IMG/VR virus record: IMGVR_UViG_3300010429_001521
Location: 636 to 64,635 of that record
Length of the DNA: 64,000 nt
DNA from: a virus
Lineage: Duplodnaviria; Caudoviricetes
Direction: 5' to 3' (one strand)
The position numbers were made by a program, and so were the translations under genes. Positions 1 to 64,000 of the stretch are shown piece after piece (positions within the stretch are counted from its first letter, which is position 1; each line of letters starts with the position of its first letter). Below the pieces are notes generated by a model. That model worked only from the letters and a program-made list of their open reading frames with translations, had not been told where the DNA came from and made no database searches.

Positions 1-729
1 GCCGCCCACATTGCCCGTCACACTGCCGACTGACCCGCTCAGATTGCCGGTGATGTTCGCGGTTTGATTGCCCAAGCCCGTCGTGGCCGTCAGTGTCACG
101 CCCGTGGCTGCCGTGATGTTCGTGGGCGAGGCGACACTGGTCGGGAAAGTCACCCCTGCTGCCGCCGTGACCGCTTGCGTCTTGATCGTTTCGACATCCA
201 CTTTCTGCGCCGTGGAAATCGTCGTTCCGCTCAGATTCAGCGTCGTAGTGGGAGCCGTGACCTTCGCCCAATCCACTCCGGCATAGCCGGTCGTCGCGCT
301 GGCGCTGGTGACCACCGTGATCGTCGCGGGGATGCAGCCGGTCTTGTAAGCAATCAGCACAAAACTGGCGTGGTTGGTTTCGGCTTGCGTCGGGAGGTAG
401 TGAACAATCCCTTCTTCATAGGCGACCGTGCCGCCGCCCGCGCCGGCCATGCCGCCTTGCGGGAGAACTTTAACGGAGACCCCCGAGGTCTGTACCGCCC
501 CATCACTGATCTGAACGACGGCACCAATAGAGATACGTTCGGGAGAAGCCGCATTACGTGGATACATGAGTTGAGTTCCTAGTCCGAAAAAGCGCGGTCG
601 AATCCACGCAGCAATGAAAGTAGTGCCGCCCGTAACAGTTGTTTCCTGCACCCACCCAAACGACGTGACCCGCGATAAACTCCCGGTTTCCTGCAACCAG
701 CCCGAGGGAGTGACGCGAGTCAGCGCCAT
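1..729 (-). CDS. Partial tail fibre/structural protein (runs off window start)
   Basis: Not in ORF track; read by hand, open from ATG at 729 (GGAG SD upstream) to base 1: MALTRVTPSGWLQETG...ITGNLSGSVGSVTGNVGG; G/T/S/V-rich repeats typical of fibres. Confidence 0.6.
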   Translation of the reverse strand, partial: MALTRVTPSGWLQETGSLSRVTSFGWVQETTVTGGTTFIAAWIRPRFFGLGTQLMYPRNAASPERISIGAVVQISDGAVQTSGVSVKVLPQGGMAGAGGGTVAYEEGIVHYLPTQAETNHASFVLIAYKTGCIPATITVVTSASATTGYAGVDWAKVTAPTTTLNLSGTTISTAQKVDVETIKTQAVTAAAGVTFPTSVASPTNITAATGVTLTATTGLGNQTANITGNLSGSVGSVTGNVGG

Positions 730-732
730 AAC

Positions 733-2331
733 TTAACTCCGGCCTCTGATAGTAGGATCGACGTACACCGTGATGGACGGCTCGCCCACACACACCCGCG
801 CCCGCAAATGCCCGATTTCCGCCGGGGTGATACTGGCCGTCGGACTCAGCTTGCCACTCCAGGCGGTGTCTGCTTCATCAAAGGGATCACCCATCGCTTC
901 CATCCAGGAGGTTTTGCCCATCCCCGTAGTCTGATCCGCCGCACTCGCCAACAAGTCTTTCCGGTCATGCACGAGCGTCGCCAGCGGAAACCCCGAGGTG
1001 CCTTGATAGCTGAATTCGCCCCACACTTCATCGTCTTGATAAGCCGTGGTAGAGCCATTCCGCAAAATCTCCAGAGAGGGCGTTATCGCATTCGTACCAG
1101 AGTGATAGCAGTCGATCCAAGGGGAAACGTAGGGCGTGTAATAACTGCAATTCTTTGTAGTAATAATTTTCCAACTACAGCGATTGGTTCCGTCATATTG
1201 CGCGCCGTCGTTGGCATAAATGCCAGTATCCACAATCGTAGAGCCAAAAGCGTCATGGTGTTGCAAGTGATAATGCTGATCCCCACTCGAACAATTAAAC
1301 AACCAGGCTGTGGCGCTACTTTTATTCTCCACCGTTTGCGTAGCTAGAACCGTAACGCCGCTGTAGAGCGAGCAATTTGCAAATATGCAATTTAAAGACT
1401 GTACCGTTTGCGAACTGATTAATACCGGAATGGCGGATAAATCCATCCCTTCAATAGTAATACCCGTACAACGGCAAGACCCAATTAAAGTAACGGGGGC
1501 AGTTCCATTGTTTATCCACAATCCGCCTTCCACTCTCACGGTCCCGCTGAAATTCCATCTACATGAGGAGTCTTGAGTACTAAATGTACAATTTTTAGCA
1601 TAAGTATAGGAATTTGTAGTAGCGCCAGCGTCAGAAAAATTGATAAAAGGAGCATCTCCAGTAGATTCTTGCAAAAAATAACAATTCTCGACTTCAAAGT
1701 GTCCACCATCACTGGCATTGATAGTAATTCTTCCTGACGCGGCTGCCGACCCAGAGCAACGAAACGTCAATCCGTACATATACACCTTATACGCGCCTAA
1801 TACAGTAATATCATAATCACCATTCCCGCTATCCCCTATGAACGCGCTAGTCCCCATAGTTCCCAGGGTTTGAGGAGGATAATTTGTGGTATCGTTGGTA
1901 CAAATCACGGAAACATTATTTAGAAAAGGGTAGACCGTATCCGCAGTTATCGCGTCCGTCAATCCTTTGTCAACATAAATAATATCACCGCTCGCAGTAG
2001 CGGCATACAACGCATACCTGAAATAGAGCGTAGCGAACAACCAACTGGCCGTCGTCCCTGAGGAATACCCCGGATTGCGACAAGTGAATGTCGCGGTATT
2101 GCTAACTTCGGTACTGGAATCTGGTGTATAACTAGTGTTCCAGGAAGGGTAATTCGTCGCGTCCGTAGTGCCAGCGATAGTACATTCCCAGACATAGCGT
2201 TTGGCGGTCGCGTGATTTGTCCCGGTATCCGCTAGGTTAGGAACAACCCTGTCCCCTTGAGCGTAGGCAGTGTTTTTAGCGTACTCCGTGACGCCAGAAA
2301 CGCCCGTTCCGGCCAAATAATAATTAGCCAT
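733..2331 (-). CDS. Virion structural/tail-associated protein
   Basis: 532 aa, T/S/G-rich beta character; N-terminal YAKNTAYAQGDRV...YVWECTIAGTT motif like those in phage tail proteins; operon context. Confidence 0.55.
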   Translation of the reverse strand: MANYYLAGTGVSGVTEYAKNTAYAQGDRVVPNLADTGTNHATAKRYVWECTIAGTTDATNYPSWNTSYTPDSSTEVSNTATFTCRNPGYSSGTTASWLFATLYFRYALYAATASGDIIYVDKGLTDAITADTVYPFLNNVSVICTNDTTNYPPQTLGTMGTSAFIGDSGNGDYDITVLGAYKVYMYGLTFRCSGSAAASGRITINASDGGHFEVENCYFLQESTGDAPFINFSDAGATTNSYTYAKNCTFSTQDSSCRWNFSGTVRVEGGLWINNGTAPVTLIGSCRCTGITIEGMDLSAIPVLISSQTVQSLNCIFANCSLYSGVTVLATQTVENKSSATAWLFNCSSGDQHYHLQHHDAFGSTIVDTGIYANDGAQYDGTNRCSWKIITTKNCSYYTPYVSPWIDCYHSGTNAITPSLEILRNGSTTAYQDDEVWGEFSYQGTSGFPLATLVHDRKDLLASAADQTTGMGKTSWMEAMGDPFDEADTAWSGKLSPTASITPAEIGHLRARVCVGEPSITVYVDPTIRGRS

Positions 2332-2549
2332 TATTCAAATCCATCAATCAGCGTGTCGATTTCCGCCTGCGCGAGTTGTGTCTCCAACTCTGTGGCATAG
2401 GCCGTCGCTCGGGCATCCAAATCTGTTCCTGCCGGAACGAAATAAACGCGAGTGTATTTCTGCCCCAAATGATCGGTATGGCGCTCCGTCACGCTCAAAG
2501 AACCATCGGCTTGAGTGCTATACTCCACGACCGACAAGATAATGCTCAT
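2331..2549 (-). CDS. Small hypothetical protein (possible tail assembly factor)
   Basis: 72 aa, coupled to the downstream structural gene. Confidence 0.45.
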   Translation of the reverse strand: MSIILSVVEYSTQADGSLSVTERHTDHLGQKYTRVYFVPAGTDLDARATAYATELETQLAQAEIDTLIDGFE

Positions 2550-2551
2550 TG

Positions 2552-2803
2552 TTATTCCCCTACCGCATTTTTCAGTTCGTAGTATTTCGTCACGTACCCA
2601 TCGAACCGGGAAGCCAGTTCATTGAACTGATTCACCGTAAGCCCGAAGGCACTGCGGATTTGCGTCGGAGTAATCTCTTCACTGTTCAGCAGTGACTTGA
2701 TAAACGCCGCGAACCGCCAGACTTCGTGCTGCGTGGCTCCCGCAAACCGTTCCCGAAAGCGAGCCACTAACTGCGTCTTCGTCGCATGATTTAAAATCAA
2801 CAT
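2552..2803 (-). CDS. Small helical protein, paralogue of 3001..3255
   Basis: LNHATKTQLVARFRERF...Q.RSAFGLT matches LRHATKAQLVQRLRKRF...QLRTAFGMT. Confidence 0.65.
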   Translation of the reverse strand: MLILNHATKTQLVARFRERFAGATQHEVWRFAAFIKSLLNSEEITPTQIRSAFGLTVNQFNELASRFDGYVTKYYELKNAVGE

Positions 2804-2999
2804 AGTATTCTCCTAACAAATCTGGACGATTCAATTTGATCCAATGAAGTAACTCAATGAGATCGACCTCAGTGCAATCACGACCCCCTTCGCTGTTATA
2901 GGCTTTAATAACTAAACGACCATTATCAAGTTCATCCAATTCCACCGAGTCACCTTCAGCGTATTCAGTCACACCTTGCAAAACGATAGGTGTACTCAC
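2679..2999 (-). CDS. Hypothetical phage protein
   Basis: Protein-like N-terminal ~65 aa; 3' part overlaps the next gene out of frame. Confidence 0.45.
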   Translation of the reverse strand: MSTPIVLQGVTEYAEGDSVELDELDNGRLVIKAYNSEGGRDCTEVDLIELLHWIKLNRPDLLGEYYVDFKSCDEDAVSGSLSGTVCGSHAARSLAVRGVYQVTAEQ

Positions 3000-3000
3000 G

Positions 3001-3255
3001 TCATTCCCCCTCGGCGGCTTTCAAGTCCGCCCATTGCTTCGCCCACACCAAGAGTTTATCCGCAAACACACTGAACTGCCCGGCAGTCATCCCAAAGGCG
3101 GTGCGCAACTGCAACGCGGTAAAATCGCCCGCGTCATAATGCGCCTTGAGCATCGCCGCCAGCCGCCAGACTTCTTCCCGAGAAGCCTCCTTAAATCGCT
3201 TACGAAGACGCTGAACCAGTTGTGCTTTGGTCGCGTGTCGCAGATTCAGCGCCAT
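3001..3255 (-). CDS. Small helical protein, paralogue of 2552..2803
   Basis: Clear similarity to 2552..2803; GGAG SD. Confidence 0.65.
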   Translation of the reverse strand: MALNLRHATKAQLVQRLRKRFKEASREEVWRLAAMLKAHYDAGDFTALQLRTAFGMTAGQFSVFADKLLVWAKQWADLKAAEGE

Positions 3256-3268
3256 GGGAGTTCCTCAC

Positions 3269-3460
3269 TTATTCCGTTGTTTCCAACAACGAATAACCCA
3301 CCTGATTCATCTCACTCAAAAACGCAATCAGCTTCTTCTCGATTTCCAGAACGCCGACATATGGCACATCTTCCCAAGTGGTCGTCGAGGACGAAAAAGG
3401 CTTTTCGTTCTCGGTAATCACCAACGAGAACTTCACATCCAAGCGCTTATCGGATTTCAT
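3269..3460 (-). CDS. Hypothetical protein
   Basis: 63 aa, coupled, SD present. Confidence 0.5.
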   Translation of the reverse strand: MKSDKRLDVKFSLVITENEKPFSSSTTTWEDVPYVGVLEIEKKLIAFLSEMNQVGYSLLETTE

Positions 3461-3705
3461 TAAAATTTCTCCTTCTTACTATTTAACACGTTAACTGCCG
3501 TTTCAATCGCCAAATTGAGGATTGCTTGACCTACTACTAATGCAACATTTTTCACTTCACTTAATACTAATATTCGCTTTTCTTCACCACTTAATCCCGT
3601 TTTTTCAGCATCTTCCACTAACAAATAAACACGCTCGTAATTCAACGCACCTACCATCGCCCGTACAATCGTTTGCAATAACTTAATTAACATCTTATTC
3701 ATCAT
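3460..3705 (-). CDS. Holin-like small protein
   Basis: GLSGEEKR...AILNLAIETAV resembles LL-H-type holin pattern; lysis-module position. Confidence 0.4.
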   Translation of the reverse strand: MMNKMLIKLLQTIVRAMVGALNYERVYLLVEDAEKTGLSGEEKRILVLSEVKNVALVVGQAILNLAIETAVNVLNSKKEKF

Positions 3706-3718
3706 ACTATACCCAATA

Positions 3719-3928
3719 TTAAAATAAATAGCTGCATTTCAATCCTCCCGTTTCAAAATAATCAATGATCGTCATTCCAGCCCACTTGTCCCCTGTGATT
3801 TGCGGGAGGGACTTTAAAGCCAGGGATGGACGGCACGGAGTCGCGCACCCAAGTATCTGTGACCCGACGATCATGAGCAACACCCACATTATCAGGATTA
3901 GCGGGTGGCGGATCTGGAACTTTCTCAA
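3719..3928 (-). CDS. Embedded lipoprotein (candidate o-spanin)
   Basis: From TTG at 3928 (or ATG 3889): basic n-region, hydrophobic core, lipobox ILG-C; out of frame inside 3762..4205. Confidence 0.45.
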   Translation of the reverse strand: MRKFQIRHPLILIMWVLLMIVGSQILGCATPCRPSLALKSLPQITGDKWAGMTIIDYFETGGLKCSYLF

Positions 3929-4205
3929 CCACTTCAGATTTTCCCACCAACTCGATAGTTGGAAGAGGTTGATAGCCTGAACCTGGAGGTAATGGAGTTT
4001 GTTGCCGAACAGACTGGTCAAGATCAGTGGAACGTTCACGCACATTCTCCCTAAAGACAAACGCCACGACAGCCGTCACAGCTAAAATGGCGTTAATAAT
4101 GATCTCTCGAAACTCCGGTTCTAGTTTGACACCCACCAAACCCAACAAAGTAAAAATAGCAAGCCAAGTGGTTCGTTCTTTTAATCGATTAATTAACCAG
4201 TTCAT
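3762..4205 (-). CDS. Holin-like membrane protein
   Basis: MNWLINRLKERTTWLAIFTLLGLVGV plus a second hydrophobic helix; near endolysin. Confidence 0.55.
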   Translation of the reverse strand: MNWLINRLKERTTWLAIFTLLGLVGVKLEPEFREIIINAILAVTAVVAFVFRENVRERSTDLDQSVRQQTPLPPGSGYQPLPTIELVGKSEVVEKVPDPPPANPDNVGVAHDRRVTDTWVRDSVPSIPGFKVPPANHRGQVGWNDDH

Positions 4206-4268
4206 CAGAGCAACTCCAAATCAGTGTTAAATTGCCCAGATCCCAAAAAAGTTCACAAAAATTGATAT

Positions 4269-4484
4269 TCACTTCATCCACTCCTGATCAATTTCATTTA
4301 TTAAAGCTTTAAAACCTTGCCAATCCTCTCGATAAACAATCATCGCCGGAGGACAACCTACCAATCCAATGGTCACGCTCACAAATTCCGGCACTTTCAC
4401 GCTAGGAGCTTCGATCTCAGCAATCCAATGACACTGCGCATTCATAATTAACGTCGCTTGAGTTTTAGGATGAATGACTTTCAT
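4269..4484 (-). CDS. Hypothetical protein
   Basis: 71 aa, coupled to endolysin. Confidence 0.45.
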   Translation of the reverse strand: MKVIHPKTQATLIMNAQCHWIAEIEAPSVKVPEFVSVTIGLVGCPPAMIVYREDWQGFKALINEIDQEWMK

Positions 4485-4942
4485 AACTCTATCCTAAAAA
4501 ACGAATGCCGGCCAATTACCACAGTCGGTTTCCGACCCCGCGCCCAATTCGTATATTTTACAATCTTCGTCGTACAATAATGATCAGCACAATCCGTTGG
4601 ATCTAAAATTTCATTGAGTAAAACTTGTTCACAAATCTGACTAATACTTCTTACATCTGCACGTTCCACGGTTTTAGTATCGACTAAAAACTTTCTTTGT
4701 GGGTCATTCGGATTCCAACAAGAAAACTGCCAAGGATCTAAACACACCGCTGCAATCGTATCATCAGGAATTGCATCTCGATTCCGACTCCACCACCTGG
4801 GATGTTCCCATCGATTACGAATCACCCAAGCTACGGCAGCTTGACCTTTCGCTCCTTCACCGCGTGATTCTGCCCACACCGTCAATGCCATGATATTTAA
4901 ATCATCTAAAGGATTATAACTCATCAGGAACCGTCCAATCAA
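4481..4942 (-). CDS. Cell wall hydrolase (SleB/Hydrolase_2 family), probable endolysin
   Basis: ALTVWAESRGE...AVAWVIRNR, QFSCWN, GRHSFF motifs. Confidence 0.85.
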   Translation of the reverse strand: MIGRFLMSYNPLDDLNIMALTVWAESRGEGAKGQAAVAWVIRNRWEHPRWWSRNRDAIPDDTIAAVCLDPWQFSCWNPNDPQRKFLVDTKTVERADVRSISQICEQVLLNEILDPTDCADHYCTTKIVKYTNWARGRKPTVVIGRHSFFRIEL

Positions 4943-5132
4943 CTCTTACATCCGCATATTTTTTAAATTGAACATACTCAGCACACAAAGCAGGAAATTC
5001 CTCTCGTTCTAACTCACAATAAAAAATATCCGCATCTTTATCTTCAAACCAATGACAGCCTCGACAAGCCAGAGAAGATGCTTCCACTTTCTTTTGTAAA
5101 CTGCCTTTCATAAAAATCCTCAAATACCTCAT
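4914..5132 (-). CDS. Small Cys-rich hypothetical protein
   Basis: CRGCHW...C...C pattern. Confidence 0.45.
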   Translation of the reverse strand: MRYLRIFMKGSLQKKVEASSLACRGCHWFEDKDADIFYCELEREEFPALCAEYVQFKKYADVRVDWTVPDEL

Positions 5133-5183
5133 GATTCATGATGAACATAACACATTTCAATGCTGAGGACAATTTATTTTTTC

Positions 5184-5214
5184 AAAAAAATAAACCCGGC
5201 GATTAAACCGGGTT
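5184..5214 (-). terminator. Rho-independent terminator
   Basis: AACCCGG/CCGGGTT hairpin with U-run on minus strand after 5224..5874. Confidence 0.65.
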
Positions 5215-5223
5215 GATACTTAC

Positions 5224-5874
5224 TTACTCTTTTAACGATTGTAAAACATCTGGCTTTAATAAACTCGTCAACAACGCTTTCGCATGAAGTTCTCCTTGAA
5301 GCTGTCGCCTGCCACACACAATCCGATCATACACCTTATTGAGTAAAAACAGATAATAATAATAATAATCTTTGTTCGTCACTAAAAAACTCAATTCTTG
5401 TTTAAAATAACTACCACATCGTCGATAAGCAAATAATAATAAATCATATAACGAATCTAACATGTGTTGCTTTTCCGCTTTGCCACTCATCGTTTTGTGT
5501 TTTAATTCATGAAGTGGTAAAAACTTTTGATTCTTAAAACATCGATCTTTTATATTTATCCCCCGTTGTCGAACTACCGTAATCAATGCAAAATAAAAAA
5601 CATCTTTTAATGAACTCGTTTCCAATAAAAACTCTGAATTTCGTTGTGCTCGTAATGGTAAATCAACATCTTCTATAAAATCTTCCAAATCATACAATAA
5701 TGATAACTCTTTAAAATCTACAACTCTGATTGGTTTCATTTCAACTAAGCCTGAACGCCAGTACTGATTGAAATGCATACTAATATGTGTCGCAGGATAC
5801 ATAACAAAAACCTCGCAAAGGTGAATAAAATTAAATGTTTTCAATATGTTACTATACCTGAAACAAAATGTCAA
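5224..5874 (-). CDS. Hypothetical protein
   Basis: 216 aa ORF, no motif recognised; true start probably internal. Confidence 0.5.
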   Translation of the reverse strand: MTFCFRYSNILKTFNFIHLCEVFVMYPATHISMHFNQYWRSGLVEMKPIRVVDFKELSLLYDLEDFIEDVDLPLRAQRNSEFLLETSSLKDVFYFALITVVRQRGINIKDRCFKNQKFLPLHELKHKTMSGKAEKQHMLDSLYDLLLFAYRRCGSYFKQELSFLVTNKDYYYYYLFLLNKVYDRIVCGRRQLQGELHAKALLTSLLKPDVLQSLKE

Positions 5875-5895
5875 TTACTTTATAAAGAGTTAATG

Positions 5896-5924
5896 TTGAC
5901 ATTCATCACTATACACTATATAAT
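5896..5924 (+). promoter_or_regulatory. Consensus sigma70 promoter
   Basis: TTGACA-17 bp-TATAAT. Confidence 0.85.
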
Positions 5925-5971
5925 ATGCCAACCCAAAAACCGGATACTGTTTTATCCACTGGAGAATTACC

Positions 5972-6391
5972 ATGCAAGAAGTCAAAGTCAAACCCGCTAT
6001 CATGTCTGAAATTGATCAATACGGTCGTAGCTCAAAAATTATTAAAGAACAAACTAAAATTAAAGACGGTTGTAAAAAAGTCATCGAAGCTATTATTCAA
6101 TCGTTACCAGAAGAGGGTTTAAATTTAACAGGAAAAGAATTTGAACTGCTCATTACTGCACCTGCTGAAAAAACCGTAATCATTGACAATAAAAAAGTAC
6201 TACAAGAATTAGGAGTTGAAAAATTTATTGAACTGGCTCAATTTTCCATTGAAGATCTAAAAAAATGGCTGAATCCCAACCAATTCGCCCAAGTCACCAC
6301 TACAGTTAAGGGGAATCGTACATTTCGCAGCAAACGAAAGCTCAAAGAACTCAAACCTTCCACTAAAGCGGCTATTACACTTTCTGCATGA
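5972..6391 (+). CDS. Hypothetical basic protein
   Basis: 139 aa, GGAG SD, downstream of consensus promoter. Confidence 0.6.
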   Translation: MQEVKVKPAIMSEIDQYGRSSKIIKEQTKIKDGCKKVIEAIIQSLPEEGLNLTGKEFELLITAPAEKTVIIDNKKVLQELGVEKFIELAQFSIEDLKKWLNPNQFAQVTTTVKGNRTFRSKRKLKELKPSTKAAITLSA

Positions 6392-6714
6392 ACGACAATC
6401 AACGACATTTTTTCCCGGAGCAATATGAACGTGATCTTAATGTTATGGTACTTCCCACTAAAGCCACCAGTGTAGAAGCTCATTACTTACACTGGCTGAA
6501 AAAAAATAAAGGTCAACTGATTGAAACGATGATGTGGGAGCGCGATACCGATGATCCCACTTTGGATGAAGATGAACTCATGGTTCGTGCGGCTGTCAAT
6601 GGCGATGATGCTCAAGGTGTTTATTACTTTGCAGTTAAAAAACATCGCTATGAACAACGCAGCGAATTTGGCTATGTCATTCAGTCAGAAGATCTTATAT
6701 TGGAATTAAAATAA
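6388..6714 (+). CDS. Hypothetical protein
   Basis: 108 aa, ATGA-coupled. Confidence 0.55.
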   Translation: MNDNQRHFFPEQYERDLNVMVLPTKATSVEAHYLHWLKKNKGQLIETMMWERDTDDPTLDEDELMVRAAVNGDDAQGVYYFAVKKHRYEQRSEFGYVIQSEDLILELK

Positions 6715-6720
6715 CTCTAA

Positions 6721-6746
6721 ACTCCACGGTAATCATGCCGTGGAGT
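6721..6746. terminator. Hairpin terminator between convergent genes
   Basis: ACTCCACGG/CCGTGGAGT. Confidence 0.6.
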
Positions 6747-6759
6747 GTTTTAATAAATT

Positions 6760-7017
6760 TTAATAACTATAAAACTCTGATAAAATTAACACAGTCGCAT
6801 TATTTAACTTTTTAAGTGCCTCTGTTTGTTTTCTACCACGCAAATCAAAAAGAATAAAAAGTTCGTTCAATAACTCTTCAGGAAAAATTGGTTGCAACTC
6901 ACCATCAACAAATTCAAAACGAACTTCTAAATCTCTTGCAGCAGCTTCTGCGGACGCTGCACGCTGCATAATCGACAAATCACGCTTATTCATCTTAAAT
7001 CTCCAATTAAATAACAA
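6760..7017 (-). CDS. Hypothetical protein
   Basis: 85 aa, SD before internal Met. Confidence 0.45.
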   Translation of the reverse strand: MLFNWRFKMNKRDLSIMQRAASAEAAARDLEVRFEFVDGELQPIFPEELLNELFILFDLRGRKQTEALKKLNNATVLILSEFYSY

Positions 7018-7051
7018 CTGATATTTAATAGTTATTTAATACCTTAAATAC

Positions 7052-7810
7052 TCACAAATCAAAATCTTTATTATTTTCTAAATTCCTTTCAGCAAATGCA
7101 CTCACCACAATGGGTGTCAACAACAACACACCATCTCCAGTTACTTTTAACAACCGTCTTGGCATCCCATTGATCAATTCCACTTCCAACTTAAACAAAT
7201 TTGAATACTGTGCATAAGCTCTTAACTCACGAGATAACTGATCTCGATAACAATAACCTTGCTCAATCAAAAAATCTGTTAAATCGCGCTCTTTAACATT
7301 CACACCCGAATCATCTTTCATCAAAGCCAACCAATCACGACGTACCATCGTCGCTTGACCCGTAATAGCTTTAGCTAAATCTGAATATGGTTTATCCAAT
7401 GCCAGAGTCGTTTCTAACTCTTTAGCTTTTTCCAAAGCCAATTGCTTTGCTTCTTCAGACACCACTAACGCTTTCAATGCTGAAAGATATGTTTGTGGCA
7501 CAGCTAATTCCCGTTGAACTTCTTCCAATTCCATCCACCGCTTAATAATCTTCATTCGCAATACTGCGTCATAACCAGATATCAATGTGAGAGTAGTATC
7601 TCTATTTAGCTCATACATTTCACGTTCTTTACCTTGAGCATCAACGTAAGTTATTGATTTACAAAGCCAAACCAAATTTGGATCGGCTGAAAGTTGCTCA
7701 AGCATCTTACGAATATCGCGCATAACATGTGCATGAGACTTACCAGTTAACTCAGCGATTTCACGGGAAGACATGGTAATTACAGTATTCAAAGTCTGCA
7801 AACTATTCAT
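7052..7810 (-). CDS. Rha-family regulator with antirepressor-like C-terminus
   Basis: TMSSREIAELTGKSHAHVMRDIRKML; VPQTYLSALKAL; DKPYSDLA. Confidence 0.85.
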   Translation of the reverse strand: MNSLQTLNTVITMSSREIAELTGKSHAHVMRDIRKMLEQLSADPNLVWLCKSITYVDAQGKEREMYELNRDTTLTLISGYDAVLRMKIIKRWMELEEVQRELAVPQTYLSALKALVVSEEAKQLALEKAKELETTLALDKPYSDLAKAITGQATMVRRDWLALMKDDSGVNVKERDLTDFLIEQGYCYRDQLSRELRAYAQYSNLFKLEVELINGMPRRLLKVTGDGVLLLTPIVVSAFAERNLENNKDFDL

Positions 7811-7890
7811 AGTAAAGCCTCATTAAACTGCGATTAAAATGATATTTGAGTATCATTCATACCTAAAATAAATGATACTCTTTAAATTAA

Positions 7891-8190
7891 TTAAAAATCA
7901 TTATCTTTAATTGTTGCTTCTAATTCTTGCCACTTATCAAGAATCCGTACAAAAGATTTAAAATCATAATTAAATGCCAAAAGTAAAGTTTCACGCTTGG
8001 GCAAATCAAAAAATTCAAAATCTTTTTCATCCAAAGTACCCATGCTTGAAAACTGTTCCGAATTTATGTTTAAATTTTTTAACATTTCTCTAATATCTTT
8101 GTCCACTTGTTTGTAAGACATTTCACAAATATCTGCAATTTCACAAGTATTTAAAATCATTTCATTACTATTCATATTTAAAAACTCCAA
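7891..8190 (-). CDS. Short Rha-like protein (likely start ATG 8175)
   Basis: LNTCEIADICEMSYKQVDKDIREML...LPKRETLLLAFNYD. Confidence 0.6.
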   Translation of the reverse strand: MEFLNMNSNEMILNTCEIADICEMSYKQVDKDIREMLKNLNINSEQFSSMGTLDEKDFEFFDLPKRETLLLAFNYDFKSFVRILDKWQELEATIKDNDF

Positions 8191-8194
8191 ATAA

Positions 8195-8331
8195 AAAAGC
8201 TGTTGTTAATGAGGGTGGAAGAGTCAGAGTAAGTAATGACATTCCTCAAAAACAACAGCCAGTTAATCTTACTTACTCATATACCTTCCACAGTATGTAA
8301 GTAATATATCATACATCCCATTTAAAAGCAA
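8195..8331 (-). promoter_or_regulatory. Promoter plus A-B-A'-B' structured leader of Rha genes
   Basis: TTGCTT-17-TATATT at 8331..8303; two pairs of interleaved complementary segments. Confidence 0.55.
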
Positions 8332-8374
8332 CTCATGTATAATAACTACATTCAACCCCAACGGTAGATTCGTT

Positions 8375-8890
8375 ATGAAAGACTTAACTAAAGTCGAAGT
8401 ATCCATCACCCAATGGATTAAAGATACTGGAGAAGGTCAAATAAAAGGTATTCCAGTTCCTTGTGGAGAGTGTCGAACTTGCTGCTCGCATATCAATGCT
8501 CAACTTTATCCAGAAGAAATTAAATTTTACAAAAACAAATTTTCCAAATCAGACGGTAAGTATCATTTAAAACGCAATTCTAACGACACATGCGTTTATT
8601 TAAATGATCGTGGTTGTTCCATCCATGATCATGTTCCAAAAGTCTGTAAAACTTTTGATTGTCGTTATATGGGATTCTTTAATATTAAGAATCCAAAAAA
8701 TGAAAATCTAACTAAAGCATCCAAACGATGGATTTTCATTAATGACAACAATGAAATCTGGCAACACTTAACTCAATACTTCCGTAACGGTTTAGCTTTA
8801 ATGCCCATTAAATCTGGTGATCGCGTAGATTATTGTGCGAAAGCTGCGTTACTATCTGCCTACAATAAATTCTTCGTTAAAACGGAATAA
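8375..8890 (+). CDS. YkgJ-like CxxCxxCC cysteine-cluster protein
   Basis: CGECRTCC...CVYLNDRGCSIHDHVPKVCKTFDC. Confidence 0.75.
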   Translation: MKDLTKVEVSITQWIKDTGEGQIKGIPVPCGECRTCCSHINAQLYPEEIKFYKNKFSKSDGKYHLKRNSNDTCVYLNDRGCSIHDHVPKVCKTFDCRYMGFFNIKNPKNENLTKASKRWIFINDNNEIWQHLTQYFRNGLALMPIKSGDRVDYCAKAALLSAYNKFFVKTE

Positions 8891-8901
8891 CCACTTGCAG
8901 T

Positions 8902-9801
8902 ATGTTATTGATATATGCTATACTGGAATTACCCACACCACCCCATGAGCTTGCTATGAGCAAAGAATTTGTAACTTTAACTAAACAAGATTTTATAACT
9001 TGGGCTAATCATCACTGGGGACATGATGATTATAGTATTAGTACTCCCGCCCGTGGCACGGAATTAGTACTCTGCCACCGTTATCCCGTTCACGGCTTGG
9101 AATGTCATATTTATACGACCGTTGAAGAATGTGAAGGCATCACTCGTGACAGTGGCGAAGATGCTATACGAGTGATTTTATGGGATCGCTTTGCAGGTAA
9201 GATGTGTTATCAAGAAACTAAAATCTTACGAGTAGAAGGAGATACGACCGTACAAGAGCGACTCACGGCACGGATGTTGAATATGGAAAAAGTAGTAGAT
9301 CTTTTACAACAACAAAATCGTTTTTGTAAATGTGCTCAGAATCGAGTCCATACGGTGAAACGCACTCGACAATCAGATGGTGCAATCTTTTATGGTTGTT
9401 CGATCTTTGGACAATGCAGTAAAGGTGGATTTAATAAAATGGAAAATGCGTTTAAAAATTATCCATTAAAAGACAATCCATTTAAAGATCAAGGTTACAG
9501 TATGTCGGCTGTCACCCCGGAAGTGGAACGAAAAATTGAAACTTTGTCCATTCAACCTCGTGCTGTCGTCCCCAAAAACTCTCACTTCAAACGATGGGAA
9601 GTAGATACTGAACAAGAATTAATACCGACTGAACAATGGCCGTTGATTCGTTATCCATTTAAAGAATTTAATCACGTTCAAACGGTCGTATACAAATCAG
9701 ATGTTTGGAATAAAGATTGTAATTTGATATTGGGAACTGCGACCAGTTCGGGGAAAACGATCTGTGCCGAACTTATAATGGCTCAGATACTTTATAATTA
9801 A
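8902..9801 (+). CDS. N-terminal piece of split SF2 (Ski2/Hel308-like) helicase with Zn finger
   Basis: FYGCSIFGQC zinc finger; FNHVQ Q-motif; LILGTATSSGKTICAELI Walker A, then stop. Confidence 0.75.
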   Translation: MLLIYAILELPTPPHELAMSKEFVTLTKQDFITWANHHWGHDDYSISTPARGTELVLCHRYPVHGLECHIYTTVEECEGITRDSGEDAIRVILWDRFAGKMCYQETKILRVEGDTTVQERLTARMLNMEKVVDLLQQQNRFCKCAQNRVHTVKRTRQSDGAIFYGCSIFGQCSKGGFNKMENAFKNYPLKDNPFKDQGYSMSAVTPEVERKIETLSIQPRAVVPKNSHFKRWEVDTEQELIPTEQWPLIRYPFKEFNHVQTVVYKSDVWNKDCNLILGTATSSGKTICAELIMAQILYN

Positions 9802-9814
9802 TGAGATCAATATT

Positions 9815-10060
9815 ATGATGACTGCACATATATATGAATTTATGACTTCACCCATCTATGAATATGGAGATTTAAAATTCTCCCTGAATCGTTATGATGA
9901 CCAAGGAAAAATTATTGAAAAAGGAATCTATCTACATTTTGATAATGCCATTATACGCATCACTGAAGAGGTCGATTTAGATTTATACGACCAATTTGTT
10001 GAATCATTAGATTACATGTCTAGTGAAATTGAAGATGCTATGAAACAAAGAAACTTATAA
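9815..10060 (+). CDS. Hypothetical acidic protein
   Basis: 81 aa, followed by terminator. Confidence 0.5.
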   Translation: MMTAHIYEFMTSPIYEYGDLKFSLNRYDDQGKIIEKGIYLHFDNAIIRITEEVDLDLYDQFVESLDYMSSEIEDAMKQRNL

Positions 10061-10070
10061 TATTCAATTA

Positions 10071-10096
10071 AAAAGCCCGGTTTGATCCGGGCTTTT
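10071..10096. terminator. Bidirectional terminator
   Basis: AAAAGCCCGG/CCGGGCTTTT between convergent operons. Confidence 0.75.
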
Positions 10097-10104
10097 ACCT
10101 ACCA

Positions 10105-10308
10105 TCAATCCACCAATATCTTAACACCAGATTTATACCGTTTCAAATTCACCGACTTCAAATCTGTGACGGGTACAAAATTTAAATAATCAGTAAAACA
10201 ATTATGGCAATGAGTGTACTTATCATCCTCTTTAGAATCAAAAGATGGATAAACAGCTTCATGAATCCAACCACACTCAATACACTGCATTAAAACTAAA
10301 TCACTCAT
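10105..10308 (-). CDS. Small Zn-finger protein (start MSDLVL)
   Basis: CIECGWIH...CHNC; paralogue of 10301..10579. Confidence 0.55.
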   Translation of the reverse strand: MSDLVLMQCIECGWIHEAVYPSFDSKEDDKYTHCHNCFTDYLNFVPVTDLKSVNLKRYKSGVKILVD

Positions 10309-10579
10309 GAGGTAATAACACCAATTGTAAACGTTGTCCACGTAGTTTGCTAGCTCTTGAATCCTTAAAATCAATAACTTCCATCTGCTTATAACTTTCT
10401 TTACATCGAAAACACGATTGATAATCTTTTAATCGTGCTGGATTGGAATCGTAATAATCTTCTTTTTGTTTTTCAGTAAGCTGAACATACGCCGAATTAA
10501 ATTCACGAATGCTCTCTTCAGCAGATCCTAGTGACACCCCCGTATGTATCCATCCACACTTTTGACATCTAACCAACAT
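10301..10579 (-). CDS. Small Zn-finger protein
   Basis: CQKCGWIH...CFRC; AGGA SD. Confidence 0.6.
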   Translation of the reverse strand: MLVRCQKCGWIHTGVSLGSAEESIREFNSAYVQLTEKQKEDYYDSNPARLKDYQSCFRCKESYKQMEVIDFKDSRASKLRGQRLQLVLLPHE

Positions 10580-10589
10580 TTAAATCCTC

Positions 10590-10796
10590 CTAAGCTACTT
10601 CTGGTGAAGTATTAGTAACCAAACATACCTTTTTTTGTTTTGGCATCAATGGACGTTCCACTTTGACCAATTTCCACCCTAAACAACCTTTTAATTGACA
10701 TGAACACGGCACCGCATCATAACCCGATGCTAAAATTTCATCCCAGGTAAATTCAGAATTTTCTTGCCGTTTGGCAATCCACGCATCTTTAGTCAT
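10590..10796 (-). CDS. Hypothetical protein
   Basis: 68 aa, CSC..GCLGW. Confidence 0.5.
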   Translation of the reverse strand: MTKDAWIAKRQENSEFTWDEILASGYDAVPCSCQLKGCLGWKLVKVERPLMPKQKKVCLVTNTSPEVA

Positions 10797-11091
10797 GATC
10801 TTTAAACTTTCTTTTATACAATTGATTCATTAAATTTTCAAATTCCACACACCATTGAGAATCTTGTCCGGTTAATTCCGAAATTGCAATGTTCTTCCTC
10901 AATACTCCAGAACCCAAGTATAAAACAATGTCCTCTAACTTTTCAATATACTTTTGATCGAATTCAATGCGTTTTGCTGCTTGAACATACCTTTTATAAC
11001 GTTGCTGCTGATCCATATCCGTATCCATCCAACACTCAACAGGCAATCTTAAAACACCTAACAACATCACATCACTCATTATAACCTCCAA
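10789..11091 (-). CDS. Hypothetical protein (likely start ATG 11079)
   Basis: GGAGG SD before MSDVMLLGVLRLP. Confidence 0.55.
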   Translation of the reverse strand: MEVIMSDVMLLGVLRLPVECWMDTDMDQQQRYKRYVQAAKRIEFDQKYIEKLEDIVLYLGSGVLRKNIAISELTGQDSQWCVEFENLMNQLYKRKFKDHD

Positions 11092-11094
11092 TAT

Positions 11095-11130
11095 AAAAAG
11101 TCGCCAATGATATAGCCAATCACTGGCGAC
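11095..11130 (-). terminator. Rho-independent terminator
   Basis: GTCGCCAGTGAT/ATCATTGGCGAC then TTTTT. Confidence 0.75.
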
Positions 11131-11547
11131 CCGTTTGTGATCTTGTCAATCACATGCATGAAAAGATCTTACCGTTATTTCAATAGCGACATTTGTGGTG
11201 TACTTACCAGCATACGCACTCCTCCCGAATAACACTACATCCTTTCAATGGTATTGGGCGAGAAGTGTTGGAGTCGAACCAACTCTTCCACAGTCAATAA
11301 CCCAAGCTCTTTGCATACATCCTTACAACAACGCAAGTAGTGAAACACTAAAAACATAACTAGCATCTTATGTATCCACCCGTCTACCCATTTCCGGCAC
11401 TCGCTTACTGAATATTCAACACTTAAACATTCAGTAAGCGAGAAAGGATTCGAACCTTTAAGTACGTAGCTTACGCCACTCGTACCGTGGTGATGCTGAA
11501 CTCTAACTTTAACAACAACTCAACACTACATTTGAACTATACCTGGA
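11131..11547 (-). ncRNA. Candidate structured RNA with tRNA-like modules
   Basis: T-arm 11459-11443, 14-bp stem 11442-11429/11413-11400, D-arm 11397-11380, second T-arm 11283-11267 followed by CTCGCCCA. Confidence 0.6.
11175..11213 (-). CDS. Possible 12-aa mini-ORF (MLVSTPQMSLLK)
   Basis: GGAGGAG SD just upstream of ATG, inside the structured region. Confidence 0.25.
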   Translation of the reverse strand: MLVSTPQMSLLK

Positions 11548-12315
11548 TCAATGGGGAATTGAACCCGTCATGATAAATTCAATAATCCCCCGACCCACGG
11601 AAACAGGTTGAATTAACACCGTGTTCGCTCTCATTCGCGCTCGTTTAATTTCCACCAACAAAACATCCAAACGCTCTAAACATTGAGCTTTTTGCAACGA
11701 AGTTGCGGCACCTGAAAAATGCTTCGTGGTGAACGTACCCACCACATCATCTTTGGAAACTTCCTTCACCTGCGCTGGATGTTCCTTCGTGGCTTCATAC
11801 AACACCACCGGAGTCACTACCTTTTCCGTTTTCACCGTCACATCGGCCATCGTCGCTTCCCATGCACCATCACTGACTGAAGAAGGTGTCCATGTTTTCG
11901 ATGCATCTAACGTCGGCATCTTTTCAAACACTTTCCGCAAATCCAACAATCGAGCTTCCAAACCCATCAATTCATCCACAGGAAGATTTGACAACAAAAC
12001 TTCACCATTGATTTCAACATCAGCAATGGCAATTTGATTCGTGACATTCTTTGTGCATTGCAAATCTTCCGCTTTCACCCAAAAAGCCAACAAATAATCT
12101 AAAGTCTGCTTCACCGTTGTCACTAATTCTTTCTTTTCACTCCCCGCTAATTCTAGCTGCTCGTTATTCGGGGCATCTTTAAGCATTTTCAAAGTCTTAA
12201 TATGGCCTTTGAAAAAATGATCTTTATCAAATTTCTGCAAAGTTTCCAACTGCAACTTATTCACCTGTGAAGTGAAATTCTTTTCCGTTGCTAACAATTC
12301 ATGTAAGATTTTCAT
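11548..12315 (-). CDS. Coiled-coil-rich phage protein of unknown function
   Basis: 255 aa; VVLYEATKEHPAQVK motif; GGAG SD. Confidence 0.75.
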   Translation of the reverse strand: MKILHELLATEKNFTSQVNKLQLETLQKFDKDHFFKGHIKTLKMLKDAPNNEQLELAGSEKKELVTTVKQTLDYLLAFWVKAEDLQCTKNVTNQIAIADVEINGEVLLSNLPVDELMGLEARLLDLRKVFEKMPTLDASKTWTPSSVSDGAWEATMADVTVKTEKVVTPVVLYEATKEHPAQVKEVSKDDVVGTFTTKHFSGAATSLQKAQCLERLDVLLVEIKRARMRANTVLIQPVSVGRGIIEFIMTGSIPH

Positions 12316-12420
12316 AATGATAACTCCAACAATGGGTTGAGCTTACATTATACCTACATTAAATTATTATAAAACTTTAGACAATACAAGATCTTTGATG
12401 TTTTGGGATGCCCAACTAGA

Positions 12421-13194
12421 TTAATCCTTAAAATTATCATGTAACTTTGCTAAAAGCTCTTCAGTCACTTCAAACGAAAGTTCTTTTCTACTTAAATTTT
12501 TTTGATCGTCAGATCTGTAATCATTTTCATTAAACCAACTTTTTCCTTGATTACAATCTTGACATAACACTTGAAGATTGCTTAAATCAAGTGCTAATTC
12601 TGGATTAAACCGAAGTGGTTTAATATGATCAACGTTTAACACCACAGAGTTATCCGCCGAAGGTGCTGCTCCACAACTCACACAACGTCTTCCATAAGTA
12701 TCCAACGCTATCAATCTTAATTCTTTCCATCTCCACGATTTATAAAACACTTCGGGAATTAAATCAAATGGCTCATCTTTACGACAACGAGATTTATATC
12801 CAACTGGATTTGGTGCAACGTTTGATTTCTTTTCCTTTGGAACATAATCAGATCTTTTAGTTGGACAAGGTAAGGTAGATATTATTTTTCGAGATTGCAC
12901 AACCAATTTTCTTGGATGTGCTCTAGTTTTAACCGCTTCAACTACAACCTCAGATTCATTAGCTATTCTAATAAATTCTTTTTCAAGCATTTTTTGACTA
13001 ACATTTCGTTTTTTACGCACACCACACAAATTATTATCAAATAACAATTTTAATAATTCTTGATAACTCAAAGAATCAGCACAAATTCCAAGCTTGTCCA
13101 AACAAGCAACAGCTTTACGTCTACCAACTCTCATTTCCTGTTTGACAGTCACACATATAACCTCAAAATAAAATTTACACCAACCAACATTCAA
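12421..13194 (-). CDS. HNH endonuclease
   Basis: CVSCG...VDHIKP...NLQVLCQDCNQGK. Confidence 0.85.
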   Translation of the reverse strand: MNVGWCKFYFEVICVTVKQEMRVGRRKAVACLDKLGICADSLSYQELLKLLFDNNLCGVRKKRNVSQKMLEKEFIRIANESEVVVEAVKTRAHPRKLVVQSRKIISTLPCPTKRSDYVPKEKKSNVAPNPVGYKSRCRKDEPFDLIPEVFYKSWRWKELRLIALDTYGRRCVSCGAAPSADNSVVLNVDHIKPLRFNPELALDLSNLQVLCQDCNQGKSWFNENDYRSDDQKNLSRKELSFEVTEELLAKLHDNFKD

Positions 13195-13225
13195 ATATAT
13201 ACCTAATGACTTGCAGCTATTTTAT

Positions 13226-13254
13226 TTGACTATAAAACTGATATATGATAAACT
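13226..13254 (+). promoter_or_regulatory. sigma70 promoter
   Basis: TTGACT-17-TAAACT with extended -10 TG. Confidence 0.7.
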
Positions 13255-13295
13255 AACCACGCTTTAGCAACCCACAATCACCGGATACTACTAAG

Positions 13296-13709
13296 ATGTC
13301 AAATATTTCCATTATCACTGATCATTGGAAACAACAGTTTTCAGAATTTGAAACTCCATATTTTTATGCACACAGTGCTGAAATTTATGCTCAATTTTTA
13401 CCCAAAGAAAAAGTACTAAAAACCACCATCGAAATCTTCGACAATAAAAAGAACGTAGTCATCAAATGTTACACTACATCTTTTGGTATGGAAATGGTGC
13501 AACCTGATTTTGAAGATCAAAATTCCCGATGGACTGAACAAGACTTTTCACCACTCACCCAACCAATCATCTTTAATAAAGATATTGGAGAAATTTATTT
13601 AAATAATTGTGGCACTGAAAATTGGTATGAGATCATTATTTATCCTATTGAAACTTACGATGATAAGATCGCTACAATTTGCGTCAAAACCTTTAATTAC
13701 AGCATTTAA
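13296..13709 (+). CDS. Hypothetical protein
   Basis: 137 aa ORF in + operon. Confidence 0.55.
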   Translation: MSNISIITDHWKQQFSEFETPYFYAHSAEIYAQFLPKEKVLKTTIEIFDNKKNVVIKCYTTSFGMEMVQPDFEDQNSRWTEQDFSPLTQPIIFNKDIGEIYLNNCGTENWYEIIIYPIETYDDKIATICVKTFNYSI

Positions 13710-13720
13710 AAGATTTAATC

Positions 13721-14029
13721 ATGATCACCATTATTAAAGATATGAGTAAAAATTTAAGAGAATATCTAACTACATGCAAATATTGTGGCAGTGTTTTTAA
13801 ACATGATGAAACAGACTTGATAAAAGATTTACCAAAAAACTCAAACATCGAAGTTATTGATTGTCCAATCTGTAAAAAAAGAATTGATGCTCAACGCATC
13901 ACATCTTTAAAAGATGTACCAAAACCTCCACCTCCACCTCCACGACCATTAAAACCAAAAAATGCTATTTATGAACTCATCAGCGATTACATCATCATCG
14001 CTAAAAAGAATTTTAAATTCAAACTATAA
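13721..14029 (+). CDS. Zn-ribbon protein with polyproline tract
   Basis: CKYCG...CPICK; PKPPPPPPRP. Confidence 0.55.
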   Translation: MITIIKDMSKNLREYLTTCKYCGSVFKHDETDLIKDLPKNSNIEVIDCPICKKRIDAQRITSLKDVPKPPPPPPRPLKPKNAIYELISDYIIIAKKNFKFKL

Positions 14030-14040
14030 AAGATAAAACT

Positions 14041-14367
14041 ATGACTACTATTCGTGACTGGCTCACTGAAATGCACTTTGATTTTTCATCAGGTGTTATA
14101 ATCTTCCAATCTGTTAAAGATAACCAAGCACCTGGATGGTATGACCCCATCAGCAGTGAAGTCATTAACGAAAACCATCCTGTTCTTAATCAAGAATTTA
14201 ACAGTGGTTTCGGCAGTCCTTCATGTCCCCGCTTCATTGCAAAAGATAATGAAGCTGTTTACTTTCCATACCAATATGACGGTTCAACCAATATTCAAAA
14301 AATATGGTTAGATATTAATAATTATTTGGATTTTACCCATTATTACACTCCATATCCCGGTGGTTAA
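14041..14367 (+). CDS. Hypothetical phage protein
   Basis: 108 aa; YQYDGS, YPGG end. Confidence 0.6.
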   Translation: MTTIRDWLTEMHFDFSSGVIIFQSVKDNQAPGWYDPISSEVINENHPVLNQEFNSGFGSPSCPRFIAKDNEAVYFPYQYDGSTNIQKIWLDINNYLDFTHYYTPYPGG

Positions 14368-14385
14368 ACTGGACTAACAAAGACT

Positions 14386-14592
14386 ATGAAAATTAAATTA
14401 ACTGATACTGAAAAACAACGTTTTTGTCAATGGGTGATAGAGAACATTGATGAAAGGATTGTTCCCAATGATGAGGGTTTAAGTATTGGAATAGTATTTA
14501 ACTTAGTCCATGCAATCCGTGGAGATAACGAACTTTATGATTATCATGAAGAACAAGACAACGAAATCACATTCTGGTATCTTAACCAATAA
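14386..14592 (+). CDS. Hypothetical protein
   Basis: 68 aa. Confidence 0.45.
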   Translation: MKIKLTDTEKQRFCQWVIENIDERIVPNDEGLSIGIVFNLVHAIRGDNELYDYHEEQDNEITFWYLNQ

Positions 14593-14619
14593 ATTTACCA
14601 AACACATAAAGGAATAAAT

Positions 14620-16410
14620 ATGGCAAAGATTTTGTACTCCGCACCTTTGAAAGCGCTCTCCAATGAAAAATATGAAGATTGGACTAAACTTTTTCCTGAC
14701 AAAAAGATTTTACAACTGACTGGGGATACACTCACCAGTCAAAAAATTCGCATGGAGATGATGAAAGCAGCGGAAACCGCAGATATTTTAATTATGACTG
14801 CGGAACTCTTGGATAGCGTGACCCGGAATCATTACAGTGAACACTATCAATGGGTCAAACACGTCCAATTACTGGTGGTCGATGAAGCCCACGGTGTAAC
14901 AATGGTGGGAAGAGGACACGTTATTGAAGCATCCATCATGCGTTTTTGTGAGATTGCTCCACAAGCCAAAGTGTGGTTTATGTCCGCCACCATGCCCAAC
15001 TGTGAAGAATTTGCACAATGGCTGACTACACTCAATCACAAACCTTCGGAAATTATTAACTCCACATGGAGACCTACTGAACTTCGCTGGAACTTTATTC
15101 CCCATAACGCCTTCGGTTCATATTGGGAAAACCAAGATGATAAAATTCGTAAAGCGGTCGAAATTGTTGAAGAGCATCAAAATGAATCCACATTGGTCTT
15201 CGTACACGATAAAAACACGGGACGAAGAATTGATGCTGTACTGAAAGATTTAGGTATTGCTTGTGAATTTTATAACGCTGATCTTGAAACTGAAGTTCGT
15301 CACGACTTATTAAAAAGATTTGAAAGCGATGACAGTAACAGAATTGCTGCACTTATCACAACTTCGAGCCTCTCATGGGGCGTAAATACCTCCGCACAAA
15401 ATGCCGTAATTGTTGGAGTCCATCGTGGAATTGAACCCGTTGATGAGTTGGACATCTTACAAGCGGCTGGCCGTGCTGGAAGATTTGGTAAAGCACCTTA
15501 TGGTAATGTGTATTTAATTTGTGACAATATCAGTGAATGGAAGAACAAAGTCTCCAATCCCCGGAATGTGACCTCCACCTTATTGGACACATATGCACTG
15601 GCTTTTCATTTGTGTGCGGAAATTAAAAATAAAGTCATTAAAGATTATGATACGATGTATACATGGTATCACCGTACCTTAGCCAGTATCCAGAGTCCAC
15701 TGGAAAAACAGCACGTCGATGAGGTGTTGACCGCACTCCAAAACTGGAAAGCAGTCGTCATTAATCCCGATGACACCTTTAGTATCACCGCTTTGGGAAC
15801 CGTCGCCGCCACTTTATACTTCCATCCCGAAGATGTTCATCATTGGTGGCAGTGCTTTTCCCATATTGAACGGCAAGGTTTGTGGAAAAATGATCTGTGT
15901 ATTGCATACGCACTATCCGCACCTTCCATGCAACTCCCTTACATTCCCCGAAGTGAAGAGCCGACTGTTCAAACTTATTTTAATGCTCTTCGTCAAGTGT
16001 GGAGAAATGGCCCACATTTAAAACAATCCACCCTCAGTCGAGATGTGCATGATTTATTGTGTGGAGATAAAGCGACTCCACAATCCAGACCTTTACAAAG
16101 CGATGCGGAAAGAATTGTTGGAGCGATCTCATGGATTATGGGGATTGCTAAAATGGGACTGCCCGATATGTTAAAAATACTCCCTACTCGACTCAAATAC
16201 GGAGTAAGTGCAGAGTTGTGTGCTTTAGTCCAACTTCCCGGCATTGGGGGTGTCAGAGCTAAAAAACTTGCAGCTATGGGAATCACGACTTGGGCAGATG
16301 TTATTCGTAATCCTGATAAAATTCAACGAGTCATCGGTGAAAAAAATGTCAAAAAAGTGGTGGACAGTGCAAGAAATTTATTAAGAGTTCATGCTACTGA
16401 ATCGGAGTAA
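14620..16410 (+). CDS. C-terminal piece of split SF2 (Ski2/Hel308-like) helicase
   Basis: Starts at motif Ia YSAPLKALSNE; DEAH, MSAT, TTSSLSWGVN, QAAGRAGR, C-terminal HhH (LPGIGGVRA); no Walker A; AAGGA SD. Confidence 0.85.
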   Translation: MAKILYSAPLKALSNEKYEDWTKLFPDKKILQLTGDTLTSQKIRMEMMKAAETADILIMTAELLDSVTRNHYSEHYQWVKHVQLLVVDEAHGVTMVGRGHVIEASIMRFCEIAPQAKVWFMSATMPNCEEFAQWLTTLNHKPSEIINSTWRPTELRWNFIPHNAFGSYWENQDDKIRKAVEIVEEHQNESTLVFVHDKNTGRRIDAVLKDLGIACEFYNADLETEVRHDLLKRFESDDSNRIAALITTSSLSWGVNTSAQNAVIVGVHRGIEPVDELDILQAAGRAGRFGKAPYGNVYLICDNISEWKNKVSNPRNVTSTLLDTYALAFHLCAEIKNKVIKDYDTMYTWYHRTLASIQSPLEKQHVDEVLTALQNWKAVVINPDDTFSITALGTVAATLYFHPEDVHHWWQCFSHIERQGLWKNDLCIAYALSAPSMQLPYIPRSEEPTVQTYFNALRQVWRNGPHLKQSTLSRDVHDLLCGDKATPQSRPLQSDAERIVGAISWIMGIAKMGLPDMLKILPTRLKYGVSAELCALVQLPGIGGVRAKKLAAMGITTWADVIRNPDKIQRVIGEKNVKKVVDSARNLLRVHATESE

Positions 16411-16416
16411 TGTTTC

Positions 16417-16671
16417 ATGTCAAACAAAATCAAAGAAAAATTGATACCTATCGAAGAGATTGAACTTAAGTTCTTTCGTTATCGTGACAAGGATAGCTTA
16501 CCCACTTGTGCTTTATCTTTTCCTGAAAATCAAGTGTGCACCTTTCTTGGATTCAAATGTTTCGGTACAAAACCCCATTGTATGTATTCAATGAAACCCA
16601 TCTACCGCGAAGAGTCTGGATTTTTAATTCCACTGACTGAATGTCCTTTATGGAATAATACCCAATCTTAA
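16417..16671 (+). CDS. Cys-rich hypothetical protein
   Basis: 84 aa with several Cys. Confidence 0.5.
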   Translation: MSNKIKEKLIPIEEIELKFFRYRDKDSLPTCALSFPENQVCTFLGFKCFGTKPHCMYSMKPIYREESGFLIPLTECPLWNNTQS

Positions 16672-16680
16672 AAGGAGTTT

Positions 16681-17259
16681 ATGGTGGAATTCACCCCCGA
16701 AATGGATGCCCGGATTGTGGAATTGTATACTGAACCTTTAATAAGGGGTTCCATTGCAGCCCAAGCCAGAGTTTGGAAATGCAAAGGTAATCAAATTAAT
16801 TACCGTGCGAACCAACTGCAACTGATCCCCACTTCACGTAAAAAGAACAGTCAACGATGGACCACCAAAGAAATTGAATTACTACGCAGCATGGCGCATT
16901 TAACTCATAAAAAGATCAGTTCCCTATTTTCGGATATGGGTTATCAACGCACCCCCGACGCTATTGAAACCTTCCGAATTCGTGACGGTTGGAGAGCGCG
17001 AATTGAACACAACGAAATAGCTGTGGGGTATACTGCAAAAGGTCTTGCGGAGATTATGGGGGTTGATCCAAAGACCATTCAACGCTGGATTCGATTAAAA
17101 TATCTTAAAGCCCAATCTGAAGGTGGAGATATTCGTATTGGGTTTTATCGCATCAAACCCAAAGCCATTCAAAGATTCTTAACAAACTATATCCATTATG
17201 TCGATCTAACAAAGATCGACAAATATTGGCTTATCGACATCTTGACATCGAGGTATTAA
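16681..17259 (+). CDS. HTH DNA-binding protein
   Basis: YTAKGLAEIMGVDPKTIQRWIRLKYLKA (MerR/Xis-like HTH); WTTKEIELL Myb-like motif. Confidence 0.65.
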   Translation: MVEFTPEMDARIVELYTEPLIRGSIAAQARVWKCKGNQINYRANQLQLIPTSRKKNSQRWTTKEIELLRSMAHLTHKKISSLFSDMGYQRTPDAIETFRIRDGWRARIEHNEIAVGYTAKGLAEIMGVDPKTIQRWIRLKYLKAQSEGGDIRIGFYRIKPKAIQRFLTNYIHYVDLTKIDKYWLIDILTSRY

Positions 17260-17263
17260 ACTT

Positions 17264-17575
17264 ATGTTTAAATACATCATTATTTACCTGGGTATTATCA
17301 TCATCACACATGGAGTTTATAACTCCGACAATAAGACTTTAATAAAAGTTTACTTTTGGACATCCGTTGTGGGTATCAGCTTTTTGTATTTTATGGACAG
17401 TATTCATGCACTCTTCCTTTTTTGTTCAACAATGATACTTTTCAATCTTCATCAAGAAACTTTGGAAGATATACAACGACGTGAACAAGAAGAAACCGCT
17501 AGAAGATTGGAATACGAAATTCGTGAAAGTAAAAAAGCACTGGAAAATTGGAGATCGACTCCTGATCATTTTTAA
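17264..17575 (+). CDS. Membrane protein
   Basis: Hydrophobic N-half, coiled-coil C-half. Confidence 0.5.
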   Translation: MFKYIIIYLGIIIITHGVYNSDNKTLIKVYFWTSVVGISFLYFMDSIHALFLFCSTMILFNLHQETLEDIQRREQEETARRLEYEIRESKKALENWRSTPDHF

Positions 17576-17595
17576 CTATTGAGACTTTAAAACTT

Positions 17596-17633
17596 TTATC
17601 GTATAGTATAAATATATTTATACTATACGATAA
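17596..17633. repeat. Perfect 38-bp AT-rich palindrome without spacer
   Basis: TTATCGTATAGTATAAATA|TATTTATACTATACGATAA. Confidence 0.9.
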
Positions 17634-17650
17634 TTTTTGGAGAGTTTACT

Positions 17651-17776
17651 ATGAAATTTTACATTCACTGGATTTGGATTCTTTGGAACGTGGCTTATGA
17701 AGAAGCTTATTGGACACATTGTGATTTATCAGATCGATTTTGGATGTATGTGTGGGAACAATTCAAACAAGATTAA
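17651..17776 (+). CDS. 41-aa Trp-rich peptide
   Basis: GGAG SD, MKFYIHWIWILW...; followed by terminator. Confidence 0.45.
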   Translation: MKFYIHWIWILWNVAYEEAYWTHCDLSDRFWMYVWEQFKQD

Positions 17777-17802
17777 AAACCCGAATCTTTCAATTCGGGT
17801 TT
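17777..17802. terminator. Hairpin terminator
   Basis: AAACCCGAAT/ATTCGGGTTT. Confidence 0.65.
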
Positions 17803-17931
17803 ACGGAGAATTAAGCATGAAGTGAAATACTATTCCACAACAAACTCCATCATACTCGAAAATCGTGTTGGTGTCAAATAACATCTTAAAAAACGTTGAA
17901 ATGGAACGGTTCAACTCGACATCCACGGAAA

Positions 17932-17957
17932 GCCACCAAAACGGCGATTTTAGCCAC
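17932..17957 (+). repeat. Dispersed repeat, copy 1 (copy 2 at 51181..51206)
   Basis: GCC(A/G)CCAAAACGGCGATTTTAGCCAC, one mismatch. Confidence 0.8.
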
Positions 17958-18485
17958 TTTGATAGCGACCCGCTACGTTGATATTCCCGAAGCGTTTAAA
18001 TGGCTACAATCGACGATTTGACGGGTTGTGAGACGGATTACATGAGTGGATTACGGAACACTGTGAACGGAACTCGAAACACGGTTATTTTCACAACATG
18101 CAGTTCGAATATTAGTATATTAGCATATTCTAATATGCGGTGAAATTCGTTTTATTTTCGAAAGCTGTTTATAAAATATTCGAAATGAATTTATTTTAGT
18201 ATCCATGTCCAATCTTTAGAGTGTAGTCAGCTAATAAGAATCAGATGTCGGGACGAACCAACACGACCTTCGAAGAAGGGAGTTGTTGTGTTTGTTCAGA
18301 CTCCTTATTAGCTGTCTGTCCGATGGACAGACTGTTGATGATGAATTTAAGAATTAAATTCAGATCTGCTCACGCGGGGTTCAGCTTTTTTATTATTTCA
18401 AAAGCTCTGTTCCGTGTTTGTTCAATATACATTCAGCGGCGCAAAAGCCAGTCAAATGGCTGATGTTCTGGCGGTTTGTTAACTC

Positions 18486-18588
18486 AGGTAGCTCAAACAA
18501 CTAACCGAGGTAGCTCAAACAGCTAACCGAGGTAGCTCAAACTAGCTAACCGAGGTAGCTCAAACTAGCTAACCGAGGTAGCTCAAAC
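18486..18588 (+). repeat. Iteron array (plasmid-type origin)
   Basis: 5 copies of AGGTAGCTCAAAC at 22,22,23,23-bp period, followed by AT-rich tract, upstream of Rep-like genes. Confidence 0.8.
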
Positions 18589-18655
18589 TTTTTAAGCTTT
18601 TTAAAAGAAATTTACATCAATCTTTTTAAGCAGTTTCAATACGTTAAAGACAATA

Positions 18656-18682
18656 AAACCGACTCAAACAAAGAGTCGGTTT
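18656..18682. terminator. Hairpin terminator
   Basis: AAACCGACTC/GAGTCGGTTT after RHH gene. Confidence 0.6.
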
Positions 18683-18696
18683 ATAAAAGTTACTAC

Positions 18697-18891
18697 TTAA
18701 ACTGGTAAGTTTTTTCGTTCCACGGGTTTTTTGTATGTGTCAATAAAATCTTTAATGATTCGTGAACAGTAGTTCGACATACTTCTACCATCTTCGTCAG
18801 ACAGTTTTTTAAGTAGTTGTTTACCTTCTTTACCGACCACGACCATGATACGATCATCGGTATTTTTAGCTGGATATTTTTTTGTGTCCAC
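18697..18891 (-). CDS. Ribbon-helix-helix regulator (CopG/Arc-like)
   Basis: RIMVVVGKEGKQLLKKLSDEDGRSMSNYCSRII; divergent from rep. Confidence 0.65.
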   Translation of the reverse strand: MDTKKYPAKNTDDRIMVVVGKEGKQLLKKLSDEDGRSMSNYCSRIIKDFIDTYKKPVERKNLPV

Positions 18892-18952
18892 AATTGACTC
18901 CGGTTTAAAACTTTGGTAAAGTGATGTTTAGATTAACCGTGAGTATAGTGTA

Positions 18953-20107
18953 ATGAATAAGAATTTACAACTGGTTGATGAAATGAGTTCAGGTGAAAAT
19001 AAAAATGTAATGTTTTTCAAACAATTACAAGTACATCAACATATATTACTCCATTTATTCAATCCATCAAACGAAGAAAGAACGTCTTACATTGTTCCAA
19101 CAAAGCTTGGTCATGTTCGTATGCACATGAAAGAAGATTTTCGTGCAAACAAATTACCGTTACCCACGTTTGCTGAATTTAAACTATTGATTTCAATTCT
19201 TGAATTTTCACAAAAAAATGGAAATCGAAGTGTTGTTTTTAATTCTGCTAATGATTTGATCAATGCAATGGGTTACAGCAGTTGTCAAAAAAATATGGAT
19301 TTGTTGAATCGAACCATTCAATCTTACCGTAGATTGGAGATTGAATATGAAAGATCTATTTTGTTGGACTGTGTTCCAGCGGATCACAATAAAATCAAGT
19401 ACGAAAAACTAGCGATCAACAGAAGAGTTCCTAAAAGTAATTATTGTTCGGTTGATTTACAAATTTTAACGGGTTTGTGTAACGAAGAAAAAAATAAAAA
19501 TACACGAGTTGTGGTTTTTAATTCAGACTTTTGGGAAATTTGCAACGACAAATACAGTTGGACGAAGGTTGTCAATTTATCCATTGTCAAACAATTCAAA
19601 TCACCAAGACAATTACAAATTTATCTGTTTTTATGTAAGTGGATGAATCATAAACAACTGACTATTGGCAATCCATTAACCATTAAAGAGTTTATTACGG
19701 AAACTGGGTTGTATTTTAATGAGTCAGATCCTAATCGCTATACTAAGTTGGCGACTGAAATAAAAACTACGTTGGATCTTATTTACCAATTGGATTTGGA
19801 ATGTCGTAATCAAGATCCTAAGTTTGCAAATAAAAATCAGCAATGGAATGTTAAGTTGCGTGAATCTTCGTTTAATAAAAAATTATCGGATGAACGCCGA
19901 ATTCAATTCGTATCACCTAACATGTACTACAACCCGGATATGCGTAAGGATGAATGGCTTGAGTTATTTCCGACATTAACTAATAAAGAATGGGAAGTTG
20001 CTACATATTTACATTTACCACAAAGGAAATCATTACCACCGGCATTTGTTGAAAAAGTGAAGCAGCAAATCTATAATTATCATCCTGATCCGTATGCGGA
20101 TTTATAA
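18953..20107 (+). CDS. Plasmid-type replication initiator (tandem wHTH, RepA-like)
   Basis: LPLPTFAEFKLLISIL...VFNSDFW...FKSPRQLQIYLFL; adjacent to iterons. Confidence 0.6.
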   Translation: MNKNLQLVDEMSSGENKNVMFFKQLQVHQHILLHLFNPSNEERTSYIVPTKLGHVRMHMKEDFRANKLPLPTFAEFKLLISILEFSQKNGNRSVVFNSANDLINAMGYSSCQKNMDLLNRTIQSYRRLEIEYERSILLDCVPADHNKIKYEKLAINRRVPKSNYCSVDLQILTGLCNEEKNKNTRVVVFNSDFWEICNDKYSWTKVVNLSIVKQFKSPRQLQIYLFLCKWMNHKQLTIGNPLTIKEFITETGLYFNESDPNRYTKLATEIKTTLDLIYQLDLECRNQDPKFANKNQQWNVKLRESSFNKKLSDERRIQFVSPNMYYNPDMRKDEWLELFPTLTNKEWEVATYLHLPQRKSLPPAFVEKVKQQIYNYHPDPYADL

Positions 20108-20140
20108 ACATCTTTTGGTATAACTCGTTAGGAGATCAAC

Positions 20141-20932
20141 ATGATTAAACAACCATTAAAATTGAATTACCTTTTTTCCACGTTGTTTTTAAATCCAACA
20201 ACTGACAATCGTACTAAGCAGTGTGCCATTGCACGAGATAGTGAAACACATGTGTTTAATGGAAGTGTTTTGAACGTACCAAGTGAGGTAAAGCCTTTAG
20301 CCCATTTAGCTGAATTTAAATTGTTGATGAGCCTTTTACAATACTCACAACATATCAATGCTCCATGCGTTCAATTTAGATCAATCAATGAGTTACTGAA
20401 AACAGTGGGATACACGCCAAGCGGTTTTGGGATTAATGCGTTTTACACAATGATTAACACCTTTAAATTCACTACGTGTGTATTTAAGACTGAATCTTTT
20501 TTCAGTAAGTTTGATGTTTTAACAAACTGGGAAACTGAATGTACACCAGTAGGTGTACAATTTAATCAATCATTTTGGGAATTGTGTCAAGGTGCTTATG
20601 CACTAGAAACAGAAAAAGATATTTTAAATAAATTTTTCACAGTAGATTTAACTGTGCTCAAACAATTAAAATCTCCGAAACAACTACAAATATATCTATA
20701 TCTTTGCAAACATTTAAATTTTAAGAATTTTTTTAAAAGTAAAAAATTCTTAATAGAAGATTTTATAAATGAAACAAATTTACATTTTAATAGCAATAAG
20801 GTTTATTCACTGTCTTTTGATATTAGAAAGACTTTAACAACAATAAATCATCAATTGCCAACAAGGTTAATGTTGAATGAAATTCTTTTCAAAGATTCAC
20901 GTCAAATACAATTTCTTCGTTCTTATTGTTAA
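20141..20932 (+). CDS. Second Rep-like paralogue
   Basis: LAEFKLLMSLLQYSQ, FNQSFW, LKSPKQLQIYLYL, FINETNL shared with 18953..20107. Confidence 0.6.
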   Translation: MIKQPLKLNYLFSTLFLNPTTDNRTKQCAIARDSETHVFNGSVLNVPSEVKPLAHLAEFKLLMSLLQYSQHINAPCVQFRSINELLKTVGYTPSGFGINAFYTMINTFKFTTCVFKTESFFSKFDVLTNWETECTPVGVQFNQSFWELCQGAYALETEKDILNKFFTVDLTVLKQLKSPKQLQIYLYLCKHLNFKNFFKSKKFLIEDFINETNLHFNSNKVYSLSFDIRKTLTTINHQLPTRLMLNEILFKDSRQIQFLRSYC

Positions 20933-20950
20933 ACCATGAGGTAGATAATC

Positions 20951-21334
20951 ATGTATCAACACTATGATAACGACACGTTCTTTAAAGCCGTTCACTGGGC
21001 TAAACGAAATATTCGTAAGGGTAAATCTCGTTTAAACACTTATAAAGCAGCGGAACGTTATTATGGTGTTGATGCAGATAAAATTCAAAATTACTTACTC
21101 AAGTATGAAAAAGATTTTATGTCAATTGATTACCGTAAATTTACAAATTATACGGTAGAACAATATTATTTTAATGAATTTAAAGAATACGTTGATAAAT
21201 TAGAAGATTATGTTGATAAATTAGAAGATGCATTAGATGAACAAAATGAATATATTGATAACTTGGAAAATGATTTAGATGAATTAAAAGGATATGTTAA
21301 TAAATTGGAAAATTACCTCGATTGTAATTGGTAA
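20951..21334 (+). CDS. Coiled-coil protein with heptad repeats
   Basis: EYVDKLEDYVDKLED...YIDNLEND...YVNKLEN; 21-bp DNA repeats. Confidence 0.6.
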   Translation: MYQHYDNDTFFKAVHWAKRNIRKGKSRLNTYKAAERYYGVDADKIQNYLLKYEKDFMSIDYRKFTNYTVEQYYFNEFKEYVDKLEDYVDKLEDALDEQNEYIDNLENDLDELKGYVNKLENYLDCNW

Positions 21335-21371
21335 AGTTGATATGCAAAACAAAAAAGGTATGTTATCGTAA

Positions 21372-21608
21372 TTGTCATCAACAAAAGGAATAATCATGGA
21401 AACCTTTGAACACGAACTTTCCCAGTTAATCAATAGATATTCCAAAGAAAATCAGAGTAATACTCCAGATTTTATACTGGCCCATTACTTAGCCAGTTGT
21501 TTAGACATCTTTAACTTTGCATTAATTCGTCGAACTCAATGGTATCATCATGATCAGCCTTTAGCACCCAAACAGTTTACATTCTTTAAATCATATAATA
21601 ATTTTTGA
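21372..21608 (+). CDS. Small phage protein
   Basis: ENQSNTPDFILAHYL motif; AAGGA SD before internal Met. Confidence 0.6.
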   Translation: MSSTKGIIMETFEHELSQLINRYSKENQSNTPDFILAHYLASCLDIFNFALIRRTQWYHHDQPLAPKQFTFFKSYNNF

Positions 21609-21799
21609 GGTTTCAAATGAAAATCATGGTATGTTGGTCCACGCTGTTACAGTATGCTAAAGAGTTAGCTATGGCTGAAAAATCGGGTAATCCAGATCTT
21701 ATTGCCGTAGCGAAGAAACGGCATGATGATTATGTGGAAATGTGTAAAGAGGCCGATGGCATGATGTTAAATGCAACCCGTAGTGCCGTTAATTTTTAA
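21605..21799 (+). CDS. Hypothetical protein
   Basis: 64 aa. Confidence 0.5.
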   Translation: MRFQMKIMVCWSTLLQYAKELAMAEKSGNPDLIAVAKKRHDDYVEMCKEADGMMLNATRSAVNF

Positions 21800-21808
21800 C
21801 TAGGTATA

Positions 21809-22150
21809 ATGTCACACGTATCCACTACCGGAAGATTTAAAATGAATGAACAAGCGATTGAAGCTGAAATTCAAAGTAAGAATTTAAACGCACCTCGATT
21901 GTCACCTGAACTGATTGATTCAAGGATTGAAAGTGAAGATTATTACGTATTCCCCAACACAACATTAACCGTATGTTGTTTAACATTGAAAAACGGTTAC
22001 ACCGTAACAGGTGAAAGTGCATCAGTTAGTTTGGAAAATTTTGATGAAGACTTGGGTAAAAAGATTGCCCGTAGTCATGCGCGTGATAAGATTTGGGCAT
22101 TGGAAGGTTATACATTGAAAGAACGTTTGTGGTTAAGTGCTCAAGTATAA
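21809..22150 (+). CDS. N4 gp49/Sf6 gp66 family protein (likely start ATG 21842); candidate nucleotide-signal sponge
   Basis: LTVCCLTLKNGYTVTGESASVSLENFDEDLGKKIA...ARDKIWALEGY. Confidence 0.75.
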   Translation: MSHVSTTGRFKMNEQAIEAEIQSKNLNAPRLSPELIDSRIESEDYYVFPNTTLTVCCLTLKNGYTVTGESASVSLENFDEDLGKKIARSHARDKIWALEGYTLKERLWLSAQV

Positions 22151-22174
22151 TCAATCCACACCCCAACAAAGTCA

Positions 22175-22203
22175 TTGACGGGGTACTTGATAAGTAGTAA
22201 ACT
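22175..22203 (+). promoter_or_regulatory. sigma70 promoter of Y RNA-Ro60 operon
   Basis: TTGACG-17-TAAACT, 7 nt before first RNA unit. Confidence 0.75.
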
Positions 22204-22210
22204 GGTTTTT

Positions 22211-22322
22211 CCGTGGTGCAGTTAACACTTCCTTCGAAAAGTCACAAGTTCGAATCTTGTCACACTGAAAAGTGTGTTGATGTTGGAAGACTTGAGCAAT
22301 AGTGTTAACGTCAACTTACCGG
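22211..22322 (+). ncRNA. Y RNA-like unit 1 (T-arm, closed acceptor-like stem, degenerate D-arm)
   Basis: GTGGTGCAG start; GTTAACACT/AGTGTTAAC stem; ACAAG-TTCGAAT-CTTGT. Confidence 0.7.
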
Positions 22323-22335
22323 ACGATTTGATTTT

Positions 22336-22409
22336 GGGTGGTGCAGAATACAGTTACTTCATTTGCCTTGTAAGCGAACACGATTATACTGTATTCAAGA
22401 TTTTCCCCC
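22336..22409 (+). ncRNA. Y RNA-like unit 2 (short; anticodon-like arm, UGU)
   Basis: GTGGTGCAG; GAATACAGT/ACTGTATTC stem; TTTGC-CTTGTAA-GCGAA. Confidence 0.65.
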
Positions 22410-22419
22410 AATAGTTTTT

Positions 22420-22547
22420 CCGTGGTGCAGTTAACGGTTACTTCAATGGGACTTGATGTCGTAAGTTCGAATCTTACCGTCCTTCACAAAGGACGTAGCT
22501 CAGTGGTAGAGCGCAAGTGAAAAGCACCGTTAACGCTTGTTTCCCGG
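22420..22547 (+). ncRNA. YrlA-like Y RNA unit 3
   Basis: GTTAACGGT/ACCGTTAAC stem; T-arm 22461-77, 7-bp acceptor stem closed by CACA, D-arm GCTC-AGTGGTA-GAGC; GCTTGTTTCCCG 3' motif. Confidence 0.8.
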
Positions 22548-22560
22548 ACAAACACGATTT

Positions 22561-22687
22561 TCGTGGTGTAGAAAACAGTTACTTCGCCTTCTAAGCGGGA
22601 TGTCACAAGTTCGAATCTTGTCATTCACTTCGGTGAATGTAGCTCAGTGGTAGAGCGCCTACGTTACTGTTTTCGCTTGTTTCCCGA
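22561..22687 (+). ncRNA. YrlA-like Y RNA unit 4 (permuted tRNA with UCU anticodon-like arm)
   Basis: GAAAACAGT/ACTGTTTTC stem; TTCGC-CTTCTAA-GCGGG; T-arm; CATTCAC-TTCG-GTGAATG; D-arm. Confidence 0.8.
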
Positions 22688-22732
22688 ACTTTCACTGTTT
22701 GTCCTTACATGTTGTCCATGTGAGGTCTTAAT

Positions 22733-24043
22733 ATGCAACTCAATACCAAAGCTAAATGTACCACCTTCACTCATGAAGGTGCGCCCGCTATTCCGTTGAC
22801 TCCCATTAAAGAACTACGCCGTGCTGTATTGGCATGTTTGTTGTGGGAAGATCAGTTTTATGAATCCGGTCAAGATATTGGAACTCGTATTAAAGAGTTA
22901 GTGGTCAAATGCAAACCGGAAGATGTATCCGCTTTAGCGATTGAATCTCGAACTCAGTACCGTATTCGTCATGCTTCATTGTTATTAGCACGAGAGTTGT
23001 GTCGTCATCCCAAAGCATCGGGACGTTTGGTGGGCGATACAATCTTTAATGTCGTACAACGTGCGGATGAATTGGCTGAATTTTTGTCACTGTACTGGTC
23101 TGATAAAAAACAACCGTTATCCAAACAGGTGAAATACGGATTGCAACGAGCATTCCATCGATTTGATGAGTACGCTCTGGCAAAATATAATCGTGATAAA
23201 AGCATCAAACTCTTGGATGTCATGCGATTAGTCCATCCCAAACCCGCGAATGAAATTCAATCAGCATTATGGAAACGTCTCCGTGATGGGGAATTGAAAA
23301 CTCCCGATACATGGGAAGTGGCATTATCCGCCGGGGTAGATAAGAAGGAAACATTCACTCGACTGATTGAAGAGAAGAAATTGGGTTACTTAGCGTTGTT
23401 ACGTAATCTACGTAATATGCTACAAGCCAACGTAGATGTTGACTTAATTAAGAATACACTAATATCTGGTGCTAAGTTCTCTAAAGCTCTTCCGTTTCGA
23501 TTCATTGCTGCGGCACGACATGCCGTGTCATTGGAAAAGACTTTAGATAAAGCGATGCAATTGTCAGTCAGTATGCTGCCCAAATTACCGGGTAAGACCA
23601 TTGTATTGGTAGATGTCAGTGGATCGATGGTGGGAACTAAAATTTCCCAAAAATCCGAGTTAGATCGTTTGGATGCTGCGGCTGGATTGGCAATCTTAGT
23701 GAATTCATTGGCTGAAGAATGTGTTGTATATACATTTTCCAGTGATGTCATTCGGATGCCCCCACGCCAAGGCATGGCATTACGTGATGCGATTTGTGCC
23801 ACTCATCACGGTAACACACTGTTAGGTCGTGCTATTGAAACGATGAATAAAGAGTCATATGATCGTTTGATTGTGATTACTGATGAACAATCACAGGATG
23901 TTGTATCCTCACCCAAGAGTTTAGGGTATATGGTCAATGTCGCTTCATACCAAAACAGTGTGGGATATGGCTCATGGATTCGTTTAACGGGATTTTCAGA
24001 AGCTCTGGTTCAGTGGATTCAAGCATCTGAATCTTTAACTTGA
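22733..24043 (+). CDS. rsr: Ro60/Rsr-like TROVE + vWA RNA-binding protein
   Basis: THEGAPA, LLWEDQFYE, EYALAKY, DVMRLVHPKP, TPDTWEVALS, ALLRNLRNM, LPFRF; vWA DVSGSM and ITDEQ. Confidence 0.92.
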   Translation: MQLNTKAKCTTFTHEGAPAIPLTPIKELRRAVLACLLWEDQFYESGQDIGTRIKELVVKCKPEDVSALAIESRTQYRIRHASLLLARELCRHPKASGRLVGDTIFNVVQRADELAEFLSLYWSDKKQPLSKQVKYGLQRAFHRFDEYALAKYNRDKSIKLLDVMRLVHPKPANEIQSALWKRLRDGELKTPDTWEVALSAGVDKKETFTRLIEEKKLGYLALLRNLRNMLQANVDVDLIKNTLISGAKFSKALPFRFIAAARHAVSLEKTLDKAMQLSVSMLPKLPGKTIVLVDVSGSMVGTKISQKSELDRLDAAAGLAILVNSLAEECVVYTFSSDVIRMPPRQGMALRDAICATHHGNTLLGRAIETMNKESYDRLIVITDEQSQDVVSSPKSLGYMVNVASYQNSVGYGSWIRLTGFSEALVQWIQASESLT

Positions 24044-24303
24044 CATATAAAATACCATACGTAACCCGTATGGTATTGGAGAATTTTATGAAGTATAAAA
24101 AGATTATTTTATTATTGACAGTATTGATATCTAGTTCTGTTTATGGTGAATCAAACAATCAACATTGTAATAAATCAAATCAAACTAAACATTACTATGA
24201 ACGTCATTATGACCGTCATAAAGAATATGATCGACAAAGATCAATAAATCAAACACGTCCCACTGTTAAAATCACTCCACGCAAATGGAAACCTCAATAC
24301 TAA
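24040..24303 (+). CDS. Small secreted protein (likely start MKYKKIILL)
   Basis: Signal-peptide-like segment. Confidence 0.4.
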   Translation: MTYKIPYVTRMVLENFMKYKKIILLLTVLISSSVYGESNNQHCNKSNQTKHYYERHYDRHKEYDRQRSINQTRPTVKITPRKWKPQY

Positions 24304-24304
24304 A

Positions 24305-24589
24305 ATGTTTAAAATAAATTATCCCAGTAAAAAAGAGTATGCTGAATTATTAAATGATATGGTGACTCAATTTTTTGAAAAACAAAAAGAGTTTTATTTA
24401 AAAAATTCAATAGGAGATCCAAATTTTGTTTTTTATGTGGGGATGAAAGAGTGGTATGCAATACGATTAGTCGATCTACATAGTAATTATGCACCCACTA
24501 TTAGAATCGATGGTGATTTACAGTGGTTTAACAGTCCCGTGATTCGTGTCACTAAAGATTCTTATTTTCATCTTGCATTAAAAGATTGA
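24305..24589 (+). CDS. Hypothetical protein
   Basis: 94 aa. Confidence 0.45.
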   Translation: MFKINYPSKKEYAELLNDMVTQFFEKQKEFYLKNSIGDPNFVFYVGMKEWYAIRLVDLHSNYAPTIRIDGDLQWFNSPVIRVTKDSYFHLALKD

Positions 24590-24591
24590 GT

Positions 24592-24620
24592 TTGACGCGG
24601 TATCATTAATATGCTATGAT
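24592..24620 (+). promoter_or_regulatory. sigma70 promoter
   Basis: TTGACG-17-TATGAT. Confidence 0.7.
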
Positions 24621-24670
24621 GTTAAATCCCGGTGAGTATCACGGGTTTTATTATTTAAAAAGGTGTATTT

Positions 24671-25033
24671 ATGATGTTAAAAATGGAAGGTTATGAACAA
24701 CCTTTAATTAAGTTGTCTGAATTACAATTTTCAGTGTATGAAGTTGTAAAGCAACTACAACCTGTCAACATTGAAACACTAAGGAATTCTTTAAAAGAAG
24801 TTAAGAAATCATCTTTAACTTCTGCTTTACGATCTTTAAAAGAAAAAGGTTTGATTCTGCATGAAATACCTTTTTATAAAACAACCGATAAAAAATTCTT
24901 TAATTTAAAGAATAAAGAACCTGCTAATGAACCGAAAATGGATTGTTATTCCATTCAAGAACAATTGGAATGGAATAAAAGAATTCTACAACAAAAAGCA
25001 TTACGCGAAGCTCGTATGAGGATTAATTTGTGA
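24671..25033 (+). CDS. Winged-helix DNA-binding protein
   Basis: QFSVYEVVKQ...SSLTSALRSLKEKGLI. Confidence 0.55.
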   Translation: MMLKMEGYEQPLIKLSELQFSVYEVVKQLQPVNIETLRNSLKEVKKSSLTSALRSLKEKGLILHEIPFYKTTDKKFFNLKNKEPANEPKMDCYSIQEQLEWNKRILQQKALREARMRINL

Positions 25034-25383
25034 AAACCATTATTGCGGGATCAAGAACTATTACGGATCTTAAACATGTGGAAGATGCTATTATCCGTAG
25101 TCAATTTCAGATTACTGAAATTATTTCGGGTGGAGCACGAGGTGTAGATACATTAGCGATGCATTATGCGCAACAAAATAAGATACCACTTACCATCATG
25201 CGAGCCGATTGGGACAAGTTGGGTAAGTCGGCTGGATTTCGTCGCAATGCCACCATGGCTACCATGGCAGATGCTTTAATTGCATTGTGGGATGGTGAAA
25301 GTCGTGGAACATTGCACATGATTAACGTTGCTAAAGAACGTGGATTGAAAGTCTACACTCACTTTTTAGGAGAATCTACATGA
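25030..25383 (+). CDS. SLOG-family (YspA/DUF2493-like) protein
   Basis: MKTIIAGSR, IISGGARGVD, GKSAGFRRN, WDGESRGT. Confidence 0.85.
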   Translation: MKTIIAGSRTITDLKHVEDAIIRSQFQITEIISGGARGVDTLAMHYAQQNKIPLTIMRADWDKLGKSAGFRRNATMATMADALIALWDGESRGTLHMINVAKERGLKVYTHFLGEST

Positions 25384-25634
25384 TTCATAAAGCCGATGAT
25401 GGACATCATTATTTCGATCAAGGTAAGTATTCCAATATCCCATTAAAGCATGTCCCCACGGAACATTTGGATGTCATGATTGAAAACTGGCACACATCTA
25501 ATAATTTAGATAAGTTAAGAGCTGTAGCCATTTGTTTGGATTATAAAATTAAAAGAATTCAAGATGCTGTTGATAAAGCAACAACACCCGCTAAAGTAGA
25601 TGTTGCAGTGGCAAATACAATACGGAGACGTTAA
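25380..25634 (+). CDS. Hypothetical protein
   Basis: 84 aa, coupled; GKYSNIPLKHVPTEHL. Confidence 0.5.
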   Translation: MIHKADDGHHYFDQGKYSNIPLKHVPTEHLDVMIENWHTSNNLDKLRAVAICLDYKIKRIQDAVDKATTPAKVDVAVANTIRRR

Positions 25635-26013
25635 AATGAGTCAACTAGAAAATGTAATGGCTGATGCTATTAAAGATGCACATGGTAGTATTGGTCAAGC
25701 GACTAATTTTGTTTTAGAACAAATGCCAGATTTAATACAGCAAGCGATGCTGTGGTACGCAGTTTCATCATTTTTCATCATGTGTTTTTGCATTTGGTAT
25801 TGTGTTGCATTTTTTCGTTATGTAAAGAATTTTGATTTTAATATTTTAAATGAAGATGAAGCTAAAGGAATACTTTCTGTACTACATCTTATAATAGGTT
25901 CTGTGGCATTTGTTTTTGCTTTTTTTTGTATTTTTTTAAACTTTGATTGGTTGCAGATTATTATTGCACCTAAATTGTGGTTGGTAGAATTTGCTGCACA
26001 ACTTACTAAATAA
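25600..26013 (+). CDS. Membrane protein
   Basis: Two hydrophobic helices; APKLWLVEF end; start probably internal Met. Confidence 0.6.
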   Translation: MLQWQIQYGDVKMSQLENVMADAIKDAHGSIGQATNFVLEQMPDLIQQAMLWYAVSSFFIMCFCIWYCVAFFRYVKNFDFNILNEDEAKGILSVLHLIIGSVAFVFAFFCIFLNFDWLQIIIAPKLWLVEFAAQLTK

Positions 26014-26022
26014 AGGTGTAAT

Positions 26023-26262
26023 ATGATATCTTCAGCAAGACCCACACATTGTACGCTTTGTGAAGAAGTTTTATATTATTTTGAAGATTTACGATATGAA
26101 CCTGAATTTGTCATTGAACTCCGTGATCCCAAAAAGGCCATTGAACTCGATAGTAAAACTACAAAATTTTTTGTTCATCAAAGTTGTTGGAATACCTTTT
26201 TAATCGAACTTAAAAATATTTGGAAACAAAACGATGGCATTGAAAGCACTGAATCAAAATGA
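26023..26262 (+). CDS. Hypothetical protein
   Basis: CTLC...HQSC. Confidence 0.45.
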   Translation: MISSARPTHCTLCEEVLYYFEDLRYEPEFVIELRDPKKAIELDSKTTKFFVHQSCWNTFLIELKNIWKQNDGIESTESK

Positions 26263-26719
26263 CATCATTGCTTTAAAACAAGCAGATCATATCGTTATTT
26301 CTCTCATCTATATCCACGGTAAACAAAATATTGCACGAATCTTATGTGCTAAGCAGATTGCTCCAGAAGAGTTTAAAACTTGGGAAATCTACGCCGCTTC
26401 GGCCATCATGTTTTTAGATGATGCTTTAATTGTGTCCAATGCGGAATGCCAGTTAACCATTGCCAACAGTTGTGTAGATTGGATTTGGCAAAGTATTGTT
26501 GGACAATTATTTGCTGGAGATGAAATTGAAATATTATGGAATCCCGATGAATATTCTTCGTATGAATCGGTTCAAGCAGGTTGGCATGGTGACTCTGTCA
26601 AACTCATTATATATCGCAAACAATTCAGATTTCATTACTTGATAGGTACTAAATTAACAACTACGGAAAATCGTTTAATTAAAGGATTAAGAAAACAACC
26701 CACTCAAGAGATGTTTTAA
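26234..26719 (+). CDS. Hypothetical protein
   Basis: 161 aa. Confidence 0.55.
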   Translation: MALKALNQNDIIALKQADHIVISLIYIHGKQNIARILCAKQIAPEEFKTWEIYAASAIMFLDDALIVSNAECQLTIANSCVDWIWQSIVGQLFAGDEIEILWNPDEYSSYESVQAGWHGDSVKLIIYRKQFRFHYLIGTKLTTTENRLIKGLRKQPTQEMF

Positions 26720-26720
26720 G

Positions 26721-26924
26721 ATGTGGATACCACTACATCACACCATTGTTTTATTATTGACCACGGCCATGCTTTTTTATTTACTTCCTAAATGCAAGAT
26801 TCAATGGCAACTATTAGTGATATTCATTTGGTTATGGGGTGTCAGTTGGTTGATGTTCGCCAATTATCAAAAGAATGAATATCAGATTTTTATTCCCAGT
26901 AAAAACACTTTAACGGAGATTTGA
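26721..26924 (+). CDS. Small membrane protein
   Basis: Two hydrophobic segments. Confidence 0.45.
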   Translation: MWIPLHHTIVLLLTTAMLFYLLPKCKIQWQLLVIFIWLWGVSWLMFANYQKNEYQIFIPSKNTLTEI

Positions 26925-26925
26925 A

Positions 26926-27315
26926 ATGCTATATAAAAAAATTAAAAAACCTCCAGTCGTTATCAATGCCACGATTAATAAAGTCATCGTGGAAGTTAAA
27001 AAGATTCCAAAACCCAATCACATCCAACGAACTAAAGAATTTTTAATTCATTTACGAAAGTACTTTCCAGTCTTTCAAAAATATCAACCATTAATGATTG
27101 GAGTCGCTAAAGAATTAGTACCCATATTTCCTGAGATTCCCAAGCGGGTGATTAACACTGCATTGCATTTACACACCAACTCAAGAAAATATTTAAAGAA
27201 TTTAGCAAAAGGTTATGATCGAGTAGATTTATCGGGTCAAATGATTTCAACGACTGATAAGGTGAGTGTTCAAAAAGCTAAAAAGAGTTTAGCATTGTTG
27301 TTTAAAAAGTCATAG
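26926..27315 (+). CDS. ProQ/FinO-domain RNA chaperone
   Basis: FPVF...PLMIGVAKEL...ALHLHTNSRKYLKNLAKGYDRVDLSG. Confidence 0.8.
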   Translation: MLYKKIKKPPVVINATINKVIVEVKKIPKPNHIQRTKEFLIHLRKYFPVFQKYQPLMIGVAKELVPIFPEIPKRVINTALHLHTNSRKYLKNLAKGYDRVDLSGQMISTTDKVSVQKAKKSLALLFKKS

Positions 27316-27376
27316 TATTGACTGTTGATATAGTGTATAATGTTCCCACTGAAAGTATATTCCACATGTTGTTTAT

Positions 27377-28261
27377 TTGGAGAATCCAATGAGTCATTTT
27401 GAAATCATGTTAGTAAAACCTCATGAAGTTATTGTTGTTGAAGGTCGTAATCCACGAATGACGTTGCTCAATATTGAGCAACTAGCAGAGTCTATTGAAG
27501 AAAATGGTGTTCGTAATCCCATTAAGATTCAAATGGGAGATGAAGGTTATGAATTGGTAGATGGACATCGGCGTTTAGCGGCATGTCAATATTTATATGA
27601 CACTAAAGAATTGCTAATTAATATTCCAGCAGTCAAAGTAGATCATAAAAACGAAGCTGACATTTTAGTGGAAATGATGGTCAGCAATGACAGTGAACCA
27701 TTTGCACCGTTTGAAGAAGCGACTTTGTACGCTCGGCTGCGTGATCAGTTCAAAATGAATAATGAACAGATTGCCCAACGAGTGGGTAAGAGTGTCAGTC
27801 ATGTCAGTGATAAACTGGCATTGCTTCGTGCCGATGAAACGTTGAAAAGAGCAGTGGAAGAGAAAGTTATTTCCGCATCTGACGCAAATACAATTGTTCG
27901 CAAATCCAAGGGATCTACGGAAAAGCAAAAGGAACTGGTACAACGGGTTCAAACTGAAGGTCGTGAACAAGTCATTGACAAGGAATTGAAAAAAGGTCGT
28001 TTACCCAAACCGGCTTGGGCATTAGCGGAACAAGCGCATGATGAGGTGTGGTCATGTGCAATGAATCTAAACAGGGAAGTCTGTATGGGCGCATTGGACA
28101 GTGAAAATGTACGTGAATGGTTAGAAGGAACATTCGAAGAAAATGTGGATGAAGTCATGTTTGCATTTGGTTTGGGACAATTGGAAGTGTTTAAGAATAT
28201 GAGTTCATTGTCCATGAAAGAATTATGGGATCGACTTGAAGAACGTTTGACAGGTAAATAA
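27377..28261 (+). CDS. ParB-like protein 1
   Basis: NPR...LAESIEENGVRNPI...LVDGHRRL; NEQIAQRVGKSVSHVS HTH. Confidence 0.85.
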   Translation: MENPMSHFEIMLVKPHEVIVVEGRNPRMTLLNIEQLAESIEENGVRNPIKIQMGDEGYELVDGHRRLAACQYLYDTKELLINIPAVKVDHKNEADILVEMMVSNDSEPFAPFEEATLYARLRDQFKMNNEQIAQRVGKSVSHVSDKLALLRADETLKRAVEEKVISASDANTIVRKSKGSTEKQKELVQRVQTEGREQVIDKELKKGRLPKPAWALAEQAHDEVWSCAMNLNREVCMGALDSENVREWLEGTFEENVDEVMFAFGLGQLEVFKNMSSLSMKELWDRLEERLTGK

Positions 28262-28276
28262 AACTTCTCCAAATAT

Positions 28277-28302
28277 AAAAGCCCCAATTATCGGGGCTTT
28301 TT
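28277..28302 (+). terminator. Rho-independent terminator
   Basis: AAAAGCCCC/GGGGCTTTTT. Confidence 0.75.
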
Positions 28303-28339
28303 AAATTTTAAAGGTGTTATTGTTTTATTATTATGTATA

Positions 28340-28927
28340 GTGTATAATGTTTCACCCATAAAAATTCACGGAGCAATACTCGTGCAAGAGTATAGTTTTG
28401 AAATTGTACGTCCGTATGTTATTAACCACCTCAAAAAACATTATTGGAAATTAGAATCTTACATGGATTGGGAAGATGCTTTAGCAGAAGCCCAACTACA
28501 ATTCATCCGCACCATTCGGCGATTACAAAATCGTCAATGTCAGATTGAAAATGAAAAGCATCTGATGTCGTTGTTCAAGACCAGTTGGTCAAATCATTTT
28601 ATAACGTTAGCCAATAAAGCGACTAAAGAACGTTTTATTTCCACTACTGAAAACAGTGAACAACAAAGTGTTCAACTGGATTCGTTAATTGCAGATTTAG
28701 ATAACGATGGATTGGTTCAACAGCTTTTACAAAAAGCACCGTCCGATGTTCGCCAAGTTTTACACATATTGTTGAACGCACCGGATGATCTTGTTGTGTT
28801 ACTACAAAACAGTTTTCATGACAATCCTGAATTATGCAATATGATGTTATGTCGGTTGTTAAACAAGAATCCACAAACCATCAATTTAATTCAAACAACG
28901 CTTGACCATTTGGGGATAGAGTGTTAA
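28340..28927 (+). CDS. Sigma-factor-like protein
   Basis: WEDALAEAQLQF...SLFKTSWSNHFITLA resembles sigma region 2. Confidence 0.4.
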   Translation: MYNVSPIKIHGAILVQEYSFEIVRPYVINHLKKHYWKLESYMDWEDALAEAQLQFIRTIRRLQNRQCQIENEKHLMSLFKTSWSNHFITLANKATKERFISTTENSEQQSVQLDSLIADLDNDGLVQQLLQKAPSDVRQVLHILLNAPDDLVVLLQNSFHDNPELCNMMLCRLLNKNPQTINLIQTTLDHLGIEC

Positions 28928-29012
28928 ACTAGAGTTGAAGTCAGGTATGTTCACATGGGTTGAATCGTCAACCCCAAACAATTTTATTGACCTTAAATAA
29001 AGGTGTCTCACA

Positions 29013-29654
29013 ATGACTAATGCATTCGAATATGTAGTTGAAGTTCTTGAAATTGTTCAAGAAGAAGATGAAGATCGTGATATGTTTTTCCAACGGGTTG
29101 CTTCGCAAATTCAAAATTTGCCAGAAGCGGGCTGGAATGAACTCCCGGTAGAATTGCAAGACTGGTACAACAAGACCGCCGATATGCTGGCCGATAGTGA
29201 AAATGAAGTTGAATTCACTGACATTCCCGGTTTCGGTGAACCCGTTAAAACGGTGGTTAAAAAGGTTAAGGCTAAGGTAGCAAAGCCCGTCAAAGCGGTC
29301 AAAGCCGTTGAAGTTTCCGATGAAGAGATTGAAACTTCAGAAGAGACGGAAGAGGAAACTGAAGAAAAGCCAGAACCTAAAAAGCGTGGTCGTAAGCCTT
29401 CTTCGGAACCCAAGGAACCCAAAGCTCCAAAAGAACCAAAAGGTCCAATTGCAGCCAATGCAGTCCGTGAAATCATGTGCGAAGATATGAGTACGACATT
29501 GGATCAGTTGATGGTGAAGTTGGAAGAACGTGGCGTCGTTATGCAACGTTCCAGTGCTCAGGTAGTTCATCTGAATACGGTACGAGCGTTTGAAGTTGCC
29601 ATTGAACAAGGTACTGTTTCCAAGAGTGGAAAAGAAGTTTTGAAAGCAGTTTAA
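29013..29654 (+). CDS. Acidic/Lys-rich low-complexity protein, possibly nucleoid-associated
   Basis: E-rich tract, KKRGRKPS, KEPK repeats. Confidence 0.55.
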   Translation: MTNAFEYVVEVLEIVQEEDEDRDMFFQRVASQIQNLPEAGWNELPVELQDWYNKTADMLADSENEVEFTDIPGFGEPVKTVVKKVKAKVAKPVKAVKAVEVSDEEIETSEETEEETEEKPEPKKRGRKPSSEPKEPKAPKEPKGPIAANAVREIMCEDMSTTLDQLMVKLEERGVVMQRSSAQVVHLNTVRAFEVAIEQGTVSKSGKEVLKAV

Positions 29655-29667
29655 GATTTCTGTGTGT

Positions 29668-29691
29668 AATAGCCCCCAATTGGGGGCTATT
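29668..29691 (+). terminator. Rho-independent terminator
   Basis: AATAGCCCCC/GGGGGCTATT. Confidence 0.7.
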
Positions 29692-29695
29692 TTAA

Positions 29696-29919
29696 TGGAG
29701 TTTGCGATGGATATTGATTATGAGTTAGAGTCATTCTTAACAATGAAACATCAATTAAGATTATTATTACAGATTTTAAACAGTCATATTCTTCCAAGTT
29801 CCCATTTTAATGAAGAAGATAAAACTTCATTAGTTTCAGCATCTGATTTAATCAGTAATGTACATTCTTCATTGGAAGATAGATTTCAAAAAAATTTAAA
29901 AGGTTCATTTTATGAGTGA
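29696..29919 (+). CDS. Hypothetical protein
   Basis: ORF 29662..29919 trimmed to first Met after the terminator. Confidence 0.4.
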
Positions 29920-30133
29920 GGAAGAGTATTTAACGATTCAGCATTTTGTGAATTATCATCGGTATCCCATTACCAAAAACTTGTTATTACAAGCGGAACG
30001 TGAAATTTTAACGAAGTGTCATACCGAAAGAATTAGAATCAAAGTCATTCACCATTTAGGTGCTCAGCGTTTTCCAACAAGAGCTTACCCACGTTGGGTA
30101 TTGGAAGAGTACTTTGTATTATGGGTTAAATAA
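29912..30133 (+). CDS. Hypothetical protein
   Basis: 73 aa; TRAYPRWVLEEYF end like Bro/antirepressor C-terminal domains. Confidence 0.45.
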   Translation: MSEEEYLTIQHFVNYHRYPITKNLLLQAEREILTKCHTERIRIKVIHHLGAQRFPTRAYPRWVLEEYFVLWVK

Positions 30134-30166
30134 TGCTTGACGTGAAACAGTTGTTTCGTGTACAAT
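30134..30166 (+). promoter_or_regulatory. Promoter overlapped by parS-like site
   Basis: TGCTTGACGTGAAACA = 14/16 to TGTTTCACGTGAAACA; TTGACG-18-TACAAT; GAAACA-GT-TGTTTC palindrome in spacer. Confidence 0.6.
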
Positions 30167-30190
30167 GTTTTATGAATTGTAGTTTTTATA

Positions 30191-31138
30191 ATGCATCCCA
30201 CACAAGAGTACTTTAACATGACTGAACAACTGGTTTACTTGCCGTGCAATAAAATTGCTCCCAATCGTTATCAACCCCGTAAAGAATTTAAAGTTAAAGA
30301 ACTAGAAGAGTTAGCTGAAAGTATTGAAAATCAAGGATTGATTCAACCCATTACAGTGCGGAAAGCATCAGATCTTGCTGACGAATGTGAATATGAGTTG
30401 ATTGCTGGAGAGCGTCGTTGGAGAGCGACCAAGGAAATTTTAGGTAAAGATAAGATCCGTGCTATTGTTAAGGAAATGACGGATGAAGCTTCGCAAGAAG
30501 CGGCGATTACGGAAAACTTGCAACGTCAAGATCTTAATCCAATGGAAGAAGCCATTGCACTGAATCAGTTGATGGATCATTTTTCTTTAACACAAGATCA
30601 AGTTGCGAAGCGTTTAGGAAAATCCCGTAGCTACATTGCCAATGTGGTGCGTTTAACGCGCTTGAACAAAGAAGTGACTGCACTGATTCAAACAGGAACT
30701 TTAGATCGATCTAAAGCAACCGCACTGTTAGCGGTAACTGAAGAAGGTAAACAAACGGAATTAGCAAAAAATGCAGTGTCCAAGAATTGGACTGTGGAAA
30801 AGCTGCGGGTTGAAATTGAAAAAGTGGTTGCTAAAGACGATCCCAATAGTGAGAAAAAAGTAGTTCGTAAAGAAATGAATGGTAAGATCGTTACTGTGGC
30901 AACTCCCAGTAAAGGTCATCGTCGAAAGCTGACACAGACTTTGCAAGCTCAACATTTTGTATTAGTAGAATTGGATAAGGTAGAAACTGTAAAAGATTTT
31001 GTGGATTATATGACGGAGCAAGAATGGAAATGTTGGACGGGTGACGCAGCAATTAAGCAGCTTGAACTACTCAAACAACCTGTTGAAAAAGTCGAAACCA
31101 CTGCGGAGCCACTGATTGATTTTGAGGTTTCGGAATGA
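30191..31138 (+). CDS. parB: ParB/Spo0J-family protein 2
   Basis: PNRYQPRKEF, GLIQPITVR, IAGERRWRA, ENLQRQDLNPMEEA, LGKSRSYIAN. Confidence 0.9.
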   Translation: MHPTQEYFNMTEQLVYLPCNKIAPNRYQPRKEFKVKELEELAESIENQGLIQPITVRKASDLADECEYELIAGERRWRATKEILGKDKIRAIVKEMTDEASQEAAITENLQRQDLNPMEEAIALNQLMDHFSLTQDQVAKRLGKSRSYIANVVRLTRLNKEVTALIQTGTLDRSKATALLAVTEEGKQTELAKNAVSKNWTVEKLRVEIEKVVAKDDPNSEKKVVRKEMNGKIVTVATPSKGHRRKLTQTLQAQHFVLVELDKVETVKDFVDYMTEQEWKCWTGDAAIKQLELLKQPVEKVETTAEPLIDFEVSE

Positions 31139-31707
31139 AATCTTTTAATAATGTCAAATTAATGGTCGCATGGGAATCTATTTTGGAAGCTTTGGGAATA
31201 GATCATGAACATGATCTTAACTTTAAAGAAACTCCAAAACGAATTGTCCGTATGTACAATGAAATTTTTGCGGGATTGTTGGATGGTGACTTGATTGAGT
31301 TGGAAGATCACATCACTAAAACATTTCCATCGCATTATTCGGGAATTGTCGCCATTAAAAATATCCAAGTATGGGGAACATGTCCCCATCATTTTTTACC
31401 CGTAGATTATACAGTGGATGTTGGGTATCTTCCAGGTGAAAAAGTGTTAGGTGCCAGTAAGATTCCACGGGTCGTTGAAGTGTTAGCACAACGACCTGTC
31501 TTACAAGAAGATCTCACCATGGATATTGTGAATTACTTGGAACGAACTCTCCAACCCAAAGGCGTGATTGCTCAAGTAAAAGGTCGTCATCACTGCATGA
31601 TTGTTCGGGGGATTAAAAAGCCCGATACTTGGATGTCCACATCTTCTATTACGGGAGTGTTTCATCAAACAGCCAGTTTAATTCAGGAATTTGAAAACAT
31701 GCCGTAA
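31135..31707 (+). CDS. folE: GTP cyclohydrolase I
   Basis: ETPKRIVRMY, CPHHFLP, SKIPRVV...LQEDLT, HHCMIVRG. Confidence 0.92.
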   Translation: MKSFNNVKLMVAWESILEALGIDHEHDLNFKETPKRIVRMYNEIFAGLLDGDLIELEDHITKTFPSHYSGIVAIKNIQVWGTCPHHFLPVDYTVDVGYLPGEKVLGASKIPRVVEVLAQRPVLQEDLTMDIVNYLERTLQPKGVIAQVKGRHHCMIVRGIKKPDTWMSTSSITGVFHQTASLIQEFENMP

Positions 31708-31797
31708 GGTATAAATTCACTGATAGCTCACTTATTGTTAGATAAAAGTAAGTATTAGAGATAATACTTACTTTTTTAAAGAGTTAAATTTAAAGAT

Positions 31798-32034
31798 ATG
31801 ATTAATTCTTACAAACTTGAAAGTACACTAGAATTCATTTCAGCTACTACAAAAAAAGATTATGGTAATTGTCCATTTTGTGGTGAAAATAACAACAGCC
31901 TTAATTTAAATGAATATAAAAATTTATATTGGGTATATTGTAAAAATTGTCATGCCGATGGTCCTTCAAAAATAATTCCAATGGAAGCTATAAAAGCTTG
32001 GCAAACATTGAATATTAAAGTTAATAAAGAGTAA
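31798..32034 (+). CDS. Lar-like restriction-alleviation Zn-finger protein
   Basis: CPFCG...VYCKNCHADGP...EAIKAW. Confidence 0.6.
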   Translation: MINSYKLESTLEFISATTKKDYGNCPFCGENNNSLNLNEYKNLYWVYCKNCHADGPSKIIPMEAIKAWQTLNIKVNKE

Positions 32035-32037
32035 AAT

Positions 32038-33090
32038 ATGAACTTAATTCATGTCCCCATTGAATTATTAGAAGAACGTTATAGTCAACAATGGTTTCAT
32101 TGGTTTGATGCGGAGTTTAAAAAATATTCAATTAACGCTTTACATGTATTACCTCCATCTGGATTGGAAGCTAAAATTCAAACAGGTGAATTTTTGGATG
32201 TTATTGGAACACTGGAATTTAAAAGTGAACAGTTGCGTTGGATCTGTTCACTGTTTCGTAATGGACAAATTAATAAAGATACTGTATTTTTAATTGTTGA
32301 CTCTTGGTTCCCTGGAATTGAGATGTTAGCATATTTACGGAACGCTTTGAAAATCTCATTTAAGATTGTCGGTATTTTTCATGCCGGAACATGGGATCAA
32401 CATGATTTTATTACGAAGGTTGGAATGCGTTCATGGGGACAACACTGTGAATTAGCATGGTTTAATATACTGGATGCCATATGTGTCGCTACACAATTTC
32501 ATAAAGAATTAATTATTAAAAGTGTAGATGAATCTGAACATGTAGAGTTATTACTGAATAAAATTAAAGTTACTGGATTACCCATTTATCCAGACTTTGT
32601 AAAAGAAATACCTAAAGAAAATATTGTGGTGTTTCCTCATCGACTGGCTAAAGAAAAAAATCCAAAACTATTTGATCAACTTCGAACTTTGATGTCTGAA
32701 AGATTTCCTGATTGGAATTTTATTAAAACAAAAGATGTAACTAGTAATAAATCTGAATATTATGATATTTTAAATCGATCTAAGATATCAGTATCATTTG
32801 CAGATCAAGAAACATTTGGAATTTCAATTTTGGAATCTGTACTATGTGGCTGTATTCCCATTGTACCCAATAAACTTTCGTATAAAGAATTGTATCCATC
32901 TGAATTTAAATATTCAGTAAAAGATCCTTATAGTTTAGTACATAATGCATCAATTCTTTTAGATCAAATTATTTCTAATTATGACAAATACAAAGAAAAA
33001 CAAATCCAATTAGCTAATAAGGTACAATGGAATGGTGAAGAAGCTATTTTTAATATATTAAAGATTTGTATGGAGATTAGTAATGAATGA
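32038..33090 (+). CDS. GT-B glycosyltransferase
   Basis: HAGTWD, FPHRLAKEK, QETFGISILESVLCGCIPIVPNKLSYKEL. Confidence 0.85.
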   Translation: MNLIHVPIELLEERYSQQWFHWFDAEFKKYSINALHVLPPSGLEAKIQTGEFLDVIGTLEFKSEQLRWICSLFRNGQINKDTVFLIVDSWFPGIEMLAYLRNALKISFKIVGIFHAGTWDQHDFITKVGMRSWGQHCELAWFNILDAICVATQFHKELIIKSVDESEHVELLLNKIKVTGLPIYPDFVKEIPKENIVVFPHRLAKEKNPKLFDQLRTLMSERFPDWNFIKTKDVTSNKSEYYDILNRSKISVSFADQETFGISILESVLCGCIPIVPNKLSYKELYPSEFKYSVKDPYSLVHNASILLDQIISNYDKYKEKQIQLANKVQWNGEEAIFNILKICMEISNE

Positions 33091-33439
33091 AGAGCTTTTA
33101 GAAACTTTTTGTAAAAGTTGCGTTACTTTTTGTGATACACACGACTTAGGTGTATACATGGTATTGGTTCACAAAGAAGGGATTGTTCATTTAAATAAAC
33201 TTCCCAATTGGTCAGTCCTTCAGTACCAAGGACCGGATGATCAAATTAAGTTAATGATGGACGAAGATGAACCTGCCAAACAGTGGTTCATTCGATTAAG
33301 CAATACAATTGACTTTTTGGAAGAATTGTCAAAGGATACATCTTCTATGTCAGAACTTTCTAGTAATCTTAAAAACTTGTTGGAAAGTACCATGCATGAA
33401 GTTTTAAACGAATCTAAAATTAAAAATAAATTACATTGA
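33083..33439 (+). CDS. Hypothetical protein
   Basis: 118 aa, coupled. Confidence 0.5.
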   Translation: MNEELLETFCKSCVTFCDTHDLGVYMVLVHKEGIVHLNKLPNWSVLQYQGPDDQIKLMMDEDEPAKQWFIRLSNTIDFLEELSKDTSSMSELSSNLKNLLESTMHEVLNESKIKNKLH

Positions 33440-33448
33440 GAAAATACG

Positions 33449-33820
33449 ATGCATCAATATCAACAGTCTATCATTGTGAAAACACAGTTAGAAGCTCTTC
33501 ATCAATGGGGAAATATCCCATCTGAACATCCCTCTCAATATTTGAAAAATTCTCATCGACATCTTTTTCAAATTGAACTCCGATTCCATGTTAATCATTC
33601 AGATAGAGATATTGAATTTATTGCATTTAAACAACAAGTAGATCAATTTATACAGAATTATTTTATACGAGATACTCAATCGGGTTTAATTAATTTACAA
33701 AATTATTCATGCGAGATGTTGGGAAATTTACTCATTCAAAAGTATCATTTTGATGGTTGTTACTGTGTTCAAATATTAGAAGATGGTGAAATGGGTTCCA
33801 TAGTGGAGTACATCGAATGA
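33449..33820 (+). CDS. QueD/PTPS-like T-fold protein
   Basis: EALHQW...HRHLF...DRDIEF...SCEMLG...EDGE. Confidence 0.75.
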   Translation: MHQYQQSIIVKTQLEALHQWGNIPSEHPSQYLKNSHRHLFQIELRFHVNHSDRDIEFIAFKQQVDQFIQNYFIRDTQSGLINLQNYSCEMLGNLLIQKYHFDGCYCVQILEDGEMGSIVEYIE

Positions 33821-34932
33821 ATTTTGTTACTGAACAAAAATCTTATTTTTTTCCTGTTTTGTATCATGAGACTGAAGCACATAAAATTATTGAATGGAAT
33901 ATCTCCGTTCAATGTATTGATGACATTCCCACGATTGTCACGGTGTTTGGCTATACCGATGGTAAAAAACAAACAACGATGTTAAAGATTTTATATGGTA
34001 AAAATATTGGACGTAGTAATCAAACGACACCTTATGAACAAGCAGTATCTGAAGCTAAATCTAAATGGGAAAAAAAGCAGTTAGAAAATTATCGTCAAAA
34101 TGTGAATGACACCATCCAACTGCTTCCCATGTTGGCGCATAAGTATGTAGATCATAAACATAAATTAACATGGCCCGTATATGGGCAAAAGAAATTAAAT
34201 GGTGTAAGATGTTTAGCTTTTATTAAAGATGATACCGTCACATATATTTCTCGTAAAGGTAAAAAGTACGAAACACTCACTCATTGGAATGATGACTTGA
34301 AAAATCTGTTTCCCAGTGGTACAATACTGGATGGTGAAGCTTTTAACCCCCAGTTGAATTTTCAAGAAATTATTCGTCGGGTAAAAAGAGTTAAAACTTC
34401 CCGATTAAATATTGAAGATGATCCACTACAATATTGGATTTATGATGTTGTAGAAACATCTTTATCTTATGAAGATCGTTTAAGGTTTTTAATGGAACGA
34501 GATTCAACTCAATTAATTAAAATTGTACGGACACAACTTTTGGAATCTGAAGATCAATTAAAACGTTTTCATCAACAGAATTTAATTAATGGATTTGAAG
34601 GTACCATTGTTCGTTCGCGACATGGGTTATATAAACCGGACTGTCGCAGTTATGATTTATTAAAATATAAAGATTTTTTAGATGAAGAGTTTGAAATCAT
34701 TGGAGGTCGTTCAGCACAAGGTCGTGATGAAGGAACTGTAGTATTTGAATGTAAAACGAGTACTGGACAAAGTTTTAATGTCCGTCCCAAAGGTACTTGG
34801 GATGAACGAAAAGATTATTTAGATCGTATCGATCAGTATGTGGGACAGATGTTGACTGTTCGATTTCAAGAAAAGTCAGAAGATGGTGTACCAATCTTTC
34901 CAGTTGGATTAGGAATTCGTGACTTTGAGTAA
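33817..34932 (+). CDS. ATP-dependent DNA ligase
   Basis: PMLAH, KLNGVRC, LDGE, EGTIVR, LLKYK, GVPIFPVGLGIRDFE. Confidence 0.92.
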   Translation: MNFVTEQKSYFFPVLYHETEAHKIIEWNISVQCIDDIPTIVTVFGYTDGKKQTTMLKILYGKNIGRSNQTTPYEQAVSEAKSKWEKKQLENYRQNVNDTIQLLPMLAHKYVDHKHKLTWPVYGQKKLNGVRCLAFIKDDTVTYISRKGKKYETLTHWNDDLKNLFPSGTILDGEAFNPQLNFQEIIRRVKRVKTSRLNIEDDPLQYWIYDVVETSLSYEDRLRFLMERDSTQLIKIVRTQLLESEDQLKRFHQQNLINGFEGTIVRSRHGLYKPDCRSYDLLKYKDFLDEEFEIIGGRSAQGRDEGTVVFECKTSTGQSFNVRPKGTWDERKDYLDRIDQYVGQMLTVRFQEKSEDGVPIFPVGLGIRDFE

Positions 34933-34942
34933 GTGCTTGATT

Positions 34943-35734
34943 TTATTGATATTTTTCTCCAGCCCAGTTTTCAATCTGTTCAACAGTTGCTTTTTTTGCA
35001 ACCCATCCATAACAACTTGGTACTCTTCCTTGAACTACATCTTCTAAGGAAGAGCGCTTTAAATTAAAATCTCTACAAAACTTTGCTAAGTTTTTTACTA
35101 ACCATTCTTGATTGGAAGGTGATTTAACAATATAATTCAAAGAACGTGCTTGTACAGCAGCAGCATTAGCTTTTAATATGTTTTTTCTACCTACTTCAGT
35201 TTTAGCAAAATCAGATTTTATTTGATAAAGTTTTGCTCGGAATTCTGGTAAACTCCAAAGTTTTTTATTTCTTTCAGATGTTTGTAATTTAGCCTTTTCA
35301 GTTACAGGTTTACGATTTTTAAGAAAACGATCAGGATCTTCTTTCCAACGACGTTTAATTGATTCACCACATTTAGCTTTATGCTCTGATGTAAGTGGCT
35401 TTCGTTTTAATCCAATACTACTAATGGCATTTGGTTCAAGATTATAACCTTTTAATGGATTAGTACATTCAAAATAATCCATGTACCATTGACTACGTTC
35501 CATTAAAAGATCTAAATTAACTTCTTCAAGAATAATAAATTCAAAATTATCAACACCAAAAGAATTCCAATCATGTTGCAAAGTTTTTCGTTTATGTGTA
35601 TTATAATTTAAATGATGTTTATGAACAGACCAACGACGTTCAATGTAAACACTTTCACCAACATAAACTTTTCCATTAGAATTACAACGAATTAAATAAA
35701 CTCCACAAGTTTTATTCATTAGGAATTTTTCCAA
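34943..35734 (-). CDS. Free-standing GIY-YIG homing endonuclease
   Basis: GVYLIRCNSNGKVYVGES...RRWSVH...FEFIILEE...GYN; NUMOD-like tail. Confidence 0.9.
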   Translation of the reverse strand: MEKFLMNKTCGVYLIRCNSNGKVYVGESVYIERRWSVHKHHLNYNTHKRKTLQHDWNSFGVDNFEFIILEEVNLDLLMERSQWYMDYFECTNPLKGYNLEPNAISSIGLKRKPLTSEHKAKCGESIKRRWKEDPDRFLKNRKPVTEKAKLQTSERNKKLWSLPEFRAKLYQIKSDFAKTEVGRKNILKANAAAVQARSLNYIVKSPSNQEWLVKNLAKFCRDFNLKRSSLEDVVQGRVPSCYGWVAKKATVEQIENWAGEKYQ

Positions 35735-35754
35735 AAATTGTTTTAAGGTATAAT

Positions 35755-35783
35755 AATGTACCAGAAATTTATTAGTATGTCAA
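35755..35783 (-). promoter_or_regulatory. sigma70 promoter of GIY-YIG gene
   Basis: TTGACA-17-TACATT on minus strand. Confidence 0.75.
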
Positions 35784-35805
35784 TAAGTAAATATGAATCA
35801 TGCAA

Positions 35806-35872
35806 CAGTTGGATTATAAATTATAAATTATAAATTATAAATTATAAATTACAGATTCGCGATTTTGAGTAA
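35806..35872 (+). pseudogene. Stranded duplicate of ligase 3' end interrupted by (TTATAAA)5
   Basis: CAGTTGGA[TTATAAA]x5 TTACAGATTCGCGATTTTGAGTAA = VGLQIRDFE* versus ligase VGLGIRDFE*. Confidence 0.8.
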
Positions 35873-35965
35873 TTTGGGTGGTGATACCGACAACGTATCA
35901 GGCGTTGTCCTTTTAGTGTGTTATGTACAATTATGTACACAACATACTCTTTTTAAGGATTTAAA

Positions 35966-36178
35966 ATGGAAACAAATATTCGAGAGTATGATGTGTATAT
36001 TGTCACAAAAAATCATAAAGTCTTTATAGGAAATGTGTTTACAACATCTCCACAACAAGCCAAAATGAAAGCACTGGCTTTAAACAGTTCAAAAGATTAT
36101 TTACAAGAATTAATTACCAATCAAACGGAGTATTCAGTTCTTGTTGAATTAAATAAAACCAGTGCTATTTTTAAATAA
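35966..36178 (+). CDS. Hypothetical protein
   Basis: 70 aa, AAGGA SD. Confidence 0.5.
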   Translation: METNIREYDVYIVTKNHKVFIGNVFTTSPQQAKMKALALNSSKDYLQELITNQTEYSVLVELNKTSAIFK

Positions 36179-36180
36179 TT

Positions 36181-37161
36181 ATGAAAATTATTCCAATCAC
36201 ATTGGAGACTCAACAACGTTTATTCAATAGTCAAAAATTATTTGATTCTTGGATTCCAGAGTTACCATCCATTTATCAAATTGAAGTAATGTCACGTTGT
36301 AATTTTAAATGCCAATTTTGTCAGACTGGCATTCGTGATACTCCGTATGCGGGTGATGCATTTATTAATGAAGCTTTATTTCAAACGATTGTTGAACGAG
36401 ATTTAGGTGGTAGTTCATTTATCGAATTACAATTTCGGGGTGAACCCACACTCAATAAAAATTTAAATAAATACGTAAATCTTTTACGTAAAAAAGTTTT
36501 TGTGGGATTTTCCACGCATGGAAATTTATTGCACCATGAACATGCATTCAATGCAGCATTGAACAGTCATTACGTAACAATCTCAATGGATGCTGGAACT
36601 AAAGAACTTTACGAACAATATCGTTTGGGAGGTGTTTGGGAACAGTTATTATTAAATATTGGTAAATTATTAGAATATCGTAGCACTTTCTTTTTTCCAA
36701 TTATTGATTTTCAATTCATTGAGTTTGATGGATTCGAAGATCAAGTGAAAGAGTTTAAAGTTTTAGCAAGAAAATTGGGTTGGATGTATCCCGATAAAGA
36801 TCAATTTTATCTTAATTCAAAAAGTACTCGAATTCGTACTATTAAAGATACGCAAGCAAAAGCCCCAAATAGCCATTTTACGGAGCTTTGTACGAACCCA
36901 TGGTATAGCGTCAGCATTAAAGCGGATGGAGCCGTGGTGCCATGCTGCATGGCGTTTAACGATGAACCGGACATGGTATATGGCAACTTGCATGAACAGA
37001 CACTCAAAGACATTTGGAACAGTGACAAAGTTAAAGAGTTTCGATTAAATCATCAATACAGTCAAAATTTACCCGTCACATGTCAAACATGTTATGCACG
37101 ATCTCCACATAATTTACACCAAAATATCTTAAATGAAATTTTAAAGTTAAAGGTGTTGTGA
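36181..37161 (+). CDS. Radical SAM / SPASM-domain protein
   Basis: RCNFKCQFC, GEPTL, STHG; CTNPWYSVSIKADGAVVPCC...CQTC. Confidence 0.9.
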   Translation: MKIIPITLETQQRLFNSQKLFDSWIPELPSIYQIEVMSRCNFKCQFCQTGIRDTPYAGDAFINEALFQTIVERDLGGSSFIELQFRGEPTLNKNLNKYVNLLRKKVFVGFSTHGNLLHHEHAFNAALNSHYVTISMDAGTKELYEQYRLGGVWEQLLLNIGKLLEYRSTFFFPIIDFQFIEFDGFEDQVKEFKVLARKLGWMYPDKDQFYLNSKSTRIRTIKDTQAKAPNSHFTELCTNPWYSVSIKADGAVVPCCMAFNDEPDMVYGNLHEQTLKDIWNSDKVKEFRLNHQYSQNLPVTCQTCYARSPHNLHQNILNEILKLKVL

Positions 37162-38660
37162 TGAGTTTTAATGCTCAGCTAGAAAAATACAAAAGAAAAC
37201 AAATAAATCTTCAAAATTTAAAGTGGAAAAATCTTCCACAAGAATTAACGGATGCTGAAGAACTTTATCAGTATCCAGAAGATGACATTGTATTTAAAGA
37301 TTTTGTAGTGAGCACTGACAGTGGAGCACATTCTTTATATAAAGAACATTTTGTGGTTGGAGATAAGATCTCCACACAAGCTCGACTCAATGCCGATTAC
37401 AGTTACATTAAAACCAATGAATTTAAAAAATTCTTGGATAATTATATTGAACATTGTCATCAATTTAAAGATCTATATAAATTTTATGTGACGTTAGATA
37501 TTATTAATAATCCAGAAGAAAGTTGGAAAATTACGGAATATATCGAAAGTTGTGGCTTGACCCCCATGCCCGTGTTTCATAACGGTGAAGACATTCATTG
37601 GTTGGAACGGATGGTGGAAAAATATCCATATATAGGAATTTCAGGTCTTGGACAAGATATTGTAAAAGCCAAATTTAAACCTTTTGGTGATGCTTGTTTT
37701 AAAGTGATTTGTGATAAACACGGAAAACCCAAATGTAAGGTGCATGGATTTGCGATGGGCGCACCTGAAATTATTAAAATGTATCCATGGTTTTCGGCGG
37801 ATCAAAGTACCTGGACTTACATGGCGCGAGTAGGAAGTCTTTTGGTTCCCAAACCCATTATCAATGGTACGGAATTGGTAGATTATGATTATCTGAATAT
37901 GTATAAAGTCATTCCCGTCACTCGGCGTCGAGATGTGGAACCTCATTATATTGACAATCTGAGTGAAACGGCTCGATTTTATGTCCAACATTATTTAGAT
38001 ATTAATAATATCTGTGTAGATGCGATTAAAGATTCATATCATTGGCGAGATGTAGCGAACATTCGATTGTTCAACAATATTCAACTTCATGCCAAACAAT
38101 GGTATAAAGAGCGTTTTGATTATGAAGAAGGTGGCAATATTTATTTTGCTGGAACTGCATCGGGTGCGGGAACCAATCGTAGTCGTTTGATTCGTTTAAT
38201 GCATGATATTAAGATTGATAATATTAACTGGTTGGTTACGCCCGTATATCCACAACATGCAGAAAATGTACGAATCTTAGCTCAATCATGGTTAAATGGA
38301 CAGTGTTGGAAAGAACATTGGAATGAAAAACAAGCCAGTAAAGTGCGTAAATCCAATGTCTTTGTTAAAAATGTTATTGACAAACCCAAAGTGGTGCGTA
38401 AACCACTGGTTATTAGACGACCTCCCGTTGAAATCGAATTAACGGTAACGTATACCGTAAAAGATATTGTTGACGTTTCCAAATACGGAGTCATGCCATT
38501 ATCCGCTATTGCACAAAATATTGTGAAAGAACTTTCGCAACAACGTATTGAACCTTACTTAACTCAAGAACCCAGTGTAAAGACTGTTCTTCGATTAAAT
38601 AACGAACAGGTATGTGCTGATAACACAACCAAACTTCCACCCAAAAATGGATTCTTCTAA
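37158..38660 (+). CDS. TGT/DpdA-like base-exchange enzyme (putative DNA transglycosylase)
   Basis: DSGAHS, YVTLDII, PMPVFH, YIGISGL, KVHGFA, WFSADQSTW; folE/queD neighbourhood. Confidence 0.6.
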   Translation: MMSFNAQLEKYKRKQINLQNLKWKNLPQELTDAEELYQYPEDDIVFKDFVVSTDSGAHSLYKEHFVVGDKISTQARLNADYSYIKTNEFKKFLDNYIEHCHQFKDLYKFYVTLDIINNPEESWKITEYIESCGLTPMPVFHNGEDIHWLERMVEKYPYIGISGLGQDIVKAKFKPFGDACFKVICDKHGKPKCKVHGFAMGAPEIIKMYPWFSADQSTWTYMARVGSLLVPKPIINGTELVDYDYLNMYKVIPVTRRRDVEPHYIDNLSETARFYVQHYLDINNICVDAIKDSYHWRDVANIRLFNNIQLHAKQWYKERFDYEEGGNIYFAGTASGAGTNRSRLIRLMHDIKIDNINWLVTPVYPQHAENVRILAQSWLNGQCWKEHWNEKQASKVRKSNVFVKNVIDKPKVVRKPLVIRRPPVEIELTVTYTVKDIVDVSKYGVMPLSAIAQNIVKELSQQRIEPYLTQEPSVKTVLRLNNEQVCADNTTKLPPKNGFF

Positions 38661-39727
38661 TGAATTTAAATACGTTAAAAATCACATTAGATCAAGCTAA
38701 AAATTTTTTAGCGACCCAAGATTTTATTGCAATCTTGCAACATTTTGCATTTGATGATGATACCGTTACAGCATACAACGATATTACCGCATGTAAACTC
38801 TCTTTAAATACGGGATTGCAATGTACCATTCCAGGTAATCTTTTAATTCGTTTATTGAACACCTTAAAAAATGAAGATGTTGAAATTGAAAAATCAAAAA
38901 CCAATACGCATGTGCATGTCATTTGTGGGCGAAATAAAACCAAATTGCCCATGTTACCTTTGGAAGAATTTGTTTTTAAACTGCCCGAATTAAAAGAAGC
39001 TCCCATTGAAATTCCAGCAGAGTGCATTGAAGGGATTAAAAAATGTTTAGTGAATGTCGGTGCGAATCCCACACGACCAGAATTTAATGGCATTAATTTA
39101 ATCATGGCGAGTGATTCATTATGTTTATATTCCAGTGATGGAGATACCATTAGTCAATTTAAGTTGATGGATACATTTCCCATTAAACCAACTGAAGAAG
39201 TGCAAGTCATTTTACCATCATTCTTTTGTACCCAACTGAGTTCGTTGCATGGACCTTTAGCGGGAAAAGAATCCAATGTTCCCATGCAGTTTTCCAAGCA
39301 ATGGGCCATTGCTGATTTAAGTAACAATCAACTCTTTACTCGTGTTATTGATCGTAAAGCGCCCAAGTACGAAGAAACAGTTAGTAAATTTTGTCCAGAT
39401 ATTGATGAATTGGAATTGTGGGATATTCCATTAGAACTGGAATCAGTCGTTAATCGCCATACGATTTTTTTAGATCCACAATCCGGGATTACCACAACAA
39501 CGTTCACTGTATCCGGTGATGAATTGGATGTGAAAACAGTTTCGCAAGTGGGAACATGTCATGACATTTTACAGCTTCCCGTAAGCTTGGGCCAATTCAC
39601 CTTTGCGGTAGATCCTAATTATTTATTACGGGGATTTAAAATTTGTAAAAAGATCACATTTCAATCCCATGTAGTCATTTTACAAGCCGATCATTTTATT
39701 CATCTCATCGCACCAAAACCTTTATAA
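38660..39727 (+). CDS. dnaN: DNA sliding clamp (beta/DnaN-like)
   Basis: 355 aa; ILQHFAF, IPGNLLIRLL, LPMLPLEEF, RPEFNGINL, SSDG, FTRVID. Confidence 0.75.
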   Translation: MNLNTLKITLDQAKNFLATQDFIAILQHFAFDDDTVTAYNDITACKLSLNTGLQCTIPGNLLIRLLNTLKNEDVEIEKSKTNTHVHVICGRNKTKLPMLPLEEFVFKLPELKEAPIEIPAECIEGIKKCLVNVGANPTRPEFNGINLIMASDSLCLYSSDGDTISQFKLMDTFPIKPTEEVQVILPSFFCTQLSSLHGPLAGKESNVPMQFSKQWAIADLSNNQLFTRVIDRKAPKYEETVSKFCPDIDELELWDIPLELESVVNRHTIFLDPQSGITTTTFTVSGDELDVKTVSQVGTCHDILQLPVSLGQFTFAVDPNYLLRGFKICKKITFQSHVVILQADHFIHLIAPKPL

Positions 39728-39737
39728 GGAATAAGCA

Positions 39738-40364
39738 ATGGGATTTTTCTTTGCTGAGGCTGATGAAAAGACTTCTAAACAAAAAAAGAATATTCCTCTT
39801 AACTCTGCTCGTGAATTAGGTTGTCGAGTTTGTCCTTTAAAAAAGGAAGCGAAGCATCCCGATTTACCACCCAATGGATCAGATCATCCTGCTTTTTATT
39901 TTTTGGGAGATACACCCGATACTGAAGATGATCAAAATCAACAAATTTTGAGTGGTAAAATGGGAGAAAAATTGAAAGAACAAATCCCCGCTAAATGGCG
40001 AGATCGTGTTCGTTTTAATACCGTCATTCGTTCAGCAACTCCATCTTCTCGAAAACCTGATGAAGTGGAAATTGAATGTTGTAGAAATTCTATTATAGCA
40101 GATATTGAAAAAACCAAACCAGCTATCTTAGTGACGTTGGGAACAGTTGCATTGCAATGGATTTTACAACAATCCGATGTAGCTAAATGGCGGGGACGTT
40201 TTGTACCCGTTAAAGTTGGACAACATATCTGTTGGTTATATCCCATGTACCATCCAAAAGATATTCAATTTAAGCAACGAATATCTTCAAATGGCAATAT
40301 TATTCAAACGGAGTGGGATCATATCTTTGCTTTCGATTTTAAAACATTATTTGAATCTGCTTAA
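39738..40364 (+). CDS. Uracil-DNA glycosylase-like domain (family 4 type), separate from Pol
   Basis: CRVCPL, FLGDTP, CCRNSIIADIEKTKPAILVTLG, MYHP. Confidence 0.8.
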   Translation: MGFFFAEADEKTSKQKKNIPLNSARELGCRVCPLKKEAKHPDLPPNGSDHPAFYFLGDTPDTEDDQNQQILSGKMGEKLKEQIPAKWRDRVRFNTVIRSATPSSRKPDEVEIECCRNSIIADIEKTKPAILVTLGTVALQWILQQSDVAKWRGRFVPVKVGQHICWLYPMYHPKDIQFKQRISSNGNIIQTEWDHIFAFDFKTLFESA

Positions 40365-40379
40365 TACTGGAGATTAACC

Positions 40380-42326
40380 ATGAAAAACATGTTATCAACA
40401 TCTCCAACATTAATTGAATCCGGTTATTTGGATCATGTGTACTGGAGTGAAGGTTTAAAATCCGATAAAGAACTTAAAAAAATATTGAATTGGCTGACTG
40501 AATTTGCCAATGAGAAATATGTTGCATTTGACTATGAAACGAACTGTTTGCGTCCATTTGAAGTCGATTCACGATTGCTGACCATTGCTATTGCTAATGA
40601 TAAAAAATCTTGTGCGTTTCCCATTGAATATAAAAATGCATGGTCAAGCGAACAATTGACGACATTGAAAAAAGCATTAAAGACTTTCTTCAAAAGTTCT
40701 GTTAAAAAGATTTGTCATAATGTTAAATTTGAAATGGAATGGACAGCAGAGCGTTTTGGAACAGATTTATTATACAATGACACTTGGGAAGATACTCAAG
40801 CACAAGCGTATGTACTGGACGAACGACGCGGAATGCTGAATTTAGATGCATTAGTTAAAGTCTATTTTGGATTTTGGTTAAAAGAATTATCCAATTTAGA
40901 TCGTTCACGCATGGAAAGTTATCCACTGGAAAAAATACTTCCGTACAATGGATTGGATTCTAAATGGACTTTAAAATTGTTTCATCAACAAGATCAATTA
41001 GTCAAACAAGAATCAAAATTATATAAAATTTATCAGATGTTATTAACATCTGCAGCTAGTTTAACAGCGACACAATGCCGTGGTGTGGTATTGGATTATA
41101 ACAATCATGCAGAGTTAGCTAAACAATTCAAAGATGAATTGTTGGACATTGAAAATGGTATTCAACAATTACCAGAAGTCAAACAATTTCATGATCGTTT
41201 TGGACTCGCATTCAATCCAGGATCTCCTGATCATGTTTTGAGATGTTTAAAAAACATCATGGGATTGGATCATGAGTTACAAAAAGACACTGGTAAATAT
41301 AGCACCGATGAATCCATACTATCCACATTAACGGATGTAGAACTTGCTCAAAAGATATTAGATTATCGGGGAATGAGTAAAAAGATTTCAACATATATTG
41401 AACCGTATCCGCAATATGTATTAGCCGATGATCGCATTCATACCAATTACAATTTGTATGAAACTAGTACTGGAAGACTTTCAGCAAATGACCCAAATCT
41501 TCAGCAAGTACCTTCCAAAACTGGAAAAGAAATTCGTCGAATGATTGGTGTTCCAAAAGATCATTGGATGGTATGTTCAGATTATGGACAAATTGAAGCT
41601 CGGATTATTGGTGTGGCTAGCCAAGATGAAGAATTCTGTAAAGCGTTGTGGGAAGATTATGATGTTCACATGGAATGGGCTAAACGCATTGCTGAAGAAT
41701 ATCCAAAAGTAGTGGGCGGTCAATCCAAGTTAAAAGATAAAGCCGCAATGAAAAAGTTCAGGGCTAAAGTAAAGAATTTGTGGGTGTTTCCCGCATTTTA
41801 TGGAGCCAGTCCCCATTCCATTTCAAAAGGAATCGGTGTTCCGTTAGACATCGTACAAGATGTATTTCGTGATTTTTGGCGAACATTCCGGGGTGTCAAG
41901 CGCTGGCAAAAATGGATTTTAAGTAGGTATGATAAATTGGGATATGTGGAAACATTGACTGGAAGGCGGCGTCACGCACCCATGACGATGAATGCGGTAT
42001 TGAATGCATCCATCCAAGGTTTTGCTTCAGATATTTGTTTGGATGCTTTGTGTCGTTTAGATCGTTTGGGTATTCAAACGGTGATGATTATCCATGATGA
42101 TGTAACATCTTATGTGCATGATAATGATTTGGAAGAAGCTATTCCACTCATTGCAGAAGAGATGTGTAAAGTACCATTTCCATTTATCAATGTTCCCATT
42201 GCGGTGGAAATGACGTGTGGAAAAAACTGGTTTGATCAGGAAGAAATCGGTACATTTAAATCTACCGAATTTCATCATGTTCCCCATAAGTTGCAAGACT
42301 TCACTAAGCTTTATGACTTTACTTGA
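40380..42326 (+). CDS. polA: Family A DNA polymerase with 3'-5' exonuclease
   Basis: FDYET, HNVKFE; TGRLSANDPNLQQVP, DYGQIEAR, R..K...F..FYG, NASIQG, IHDD. Confidence 0.95.
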   Translation: MKNMLSTSPTLIESGYLDHVYWSEGLKSDKELKKILNWLTEFANEKYVAFDYETNCLRPFEVDSRLLTIAIANDKKSCAFPIEYKNAWSSEQLTTLKKALKTFFKSSVKKICHNVKFEMEWTAERFGTDLLYNDTWEDTQAQAYVLDERRGMLNLDALVKVYFGFWLKELSNLDRSRMESYPLEKILPYNGLDSKWTLKLFHQQDQLVKQESKLYKIYQMLLTSAASLTATQCRGVVLDYNNHAELAKQFKDELLDIENGIQQLPEVKQFHDRFGLAFNPGSPDHVLRCLKNIMGLDHELQKDTGKYSTDESILSTLTDVELAQKILDYRGMSKKISTYIEPYPQYVLADDRIHTNYNLYETSTGRLSANDPNLQQVPSKTGKEIRRMIGVPKDHWMVCSDYGQIEARIIGVASQDEEFCKALWEDYDVHMEWAKRIAEEYPKVVGGQSKLKDKAAMKKFRAKVKNLWVFPAFYGASPHSISKGIGVPLDIVQDVFRDFWRTFRGVKRWQKWILSRYDKLGYVETLTGRRRHAPMTMNAVLNASIQGFASDICLDALCRLDRLGIQTVMIIHDDVTSYVHDNDLEEAIPLIAEEMCKVPFPFINVPIAVEMTCGKNWFDQEEIGTFKSTEFHHVPHKLQDFTKLYDFT

Positions 42327-42382
42327 TACTTGATAAATGTTAAACTACAACTCCACCGAGTTGTAGTTAATTCATAACTGAA

Positions 42383-42580
42383 TTGGAGATCAAAATGCTA
42401 ATTACGTGGAAAGTAGATTATGGTTATGTCAACAATGGGCCACATCAGATTCATATTGATGATGCGGATTTAGAGGAATGTGAAAATGACGAGGAACGTG
42501 AAAATTTTATTGAAGAAGTCATTCAAAATGAGTTTGAAAATAACGTGAGTTGGTATATCGTCAGCCGTGATCAACAATAA
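42383..42580 (+). CDS. Small acidic protein
   Basis: 65 aa. Confidence 0.5.
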   Translation: MEIKMLITWKVDYGYVNNGPHQIHIDDADLEECENDEERENFIEEVIQNEFENNVSWYIVSRDQQ

Positions 42581-42758
42581 AACCGCCAAAGAGTGTTTAT
42601 CCATTATCTGGACCGCTTTTGATGATAATTCAGAAGCGGCTATCCAGTTGCTCATGCAACTCAGCCAAGTCAAAGGAAATCAGAGTTTTCATGATTCCAT
42701 GCGCTTGCTGTTAGATCTAGCTAAAGCTCAACATAAGGATCTTGTCAAAGATGAGTGA
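42567..42758 (+). CDS. Hypothetical protein
   Basis: 63 aa. Confidence 0.4.
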   Translation: MINNKTAKECLSIIWTAFDDNSEAAIQLLMQLSQVKGNQSFHDSMRLLLDLAKAQHKDLVKDE

Positions 42759-42990
42759 ACTTAAACAAATCATTGTTTTTGATCCAGCACATTATGAACC
42801 AGGTGCAACATGTGTTCCTTTATTAGTTCCTAAAGAACTAGATTTAAAAACTGAATACCAACGAATGGTAAGTCAATTTCCACCAAACCAATGTAGAGAA
42901 ACATTTGATCATTGGTTGCGGCATCAGTGTCATGCTACAGATGTAACTATTGATGTTTTTGATGTTGATTTAGGTGACTTAAGGACTTAA
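42742..42990 (+). CDS. Hypothetical protein
   Basis: 82 aa. Confidence 0.45.
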   Translation: MSKMSELKQIIVFDPAHYEPGATCVPLLVPKELDLKTEYQRMVSQFPPNQCRETFDHWLRHQCHATDVTIDVFDVDLGDLRT

Positions 42991-42992
42991 AG

Positions 42993-43940
42993 ATGAGTAA
43001 TCAAGATTTACATGTCAAATATCGTCCCGAAACATTTGATGAGATGATTGGACAAGATCATGTTGTGCAATCATTGAAATCTTTGTTTGAACAAAAAACA
43101 TATCCCCATGCATACCTGTTTACGGGTAGTTCGGGAACCGGGAAAACTACCGTATCTCGTATTGTAGCCAAAATGTTGGGATGTGATTATCAAAATATTT
43201 TAGAAATTGATGCTGCATCTTTTGGTAAAGTAGAAGATATTCGTGAATTGGTAGCACGTTTGGATTATGCCACGTTTGGTACAAATCCTTTAAAATATAT
43301 CATTATCGACGAAGCCCATGCGTGTACAAAATCTGCATGGCAGGCTTTTTTGAAAACCATTGAAGAACCACCGCCCCATGTATATTTTGCATTTTGTACC
43401 ACGGAAGCGGACAAAGTACCAGACACTATTAAAACACGTTGTCATACATACACTCTTCGTGATGTGTCCATTGATAATTTAGTTGAATTAGTTAGTGTTA
43501 TTGCCGAAGCTGAAGATATTAAACTGAATGATAAAGCTTTAAGTGTCATTGCTCAAGCGGCACAAGGGAGTCCACGTCGCGCACTCACATACTTATCCAA
43601 GTGCCGGGGTTGTGATTCAGTTGAAGATGTGCGTAATGTATTAGAAGAGCCGGATGAAGAAGGTGAAGTGATTGAGTTGTGTCGTTTATTAGTGGGAAAA
43701 GTTCAACCTACATGGAAAAATACCATGCGAATTATTAATTCTTTACAAGCACAAAATCCAGAGTCCATTCGTTTGATTATTATCAATTATATGGCAAAGG
43801 TCGTTATGAATGCTAGATCTGATGGAGATGCTTTAAAGATTTTAAATGTGATGAATGCATTTAGTCGTCCATACAATTCCAGTGAAAAGTTTGCACCTTT
43901 ATTACTTTCACTGGGTGAACTTATTTTTGGAGATGAATAA
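42993..43940 (+). CDS. dnaX: Clamp loader subunit (DnaX gamma/tau-like AAA+)
   Basis: KYRPETFDEMIGQDHV, GSSGTGKTT, IIDEAH, KTIEEPP, TIKTRC. Confidence 0.92.
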   Translation: MSNQDLHVKYRPETFDEMIGQDHVVQSLKSLFEQKTYPHAYLFTGSSGTGKTTVSRIVAKMLGCDYQNILEIDAASFGKVEDIRELVARLDYATFGTNPLKYIIIDEAHACTKSAWQAFLKTIEEPPPHVYFAFCTTEADKVPDTIKTRCHTYTLRDVSIDNLVELVSVIAEAEDIKLNDKALSVIAQAAQGSPRRALTYLSKCRGCDSVEDVRNVLEEPDEEGEVIELCRLLVGKVQPTWKNTMRIINSLQAQNPESIRLIIINYMAKVVMNARSDGDALKILNVMNAFSRPYNSSEKFAPLLLSLGELIFGDE

Positions 43941-44476
43941 TGGAATCATGGGTATCACAACAAGATTTAACTGATTTAAAGTTGTATCATCAATGTACGG
44001 TCGGTTTACAGTTCAATAAACATGAACTGGATGAAGCAATTCTCCACCATGGAGAGTTGTTTTTTACAGTAAGTGAAAGAGTTGCTAACTACTCTTCCAT
44101 TCGGGATGAAGCTAAAAAACGGATGGAAGAATCTTATGCACGAAACAGTTTACGTATTCGTGAACAAGCGACTGAAGAAGGTCGTAAATTGACTGAAGAT
44201 TTAGTTAAACAACTCACTTTATTGGATGATGATTATAAAGAAGATTCAATATGTTATCTTCGTGCTAAATGGGAAACCGATGTATGGACTGCATTGAAAG
44301 ATGCATATAATGCACGAGGTTATATGATTAAGGAAATGGCTGAATTATGGAAAGCCAGTTACTTTAATACGGAAGCAATTAAAGGAGGAACTGAAGATGT
44401 TCAATATGAAATACAAAGAGCTAAACTTGCTGAAAATCGTAAACCATTTAAAGATTTACTAAAACGACGAACTTAA
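43940..44476 (+). CDS. Coiled-coil protein, UvsY-like recombination mediator candidate
   Basis: Helical 178 aa before SSB; GRKLTEDLVK...ALKDAYNARG. Confidence 0.45.
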   Translation: MESWVSQQDLTDLKLYHQCTVGLQFNKHELDEAILHHGELFFTVSERVANYSSIRDEAKKRMEESYARNSLRIREQATEEGRKLTEDLVKQLTLLDDDYKEDSICYLRAKWETDVWTALKDAYNARGYMIKEMAELWKASYFNTEAIKGGTEDVQYEIQRAKLAENRKPFKDLLKRRT

Positions 44477-44524
44477 TCAGGTATAACTATTCCGTAACTT
44501 CATCAATTTTAAAGAGATACTGCA

Positions 44525-45577
44525 ATGCCAAAACAAGATCGTAAACTGAACTTCAAACGTCGTTCTTTTGAAGCCAACAAAAAACGTTCCGAACAATGGG
44601 GCAACTTGCGTGATTCGTATTTAACGGATCATGTGAGTATGTGGAAACCCAGTGATGGAGAAAATTGTATTCGTATTCTTCCAGCGACATGGGATGATGC
44701 GGAACATTTTGGTTTAGATATTTTTGTTCATTACAATGTGGGGCCGGACAGTTCCGCGTTTTTAGATTTGAAGCGGATGAAAGGGGAACCTGATCCCATT
44801 ACCGAAGCGTGTGAAGCCGCGATTGCTGAAGGGGATGATGAGTATGCCAAAGAGCTACGTAGCGTCAAACGAGTGTTGGTGTATTTGATTGATCGTGATA
44901 AGCCCAAAGAAGGTGTACAGATGTGGGCGATGCCATGGACGGTGGACAAAGATATCGCTACACAATCTACTGATTCCCGTACTCGTGAATTGTTGTACGT
45001 TGATGATCCCGATGATGGTTATGATTTGTATATTACCCGTGAAGGAACTGGCGCACGAACCAAGTACACGGTTAAGATTGCTCGTACTCCCAGTCCCATT
45101 GAACTGGATGATACTGCCATGGATATCTTGGAAAACCATCCATTGACGAATTGCTTGGTTTTCCACACATACGAACATATTGCTCAAGTGTTCAGTGGGA
45201 AAAAGCCATCTAAATCTGTTGTAGAAGAAACACCCAAAGCCACTGCTAAAAAAGCAGCTAAAGAACAACCTGATGTTGAAATTCCCACGTATGCTGAACT
45301 CATGTTGTTTGATGAAGATGCTTTGTTTGATTTAATCGAAGCTTTGAATTTAGACGTTGATGCGTCGGTGGCTGAATCGGTTGAAGAGCTACAGGAACTC
45401 GTAGCTAAAACTTTAAACTTGGAAAAACCAAAACCCGCTGCACGACGGACTTTCGCTAAGAAAGAACCGGAACCCCAAGTGGAAGAGGATGAAGCGGAAG
45501 AAGCTCCGGTTGAAGAATCAGCAAGTAAGGCGGGGTTGTCAAGTCGGTTAGCCAGTTTACGGAATCGTAACAAGTAG
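44525..45577 (+). CDS. Single-stranded DNA-binding protein (gp32-like)
   Basis: WKPSDGENCIRILP, HYNVG, DPDDGYDLYITREGTG; acidic C-terminal region. Confidence 0.75.
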   Translation: MPKQDRKLNFKRRSFEANKKRSEQWGNLRDSYLTDHVSMWKPSDGENCIRILPATWDDAEHFGLDIFVHYNVGPDSSAFLDLKRMKGEPDPITEACEAAIAEGDDEYAKELRSVKRVLVYLIDRDKPKEGVQMWAMPWTVDKDIATQSTDSRTRELLYVDDPDDGYDLYITREGTGARTKYTVKIARTPSPIELDDTAMDILENHPLTNCLVFHTYEHIAQVFSGKKPSKSVVEETPKATAKKAAKEQPDVEIPTYAELMLFDEDALFDLIEALNLDVDASVAESVEELQELVAKTLNLEKPKPAARRTFAKKEPEPQVEEDEAEEAPVEESASKAGLSSRLASLRNRNK

Positions 45578-45587
45578 TTTGCATGAT

Positions 45588-45626
45588 AACAATCAACTCG
45601 CTATTAAAAGTGAGTTGATTGTTTTA
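45588..45626 (+). terminator. Hairpin terminator
   Basis: AACAATCAACTC/GAGTTGATTGTT then T-run. Confidence 0.6.
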
Positions 45627-45637
45627 GGAGATTGTGA

Positions 45638-46483
45638 ATGTCCAATCAAGCTAATTATATATATCAAAATATGATTTCTCATCTGATGTTGTCAGGTGAA
45701 TTGATTCATACTCGTAACTCTGATTCTTATTCTTGTATTGATTATCCAAGAATTACATTTACAAAAACACCTTTAATCACAATTCGTAAAACTGCTTGGA
45801 AAAAAGCATTGCGTGAAATGGAATGGTTTATGTCTGGTGATATTAAATGTCCAGATGAACTTATGGATTGGTGGGATGGACAATTGGGATACGGTAATAT
45901 GTACCGTGGTGGTTATTCAGATCAATTTAGAAAGAGCGGTCATACATATCATCATCAGTTTGATCAAATCAAATACATTTTAGATGGCTTAAAAAGCAAT
46001 CCAAATTCTCGACGACTCATTGCCACGACTTGGAAACCGTGGGACATGGCAAACATTACCGAAATCAACAGTAACCCACATACACCTTCTACATGCCACG
46101 GCACACTCATTCAATTCTTTATTCGTGAAAATAAAGTTCACATGACTGTCGTGCAACGCAGTGCAGATGTGTTATTGGGTGTACCCCACAATTGGGTTCA
46201 ATACTGGGCACTGCTGTTGTATTTTTCGTTTCATTCAAATCTTAAAGTGGGTTCTTTGATGTGGTTATTTGGTGATTTACATTTGTATGATGAAGATTCA
46301 CATATTGCTACCGCACAACAGATTGTACAATGTCAACCTTTTAAAGATGTTTATCACGAAATAAAGTATCAATTTAGTGATGAAAATCTTTTAAATTGTC
46401 CTAAATTTAAAGCATCAGATTTTTCAATGGATGGTTTAATACCACAGCCCATTGTCTTAACTCGTCCCAAATTGTTGGCTTAA
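45638..46483 (+). CDS. thyA: Thymidylate synthase
   Basis: EMEWF, NSRRLIATTW, TCHG, QRSADVLLGVPHN, GDLHLY. Confidence 0.85.
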   Translation: MSNQANYIYQNMISHLMLSGELIHTRNSDSYSCIDYPRITFTKTPLITIRKTAWKKALREMEWFMSGDIKCPDELMDWWDGQLGYGNMYRGGYSDQFRKSGHTYHHQFDQIKYILDGLKSNPNSRRLIATTWKPWDMANITEINSNPHTPSTCHGTLIQFFIRENKVHMTVVQRSADVLLGVPHNWVQYWALLLYFSFHSNLKVGSLMWLFGDLHLYDEDSHIATAQQIVQCQPFKDVYHEIKYQFSDENLLNCPKFKASDFSMDGLIPQPIVLTRPKLLA

Positions 46484-46491
46484 GGTGTTAT

Positions 46492-47529
46492 ATGGAACTC
46501 AAACGGCGTGAAACTACTCCCAAATTGGAAGAAGAAACACAAGGCTTATATTTTGCTCGAACTAAAAAGGAAAATTTAGAGTTCATTTCCAGTGGTAATT
46601 TTTTACTAGATTGTGTACTGGGGGGTGGATGGCCTTTGGGGCGGATGAGTAATGTGGTCGGTGATAAAAGTTCAGGTAAGAGCATGTTAGCTATTGAAGC
46701 ATGTGCCAATTTTCACCAACAGTATCCCAAAGGAAAAATTATCTACTTAGAATCTGAAGCTGCATTTGATGAAGATTATGCGAAAGCTTTAGGGATGCCA
46801 GTAGATTACATTGAATTTGCTGGTGATAAATTACCAGATTTTACAGTGGAAGCATGGTTTGAGCATTTGGAACATACATTGGAAACGATGGTAAAAACCC
46901 AAGATCCATGTTTGTATATTGTGGATTCTTTAGATGCGTTATCAGATCGTGCTGAAAAAGATCGAGAAATTGACAAAGGAACTTTTGGTGCCAATAAACC
47001 CAAAATCATTGGACAATTGTTTCGTCGCACTGTTAAAGATATGGAACGATCAAGAATCCATTTAATGATTATTTCACAGATTCGTGATAATATAGGCGTG
47101 AGCTTTGGAGAGCAAAAAACAAGAACTGGCGGTCGCGCAATGGATTTTTATGCCAGCCAAATCTTGTGGTTGGCACAATTAAAAAGATTAGATCGTACCA
47201 TACGTAAACAAAAGCGAGTGTATGGTATTCAGATTAAAGCACAATGTAAAAAGAATAAAATTGGATTACCTTTTCGTGAAGCTGAATTTCCCATACTGTT
47301 TGGCTACGGAATGGATGAAGCGGAATCATTACTCACTTGGTTAGAATCCATTGACTTTGACATTTCAATCTGGAATGAATACAAAGATGGTAAATTGACT
47401 CTTTCACAAAGTATTAAATTGTTAGAGTCAGATGTTCGTAAAAAAGTCATGCACCAAATTCGTGAAGTGGTGGCTAAAAATTGGGAAGAAATTGAAACAA
47501 GATTTTTACCCACTGTTCGTAAGTATTAA
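46492..47529 (+). CDS. recA: RecA/UvsX-like recombinase
   Basis: GGGWPLGR, GDKSSGKS, ESEAAFD, VDSLDAL, SQIRDNIG, TGGRAMDFYAS. Confidence 0.92.
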   Translation: MELKRRETTPKLEEETQGLYFARTKKENLEFISSGNFLLDCVLGGGWPLGRMSNVVGDKSSGKSMLAIEACANFHQQYPKGKIIYLESEAAFDEDYAKALGMPVDYIEFAGDKLPDFTVEAWFEHLEHTLETMVKTQDPCLYIVDSLDALSDRAEKDREIDKGTFGANKPKIIGQLFRRTVKDMERSRIHLMIISQIRDNIGVSFGEQKTRTGGRAMDFYASQILWLAQLKRLDRTIRKQKRVYGIQIKAQCKKNKIGLPFREAEFPILFGYGMDEAESLLTWLESIDFDISIWNEYKDGKLTLSQSIKLLESDVRKKVMHQIREVVAKNWEEIETRFLPTVRKY

Positions 47530-48212
47530 TGTATCTGACTACGCAACCTTACATCAATCATGTGGAAAGTATGGCAATGACGGGGAAAAAAATCCCCCGT
47601 CGTCACCGTCCGAAATATCCACTAGAGTTTAATCCCGATGTGGCTGAATTATTTGGATATATTGTTCAATGCGGCACAGTCACATTTAAAACTTTTGAAA
47701 CAAATTTTGTAGATTGTAGTCGATTTCCATTAATGGTAGATCGAATACGTACTATTTATACCCAACACTGGAATGAAAGACCTATTCGTAAAAACAGATA
47801 TGGATTTCCAAGAATCTGTGGTTATAAAAATACTCGTTTTATTTTAGCGGTTTGTCCACAGCATTTTTTAAAACCGGGTTATGAAAGAGTTCCTAATTTT
47901 GTTTTTAACACGTATGACCAATTGCCCAATGATTTAAGTATTCCAGTCATAAAAGGTTTTTTAAAAGGATTGTTAGGATCTGCACCCAAGTTTTTTCAAT
48001 TAATTGAAAACTCTGATAATACGAGTTATAATGGGTTACGACTGTTTTTTCGCAGTGGTCAGTTGTATGAAGAAACACTTTCATTGTTGCGGTACGTATT
48101 GAATATCTCATGTACTGCGGAAAATGGAACTTTTTTATTTGATTTAGATCAATTGGAAATTCTTAAACAAGAATTAGATTTAAATCATCCATCATGGTGG
48201 ATTAAAGAATGA
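47529..48212 (+). CDS. Degenerate LAGLIDADG (intein-type) endonuclease-like protein
   Basis: AELFGYIVQCG and FLKGLLGSA blocks, VPNFVF; catalytic acidic residues absent. Confidence 0.55.
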   Translation: MYLTTQPYINHVESMAMTGKKIPRRHRPKYPLEFNPDVAELFGYIVQCGTVTFKTFETNFVDCSRFPLMVDRIRTIYTQHWNERPIRKNRYGFPRICGYKNTRFILAVCPQHFLKPGYERVPNFVFNTYDQLPNDLSIPVIKGFLKGLLGSAPKFFQLIENSDNTSYNGLRLFFRSGQLYEETLSLLRYVLNISCTAENGTFLFDLDQLEILKQELDLNHPSWWIKE

Positions 48213-48253
48213 AAGCCGGTGGGGCGAAGTCCAAAGGAAATCAAAAATGTTAA
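48209..48253 (+). pseudogene. Stranded original N-terminus of resolvase (MKAGGAKSKGN)
   Basis: ATGA-coupled to upstream gene; parallels MIPGRSKNKGN at 48866; shared AAAGGAAAT. Confidence 0.7.
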
Positions 48254-48869
48254 CTAGAGAAGAGTTGTTTTGGAATAAAGTAAATCAAGATGGCCCACTA
48301 ATTCTTGACACACCTTGTTGGATTTGGACTGCTTATACTGTCCATACAGGTTATGGACAATTTTGGAATGGTGTAAGATTGATTTTAGCACATAGATTTT
48401 CATGGGAATTACATTTTGGCATTTTACCAAAAAATCTTTTAATTTGCCATAAATGTGATAACCCGGCTTGTGTGAATCCAGAACATTTGTTTATGGGAAC
48501 ACATAAAGATAACATGGAGGATATGATTGCCAAAAATCGAGATTATCACAATAAAAAATTAACCGATGCTCAAGTTTTGCAGATTTACAATAGTGTAAAT
48601 CCAGCAAAAAATTTAGCTGAAAAATATAATGTTCATGTTGCTACGATTCATGAGATTAAACGGGGAGTTACTTATAAAAAGTAACTAAACATCAATTTAA
48701 AAAAATTGGAAGAGGTAGACAAAAATTAACTGACGAACAAGTCTTATTGATTTTTAACAGTCCAAAAACATTACGCCAACTTGGTGAAGAATTTAATGTA
48801 ACACCAGAAATGATATCCTATATTAAAAAAGGAAAGTGTCATAGCAACATAACTGGGTGTGTATCGTGA
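48247..48869 (+). CDS. HNH homing endonuclease with two HTH repeats (frameshift at ~48680)
   Basis: CWIWT, AHRFSWELH, CHKCDNPACVNPEHL; 0-frame stop at 48684; -1 frame adds a second KLTD..V...EI/YIK.G repeat ending TGA 48867-69. Confidence 0.75.
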
Positions 48870-49408
48870 TTCCAGGAAGATCGAAAAACAAAGGAAATTC
48901 TTACGAAAACACTCTTGCCAAAGAGTTAAGCTTATGGCTGACTCATGGTGAGCATAATGACGTATTGGAAAGATCTCCAGCCAGTGGGGGTAAAGCCACC
49001 ACAGCCCGTCAAAAGAATATTCAAGCCGATCACATTGCTGGTGACTTAATTGCAACAACAGATTCCGGTTATGTATTGATTAATCGCTTTGTGATTGAAG
49101 CGAAACACCAGAATGAAGTGAATATTAATATCAACGGCTTGGTATTTGGTACGAGTAAAGGGGGTGTTATCTCTTATTGGATTAAATTATTAGGAGAGTG
49201 TGATGCCACTCAAAAACTACCCATGCTCATTTTTCGACAAAACAACCGTCCCGCGATGATGGGTTTGTGTAAAGAAGGTATTGATTTATTTAAACTCAAT
49301 CATCACACCCATGCCGTATTTAAGATTGGTAAAAAATCCATGTTTTTATTGGCGTATTCACTGTTTATTCAACATGCAGATCCTGATGTTTTAAGTAATA
49401 AATATTGA
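48866..49408 (+). CDS. Holliday junction resolvase-like PD-(D/E)xK nuclease
   Basis: KGNSYENTLAKEL, AGDL, IEAKH, PMLIFRQN; GTG start overlapping upstream TGA. Confidence 0.75.
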   Translation: MIPGRSKNKGNSYENTLAKELSLWLTHGEHNDVLERSPASGGKATTARQKNIQADHIAGDLIATTDSGYVLINRFVIEAKHQNEVNININGLVFGTSKGGVISYWIKLLGECDATQKLPMLIFRQNNRPAMMGLCKEGIDLFKLNHHTHAVFKIGKKSMFLLAYSLFIQHADPDVLSNKY

Positions 49409-49575
49409 CACGGTGGTATGGAAGTGTTAAGCTACTTGTGAGACTGAAACTCACAAGTAGTAAAGCACCTTATCGGTGGCTAGTTTGGAATGAAGTGGCG
49501 GAGACGCGCTTCGCTCGTTTATTACTTGTCGAGTTTCAGATTCCAAACTATCCAGCCCATAAGGTGTTTTTATTT
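49405..49575 (+). promoter_or_regulatory. Promoter plus A-B-A'-B' structured leader of KilA-N gene
   Basis: TTGACA-17-TAAGCT; 49444-64 pairs with 49518-39; 49462-91 pairs with 49540-70. Confidence 0.65.
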
Positions 49576-50166
49576 ATGTCAAATCAAAATTTGATTGTGA
49601 AAGTGTTTGAAGGTTCCAATGTGTTTTTTACTGAGGATGGTTATATCAATGCCACTAAAACTGCACAGAGTTTCAACAAAGATGTTCGAGACTGGTTATA
49701 TTCAGTTGAAATTGTTAAGTATATCAACGAACTAACTAATTGCGGTAAAACTTCTAGCTTAGTTATTAAGCAACGTGGAAGATTTGGAGGTACTTGGATT
49801 CATCCAAGTTTAAAAGATGAATTTGAAAGATGGTGTAAATCAAAAACTTCAATCACAGCACCTGAGTTATATGTTGTATTGTTTAATACAGGTGTGATTA
49901 AAGTTGGAAAGGGTGCAAAAGGATTCAGTCGTGTTAAATCGCATATTTCGCAAGCACAATGTTTTGGAGTAAAAACTCTTCAATTTTTTATTGAAAAGAA
50001 TCCAATAATTACTGAAGAAGAATTAATTGAGTTTTGTAACCAAAACGGAACTCTTCACCACGGAAATGAATACTTCACAGGTTTAGATTACAATGCTGTA
50101 GTTAATTTCGTTAAACGTAAAGTAGAACGAAAGCCGTTAAGGTTAGTAAGATCTAATAATGGATAA
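49576..50166 (+). CDS. KilA-N domain protein
   Basis: DGYINATKTAQSFNKDVRDWL, GRFGGTWIHP; track start 49405 lies in the leader. Confidence 0.85.
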   Translation: MSNQNLIVKVFEGSNVFFTEDGYINATKTAQSFNKDVRDWLYSVEIVKYINELTNCGKTSSLVIKQRGRFGGTWIHPSLKDEFERWCKSKTSITAPELYVVLFNTGVIKVGKGAKGFSRVKSHISQAQCFGVKTLQFFIEKNPIITEEELIEFCNQNGTLHHGNEYFTGLDYNAVVNFVKRKVERKPLRLVRSNNG

Positions 50167-50247
50167 ATAAAGAGTTTTGTATCACAATTATGTTTAAGGT
50201 ATATTTATGATGTCCCATACTGAAATCCCATAAATCGGAGTTTTCCC

Positions 50248-51180
50248 ATGAACATTGTTGAAGTTGATGATAGCTGGAAACAGCCCATTGAAACGATGCC
50301 GTTATTGCAAGCATTTCCCGATCTTTTAAAATTCAAAGAATCGAATGTTACGGAGTTTCGAGAATTCAGTGAACGTAAAGTCGTTCTGAGTCAAAACCAT
50401 GAACGGCTGTTTGGTGTATTTAATGCCAAAAGTGTGGTGGTTCCGCATACTGAATTGGTGGATATTTTAAGTGATGCATACCACCAACTGTACAAAGATC
50501 AAGAAGGGACGATGAATGTCATCTCCATGAAAGATGGTGCGGCTATTCAAATTGAAATGGATCTTCCATTGGAACGGCCATTGGATATTGGTAACGGTGA
50601 TAAATCCAATTTGAAATTATACGCATATAATTCTTATGATCACAGTATGGGATTGAAATTACGTACCGGAGTCATGCGATTGATCTGCATGAATGGCGCG
50701 ATGATTGGTGATCAAATTGGTAAACTCAATGCGCGAGAGTTGCTTGATGGTTGGTCAACTCGTTCACTGTCCGCAAAAGTTCGTCGTTTAATTGATAACA
50801 GTTATAAAGTGACCGATGTTTGGCAGAGTTGGTTAGATGTGGATGTGCCATTCAGTGCGGCTGAAAAGGTGTTGACTCGTTCATTTCCCCGTAAGTTTGT
50901 GGAACCCGTACTGGAACCCACACTCTACCCAATGAATATGTATGATTTGTATAATCATATGACGCGGCGCAGTACTCACGATACACGAACAGATCGTAGT
51001 AAGATCTTGTTCGATACGCAAATCAGTTCCATTTTTTACGGAAACAAACTAATTAATGCGATTCGTGAAGCGGATCCATCTTCACATGTAGATCGAGCTG
51101 ATACAGTCATGCAAGAAACTTATTTGAATCATGACATTTCCGACATTGTGACGGAAACAGCGGAAATACACCACCATTAA
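50248..51180 (+). CDS. DUF932-like protein
   Basis: VVPHTELVD, NSYDHS, GVMRLICMNGAM, YDLYNHMT. Confidence 0.7.
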   Translation: MNIVEVDDSWKQPIETMPLLQAFPDLLKFKESNVTEFREFSERKVVLSQNHERLFGVFNAKSVVVPHTELVDILSDAYHQLYKDQEGTMNVISMKDGAAIQIEMDLPLERPLDIGNGDKSNLKLYAYNSYDHSMGLKLRTGVMRLICMNGAMIGDQIGKLNARELLDGWSTRSLSAKVRRLIDNSYKVTDVWQSWLDVDVPFSAAEKVLTRSFPRKFVEPVLEPTLYPMNMYDLYNHMTRRSTHDTRTDRSKILFDTQISSIFYGNKLINAIREADPSSHVDRADTVMQETYLNHDISDIVTETAEIHHH

Positions 51181-51206
51181 GCCGCCAAAACGGCGATTTT
51201 AGCCAC
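51181..51206 (+). repeat. Dispersed repeat, copy 2 (copy 1 at 17932..17957)
   Basis: GCCGCCAAAACGGCGATTTTAGCCAC followed by GCTACCCGG/GGGTAGC hairpin. Confidence 0.8.
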
Positions 51207-51258
51207 GCTACGCTACCCGGCCATAGTTGGGTAGCGGTCAAACATTTAACCGCTTAAA

Positions 51259-52293
51259 ATGGCATTTATGAACGCTTTAATCATATCAGATCTACATTTA
51301 ACCGAAAATAGTAACGAAGAATATCGTTGGACTGTCTTTACAACAGCACGTCAATATCTTAAACAACATAAAATTCCTAATTTATATATTTTAGGAGATT
51401 TACTGGATAAAAAAGATCGTCATCCAGCAGAGCTAGTTAATCGACTGATTAATGAACTGGTCAAATGCACGGATGCCGGTAATGTACATGTTACGATCTT
51501 AAAAGGCAACCATGATTACTTAAAACCTGAACATCCGTTTTTAGATTTTTTAGATCATCTGGATCATATTACATGGATAGATCAGCCACAAATGATTGTT
51601 CATGATCTTAAAGAAACTTTGTGGCTACCTCACAGTAAGACTCCAGAAGTGGATTGGAAAGATTTAGATTATAAAGATATTGATTATATTTTTATGCATC
51701 AAAGTGTCATTGGTTGCAAAGTCAGTAATATGTTTGAGATGAATCATGGTTTAAATTTAAAATGGTTAACATCAAAAACTAATGCGAAGATTTATTCGGG
51801 TGACATTCATGTACCACAAGATATAGATTCATTAACATATATTGGTACACCTCATCCCGTTGCTTTTGGAGATCACTACCAACCCCGAATGTTGCATTTA
51901 ACGGATGAAGGTCATATCGAAATTCCATTAAACACCATTCAACGATTAGCTTTAACTGTCACTTCGTTACATGATCTTAAAAAACAATGCGAACACCTTA
52001 ATACGCAACCAGGAGATCATTTAAAATTAAAAATTAAATTATCCAATAAAGAACTATCACAGTGGTCTGATTTAAAACAAATTATTCAAGCATGGTGTCA
52101 ACAACAAGATTTAAAATTGTTTGATATTACGCTGGAAAAACAAAACTTAGACTGTGAAGTAGAATTAAAAACAGCTAAGTTTCGGCATATTGATCCGTTT
52201 GCTGCATTGGAAGAATATACACAACAAGAACAATTAGATGCATTTACGATTCAATTGGGTAAAGATCTATTGACTTCCGCATTACAAAAATAA
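51259..52293 (+). CDS. Mre11/SbcD-like metallophosphoesterase nuclease
   Basis: SDLH, LGDLLD, GNHD, FMHQ, SGDIH, GTP. Confidence 0.88.
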   Translation: MAFMNALIISDLHLTENSNEEYRWTVFTTARQYLKQHKIPNLYILGDLLDKKDRHPAELVNRLINELVKCTDAGNVHVTILKGNHDYLKPEHPFLDFLDHLDHITWIDQPQMIVHDLKETLWLPHSKTPEVDWKDLDYKDIDYIFMHQSVIGCKVSNMFEMNHGLNLKWLTSKTNAKIYSGDIHVPQDIDSLTYIGTPHPVAFGDHYQPRMLHLTDEGHIEIPLNTIQRLALTVTSLHDLKKQCEHLNTQPGDHLKLKIKLSNKELSQWSDLKQIIQAWCQQQDLKLFDITLEKQNLDCEVELKTAKFRHIDPFAALEEYTQQEQLDAFTIQLGKDLLTSALQK

Positions 52294-52304
52294 ATGGAAA
52301 TCTC

Positions 52305-52574
52305 ATGGCAACTCCATTAAACTTTGAACATTCTCAAATCAATATTGATTATTTATTTTCTTCTTTACAACAAACCCAATTATTACAAAAATTTGGTTAT
52401 TATAAAGATATTGGTAATCAAAAAGGTTGGTATAAACACATTCTTCCTTATAAGATGTGTATTGATTTTTTAACTAGTGAAGAAATAGAACAACAAATAG
52501 AAAGAGACAGTTTGGGAATTTTATATTATGGCACGAATACTGTTCAGCTTATAAAAGATGAATTAGGAATTTAA
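52305..52574 (+). CDS. Hypothetical protein
   Basis: 89 aa. Confidence 0.45.
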   Translation: MATPLNFEHSQINIDYLFSSLQQTQLLQKFGYYKDIGNQKGWYKHILPYKMCIDFLTSEEIEQQIERDSLGILYYGTNTVQLIKDELGI

Positions 52575-52575
52575 G

Positions 52576-53433
52576 ATGTATAATAGTTTATTGATTATCG
52601 ACTTTGCCAATACCTTAATGCGAAGTATTCACGTCCATCCGCAATTAGAGTTTAATGGAATTCCCACTGGAGGTTTATTTGGCGTCATTAATCAATTTGC
52701 TAATCAGATTAATAAATACACTCCCACCCATATTTTAGTATGTAAAGATAGCCCACCATATCTTCGTAAAAAACAATATCCAGAATATAAACAAAATCGA
52801 AAAAAGTTAGATGCCAATGACGATTTTTCCCGAATTATTAAAACGAGTTTTAAACTCGCTGAAGAATTTTGTGAACATGTTGATGTTCCCGTATGGGGAA
52901 TTGCGGGATTGGAAGCCGATGATCTCATTGCTCAGATTATTATAAAATATTCAGATCAGTATAAAAAGATTTATGTATTATCCAATGATGATGATCTTAA
53001 TCAATTTTTAGATTTTCAAAATTTAATCTTACTTCGTAAAAATAAAGAATATAATTGGGAAAATTTTAATCAAGAGTACCCATCCATTACACCCAAAGAT
53101 TGGGTAATGCTCACAGCCATGACGGGAACGCATAATGCGGTAAAAGGCATTGATCGTATTGGAATGAAAACGGCGTTAAAAATTATGAATGATATGGATA
53201 AGTTAAAAGATATTTATCAACAACATAAAGAATTGTTAGAACGTAATTATGGTCTTATTGAACTTCCATATCCCAAATTTAATTGGAAAACGGTTGAAAT
53301 CCCCGAATTAAACATTCCAAAGATGAGTGAAATGAAATTAATGAGGTATATTGAACGATACGGGATTCGTTACAGTACCGTGATGATGGAAGCATTTTCA
53401 AAATATTCTACCAGGAACAAATTGTATGTCTGA
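52576..53433 (+). CDS. 5'-3' exonuclease / flap endonuclease
   Basis: IIDFAN, RKKQYPEYKQNR, EADDLIA, SNDDDL, GIDRIGMKTA. Confidence 0.92.
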   Translation: MYNSLLIIDFANTLMRSIHVHPQLEFNGIPTGGLFGVINQFANQINKYTPTHILVCKDSPPYLRKKQYPEYKQNRKKLDANDDFSRIIKTSFKLAEEFCEHVDVPVWGIAGLEADDLIAQIIIKYSDQYKKIYVLSNDDDLNQFLDFQNLILLRKNKEYNWENFNQEYPSITPKDWVMLTAMTGTHNAVKGIDRIGMKTALKIMNDMDKLKDIYQQHKELLERNYGLIELPYPKFNWKTVEIPELNIPKMSEMKLMRYIERYGIRYSTVMMEAFSKYSTRNKLYV

Positions 53434-54901
53434 AAAAATAACAGGTAGTTTGCAAGAAAATCTTTTATCACTTCTCGTTTTCAATGATCGTGCCGCCAGT
53501 ATTATTTTTGGAATTATCGAACCCGGTTTATTTGAAAGTGATTTTTATAAAGAGATTGTTCGGGTCGCTATCACATACTATCAACAATACAAACAACCAC
53601 CCAAAGAACATATAGCAGATCTTTTAGAATCTAAAATACAAGATCGTACTAATCCAAAAAGTGGAGAATTATATACTAAATTACTAACGAATTTATTTCA
53701 AACAAAAGATTCTATTAACGAAGATTTTGTATTGAATCAACTGAATCAATTTGTCAGACGTCAACGGCTTAAAGGTGCAATTGTTGAAGCGGCATTACTG
53801 ATTAAAGATGAAACGAATGAATCTTTAGTGATTGCTGAAAACACTCTGAATAAATGTTTAAAAGCGCAGATTCAAGTATTTGATCGTGGATTATCTTTTA
53901 GTGATCCAAAAAGAGTTTTACAAGTTTTAAAAGAAAAGATTTTACCGCCGTATCCATACGGAATTCGACAATTAGAAGATCAACAAATTGGACCTGCACC
54001 CGGTGAATTATTTATATTTTTAGCATCTGTATCTCGTGGTAAATCTTGGGCATTGATTAATATTGGCCGACAATGTCTTCAGTTTCGAAAAAAAGTTCTT
54101 CATATCACATTGGAAATGCCCGAAGCTCAGGTGGCACAACGGTATTTACAATGCTTGTATTCACTCAGCGCTCATGCCACACAGGAAATTCAAAAAGTAC
54201 AAATCAGTACTTTTAATCATGATGGATTGGGAAGATTGTCCAGTTTATCGGTTGAAGAATTAAACCGACCTTCCATTAAACATGAAAAGACTATAAGCAC
54301 TTTAACTAAAAAATTAGAAAGATATAAAGGAAGACAATCATTGGAAATCCGTGGATTTCCCACGGGTTCATTATCCATTGAAGGTCTTGAAGTCTTTTTA
54401 GATACATTAGATCGATTGTATAATTATGTTCCCGATGTCGTGTTATTGGATTATGCGGATTTGATGAAACTGGATTATAAAAATTTGCGTACCAGTACGG
54501 GTGAAATTTATAAAGAGTTAAGAAGAATTGCTCAAGAGCGAAATCTTGCAATGGTGACAGCATCCCAAGCAAATCGGATGGCAGAAGATGCTAAAGTCAT
54601 TACATTAAAACATTTAGCTGAAGATTATTCAAAAGCAGCAACAGCAGATACTGTAATCGCATATTGCCAGACCTCCCAGGAAAAAACTTTACAACTGGCT
54701 CGCTTATTTGTCGCTAAAGCACGGGGACAAGAAAGTGGACAAATGATCTTAATATCACAATCTTATGGATTGGGGCAATTTTGTATGGACAGTACCAGTA
54801 TCAATGATCGTTATTGGACAATGTTGGAAGAACCCAGTACTGAATCTGAAACACCCACAACCACACAACGACCCCGCTTTCGACCAAGGAATAGTTCATG
54901 A
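53426..54901 (+). CDS. dnaB: Replicative helicase (DnaB/gp41-like)
   Basis: ASVSRGKS, ITLEM, LLDYADLM, TASQANR, AEDYSK. Confidence 0.85.
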   Translation: MSEKITGSLQENLLSLLVFNDRAASIIFGIIEPGLFESDFYKEIVRVAITYYQQYKQPPKEHIADLLESKIQDRTNPKSGELYTKLLTNLFQTKDSINEDFVLNQLNQFVRRQRLKGAIVEAALLIKDETNESLVIAENTLNKCLKAQIQVFDRGLSFSDPKRVLQVLKEKILPPYPYGIRQLEDQQIGPAPGELFIFLASVSRGKSWALINIGRQCLQFRKKVLHITLEMPEAQVAQRYLQCLYSLSAHATQEIQKVQISTFNHDGLGRLSSLSVEELNRPSIKHEKTISTLTKKLERYKGRQSLEIRGFPTGSLSIEGLEVFLDTLDRLYNYVPDVVLLDYADLMKLDYKNLRTSTGEIYKELRRIAQERNLAMVTASQANRMAEDAKVITLKHLAEDYSKAATADTVIAYCQTSQEKTLQLARLFVAKARGQESGQMILISQSYGLGQFCMDSTSINDRYWTMLEEPSTESETPTTTQRPRFRPRNSS

Positions 54902-56466
54902 TACGTAAAGAAGCGGTTAAAGAATTTATTAATCAACCCAGAGAATCTTTTGATTGGATTAAACAAGCGTCACGTCAAGAATTAGAATTAGCTATTAAAG
55001 AATTATGTCCGCAATTTAGTACGAAAACGCAACTGTTCACGCATCAACTTGCCAGTGTGTATTTGGGATTGTGCTTCGATGGATTTTTATATTTTTTAGA
55101 TATGGGGCTAGGCAAATCGCGCTCTGCATTAACAACAATTGAATGTCGGCAAAAACTCAAACAAATCAAAAGAACTTTAATTGTAGTTCCCAATTTAGTG
55201 AATGTTGAATCTTGGTTAGAAGAAATTCAAGTTGCTACCAACTTAACCGCTGTGGGTTTAACGGGAACGAAAGCGGAACGCTTGGCATTGTTGGAACAAA
55301 AAGCGGATTTATATATCTGCAATTACGATGGTTTACCTATCTTTACCACAGATTTTAAAGAAGTTTCGACTAGAAAAGCAACTCGTAAAAGAGTGCTTAA
55401 TAAAAAAGCATTAAGATCATTTGCTACTCGATTCCAAATGATGATCTTAGATGAAATTCATCATGTCAAACATACCAATACTTTGACGTATCAGATTTGT
55501 AATGAATTAGCCAATGTGATTCCTTACCGTTTGGGGATGACGGGAACACCCGTAGGTCGAGATCCTGCTAATTTTTGGGCACAATTTCATGTGATAGATC
55601 GTGGAGAAACTCTGGGCAATAATAAAACAATCTTTTTACAAGCTTTATTTAAACCTCAAGCGAATTACTGGGGTGGGATGGATTGGATTTTTCCTGAAAA
55701 GAATAAACCAGTTTTACACAATATGTTGGGGCATCGCAGTATTCGTTATGCTGATCATGAATGTAATGATCTACCACCACTCTCCATGATTAAAATGCCG
55801 TTAGTATTGGCACCGGATGCCAGAGCTATTTATCGTCAATTGGTATTGGACAGTATTGAACAAGCCAAAGGAAATACTGCGGATGCGAAGCAACAACGAA
55901 AGAATTACTATTCAAAAACTCGACAAGTGGCGAGTGGATTTTTGTATGAAGATGTTGATGATGAACGAGTTGCTTTAACCTTTACCAATCCCAAATTGGA
56001 TGCATTGGAAGAAATTTTACATGATGTTCCTGATGATTGTAAGGTAGTAATATTTCATGTATTTAATCAATCAGGTATTGATATTATTACTCGATTGAAG
56101 AAGTTGAAATACAACTATGCAGCAATGAATGTCACAGCAGAAGGGAGTAAGGTCGATGAATATAAAAAGTTTAAACAGAATTCAAATACTCAGATATTAG
56201 TAGTTAATATTGCATCCGGTGGTGAGGGACTCAATTTACAAAATGCGAACTACTGCGTGATGTATGAACACACAGACAATCCAGCAGTTTTTCGCCAGGC
56301 TTTAAAACGTTGCCATCGTACAGGCCAACAAAGGAAAGTATATGTGTATCAATTGTACATGAAAAATACTGTTGAAATGAAGATTCTTGAATTTTTAGAA
56401 GAAGGTAAAAATATATTTTCTGCTATTGTAGATGGTAAATTAAATCTTGAAGATCTTTTACAATGA
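54898..56466 (+). CDS. SNF2-family helicase
   Basis: DMGLGKS, ILDEIH, MTGTP, SGGEGLNLQ, QALKRCHRTGQ. Confidence 0.92.
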   Translation: MIRKEAVKEFINQPRESFDWIKQASRQELELAIKELCPQFSTKTQLFTHQLASVYLGLCFDGFLYFLDMGLGKSRSALTTIECRQKLKQIKRTLIVVPNLVNVESWLEEIQVATNLTAVGLTGTKAERLALLEQKADLYICNYDGLPIFTTDFKEVSTRKATRKRVLNKKALRSFATRFQMMILDEIHHVKHTNTLTYQICNELANVIPYRLGMTGTPVGRDPANFWAQFHVIDRGETLGNNKTIFLQALFKPQANYWGGMDWIFPEKNKPVLHNMLGHRSIRYADHECNDLPPLSMIKMPLVLAPDARAIYRQLVLDSIEQAKGNTADAKQQRKNYYSKTRQVASGFLYEDVDDERVALTFTNPKLDALEEILHDVPDDCKVVIFHVFNQSGIDIITRLKKLKYNYAAMNVTAEGSKVDEYKKFKQNSNTQILVVNIASGGEGLNLQNANYCVMYEHTDNPAVFRQALKRCHRTGQQRKVYVYQLYMKNTVEMKILEFLEEGKNIFSAIVDGKLNLEDLLQ

Positions 56467-57407
56467 TAAATAAAGAATTATTAATTAAACCACGACCAGT
56501 AACTAAAAAAGTTACTATTTATGCTCTGAAAGATCCAAGAACAAACGAAATTCGTTATGTGGGTAAAACTGTTAAAAAAGATCTTAATAAAAGATTAATA
56601 GAACATTGTTCTTATAAAAATAAAACACACAAATATTTTTGGATTCTTCAATTAAAAAATGAAAATTTAAAACCCATTATTGAAGCTGTGGAAAAATGTA
56701 CTGACAATGATTGGCAAGAGCGTGAAATTTATTGGATTCAATATTATAAAGATTTAAATTGTAAACTTACTAATTCCCATGAAGGTGGTATGGGTGGACA
56801 TAATCCATCAGCAGAAACACGAGCTAAACTATCGGCTGCTGCAAAAGGAAGAATTGTTTCTGAAGAAACAAAAATTAAAATGCGTAAACCAAAAAGTGAA
56901 GAACATAAAGCTAAACTAATTGCCGCACAAATTGGAAGAGTTTGTACACAAGAAACAAGAGAAAAAATTGGAAAAGGAAATAGAGTAAAAACTCTTTCTG
57001 AAGAAACTAGAGAAAAAATAGCAAAAGCTTCATTAGGAAGATTGCATACTAAAGAGACAAAATTAAAAATGTCTCAAGTGCAAAAAGGTGAAAAGAATGC
57101 AATGTATGGAAAAACACATTCTGAAGAAACCAAACAAAAATTAAGTATCATTAGTAGCAATAGAAGACATACTGAAGAAACTAAACTTAAAATAGCGCAA
57201 GGAAACAAAGGAAAAATTGTTACTGAAGAAACAAGAATTAAAATGAGTATAGCTGCAAAAAACAAAAAGAAACGTATTACAGAAGAACACATAACAGCTA
57301 TCCTTTTAGATGATAGATCACATGTAAAAATAGCTGAAACCTTTAATATACATTCGTCAACAATTAGTAGAATTAAAAATGGAAAATATAAAAAGAGTGA
57401 TATATGA
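56463..57407 (+). CDS. GIY-YIG-type homing endonuclease with NUMOD3 repeats
   Basis: IYALKDPRTNEIRYVGKT, EREIYWI, repeated (H)SEETK.K.S motifs, C-terminal HTH. Confidence 0.88.
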   Translation: MINKELLIKPRPVTKKVTIYALKDPRTNEIRYVGKTVKKDLNKRLIEHCSYKNKTHKYFWILQLKNENLKPIIEAVEKCTDNDWQEREIYWIQYYKDLNCKLTNSHEGGMGGHNPSAETRAKLSAAAKGRIVSEETKIKMRKPKSEEHKAKLIAAQIGRVCTQETREKIGKGNRVKTLSEETREKIAKASLGRLHTKETKLKMSQVQKGEKNAMYGKTHSEETKQKLSIISSNRRHTEETKLKIAQGNKGKIVTEETRIKMSIAAKNKKKRITEEHITAILLDDRSHVKIAETFNIHSSTISRIKNGKYKKSDI

Positions 57408-57618
57408 GAGCACAGACAGGCCGGATGTTTTTAGACAAGCTCTAAAACGGTGTCATCGCACTGGACAACAAAAGAAGGTATATGTGTATCAGTTATACAT
57501 GAAAAATACCGTTGAAGTAAAAATTATGGACTTTTTAAGTGAAGGTAAATCATTGTTTTCGGCAGTGGTAGATGGTAAAATGAATTTGAAAGAATTGTTA
57601 ATGGATGAATCACTTTAA
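57397..57618 (+). pseudogene. Stranded duplicate of SNF2 C-terminus
   Basis: YESTDRPDVFRQALKRCHRTGQQKKVYVYQLYMKNTVE aligns to 56257..56466; offset 1140 bp. Confidence 0.88.
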
Positions 57619-57620
57619 AG

Positions 57621-57923
57621 GTGTACATGATGTTGCAATTGAAAGAATCAAAAAAATTAGTACAACCTTTGGATTCTACATATATAGATCCATTTGATAT
57701 TCAATTACTACAGAGTGCGGATGGATCAAAGCTCTTTGAAGTGGAAATTGATCCAGTCAATCATTTGGTTATTTTGACCATTACTGTAGAAGAGCAATCT
57801 TTTATGTTAACGCTTGCCGCATCTCAAGCGGTCAGTGTGGGGCAATGGTTGTTGGAAGCAGGATACGTTGTTAATTTTACTGAAAAAGCCGGTATTCAAT
57901 TTGAAGGTGATTCCGATGAATAA
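57621..57923 (+). CDS. Hypothetical protein
   Basis: 100 aa. Confidence 0.5.
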   Translation: MYMMLQLKESKKLVQPLDSTYIDPFDIQLLQSADGSKLFEVEIDPVNHLVILTITVEEQSFMLTLAASQAVSVGQWLLEAGYVVNFTEKAGIQFEGDSDE

Positions 57924-58098
57924 TACGGAAATAGATTTGGAAGTGGGTATCATTGACAAACGAGTTGTACTTCATATAAAATATAAACACCCCGATATGC
58001 AACCCGTACTGATTGGTTTGAAAGGAAGTGAATTGTCCAGTTTTATTGAAACGTTACAACAGGCTCAACAACAAATAAAGGAATTATTAGATGAGTGA
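57916..58098 (+). CDS. Hypothetical protein (start MNNTEIDL)
   Basis: Coupled small ORF. Confidence 0.45.
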   Translation: MNNTEIDLEVGIIDKRVVLHIKYKHPDMQPVLIGLKGSELSSFIETLQQAQQQIKELLDE

Positions 58099-58378
58099 TA
58101 TATTACTAGATGCGTTTGTATTAGTCGGTGGACAATATCATGAATTGAAAAAAGTAATTAAAGATATACAAATTAATGATTTTTTATCTTTTGTAGCCGA
58201 TGATGAATATGCCGTCAAAGTATTTTGGAATGAATACCTGATAGGTTATCCTTCACGCACCAAGAATACGATTATTTTTAACATGTTAGTCAATGATCTT
58301 AAATTGTACGGTTTAGTAACACGAATCAACAAACATTTTTTCTCTCAACTAGAGTTTGATATATATCTCCAATTATGA
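58091..58378 (+). CDS. Small HIRAN-like protein
   Basis: VLVGGQY...DDEYAVKV...IGY resembles HIRAN pattern. Confidence 0.4.
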   Translation: MSDILLDAFVLVGGQYHELKKVIKDIQINDFLSFVADDEYAVKVFWNEYLIGYPSRTKNTIIFNMLVNDLKLYGLVTRINKHFFSQLEFDIYLQL

Positions 58379-58551
58379 ATACAAAAGATTTATTACAGAT
58401 GCTCAGTATTTTTATTACGTTACCTTTGATGGGAGTCTTTATTATTGTACTTGCATTAATTATGCTCTTTAATTTTATTCTTGTTGGACCTTCTACTCTT
58501 TTAACTAAAATTGGAGTATTTAATGGAAACCCAAAAACAGATCGAAAGTAA
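58375..58551 (+). CDS. 58-aa membrane peptide
   Basis: Read by hand: MNTKDLLQMLSIFITLPLMGVFIIVLALIMLFNFILVG...; ATGA coupling. Confidence 0.4.
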   Translation: MNTKDLLQMLSIFITLPLMGVFIIVLALIMLFNFILVGPSTLLTKIGVFNGNPKTDRK

Positions 58552-58696
58552 TCTTCGTAGTGTTCAAGCCATGGAAACCATTGCTGAAAGTTTAAGATCC
58601 ATTGCTCAGAAATTTTCACAGATTGTAGATATTATTGAAGAAGAATATAAAGAAGATCAAGCATTAAGAAAAATGAATAAACATCTAAAATTTTAA
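58511..58696 (+). CDS. Small coiled-coil protein
   Basis: 61 aa; start probably METQKQ. Confidence 0.45.
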   Translation: MEYLMETQKQIESNLRSVQAMETIAESLRSIAQKFSQIVDIIEEEYKEDQALRKMNKHLKF

Positions 58697-58702
58697 TTAA
58701 AT

Positions 58703-58787
58703 GGGGTCGTGGTGGAATTGGTAGACACTACAAGTTTAAGCCTTGTTATCAAAAGATGTGAGAGTTCGAGTCTCTCCGACCCCACCA
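58703..58787 (+). tRNA. tRNA-Leu(UAA)
   Basis: GGGGTCG/CGACCCC acceptor, A-CCA end, GGAATTGGTAGAC D-loop, ACAAG-TTTAAGC-CTTGT, long V-arm, GTTCGAGTC. Confidence 0.92.
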
Positions 58788-58801
58788 TTTAAAAGCTGAT
58801 C

Positions 58802-58996
58802 ATGAAAAAACATAAAATTCCAAAAGGTTATGAATCCATGCAAACTCATTGGAATATTGATCCAAAGAGAAGTGTGTTAGAATTAGCTTTTGCTTGTCCA
58901 GAAGGTTGGGAATTTTTTGAATGGGTACGTAAAGATACAGAAGTAACTATTACATACATTAGATCTATCCAACATGAAACTGTTCAAAGTGTTTAA
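58802..58996 (+). CDS. Hypothetical protein
   Basis: 64 aa. Confidence 0.45.
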   Translation: MKKHKIPKGYESMQTHWNIDPKRSVLELAFACPEGWEFFEWVRKDTEVTITYIRSIQHETVQSV

Positions 58997-59180
58997 TGGC
59001 TATTATGGAAGTGCTTCATTGTCCATTTTAGTACTTGCTGAAGATCGAGCAAAAGCTCTTAAATTAGCACGTCCCAAATTTCGTAATAGTGAAACTTTAA
59101 ACTTTACTGAACTTCAAACTGAAATTATTTTTGATGATTGTGATCAGACTCAATGTTCAACTTTTATGGAATTTAGATAA
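58974..59180 (+). CDS. Hypothetical protein
   Basis: 68 aa. Confidence 0.5.
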   Translation: MKLFKVFNGYYGSASLSILVLAEDRAKALKLARPKFRNSETLNFTELQTEIIFDDCDQTQCSTFMEFR

Positions 59181-59362
59181 TGTTAGAAAGATTGTTTCAA
59201 TATTTTATAACAGCTTTAGTTATTTGTGTTTTTGTTTTTGGAAGTTTTTGGATAATTAAAAATGCATCTTATTATTTTTGGTATAAAGATTTAACTATTA
59301 AAACAATACAAGAAATTGTAAAATCAGAATGTTTGAAATAAATTTTTATAAGGATTCATATT

Positions 59363-59569
59363 ATGTATTCAGGATGTCAAGCTTTAGATGGGTGTGAAAA
59401 AAAAATAAATTGTGCAAGATATATCTATTTTTTAAACAGTACACCGTATAAAGGTTTTAATGCTTATCAACTTTGTCGTTTAAGTCAGTTTACTGAAAAA
59501 AGATATTTACATTTTATTCCAATTGAAGAGTTAGACTTACCAACACTTGATATACAAAAGATTGATTAG
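59363..59569 (+). CDS. Small Cys-containing protein
   Basis: GCQ..GC....CARY. Confidence 0.45.
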   Translation: MYSGCQALDGCEKKINCARYIYFLNSTPYKGFNAYQLCRLSQFTEKRYLHFIPIEELDLPTLDIQKID

Positions 59570-59606
59570 TAAATAAATTTTTTAAATTTAATATAAGGTA
59601 TGTGTT

Positions 59607-60584
59607 ATGAACAAAGTTATATTGAGTGTTATTCTAACCTTTTTTTCTTCATTTGTTTGGGCTAATGAAGATCCACAATTTTTTGGTTATTGGCATCAGT
59701 CTCCAGTCGGTGTTAAAGCCACACTAGATCATACGAATGTCGTATTTATCCAAGCTGCCAATCCTGAACAACCTTTAAACGAAATTGCCGCTTTACATCC
59801 CACAGCAAAAATTTTATTTCAATTTAGTGCACTAGATTTAGTATTTAGAGGTGGAAATTGTAATTGGAATAAGTGTATGGAATTTAATTCAGATCGAGTT
59901 AAGGAAATTCTTGACTCTGTAGAACAACATGTAATTACGCCATATCAGAGTCGATTAGTCGCTTTTTTAATTGCAGATGAACCTGAAACGAATCCACTTA
60001 CGTTAGATGCTTTACAACAACTGGTTAATGCCATTCGTTTACGACCGGCATTTGATCCAATTCCAATATGGGTTAATTATAATAATGTTCTTCCTACTTA
60101 TACAAAAGCAGAATTCTTTTTAACACCCGGTGTTGATTGGATCAGTATGACACCTTCTTATGGTACGGAATGGAATGATCTTTCACCTGATTTTAGATAT
60201 GATTTTTTGTTGCAAAGAGCATCACAACAAAATCCAAAACCCAAATTAGTTATTGTGGGTGATGCATGGTCTGAATTAGAAGGTGATTCCAATTTCAATG
60301 GATCACTGACAAAAACCGGAAAGATTCATTTAGACAAGATCGAAAAACAATATGATTATATTTCAGAAAGAGCTGATTTTTACGGCATTTCAGTGGTAGG
60401 TGTTGTTCCATTTTCTTGGTCATTTCCTGGATCTTACACACTGGGAACTTCTCATGAATCGATAAAAAACAAATGGCGTGAACTGGCTATTCGTATTTTG
60501 GGTAACACAAATTCTGTTCCAGTTGAACCAATACCCCCACAGGTATTAACACCAACACCTGCTGTACCAAAATGTATTCCTTGA
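59607..60584 (+). CDS. Secreted protein, possible glycoside-hydrolase-like TIM barrel
   Basis: Signal peptide MNKVILSVILTFFSSFVWA; FLIADEPE; Pro-rich tail. Confidence 0.5.
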   Translation: MNKVILSVILTFFSSFVWANEDPQFFGYWHQSPVGVKATLDHTNVVFIQAANPEQPLNEIAALHPTAKILFQFSALDLVFRGGNCNWNKCMEFNSDRVKEILDSVEQHVITPYQSRLVAFLIADEPETNPLTLDALQQLVNAIRLRPAFDPIPIWVNYNNVLPTYTKAEFFLTPGVDWISMTPSYGTEWNDLSPDFRYDFLLQRASQQNPKPKLVIVGDAWSELEGDSNFNGSLTKTGKIHLDKIEKQYDYISERADFYGISVVGVVPFSWSFPGSYTLGTSHESIKNKWRELAIRILGNTNSVPVEPIPPQVLTPTPAVPKCIP

Positions 60585-60605
60585 TTTCCATATAGTTCGT
60601 TATTA

Positions 60606-60770
60606 TTGACAATATGTATTAACTGTAATATAATAATTGCTCAAGTGTCAGAACTTGAGCATTGAGACTCCAATATGGAGTGAAACGGATGAAGATTGTG
60701 GTAACGCAATCTTACTTGTTAATGCTCAAGTTCTGACCATCCATTTCATTCCATATTGGAGTTTTTATTT
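60606..60770 (+). promoter_or_regulatory. Consensus promoter plus A-B-A'-B' structured leader
   Basis: TTGACA-17-TATAAT; 17-bp perfect pair 60647-63/60721-37; 25-nt pair 60667-91/60738-62 covering SD. Confidence 0.75.
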
Positions 60771-61553
60771 ATGACGATTAAAAGACGTGAAATTACATTA
60801 GTTCGATTGATTAATGGTGAACCGAGAGCTAATTCAAGATTAATTGCACAAAAATTGGGTATTGAGCATAAAAATTTAATTGCAATAATTGAAAAATATT
60901 TGAATGATTTTAAAGAGTTTGGACCACTCGCGTTTGAAACGCGACCGCGAATCGATAATAATTTGGGAGGTGATAAACCAAAAGATTATTTACTTAATGA
61001 AGATCAATGTTATTTTGCTTTAACATTGGTAAGAAATACAGTTCAAGCTGTTGAATTGAAAAAAGCACTTGTTCATCAATTTAGTAAATTGCGCCAACGT
61101 CAATCATCGCAACAGTCATTTATGCCGCGTGGTTATCCACAAATGTTGGAAGCCGCACGAAATAATTGGAAACGAGCACGTAATGAACTAATTGCTTTAT
61201 TGGGTACACATCTTAGTGTGTACGACCGCAAACGAAAATCTCAATTCACCGATCAGATGTATTTAGACTTAATTGAAACTACTGCACAAAGATTGCGTGA
61301 ACATTTTGAACTAACTCGTTCCAATCAACTCACACGAGATTACTTGCATCAATTAGTGCAAGAATCCATTGTGGAAATTGAAATTCGTTTGTCAGATGCA
61401 TTAACATCAGGAAGTATTCGTTCATGGGAAGAATTTAAAAACGAACTGGAACAGATAGCAGATCATATTCGGTATATGAAAGAGTTACAAAATGGAAGAA
61501 TTCCATTACCACGATATGCATATCCGATTGTGAATAATATGCAAACGCATTAA
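60771..61553 (+). CDS. Rha-family phage regulatory protein
   Basis: PRANSRLIAQKLGIEHKNL, FETR, YLLNEDQCYFALT, LKKALVHQF. Confidence 0.85.
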   Translation: MTIKRREITLVRLINGEPRANSRLIAQKLGIEHKNLIAIIEKYLNDFKEFGPLAFETRPRIDNNLGGDKPKDYLLNEDQCYFALTLVRNTVQAVELKKALVHQFSKLRQRQSSQQSFMPRGYPQMLEAARNNWKRARNELIALLGTHLSVYDRKRKSQFTDQMYLDLIETTAQRLREHFELTRSNQLTRDYLHQLVQESIVEIEIRLSDALTSGSIRSWEEFKNELEQIADHIRYMKELQNGRIPLPRYAYPIVNNMQTH

Positions 61554-61556
61554 TAA

Positions 61557-61580
61557 AAAAGCCCCAATAATGGGGCTTTT
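61557..61580. terminator. Bidirectional terminator
   Basis: AAAAGCCCCA/TGGGGCTTTT between convergent genes. Confidence 0.8.
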
Positions 61581-61598
61581 ACCAATCAGAAGTAAGTC

Positions 61599-62027
61599 TT
61601 AAGAAATCAAAATAGCACCGACATTGGATTCAGATGCCGGAGCATGTTGTGCATTACCACGAATGATATACGCAGCACAAGTCACGTTCTGCGCCGCAAC
61701 CGTTGCATATACACGAACGTACTTTTTGGTGATACCACCAATATCTGTCAATCCAATCACTTGAACGCTATCTGCTGTATCCATCGCAGCAATCGTACCG
61801 TTCAACCGAGCCGCAGCAATATCGGCCCAATTCGAAGAACCGTTACTCGATTCTTGGACTTTAAACGTCACCGAACCACCACTCACCACCGCGCCCGTAC
61901 TTAAAACGACGGTCGCACTGTGATAGTTACGAAGATTAACCGCAGTCCCTTCATACGTATTGGCAGCACGTAGTAATGGAACTAGCGAAGGCTTTACAGT
62001 AATTCCAGATTTGAGATCTTGCAACAT
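61599..62027 (-). CDS. Beta-sandwich virion protein (head decoration-like)
   Basis: GTAVNL, VTFKVQES...WADI, KYVRV pattern of proteins usually next to capsid genes. Confidence 0.55.
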   Translation of the reverse strand: MLQDLKSGITVKPSLVPLLRAANTYEGTAVNLRNYHSATVVLSTGAVVSGGSVTFKVQESSNGSSNWADIAAARLNGTIAAMDTADSVQVIGLTDIGGITKKYVRVYATVAAQNVTCAAYIIRGNAQHAPASESNVGAILIS

Positions 62028-62103
62028 TTTTGTGTGACTCCAAAAGTTAAAATTCCAGCACCAAGATTTTAATGCTTACTGAATACTATACTGCTTGACA
62101 TGG

Positions 62104-62433
62104 CTATATGCAAGACATTTCGAACAAGTTGGGAATAATAAAAAAATTCATTTTTTGACAGCGTTGTTCACCCATCAATGTCAATTCTTGAAATACGGGA
62201 AAGTCCGTGGTATGGGTAATGATTTTTAAACGATAAGGTGTAAGAATCGTACAATAGTTAGTAAAACAACCCGTGACTGAAAAATAGTGGTAATGTTTGA
62301 TTGGAATTTCATACTCACTGGATTCCAGTAACACCCCCAAATAAACGGGCTGTAAAGCCATCAAATCAGCGTTTTTAGCCCCGTTTATGGGAAATGGATA
62401 GTGGGGTAGCGGGACTGCTTGTAATGCGCTCAA
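62104..62433 (-). CDS. Hypothetical protein
   Basis: 109 aa, coupled to HNH gene. Confidence 0.4.
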   Translation of the reverse strand: MSALQAVPLPHYPFPINGAKNADLMALQPVYLGVLLESSEYEIPIKHYHYFSVTGCFTNYCTILTPYRLKIITHTTDFPVFQELTLMGEQRCQKMNFFIIPNLFEMSCI

Positions 62434-62951
62434 ATGGGCTTTACCGTTTGTTTTAATACACGTCGTATAGTGGAGATATGAACTTGAAATTGTTGTGCTA
62501 TGGATTGGAAAGTTTGTCCCTGTTGGGCATGTTCAAGAATTGCTCTCTTCTCATTCGCAGTAAGGCGTTTCGATGTTTGGGCGTGCCTTTTTTTCGCTGT
62601 ACGATCTGCAACATTATCCCGGTTTGTTCCCAAAAATAAGTGACTGGGATTAACGCAGCATGGATGATCGCAGTGGTGTAGTACATGTAAGGATTCATCG
62701 AAATCTCCATAATGTAAGTGGTAGCTGTACCGATGAGCTTTGACTGTTCGATTGTTGACTTTAAATTTACCATAACCATAACGATCTAAAGTTCCTAACC
62801 AATTCCAACACGCATCTGTTTTTTCATAACAATGATGAAATCTTTCTTCATCAGTTTCAAATTGATAAGGTATTAATTGAATAACTTTTTTAACAATACT
62901 GGACTTTTTAGTCCTTTTCAACTTTTTTAATAATTGAGTAATATGTCCCAT
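62430..62951 (-). CDS. HNH endonuclease with C-terminal HTH
   Basis: CWNWLG, KAHRYSY, HHCDHPCCVNPSHL. Confidence 0.88.
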   Translation of the reverse strand: MGHITQLLKKLKRTKKSSIVKKVIQLIPYQFETDEERFHHCYEKTDACWNWLGTLDRYGYGKFKVNNRTVKAHRYSYHLHYGDFDESLHVLHHCDHPCCVNPSHLFLGTNRDNVADRTAKKRHAQTSKRLTANEKRAILEHAQQGQTFQSIAQQFQVHISTIRRVLKQTVKPI

Positions 62952-63181
62952 TAAAGTACATAAACAGTGGGTTCTCGATTTCGTTTTCCAACAACCACAC
63001 CATTCGCTAGCAAGACTGTATCACCCACATTGTATACAGTCGCATCTGTATTAGAGCGTTTTACACTGATTGAACCTTGAGGTGTTGCTAATATCAAATT
63101 AGTCGCAGTACGAGCAATAATACGACCTTGATTAGTTTTATGAATTTCCAATAAATTTCGAAGCTGTTTGAGAGGATGCAT
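62951..63181 (-). CDS. Small tail/baseplate-associated protein
   Basis: YNVGDTVLLANGVVVG; operon position. Confidence 0.5.
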   Translation of the reverse strand: MHPLKQLRNLLEIHKTNQGRIIARTATNLILATPQGSISVKRSNTDATVYNVGDTVLLANGVVVGKRNREPTVYVL

Positions 63182-63458
63182 GATTTATTACCACGTCACG
63201 GATTATTGGTTATATGAAAGAATTTTACAGGAAGGTTTGATCGGAAATCCTGTTGTGTATTTAACGCATTCCATGAAAGCTGCATTAGCTATTGGTCAAT
63301 ACCAAATTTCTTTACGAGAGAAATTTGATGGTTGTGTGGTATTAAAAGTAAATTATGAGGGTGATCTTTTTACAGATACTAATACTCAACCATTAAATAC
63401 CGCTTGGATGGTCTATGATAACATTCATCCCGATCAAATTGAAGTTTGTTGGCATTAA
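63180..63458 (+). CDS. Small ADP-ribosyltransferase/Tpt1-like fold protein, antisense in tail operon
   Basis: YHVT...RILQEGL...VYLT...VLKV...IHPDQI; AGAGGA SD. Confidence 0.5.
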   Translation: MIYYHVTDYWLYERILQEGLIGNPVVYLTHSMKAALAIGQYQISLREKFDGCVVLKVNYEGDLFTDTNTQPLNTAWMVYDNIHPDQIEVCWH

Positions 63459-63760
63459 CGTGGTTTGCGCAAAGTAACGCTGGTTGATGCAGATAAATTA
63501 CCTGCATCGTCCACATTCACTGTATGCACTACAGCTATTACCTTACCTTTCCAATAACCGAGTGCCGAATCTTCAACAGTGATCAATTGTCCCAAGCGTA
63601 AGTCCTGGAGCGTTACGTCGAGTTGTTGTTCATCAGCTAATGCACCTTGATCAAGTTCGGCTCGACCACGACTCAAAGCGGCGTTCACGTCACTCAACAA
63701 TGGTTCCACAATGTCTTCACCTGGTGCATTCCCTTCACCCCGAATCACGACAATGTCCAT
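63455..63760 (-). CDS. Tail/baseplate-associated protein
   Basis: IVEPLL...RGRAELD...LRLGQLITV. Confidence 0.5.
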   Translation of the reverse strand: MDIVVIRGEGNAPGEDIVEPLLSDVNAALSRGRAELDQGALADEQQLDVTLQDLRLGQLITVEDSALGYWKGKVIAVVHTVNVDDAGNLSASTSVTLRKPR

Positions 63761-64000
63761 TAGGGTTTGGTCGTTCCGGTTGCAATGATCATCGCTTCTG
63801 GAAAATCAAGCGGTACTCCACTCAGTTTCCATAAACTCCCGGTGGCGGAGTACGTCACCGATAAAAGACCGAACACCTTTTTACCTCCATTGATCGAAAG
63901 GATGGCTCCATCACGTTCTGGAAGCGTCGAATAAGAACTGAGTTGATGGGTTTTTTTATCCAACACATACGCCTTCCCAAGCCATTCCATAGTGACGGCT
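63760..64000 (-). CDS. Partial tail-associated protein (5' end outside window)
   Basis: Frame open from window edge (...AVTMEWLGK) to 63760. Confidence 0.45.
   Translation of the reverse strand, partial: AVTMEWLGKAYVLDKKTHQLSSYSTLPERDGAILSINGGKKVFGLLSVTYSATGSLWKLSGVPLDFPEAMIIATGTTKP

Follow-up and report, generated by a model that had tools for sequence, protein, structure and literature searches.

Split genes and Hel308-type helicases

Genes in pieces that are not joined by an intein are a known class in phages. In the Aeromonas phage Aeh1 the nrdA gene is interrupted by mobE, which encodes an HNH endonuclease (NrdA-a / MobE / NrdA-b), and the NrdA pieces have been shown to reassemble as an active enzyme (PMC2988022). 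T4, with its topoisomerase genes 39/60 and mobA, and Aeromonas phages, in which gene 43 is split, provide related cases (PMC2988022). A different layout is found in the "fractured genes", metagenomic genes of phage-type DNA metabolism, helicases included, in which the halves carry split inteins and enclose a free-standing endonuclease gene (Dassa et al., 2009, PMC2677866). The helicases among them are of the gp41/DnaB type, not of the Hel308 type (PMC2677866).

The window analysed here, a stretch of 64,000 nucleotides of viral DNA, contains what is, as judged from its sequence, a phage Hel308/Hjm-type DNA-repair helicase spread over two genes and cut between the ATP-binding loop and the remainder of the motor. 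The same motif set and five-domain architecture are known from archaeal Hel308/Hjm, from the lipothrixvirus "Holliday junction branch migration helicase" (phrog_6819) and from the helicase domain of DNA polymerase theta; these enzymes, however, are one polypeptide each, lack the ~230-residue N-terminal accessory/zinc-ribbon region and share only ~24% sequence identity with the phage helicase. The two open reading frames (ORFs), called below the N-half and the C-half, probably encode two subunits of one SF2 helicase of this type that would assemble non-covalently (probability about 0.8), a predicted new addition to the endonuclease-driven genes in pieces.

The two open reading frames and the break point

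The N-half lies on the plus strand at 8956..9801 and encodes 281 aa from a conserved start; the longest ORF is 8902..9801, but the ATG at 8956 is the likely true start because all 35 homologues begin with a MSKEF-like sequence. Its parts follow each other in the order alpha/beta accessory domain, four-cysteine zinc ribbon, linker, Q motif, beta1, Walker A and alpha1. The accessory domain (175 residues, modelled at high confidence) has invariant charged residues (E37, R65, D70, R73, R93 and R103), and the zinc ribbon, of the topoisomerase-I type (9325..9417, plus strand), has four near-invariant cysteines in alignment A1 (C125, C127, C149 and C155). For several N-half homologues PF01396 matches are precomputed; the N-half of the window has no Pfam match at E<=0.01. 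The Q motif FNHVQ (9667..9681, plus strand), with N240 and Q243 invariant and F239 nearly so, and the Walker A sequence or motif I, TATSSGKT (9739..9759, plus strand), invariant from T264 through T269, are both conserved across the 35 sequences. The protein ends with ...FNHVQ...TATSSGKTICAELIMAQILYN, 13 residues past GKT, where the DNA reads two tandem in-frame stops, TAA TGA (9799..9804, plus strand). In the AF2 model of the N-half (pLDDT 86) the last ~75 residues align by Foldseek to RecA1 of Brr2 (probability 0.85-0.91, E about 0.5). When the N-half is modelled alone, no strand is assigned to the beta1 residues, which fits a need for partner strands.

The C-half (14620..16410, plus strand, 596 aa) starts with MAKILYSAPLKAL and is preceded, 6 nt upstream of its ATG, by the Shine-Dalgarno-like AAGGA (14609..14613, plus strand). 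It holds beta2 with motif Ia, motifs II-VI, a winged helix, a ratchet and a helix-hairpin-helix. Pfam DEAD is matched at profile positions 47-166 of 167 only, Helicase_C is also matched, and HHH_5 is found at 536-585 with E 1.8e-5 and 25.6 bits, under the Pfam cut-off of 27 bits. Against phrog_6819 the C-half aligns over positions 62-643/645 (E 6e-49); in phmmer searches it aligns with Hel308 9b15 over residues 70-678 of 699 in three stretches (E 3e-31), and with the A. fulgidus Hel308 2p6r from residue 70 onwards. In alignment A2 (14 C-halves) PLKAL, DEAH, SAT and QxxGRAGR are invariant, among them D88, E89 and H91 of motif II (DEAH, 14881..14892, plus strand) and Q281 and G284-R288 of motif VI (QAAGRAGR, 15460..15483, plus strand). 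The features that define Ski2-like/Hel308 enzymes are thus distributed over the two ORFs: RecA1 opens with the Q motif and motif I, which are on the N-half, motifs Ia, II (DExH), III (SAT), V and VI are all on the C-half, and the winged helix, the ratchet and the C-terminal helix-hairpin-helix are present beyond the RecA pair.

Contiguous orthologues exist, for example on a plasmid of Pseudoalteromonas and in P. peptidolytica (948 aa). In 15 contiguous relatives (697-941 aa) the gap between GKT and P[LK]xL is exactly 21 residues, and it is 22 in the 675-aa LR756511 homologue. In the window 13 residues follow GKT before the stop, while Met and 7 more residues precede PLKAL, so that 13 + 8 = 21. 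In the contiguous relative P0059, residues 6-266 correspond to the N-half and residues 267-844 to the C-half; its AF2 model has target-normalised TM scores of 0.72-0.73 against 2p6r and 9b15 (0.73 over 694 columns for 2p6r) and assigns residues 241-246 to beta1, 252-265 to alpha1, 266-268 to a loop and 269-274 to beta2. The modelled position of the break is a 3-residue surface loop joining alpha1 to beta2 in RecA domain 1.

The original prediction had placed ORFs at 8902..9801 and 14620..16410, the first ending just past the Q motif and Walker A and the second, with its own Shine-Dalgarno sequence, opening at the strand of motif Ia and carrying DEAH to motif VI, with nothing missing or duplicated between them. 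All of this agrees with the data above, and the intact homologues that it proposed to look for were found, the two ORFs together corresponding to one contiguous orthologue.

The region between the halves

The two genes are separated by a spacer of 4.8 kb (9805..14608) with about 12 ORFs on both strands. On the plus strand there is an ORF at 9815-10060 and four more in 13296-14592; on the minus strand there are small Cys-rich ORFs in 10105-11091, a DUF7873 gene (11548..12315; Pfam PF25283, E 2e-67) and a predicted free-standing HNH endonuclease gene (12421..13194; Pfam HNH E 6e-8, phrog_144 E 5e-19), which touches neither half. The contents of the spacer vary among the related contigs L004, L011, L012 and L013. 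The DUF7873 gene is conserved in L004, L011 and L013 and lies outside the halves in L012. The HNH gene has an 84%-identical orthologue in L011 and is absent from L004, in which another, different HNH gene is located directly upstream of the C-half; an HNH gene abuts the downstream piece in L013 too. The spacer of the window is not a simple endonuclease insertion but a variable multi-gene region, of which the HNH gene is one movable component.

The halves of the window belong to different transcription units with an antisense module between them, and equal expression is therefore not guaranteed. Of the signals that had been predicted here, the promoter at 13226 is weaker than claimed: it matches 9/12 consensus positions, in a region where such matches are no commoner than in shuffled sequence (25 found, 32 expected). 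Terminators had also been placed between the halves; a single convincing terminator-like hairpin is present (minus strand, 11132-11098), and the terminator details, like those of the promoter, are not above chance.

A probable helicase of two chains

The break is shared by many relatives. One and the same loop is the site of the break in 35 N-halves and about 30 C-halves from metagenomes: the N-halves (270-299 aa, identity down to 26%) stop 11-25 residues after GKT, and the homologues of the C-half and of middle pieces start 1-10 residues before the xIYxAPLKAL strand. The split spans a deep clade (37-96% identity), and since the cut is retained in dozens of related phages, a working two-chain enzyme is very probable, rather than a broken gene. 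In such an enzyme the N-subunit (281 aa) would supply the accessory domain with the zinc ribbon, the Q motif, beta1, the Walker A loop and alpha1, and the C-subunit (596 aa) the remaining RecA1 from beta2 (motifs Ia-III), RecA2, the winged helix, the ratchet and the helix-hairpin-helix. Binding and hydrolysis of ATP would need both chains, because Walker A and the Q motif are on one and DEAH, SAT and the arginine-rich motif VI on the other. In the ASCE core the strand order is 5-1-4-3-2, and beta1 is an interior strand; complementation would thus require intimate co-folding and may be inefficient. A two-chain helicase whose P-loop is supplied in trans within one RecA domain, as originally proposed, is supported by the conserved break, by purifying selection and by the invariant motifs, and is also consistent with congruent trees, with a permuted gene order and with an Aeh1-type layout in one lineage (see below).

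Functional independence of the two genes is an unlikely alternative. The N-half could owe its function to the accessory/zinc-ribbon domain, or it could regulate some other partner or donate the P-loop to it, and the C-half could be an ATP-independent DNA-binding or annealing protein, which would suit the separate transcription units and the invariant charged residues of the 175-residue domain. Against this, both halves occur on every contig analysed (L004, L006-L009 and L011-L016), the N-part and C-part trees are congruent, and contiguous relatives carry the same accessory domain, which for that reason is part of the ancestral enzyme. Moreover, the Q motif and Walker A of the N-half and DEAH, SAT and motif VI of the C-half are all invariant, a pattern to be expected only where the two make up a complete ATPase site.

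It is very improbable that a mobile cassette simply inactivated the helicase gene and left two decaying remnants, even though the spacer holds an HNH endonuclease gene plus other accessory genes and the phage has other helicases (DnaB-like and SNF2-like) that might cover the loss. Calculation of dN/dS on both halves, a check proposed with the original prediction, gave, against L004 and at dS ~1, 0.06 for the C-half, 0.09 for the whole N-half and 0.04 for the Q/P-loop part of the latter, dS being saturated for more distant pairs; these values denote strong purifying selection. At identities down to 26-40%, 35 N-halves and 14 C-halves show no variation in the catalytic motifs, no relative examined has a frameshift or internal stop in either half, and the same break is kept across the deep clade in two gene orders.

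Equally slim are the prospects of a single polypeptide restored by intron splicing, trans-splicing, a split intein, ribosomal bypass or excision of the spacer DNA. Phages are able to bypass short gaps, as in T4 gene 60 (PMC2988022), close relatives carry a split intein elsewhere in the same gene, at motif V, and one relative has a contiguous intein at motif II. At the break itself, in agreement with the earlier claim and unlike in the fractured genes of Dassa et al., no intein fragments flank the two sides: neither half has a Hint/intein Pfam match, none of the 35 N-half homologues has an N-intein extension, and the joined halves equal the 21-residue spacing of contiguous relatives, which leaves no spare junction residues and no room for intein fragments. 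The product must thus stay two chains. An Rfam search of 8000-17500 at E<=1 gave no group I/II intron, the sole match being a chance one to AgrB; direct or flanking repeats at the spacer borders and a recombinase gene within the spacer were also not found, and the N-half closes with tandem stops. A ribozyme core with collinear exons, as in an intron-containing gene, is likewise not seen, the halves of L006-L009 not being collinear: there the C-half comes first, followed by one or two small genes and then the N-half, and with the C-half upstream neither read-through nor cis-splicing, bypass or excision can restore the frame.

The window does come from an uncultivated-virus contig estimated to be 44% complete, but a chimeric or misassembled metagenomic contig is scarcely credible as the source of an only apparent split, since the same break appears in independent JGI, ENA and Logan assemblies at 26% to 96% identity and with differing spacer contents.

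Origin and possible role of the split

The two-chain helicase resembles Aeh1 nrdA in that an essential nucleic-acid-metabolism gene is found as two ORFs, cut inside the catalytic domain without intein or intron, with a free-standing, putative homing-endonuclease gene between the pieces and contiguous versions in related phages; with the fractured genes it shares the phage-type DNA metabolism, the metagenomic origin and the endonuclease genes between pieces. It differs from the Aeh1 case in being a predicted Hel308-type SF2 helicase, with Walker A detached from the RecA domain to which it belongs, and in its wide gap, in which the HNH gene adjoins neither half. The helicase split is also old and widespread, with the gene order permuted in one sub-clade, and appears to have had more than one origin at this loop: the N-half and C-half trees indicate at least two independent splits there.

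The Aeh1 precedent invoked in the original prediction has an exact counterpart in the distant lineage L015, where a gene for a 235-aa NUMOD3 homing endonuclease stands alone between the N-half and the C-half, in that order, with 5-nt and overlapping junctions. This endonuclease-insertion layout is seen directly only in the L015 lineage, not in the clade of the window. For the window, a free-standing homing-endonuclease gene may have invaded just downstream of the conserved P-loop codons and split the gene, after which the gap would have accreted and exchanged other genes and the halves would have changed order in one sub-clade.

That usefulness, and not mere tolerance, accounts for the persistence of the split is a tentative and rather doubtful proposal, favoured by the age of the split, by its survival of a gene-order reversal and by the apparently independent origin of breaks at this loop in two or more lineages. 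A separate P-loop subunit could serve as a switch, timing helicase activity or limiting it; the split could also shield the gene from re-invasion by endonucleases or inteins at a hot spot, or conceal the enzyme from a host defence sensing the intact protein. Were it regulatory or protective, phages would have a new means of controlling a repair enzyme. The locus is a predicted natural and evolutionarily tested fragment complementation in a RecA-type motor core, with Walker A and an interior beta-strand on one side and all other catalytic motifs but the Q motif on the other. It would extend the intein-less genes in pieces (nrdA, topoisomerase II and DNA polymerase) to SF2 helicases, and the loop may be a permissive split site, usable for engineering two-component helicases.

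States of the gene in related phages

The same gene is found contiguous, with an endonuclease-only insert, with a multi-gene spacer, in permuted order, and additionally with a split intein at motif V or an intein at motif II, so that the steps of endonuclease-driven gene fission are directly comparable. The additional break by a split intein at motif V, of the kind seen in the fractured genes of Dassa et al., is that of the close relatives L012-L014; the C-half of the window is intein-free at this position and reads GVNTSAQ, where the intein-bearing alleles read CNTSAQ.

The two halves and the position of the break

The helicase gene of the window is divided into two ORFs, as originally predicted: both are present, and the downstream one is without the segment borne by the upstream one. 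The upstream ORF (the N-half, 8902..9801, plus strand) ends in ...FNHVQ...TATSSGKTICAELIMAQILYN followed by the tandem stops TAA TGA, and its start is probably the ATG at 8956 (281 aa), because the internal MSKEF corresponds to the first residues in all relatives. The downstream ORF (the C-half, 14620..16410, plus strand) begins with MAKILYSAPLKAL, with AAGGA 6 nt ahead of it. In Pfam it matches DEAD at profile positions 47-166 of 167 only, together with Helicase_C and HHH_5; it matches phrog_6819 ("Holliday junction branch migration helicase") at positions 62-643 of 645 and covers residues 70 to 678 of the A. fulgidus Hel308. Since these matches miss the start of the family, the missing segment is exactly what the N-half carries. 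The best-supported reading is a two-chain Hel308-type helicase assembled by fragment complementation, and the two-chain interpretation of the original prediction is supported by the comparisons of sequence described here.

The distance between GKT of the Walker A motif and P[LK]xL is exactly 21 residues in 15 contiguous relatives of 697-941 aa, and 22 in the 675-aa homologue of LR756511. In the window, 13 residues ahead of the N-half stop and 8 after the C-half start give the same 21, and the claim that nothing is missing or duplicated in the joined halves thus holds. When the contiguous relative P0059 is searched against the window's own record, its residues 6-266 match the N-half and 267-844 the C-half. 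Its AF2 model (pLDDT 82), which has target-normalised TM scores of 0.72-0.73 against the Hel308 structures 2p6r and 9b15, contains beta1 (241-246), the P-loop, alpha1 (252-265), a loop (266-268) and beta2 (269-274), and places the break in the alpha1-beta2 loop, at residues 266-268. The ASCE core has the strand order 5-1-4-3-2, with beta1 as an interior strand, and therefore the N-half would have to insert a strand into the sheet of the C-half. When the N-half is modelled alone (pLDDT 86), the beta1 residues receive no strand assignment.

The break is kept throughout the family. The 35 homologues of the N-half (270-299 aa, identity down to 26%) all stop 11-25 residues after GKT, and in about 30 C-halves or "middle pieces" the first residue lies 1-10 residues ahead of the motif Ia strand. 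No variation is seen in the Q motif and Walker A across the N-half alignment, or in DEAH, SAT and motif VI across that of the C-half. The closest fetched relative, the IMG/VR contig L004, shares 81% identity in the N-half and 92% in the C-half. Compared with it, the N-half has a dN/dS of 0.09 (0.04 in the Q/P-loop segment alone) and the C-half one of 0.06, at a dS of about 1; both halves are thus under purifying selection, and intact homologues do exist. The split is no recent accident.

Residues 1-175 of the N-half (window 8956-9480) form an accessory domain, modelled with high confidence, which is also found in contiguous relatives and in which E37, R65, D70, R73, R93 and R103 are invariant. 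A Foldseek search of this domain against the PDB gave zero matches at E<=0.001, and the best Z of the VIA wide search, 6.2 (DR_1245, type III chaperone/YbjN-like alpha+beta folds), lies under the tool's noise guide.

Number of fissions

Maximum-likelihood trees were built by "quick" searches from 54 rows for the C part and 50 rows for the N part. The two trees agree, and the halves have therefore been co-inherited. The window-type and permuted-order forms make up one split-only clade (SH-aLRT 100 and 96), next to which the contiguous proteins P0048, P0057 and P0059 are placed, and the split forms L015, L016, P0065 and P0033-35 nest elsewhere, in a clade among contiguous proteins, where the C-half of L015 pairs with the contiguous P0072 with support 99. 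A single clade of all split forms is rejected (delta lnL 136, p-AU 1e-6), the group having been defined post hoc and the searches being "quick". The simplest reading of these trees is that at least two independent fissions would have occurred at the same loop; a single fission followed by later re-fusion is a less simple, still tenable account.

Gene order and origin of the split

In the window, L004 and L011 the order is N-half, a spacer of 4.4-5.3 kb and C-half. In L006-L009, whose C-halves are 49-56% identical, the C-half comes first and is followed by one or two small genes and then by the N-half, on a single strand throughout. In L015 (N-half about 26% identical), a gene for a 235-aa NUMOD3 endonuclease lies between N-half and C-half, with one junction of 5 nt and the other overlapping, and the true start of the C-half is MKILYMSPLK, with a strong SD; in L016 the halves lie 4.3 kb apart with other genes in between. 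Because the arrangement varies in this way among relatives, including the C-half-first order, joining in cis is excluded. For an intein or an intron the results are in agreement: no intein domain is among the Pfam matches of the helicase ORFs and the residue count at the junction matches the contiguous relatives, which bears out the earlier statement that no intein is present at this split, and Rfam at E<=1 across 8000-17500 gave nothing relevant. A target-site duplication, suggested by the likeness of the N-half tail MAQILYN to the C-half head MAKILYS, was rejected, since its collapse leaves 10 residues rather than 21 and the DNA agrees at just 12/21 positions (hand count).

The content of the spacer is unlike even between close relatives. 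The minus-strand HNH gene (window 12421-13194) is common to the window and L011, and L004 and L013 have another HNH gene instead (in L004 at 15310-16224), abutting the downstream piece; the DUF7873 gene lies mostly within the spacer and, in L012, outside both halves. The repeat search at the spacer borders gave short chance matches only. The counts of promoters and terminators were not above those of shuffled sequence, and for this reason the promoter previously proposed at 13226 is not relied on. A gene for a CxxCxxCC domain is found at window 8375-8890, immediately 5' of the N-half. In L012 its homologue (7945-8496, 52% identity) separates the middle helicase piece from the C-terminal one, a further sign of repeated rearrangement of the region.

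For the two-chain helicase, the proposed origin is that a homing-endonuclease gene would have inserted just past the conserved P-loop codons and split the gene, the state seen in L015, and that the gap between the halves would then have been remodelled. Such a mechanism is documented for Aeh1 NrdA/MobE, the precedent named in the original prediction, as well as for T4 gp39/gp60 and split gp43 (PMC2988022). The split helicase can be regarded as an intein-less counterpart of the "fractured genes" (PMC2677866), and what sets it apart is that the cut lies within the RecA core, that gene order is permuted, and that the split is old and seems to have recurred.

Other breaks in the same gene and nearby

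Many relatives within the window's sub-clade have a second break, a split intein at motif V that divides the C-half into pieces of about 355 aa and about 378-380 aa. In the upstream piece, ...AWG is succeeded by a terminal intein-like tail (N-intein, about 100 aa); the downstream one opens with a C-intein of roughly 35 aa whose last residues are HN, and CNTSAQ comes next. At this site the window reads GVNTSAQ and is intein-free. Such three-piece helicases are present in the close relatives L012 (5771-10068), L013 and L014 (both 7712-11143), with Rha/KilA-type or nuclease-like genes between the pieces. In the tree, helicases in two pieces and in three are intermingled, a pattern expected of elements that are gained and lost. 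At motif II (DEAH), the C-half of P0064 (758 aa, on a Logan contig of 14.9 kb) additionally contains a contiguous intein-like insert, several hundred residues long, which ends in ...VAN followed by CVTMEGRGH; this is a third invasion site. Other mobile elements thus have a hot spot in this gene.

Between the helicase halves of L016, at 3654-5666, an NAD-dependent DNA ligase is also encoded in two abutting genes, of 453 aa (adenylation, OB, Zn finger) and 216 aa (HhH, BRCT). In the cultured bacterium Pseudoalteromonas umbrosa B95 (L021, 7830-10831) the homologous helicase has no break at the P-loop site; its division lies elsewhere, after motif VI in a lineage-specific insert, and gives adjacent ORFs of 656 and 335 aa separated by 24 nt. 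In P. peptidolytica the orthologue is a single 948-aa ORF.

Occurrence and genomic context

Among GenBank phages, megablast of 8300-16700 gave zero matches and no split helicase was found in isolated phages; the sole tblastn match of the N-half was to the Q/P-loop part of the contiguous helicase in LR756511. A scan of representative bacterial genomes gave only Pseudoalteromonas homologues unbroken at this loop and one Caldithrix MAG whose match is confined to the N-terminal domain, and no instance of this split. Such unbroken forms are carried by plasmid-like replicons of Pseudoalteromonas. No description of a split Hel308-type phage helicase was found in the literature.

The source contig belongs to an uncultivated virus (64.6 kb, GC about 35%, about 44% complete by CheckV). 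The replication and recombination genes of the window include those for PolA, a DnaB-like helicase, an SNF2-like helicase, RecA and a phage-encoded TROVE/Ro60-vWA protein (22733-24043; Pfam TROVE, E 4.5e-16). Positions 1-4000 have a GC content of 48-53%, against about 35% in the remainder, and the two large minus-strand ORFs at 1-729 and 733-2331 have no match in Pfam. In the non-coding stretch at 11095-11547, 3' of the DUF7873 gene, ARAGORN and Rfam gave no tRNA and no known RNA; a hairpin with a 14-bp stem lies there (11132-11098, minus strand), a T run coming after it, and the stretch is also kept in L004.

What the first reader, a model, noticed from the sequence alone, without database searches (positions are those of the whole stretch)
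22175..24043. Phage Ro60 operon with an array of four Y RNAs, two displaying canonical anticodon loops
A sigma70 promoter drives four units, each starting GTGGTG(C/T)AG and each with its own 9-bp covarying closing stem, then a full TROVE-vWA gene. Units 3 and 4 have YrlA topology (T-arm, loop-closed 7-bp acceptor stem, D-arm). Unit 4 also has a 5-bp arm with loop CT-TCT-AA (Arg UCU) before the V-region and T-arm, making a complete tRNA circularly permuted at 26/27 and grafted on the Ro-binding stem. Unit 2 is a minimal Y RNA showing only a CT-TGT-AA (Thr UGU) arm; units 1 and 3 have different or degenerate inserts at that site. YrlA as I know it replaces the anticodon arm with the Ro stem. Inference: a modular Ro60-scaffolded set of non-aminoacylatable tRNA decoys against anticodon nucleases or tRNA-sensing defences. 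No RtcB/RtcA is in the window.
Basis: partly seen in the sequence, partly recalled or inferred. Interest (0 to 1): 0.92.

Follow-up and report, generated by a model that had tools for sequence, protein, structure and literature searches.

The report
Phage Y RNAs carrying anticodon arms
A phage encodes the RNA-surveillance protein Ro60 behind four partner "Y RNAs", one of which is a whole tRNA look-alike with an anticodon arm. The same arm, with a fast-changing triplet, turns up in at least 27 of 75 phage and 39 of 80 bacterial Ro60 loci examined, whereas published work describes these RNAs as lacking an anticodon loop.

Summary
Four Y-RNA units (22210-22688) lie upstream of a TROVE+vWA Ro60 gene (22733-24043). 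Units 3, 4 and 1 match Rfam YrlA below its gathering score.

Unit 4 has a hairpin with the 7-nt loop CUUCUAA ahead of a V-like AUGUC and the T-arm. Chen et al. 2014 saw this hairpin and called it a "V" (variable) arm. My data favour an anticodon arm:
- In 79 phage and bacterial units, U33 is kept in 75 and R37 in 75, while positions 34-36 carry almost no information (27 different triplets).
- G36 goes with G37 and U36 with A37, as in tRNAs.
- The two bases after the D-arm covary with positions 42-43 (31 double changes). The invariant 5' UU shows none.

Among close relatives the triplet is the fastest-changing part of the RNA.

Unit 2's "anticodon" loop is ambiguous, and the promoter is unproven. 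The decoy function is inference (about 0.3). I found no paper describing the anticodon arm. Earlier notes of this scan report similar RNAs beside Ro60-like genes in other phages. Verdict: a new variant of a known kind.

The parts
22175..22203 (+). Promoter-like site TTGACG-17-TAAACT
   Evidence: 9 of 12 matches, with no excess of such sites over shuffles. The stretch is identical in L001. Only the TTGACGGGGTA part is kept in L002. Unproven.
22210..22323 (+). Y RNA unit 1. It has a Ro-type terminal stem, a 9-bp stem and UCCUUC. Its T-arm is at 22244-22260. The acceptor is 6 bp and closed by GAAA. The D-arm is degenerate: a single strand that keeps GG.
   Evidence: Rfam YrlA 21.8 bits, E 0.049. 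Conserved as unit B of L002. Fold.
22334..22411 (+). Y RNA unit 2. It is minimal, with no tRNA body. It has a 9-bp stem, UACUUC and a hairpin at 22362-22378 that can be read as UUUGC-CUUGUAA-GCGAA.
   Evidence: Fold z -2.97. The homologue in L001 has loop UUUGCAA. A rival triloop fold is the MFE. 25 of 100 minimal units elsewhere show a 7-nt-loop hairpin in the same register.
22419..22548 (+). Y RNA unit 3. It is a canonical YrlA with no anticodon loop. The stem ACUUG (22451-55) / CAAGU (22514-18) runs on towards the Ro stem. The T-arm is at 22461-77, the closed acceptor at 22478-95 and the D-arm at 22498-22512.
   Evidence: Rfam YrlA 42.5 bits, E 5e-8. Fold z -2.98.
22560..22688 (+). Y RNA unit 4, a complete permuted tRNA mimic on a Ro stem.
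   Evidence: Rfam YrlA 38 bits, E 1e-6. The Rfam tRNA model scores 24.3 bits over the anticodon arm, V region and T-arm. Covariation.
22585..22599 (+). Unit 4 anticodon arm. C29-G30-C31 is at 22585-87. The loop CUUCUAA is at 22588-94, with triplet UCU at 22590-92. G39-C40-G41 is at 22595-97 and G42-G43 at 22598-99.
   Evidence: Homologues: L001 CAUUUAA, and L002 CUUUUAA with the compensatory stem UUCAC/GUGAG.
22657..22659 (+). G26, C27 and C28 after the D-arm. C27-C28 pair with G43-G42.
   Evidence: Column pair 30-102 of alignment A2: AU 30, GC 21, CG 9, with 31 changes on both sides. The 5'-strand alternative shows no change on both sides and 10 unpaired. Permutation test 0/20000.
22733..24043 (+). 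rsr, a Ro60 orthologue of 436 aa with TROVE ring and vWA domains. The motif DVSGS fits the vWA MIDAS motif DxSxS.
   Evidence: Pfam TROVE E 4.5e-16; vWA_Ro60 24.6 bits. PDB 9KOP/9L5Y E 7e-18. 74 viral and more than 80 bacterial relatives.
24051..24077 (+). 11-bp palindromic hairpin after rsr, a possible terminator.
   Evidence: One search listed it on the minus strand. The sequence is palindromic, and the T tract on the plus strand is weak.

Best explanation
What it is (shown):
- The region is a phage Ro60 (Rsr) gene preceded by four genes for its partner Y RNAs.
- Each RNA has a bulged terminal stem with the motif GGUG(C/U)AG, a 9-bp stem and a U(A/C)CUUC junction. I infer the terminal stem is the Ro60 binding site.
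- The module on top differs between units.
  - Unit 3 is a classical YrlA: T-arm, closed acceptor and D-arm, with the 'anticodon stem' continuing into the Ro stem.
  - Unit 1 is the same without a proper D-arm.
  - Unit 2 is minimal.
  - Unit 4 is a complete tRNA cloverleaf in permuted order.
- In unit 4 the strand after the D-arm gives G26-C27-C28. These pair with G43-G42.
- The 5' strand gives C29-G30-C31, the 7-nt loop C32-U33-UCU-A37-A38, and G39-C40-G41.
- A 5-nt V loop, the T-arm and an acceptor closed by UUCG follow.
- The Ro stem is thus a side branch in the 5' strand of the anticodon stem, between positions 28 and 29.
- This design is common in phage and bacterial rsr loci.

What it does (inferred):
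- The RNA offers tRNA-recognising proteins a tRNA look-alike that cannot be charged and that carries a specific, fast-evolving anticodon loop.
- The most likely partners are enzymes that read the anticodon loop.
- I think the likeliest are anticodon nucleases or tRNase toxins, which the RNA would compete against or soak up while held on Ro60. I put that at about 0.3.
- Binding to Ro60, processing of the units, base modification and any defence phenotype are all untested.
For: Identity of the locus:
- TROVE plus vWA gene.
- YrlA matches for U3, U4 and U1.
- 9-bp stems that differ between units by paired changes.

The hairpin is real:
- Pairs 30:40 and 31:39 covary. Columns 18-26 of A2 give CG 38, AU 9, UA 6, none unpaired.

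The loop has the anticodon-loop signature (n=79 units):
- Y32 in 71, U33 in 75, R37 in 75, A/C38 in 78.
- Information at positions 34-36 is only 0.29, 0.04 and 0.28 bits, with 27 different triplets.
- V region: AGGUC in 38 of 79 units, UGGUC in 8 and other 4-6-nt variants in the rest.
- G36 goes with G37 (15/17) and U36 with A37 (40/41). Fisher p = 3e-10, or 8e-7 on distinct loops. This matches the m1G37 and t6A37 pattern of real tRNAs (established knowledge).

Pairing of 27-28 with 42-43:
- Watson-Crick in 68/73 units, using four pair types. The permutation null was 25 +/- 3.9, with 0 of 20000 reaching the observed value.
- 31 changes on both sides in A2, against none for the invariant 5' UU.

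Rate of change:
- In 21 disjoint close pairs the triplet differs at 0.444 per site.
- The core differs at 0.074 (p = 2e-14), the loop flanks at 0.155 and the acceptor hairpin at 0.251.

Link to tRNA damage and repair:
- In B. yuanmingense RtcB lies just downstream of rsr.
- Hughes 2020 (PMC7790460) links the rsr-rtcBA operon to anticodon-loop cleavage and suggests YrlA may inhibit the nuclease.
Against: - No transcript, Ro60-binding, modification or cleavage data exist for this RNA or any RNA of this design.
- A high substitution rate in the triplet is what neutral drift would also give.
- Some triplets (AUU, AUC) do not occur as natural bacterial anticodons.
- Ser and Leu triplets sit on a class I body, so whole-tRNA identity is not mimicked.
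- 4 of 79 loops have A33, including the closest relative, L001.
- The record has no RtcB or RNA ligase, though it is incomplete.
- The nearest-neighbour MFE prefers the UU.GG wobble pairs over the C27-C28 pairs.
- ARAGORN calls on the re-ordered units do not depend on the arm. Shuffling nt 29-41 still gave 63-67 of 73 calls.
- The units I analysed were picked by a hairpin-seeking parser.
Confidence: 0.6

Rival explanations
1. The hairpin is a long variable arm, as drawn by Chen et al. 2014. The Ro stem is the anticodon-stem equivalent, and the loop does not imitate an anticodon loop.
For: This is the published reading (PMC4201824). A hairpin between the long stem and the T-arm sits where a class II variable arm would. 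The MFE fold closes the hairpin with the 5' strand only.
Against: - The loop is always 7 nt with the Y32-U33...R37-A38 signature. Class II variable arms have 3-5-nt loops (established knowledge).
- A separate 4-6-nt V region, most often AGGUC (38 of 79 units), follows the hairpin.
- The bases after G26 covary with the last two bases of the hairpin's 3' strand, as 27-28:42-43 do in tRNA.
- The Rfam tRNA model aligns the hairpin to its anticodon arm.
Confidence: 0.1
2. The arm is a real anticodon-arm-shaped module, but the triplet has no meaning. Only the stem and the U-turn frame matter, for folding or for binding an unknown effector, and the three middle bases drift freely.
For: Information at positions 34-36 is near zero, and these sites change fastest. 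Unnatural triplets such as AUU and AUC occur. Triplets show no clear relation to neighbouring phage tRNA genes.
Against: - The G36-G37 and U36-A37 coupling shows that at least position 36 is read together with 37.
- Nearly identical RNAs can differ at 5 of 7 loop positions. L138 and L147 have 1.6% core divergence, which looks like replacement rather than slow drift.
- Loci with two such RNAs always carry two different triplets, 6 of 6.
Confidence: 0.3
3. The tRNA-like module docks Ro60 (with PNPase) on ribosomes or mRNA by codon-anticodon pairing, aiming RNA decay at particular codons or stalled ribosomes.
For: The 36-37 rule in real tRNAs exists for decoding (established knowledge) and is kept here. 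Ro60, Y RNA and PNPase act in RNA decay in Deinococcus (PMC4201824 introduction).
Against: - A Ro stem of more than 20 bp, with Ro60 on it, branches from position 28|29 close to the anticodon. This should clash with the 30S decoding site (inference).
- The acceptor is closed, so there is no EF-Tu delivery.
- There are no data.
Confidence: 0.07
4. The units are permuted tRNA genes that are processed into working tRNAs.
For: All tRNA parts are present, and the re-ordered units are called tRNAs by ARAGORN (70 of 73). M. smegmatis YrlA is cut by RNase P and receives CCA (PMC4201824).
Against: - Acceptor stems in the phage units are sealed by UUCG or GNRA tetraloops.
- The ends lie in a long Ro-type stem next to a Ro60 gene.
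- Ser and Leu triplets lack the long variable arm.
- A34 triplets are unnatural.
- ARAGORN calls nothing on the 73 extracted units in native order or in the window; in whole loci it calls three such Y RNAs (L016, L038, L068) as short tRNAs.
Confidence: 0.03

Closest known systems
YrlA Y RNA with Rsr/Ro60 (Rfam RF02553; Salmonella, M. smegmatis, mycobacteriophages; Chen 2014 PMC4201824; Wang 2018 bioRxiv 10.1101/312249)
   Same: - The RNA gene lies next to Ro60 on the same strand.
- It has a terminal Ro-type stem.
- It has a T-arm, a closed acceptor and a D-arm in the same permuted order.
- Several Y RNAs occur per locus.
- A stem-loop upstream of the T-arm was already noted and labelled V.
   Different: - The solved Salmonella YrlA 'lacks the anticodon loop'. 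Its anticodon stem runs into the Ro stem, as in unit 3 here.
- Unit 4 and its many relatives have a full 5-bp, 7-nt-loop anticodon arm built from two strands, with the Ro stem branching at 28|29.
- The Ro motif here is GGUG(C/U)AG rather than GNCGAAN0-1G.
- Scores are below Rfam's gathering threshold.
Thermus phage phiLo Ro60 with Yrl1/Yrl2 (PMC12135203; PDB 9KOP, 9L5Y)
   Same: A phage-encoded Ro60 with two Y-like RNAs upstream of the gene. It is the only solved structure matched by the protein (E 7e-18).
   Different: The phiLo RNAs were described as stem-bulge-stem Y RNAs, with no tRNA-like domain discussed. That work proposed PNPase hijack.
Deinococcus radiodurans Yrn1
   Same: It is bound by Rsr. 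Chen 2014 modelled it with a possible 'anticodon arm' with a 5-bp stem.
   Different: That arm has a 6-nt loop, lies between the T and D elements in the opposite orientation, and has no V region.
Other tRNA mimics: tmRNA, TYMV tRNA-like structure, circularly permuted tRNA genes of red algae (the last from my memory)
   Same: L-shaped tRNA imitation. The order of the halves is permuted, as in permuted tRNA genes.
   Different: Those have free CCA ends and are charged or matured into tRNAs. Here the acceptor is sealed and the RNA ends lie in a protein-binding stem.
'Anticodon-displaying' RNA arrays beside DUF2828 / Ro60-like genes in other phages
   Same: Arrays of small RNAs that share a handle and display anticodon-like loops next to a Ro60-type ring protein.
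   Different: Those concern a different protein family and a different handle. I did not check them.

Membership tests
YrlA / bacterial Y RNA (Rfam RF02553) | Encoded within a few kb of a Ro60 (TROVE) orthologue, on the same strand | tested here: met
   The units lie at 22210-22688 and the gene at 22733-24043, all on the plus strand.
YrlA / bacterial Y RNA (Rfam RF02553) | T-arm, loop-closed acceptor stem and D-arm in that order, with tRNA-like conserved bases | tested here: met
   Met by U3 and U4. T and D helices are 100% paired in 63 relatives. U1 lacks a D stem and U2 lacks the whole domain.
YrlA / bacterial Y RNA (Rfam RF02553) | Score at or above Rfam's gathering threshold (69 bits) | tested here: not met
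   42.5, 38 and 21.8 bits. E-values of 5e-8 and 1e-6 in the local search are still significant.
YrlA / bacterial Y RNA (Rfam RF02553) | 5' motif GNCGAAN0-1G in a terminal bulged stem (proposed Ro60 site, Chen 2014) | tested here: inconclusive
   The window has GGUGCAG or GGUGUAG, which is 5 of 7. Bacterial relatives have GGCGAAG or GGUGAAG.
YrlA / bacterial Y RNA (Rfam RF02553) | Bound by Ro60 in vivo | not testable with these tools
   Needs immunoprecipitation.
tRNA | Cloverleaf with 7-bp acceptor, D-arm, 5-bp anticodon stem with 7-nt loop (U33, R37), V loop and T-arm | tested here: met
   Met by U4 in permuted order.
tRNA | Free 5' and 3' acceptor ends (CCA) so that it can be charged | tested here: not met
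   The acceptor is closed by a UUCG tetraloop at 22629-32.
tRNA | Detected by tRNA finders in native order | tested here: not met
   ARAGORN finds only tRNA-Leu at 58703. The Rfam tRNA model scores 24.3 bits, below its gathering score of 29.
Ro60 / Rsr protein | TROVE HEAT-repeat ring followed by a vWA domain with a MIDAS motif | tested here: met
   Pfam TROVE E 4.5e-16. vWA_Ro60 (24.6 bits) and VWA_2 (21.2 bits) are just under their cut-offs. DVSGS is in the sequence. PDB 9KOP E 7e-18. No fold was predicted.

The most novel reading that the evidence does not exclude
Many Ro60 partner RNAs in phages and bacteria would be programmable 'anticodon displays'. Each would be a sealed tRNA body held on Ro60 that shows one rapidly replaceable anticodon loop. 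These would serve as immunity or decoy RNAs (or bait) against tRNA-cutting toxins and defence nucleases. The triplet repertoire of a genome would then record which anticodon nucleases it faces.
Probability: 0.25. Interest if true: 0.9.

Novelty: new variant of a known kind. Interest (0 to 1): 0.7.

Why it matters
What the tRNA-like domain of bacterial Y RNAs is for has been open since 2014. The published picture, and the only solved structure, is of a tRNA mimic without an anticodon loop.

If at least 27 of 75 phage and 39 of 80 bacterial Ro60 loci in this sample do carry a Y RNA with a complete anticodon arm whose triplet is the fastest-evolving part, the question becomes testable. One can ask which anticodon-reading proteins (nucleases, toxins, or modification enzymes such as TrmD or the t6A machinery) bind these RNAs, and whether swapping the triplet changes the outcome.

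It also ties Ro60 more closely to the tRNA-damage and RtcB repair pathway.

On the practical side, tRNA finders can miscall these RNAs as tRNAs. ARAGORN did so in L016, L038 and L068.

Tried and rejected
- blastn of the locus against 50,697 phage records found nothing.
- The Rfam gathering search of the window found only tRNA-Leu.
- ARAGORN on re-ordered units looked like strong support: 70 of 73 units were called as tRNAs, 69 of them with the expected anticodon. My control shows it is not. Shuffling nt 29-41 still gave 63-67 calls. I therefore do not count it as evidence for the arm.
I rejected it for the outer two pairs: there is no change on both sides, and 10 of 63 are unpaired at 28:42.
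- I considered a pseudoknot between the linker CUAC and the GUAG of the Ro motif. I dropped it because bacterial relatives keep CCUAC while their motif is GAAG.
- I looked for RtcB and RNA ligase in the record. There is none. The weak RNA_ligase hit is an ATP-dependent DNA ligase.
- I compared Y-RNA triplets with neighbouring phage tRNA genes and saw no clear rule.
- I could not read three papers, so prior mention of an anticodon arm there cannot be excluded. The papers are the two Wolin-lab reviews (Sim 2018; Sim 2020) and Burroughs & Aravind 2016; none is held.
- No supplements of Chen 2014 are held, so I could not see their drawings of the 'V' stem-loop.
Full report
**What is there**

The window is almost all of a 64.6-kb IMG/VR virus record that CheckV rates about 44% complete.

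Between the end of an N4 gp49/Sf6 gp66-family gene (21809-22150) and a 436-aa ORF (22733-24043) lie four repeated units. The ORF is a Ro60 orthologue:
- Pfam TROVE E 4.5e-16.
- vWA_Ro60 and VWA_2 just under their cut-offs.
- A DVSGS motif.
- A match to the solved Ro60 of Thermus phage phiLo, 9KOP/9L5Y, at E 7e-18.

Each unit begins with GUGGUG(C/U)AG inside a bulged terminal stem. It then has a private 9-bp stem whose sequence differs between units by paired changes, followed by U(A/C)CUUC.

Searching only this region, Rfam's YrlA model matches unit 3 (42.5 bits, E 5e-8), unit 4 (38 bits, E 1e-6) and unit 1 (21.8 bits, E 0.049). All are below the curated 69 bits, which is why the whole-window search was silent.

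**The four modules**

- Unit 3 is a textbook YrlA. ACUUG pairs with CAAGU after G26. Between them lie a V-like AUGUC, a T-arm, a 7-bp acceptor closed by CACA, UA and a D-arm.
- Unit 1 keeps the T-arm and a GAAA-capped 6-bp acceptor but has only a GG-containing single strand where the D-arm should be. It is conserved in L002.
- Unit 2 has no tRNA body. Its hairpin can be drawn as UUUGC-CUUGUAA-GCGAA, but the lowest-energy fold is a longer stem with a triloop. The one homologue (L001, loop UUUGCAA) does not decide between them.
- Unit 4 has the hairpin UUCGC-CUUCUAA-GCGGG directly after UAC. It is followed by AUGUC, the T-arm, a UUCG-capped 7-bp acceptor, UA, the D-arm, G26 and the linker CCUACGUU.

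**Relatives**

The Ro60 protein recovered 74 viral loci and more than 80 bacterial loci. The bacterial loci come mostly from Acidobacteria, Bradyrhizobium, Hyphomonadaceae and Caulobacterales.

A T-arm-anchored parse shows that the unit-4 design is common in both sets. At least 27 viral and 39 bacterial loci have one, and six have two, always with different loops. The closest relatives of the window show the hairpin evolving:
- L001 (Ro60 92% identical) has loop CAUUUAA.
- L002 (76% identical) has CUUUUAA on the compensatory stem UUCAC/GUGAG.

**Is the loop anticodon-like?**

In 79 non-redundant units:
- Position 33 is U in 75.
- Position 37 is a purine in 75.
- Position 38 is A or C in 78.
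- Position 32 is a pyrimidine in 71.
- The three middle positions hold 0.29, 0.04 and 0.28 bits, with 27 different triplets.

The hairpin is followed by a 4-6-nt V region, most often AGGUC (38 of 79).

G36 is followed by G37 in 15 of 17 units, and U36 by A37 in 40 of 41. Fisher p is 3e-10, or 8e-7 on distinct loops. In real tRNAs that coupling reflects m1G37 and t6A37 (established knowledge).

**Where the tRNA is broken**

Chen et al. [quoted passage not shown] Wang et al. 2018 state that Salmonella YrlA lacks the anticodon loop.

I found that the two bases after D-stem+N26 covary with the last two bases of the hairpin's 3' strand:
- The second pair is Watson-Crick in 68 of 73 units, using U-A, C-G, G-C and A-U. 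A permutation null gave 25 +/- 3.9, and 0 of 20000 permutations reached 68.
- On a MAFFT alignment of 63 units (A2), the count of structure pairs gives AU 30, GC 21, CG 9 for this pair, with 31 changes on both sides.
- The alternative partner, the invariant U of UACUUC, gives UA 31, UG 22 and 10 unpaired, with no change on both sides.

The anticodon stem is therefore 27-28:42-43, made by the strand that leaves the D-arm as in tRNA, plus 29-31:39-41, made by the 5' strand. The Ro stem is a branch at 28|29.

**Rate of change**

In 21 disjoint pairs of units with at most 15% divergence in the core:
- The triplet differs at 0.444 per site.
- The core differs at 0.074 (p = 2e-14).
- The loop flanks differ at 0.155.
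- The freely covarying acceptor hairpin differs at 0.251.

Two Alphaproteobacterial (Bradyrhizobium-like) units with 1.6% core divergence, L138 and L147, differ at 5 of 7 loop positions. This fits either drift at unconstrained sites or repeated replacement. The 36-37 coupling argues that the loop is not simply unconstrained.

**Controls and cautions**

- Re-ordering the parts into tRNA order makes ARAGORN of 73 units as tRNAs, 69 of them with the expected anticodon. Shuffling nt 29-41 still gives 63-67 calls, so that test says nothing about the arm.
- The units were chosen by a hairpin-seeking parser, so the fraction of Y RNAs with the arm is approximate.
- 4 of 79 loops have A33.
- Some triplets (AUU, AUC) are not natural anticodons.
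- Ser and Leu triplets sit on a class I body.
- The promoter-like site is not above chance.

**Function**

Nothing is shown. The established facts are these:
- Y RNAs bind Ro60 and tether it to effectors such as PNPase.
- YrlA is modified by tRNA enzymes (PMC4201824).
- The Salmonella rsr-yrlBA-rtcBA operon is switched on by tRNA halves made by anticodon-loop cleavage. Its authors suggested that YrlA might competitively inhibit the nuclease (PMC7790460).

In B. yuanmingense RtcB lies directly downstream of rsr, behind a unit-4-type RNA. The phage record and its relative L001 have no RtcB.

My best guess, at about 0.3, is that the sealed tRNA mimic with a specific anticodon loop engages anticodon-reading proteins, above all tRNA-cutting toxins or defence nucleases, as a competitor or bait on a Ro60 scaffold. 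A meaningless triplet on a purely structural module is about as likely.

**Novelty**

Already published:
- Ro60 with Y RNAs in phages.
- Several Y RNAs per locus.
- The extra stem-loop itself.

In the papers I could search I found none of the following:
- The reading of the stem-loop as an anticodon arm.
- The two-strand stem with the branch at 28|29.
- The hypervariable triplet.

Three relevant papers were not available: two Wolin-lab reviews and Burroughs & Aravind 2016. Earlier AI notes of this scan report comparable anticodon-displaying RNAs beside Ro60-like DUF2828 genes in other phages. I did not test those.

Noticed in passing
If so, this phage carries two unrelated tRNA-mimic RNA-protein pairs.
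   Followed up: partly
L016:1490-1559, L038:2396-2475, L068:2533-2602: ARAGORN calls these as short tRNAs (Arg-GCG, Leu-UAG, Ser-UGA). They are Y RNAs of the unit-4 design, read with the Ro stem as a false acceptor. Genome annotations may therefore contain such false tRNAs.
   Followed up: partly
L005, L059, L065, L010, L031 (whole loci): In several phages the Ro60 gene and its Y RNAs sit inside large tRNA gene arrays, up to 25 tRNAs within 7 kb.
   Followed up: no
window 25030-25383 and 26926-27315: Downstream of rsr lie a SLOG-family (YAcAr) protein and a ProQ/FinO-family RNA chaperone, then ParB (27377-28261). This may be a small RNA-biology or accessory island.
   Followed up: no
window 33817-34932: An ATP-dependent DNA ligase (PF01068 E 8e-19). 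It gives a weak RNA_ligase hit but is not an RNA repair ligase.
   Followed up: yes
L127, L139, L148 and other Bradyrhizobium loci, 3' of the D-arm: Bradyrhizobium Y RNAs have an extra GC-rich hairpin inserted between positions 27-28 and the 3' strand of the Ro stem (for example CUUUCCGGCAAGCUUCGGCUCGCC...). It is absent from the phage units.
   Followed up: no
L060:4810, L063:4831: These units have the anticodon-like hairpin and a T-arm, but no recognisable acceptor hairpin or D-arm follows. This may be another reduced variant.
   Followed up: no
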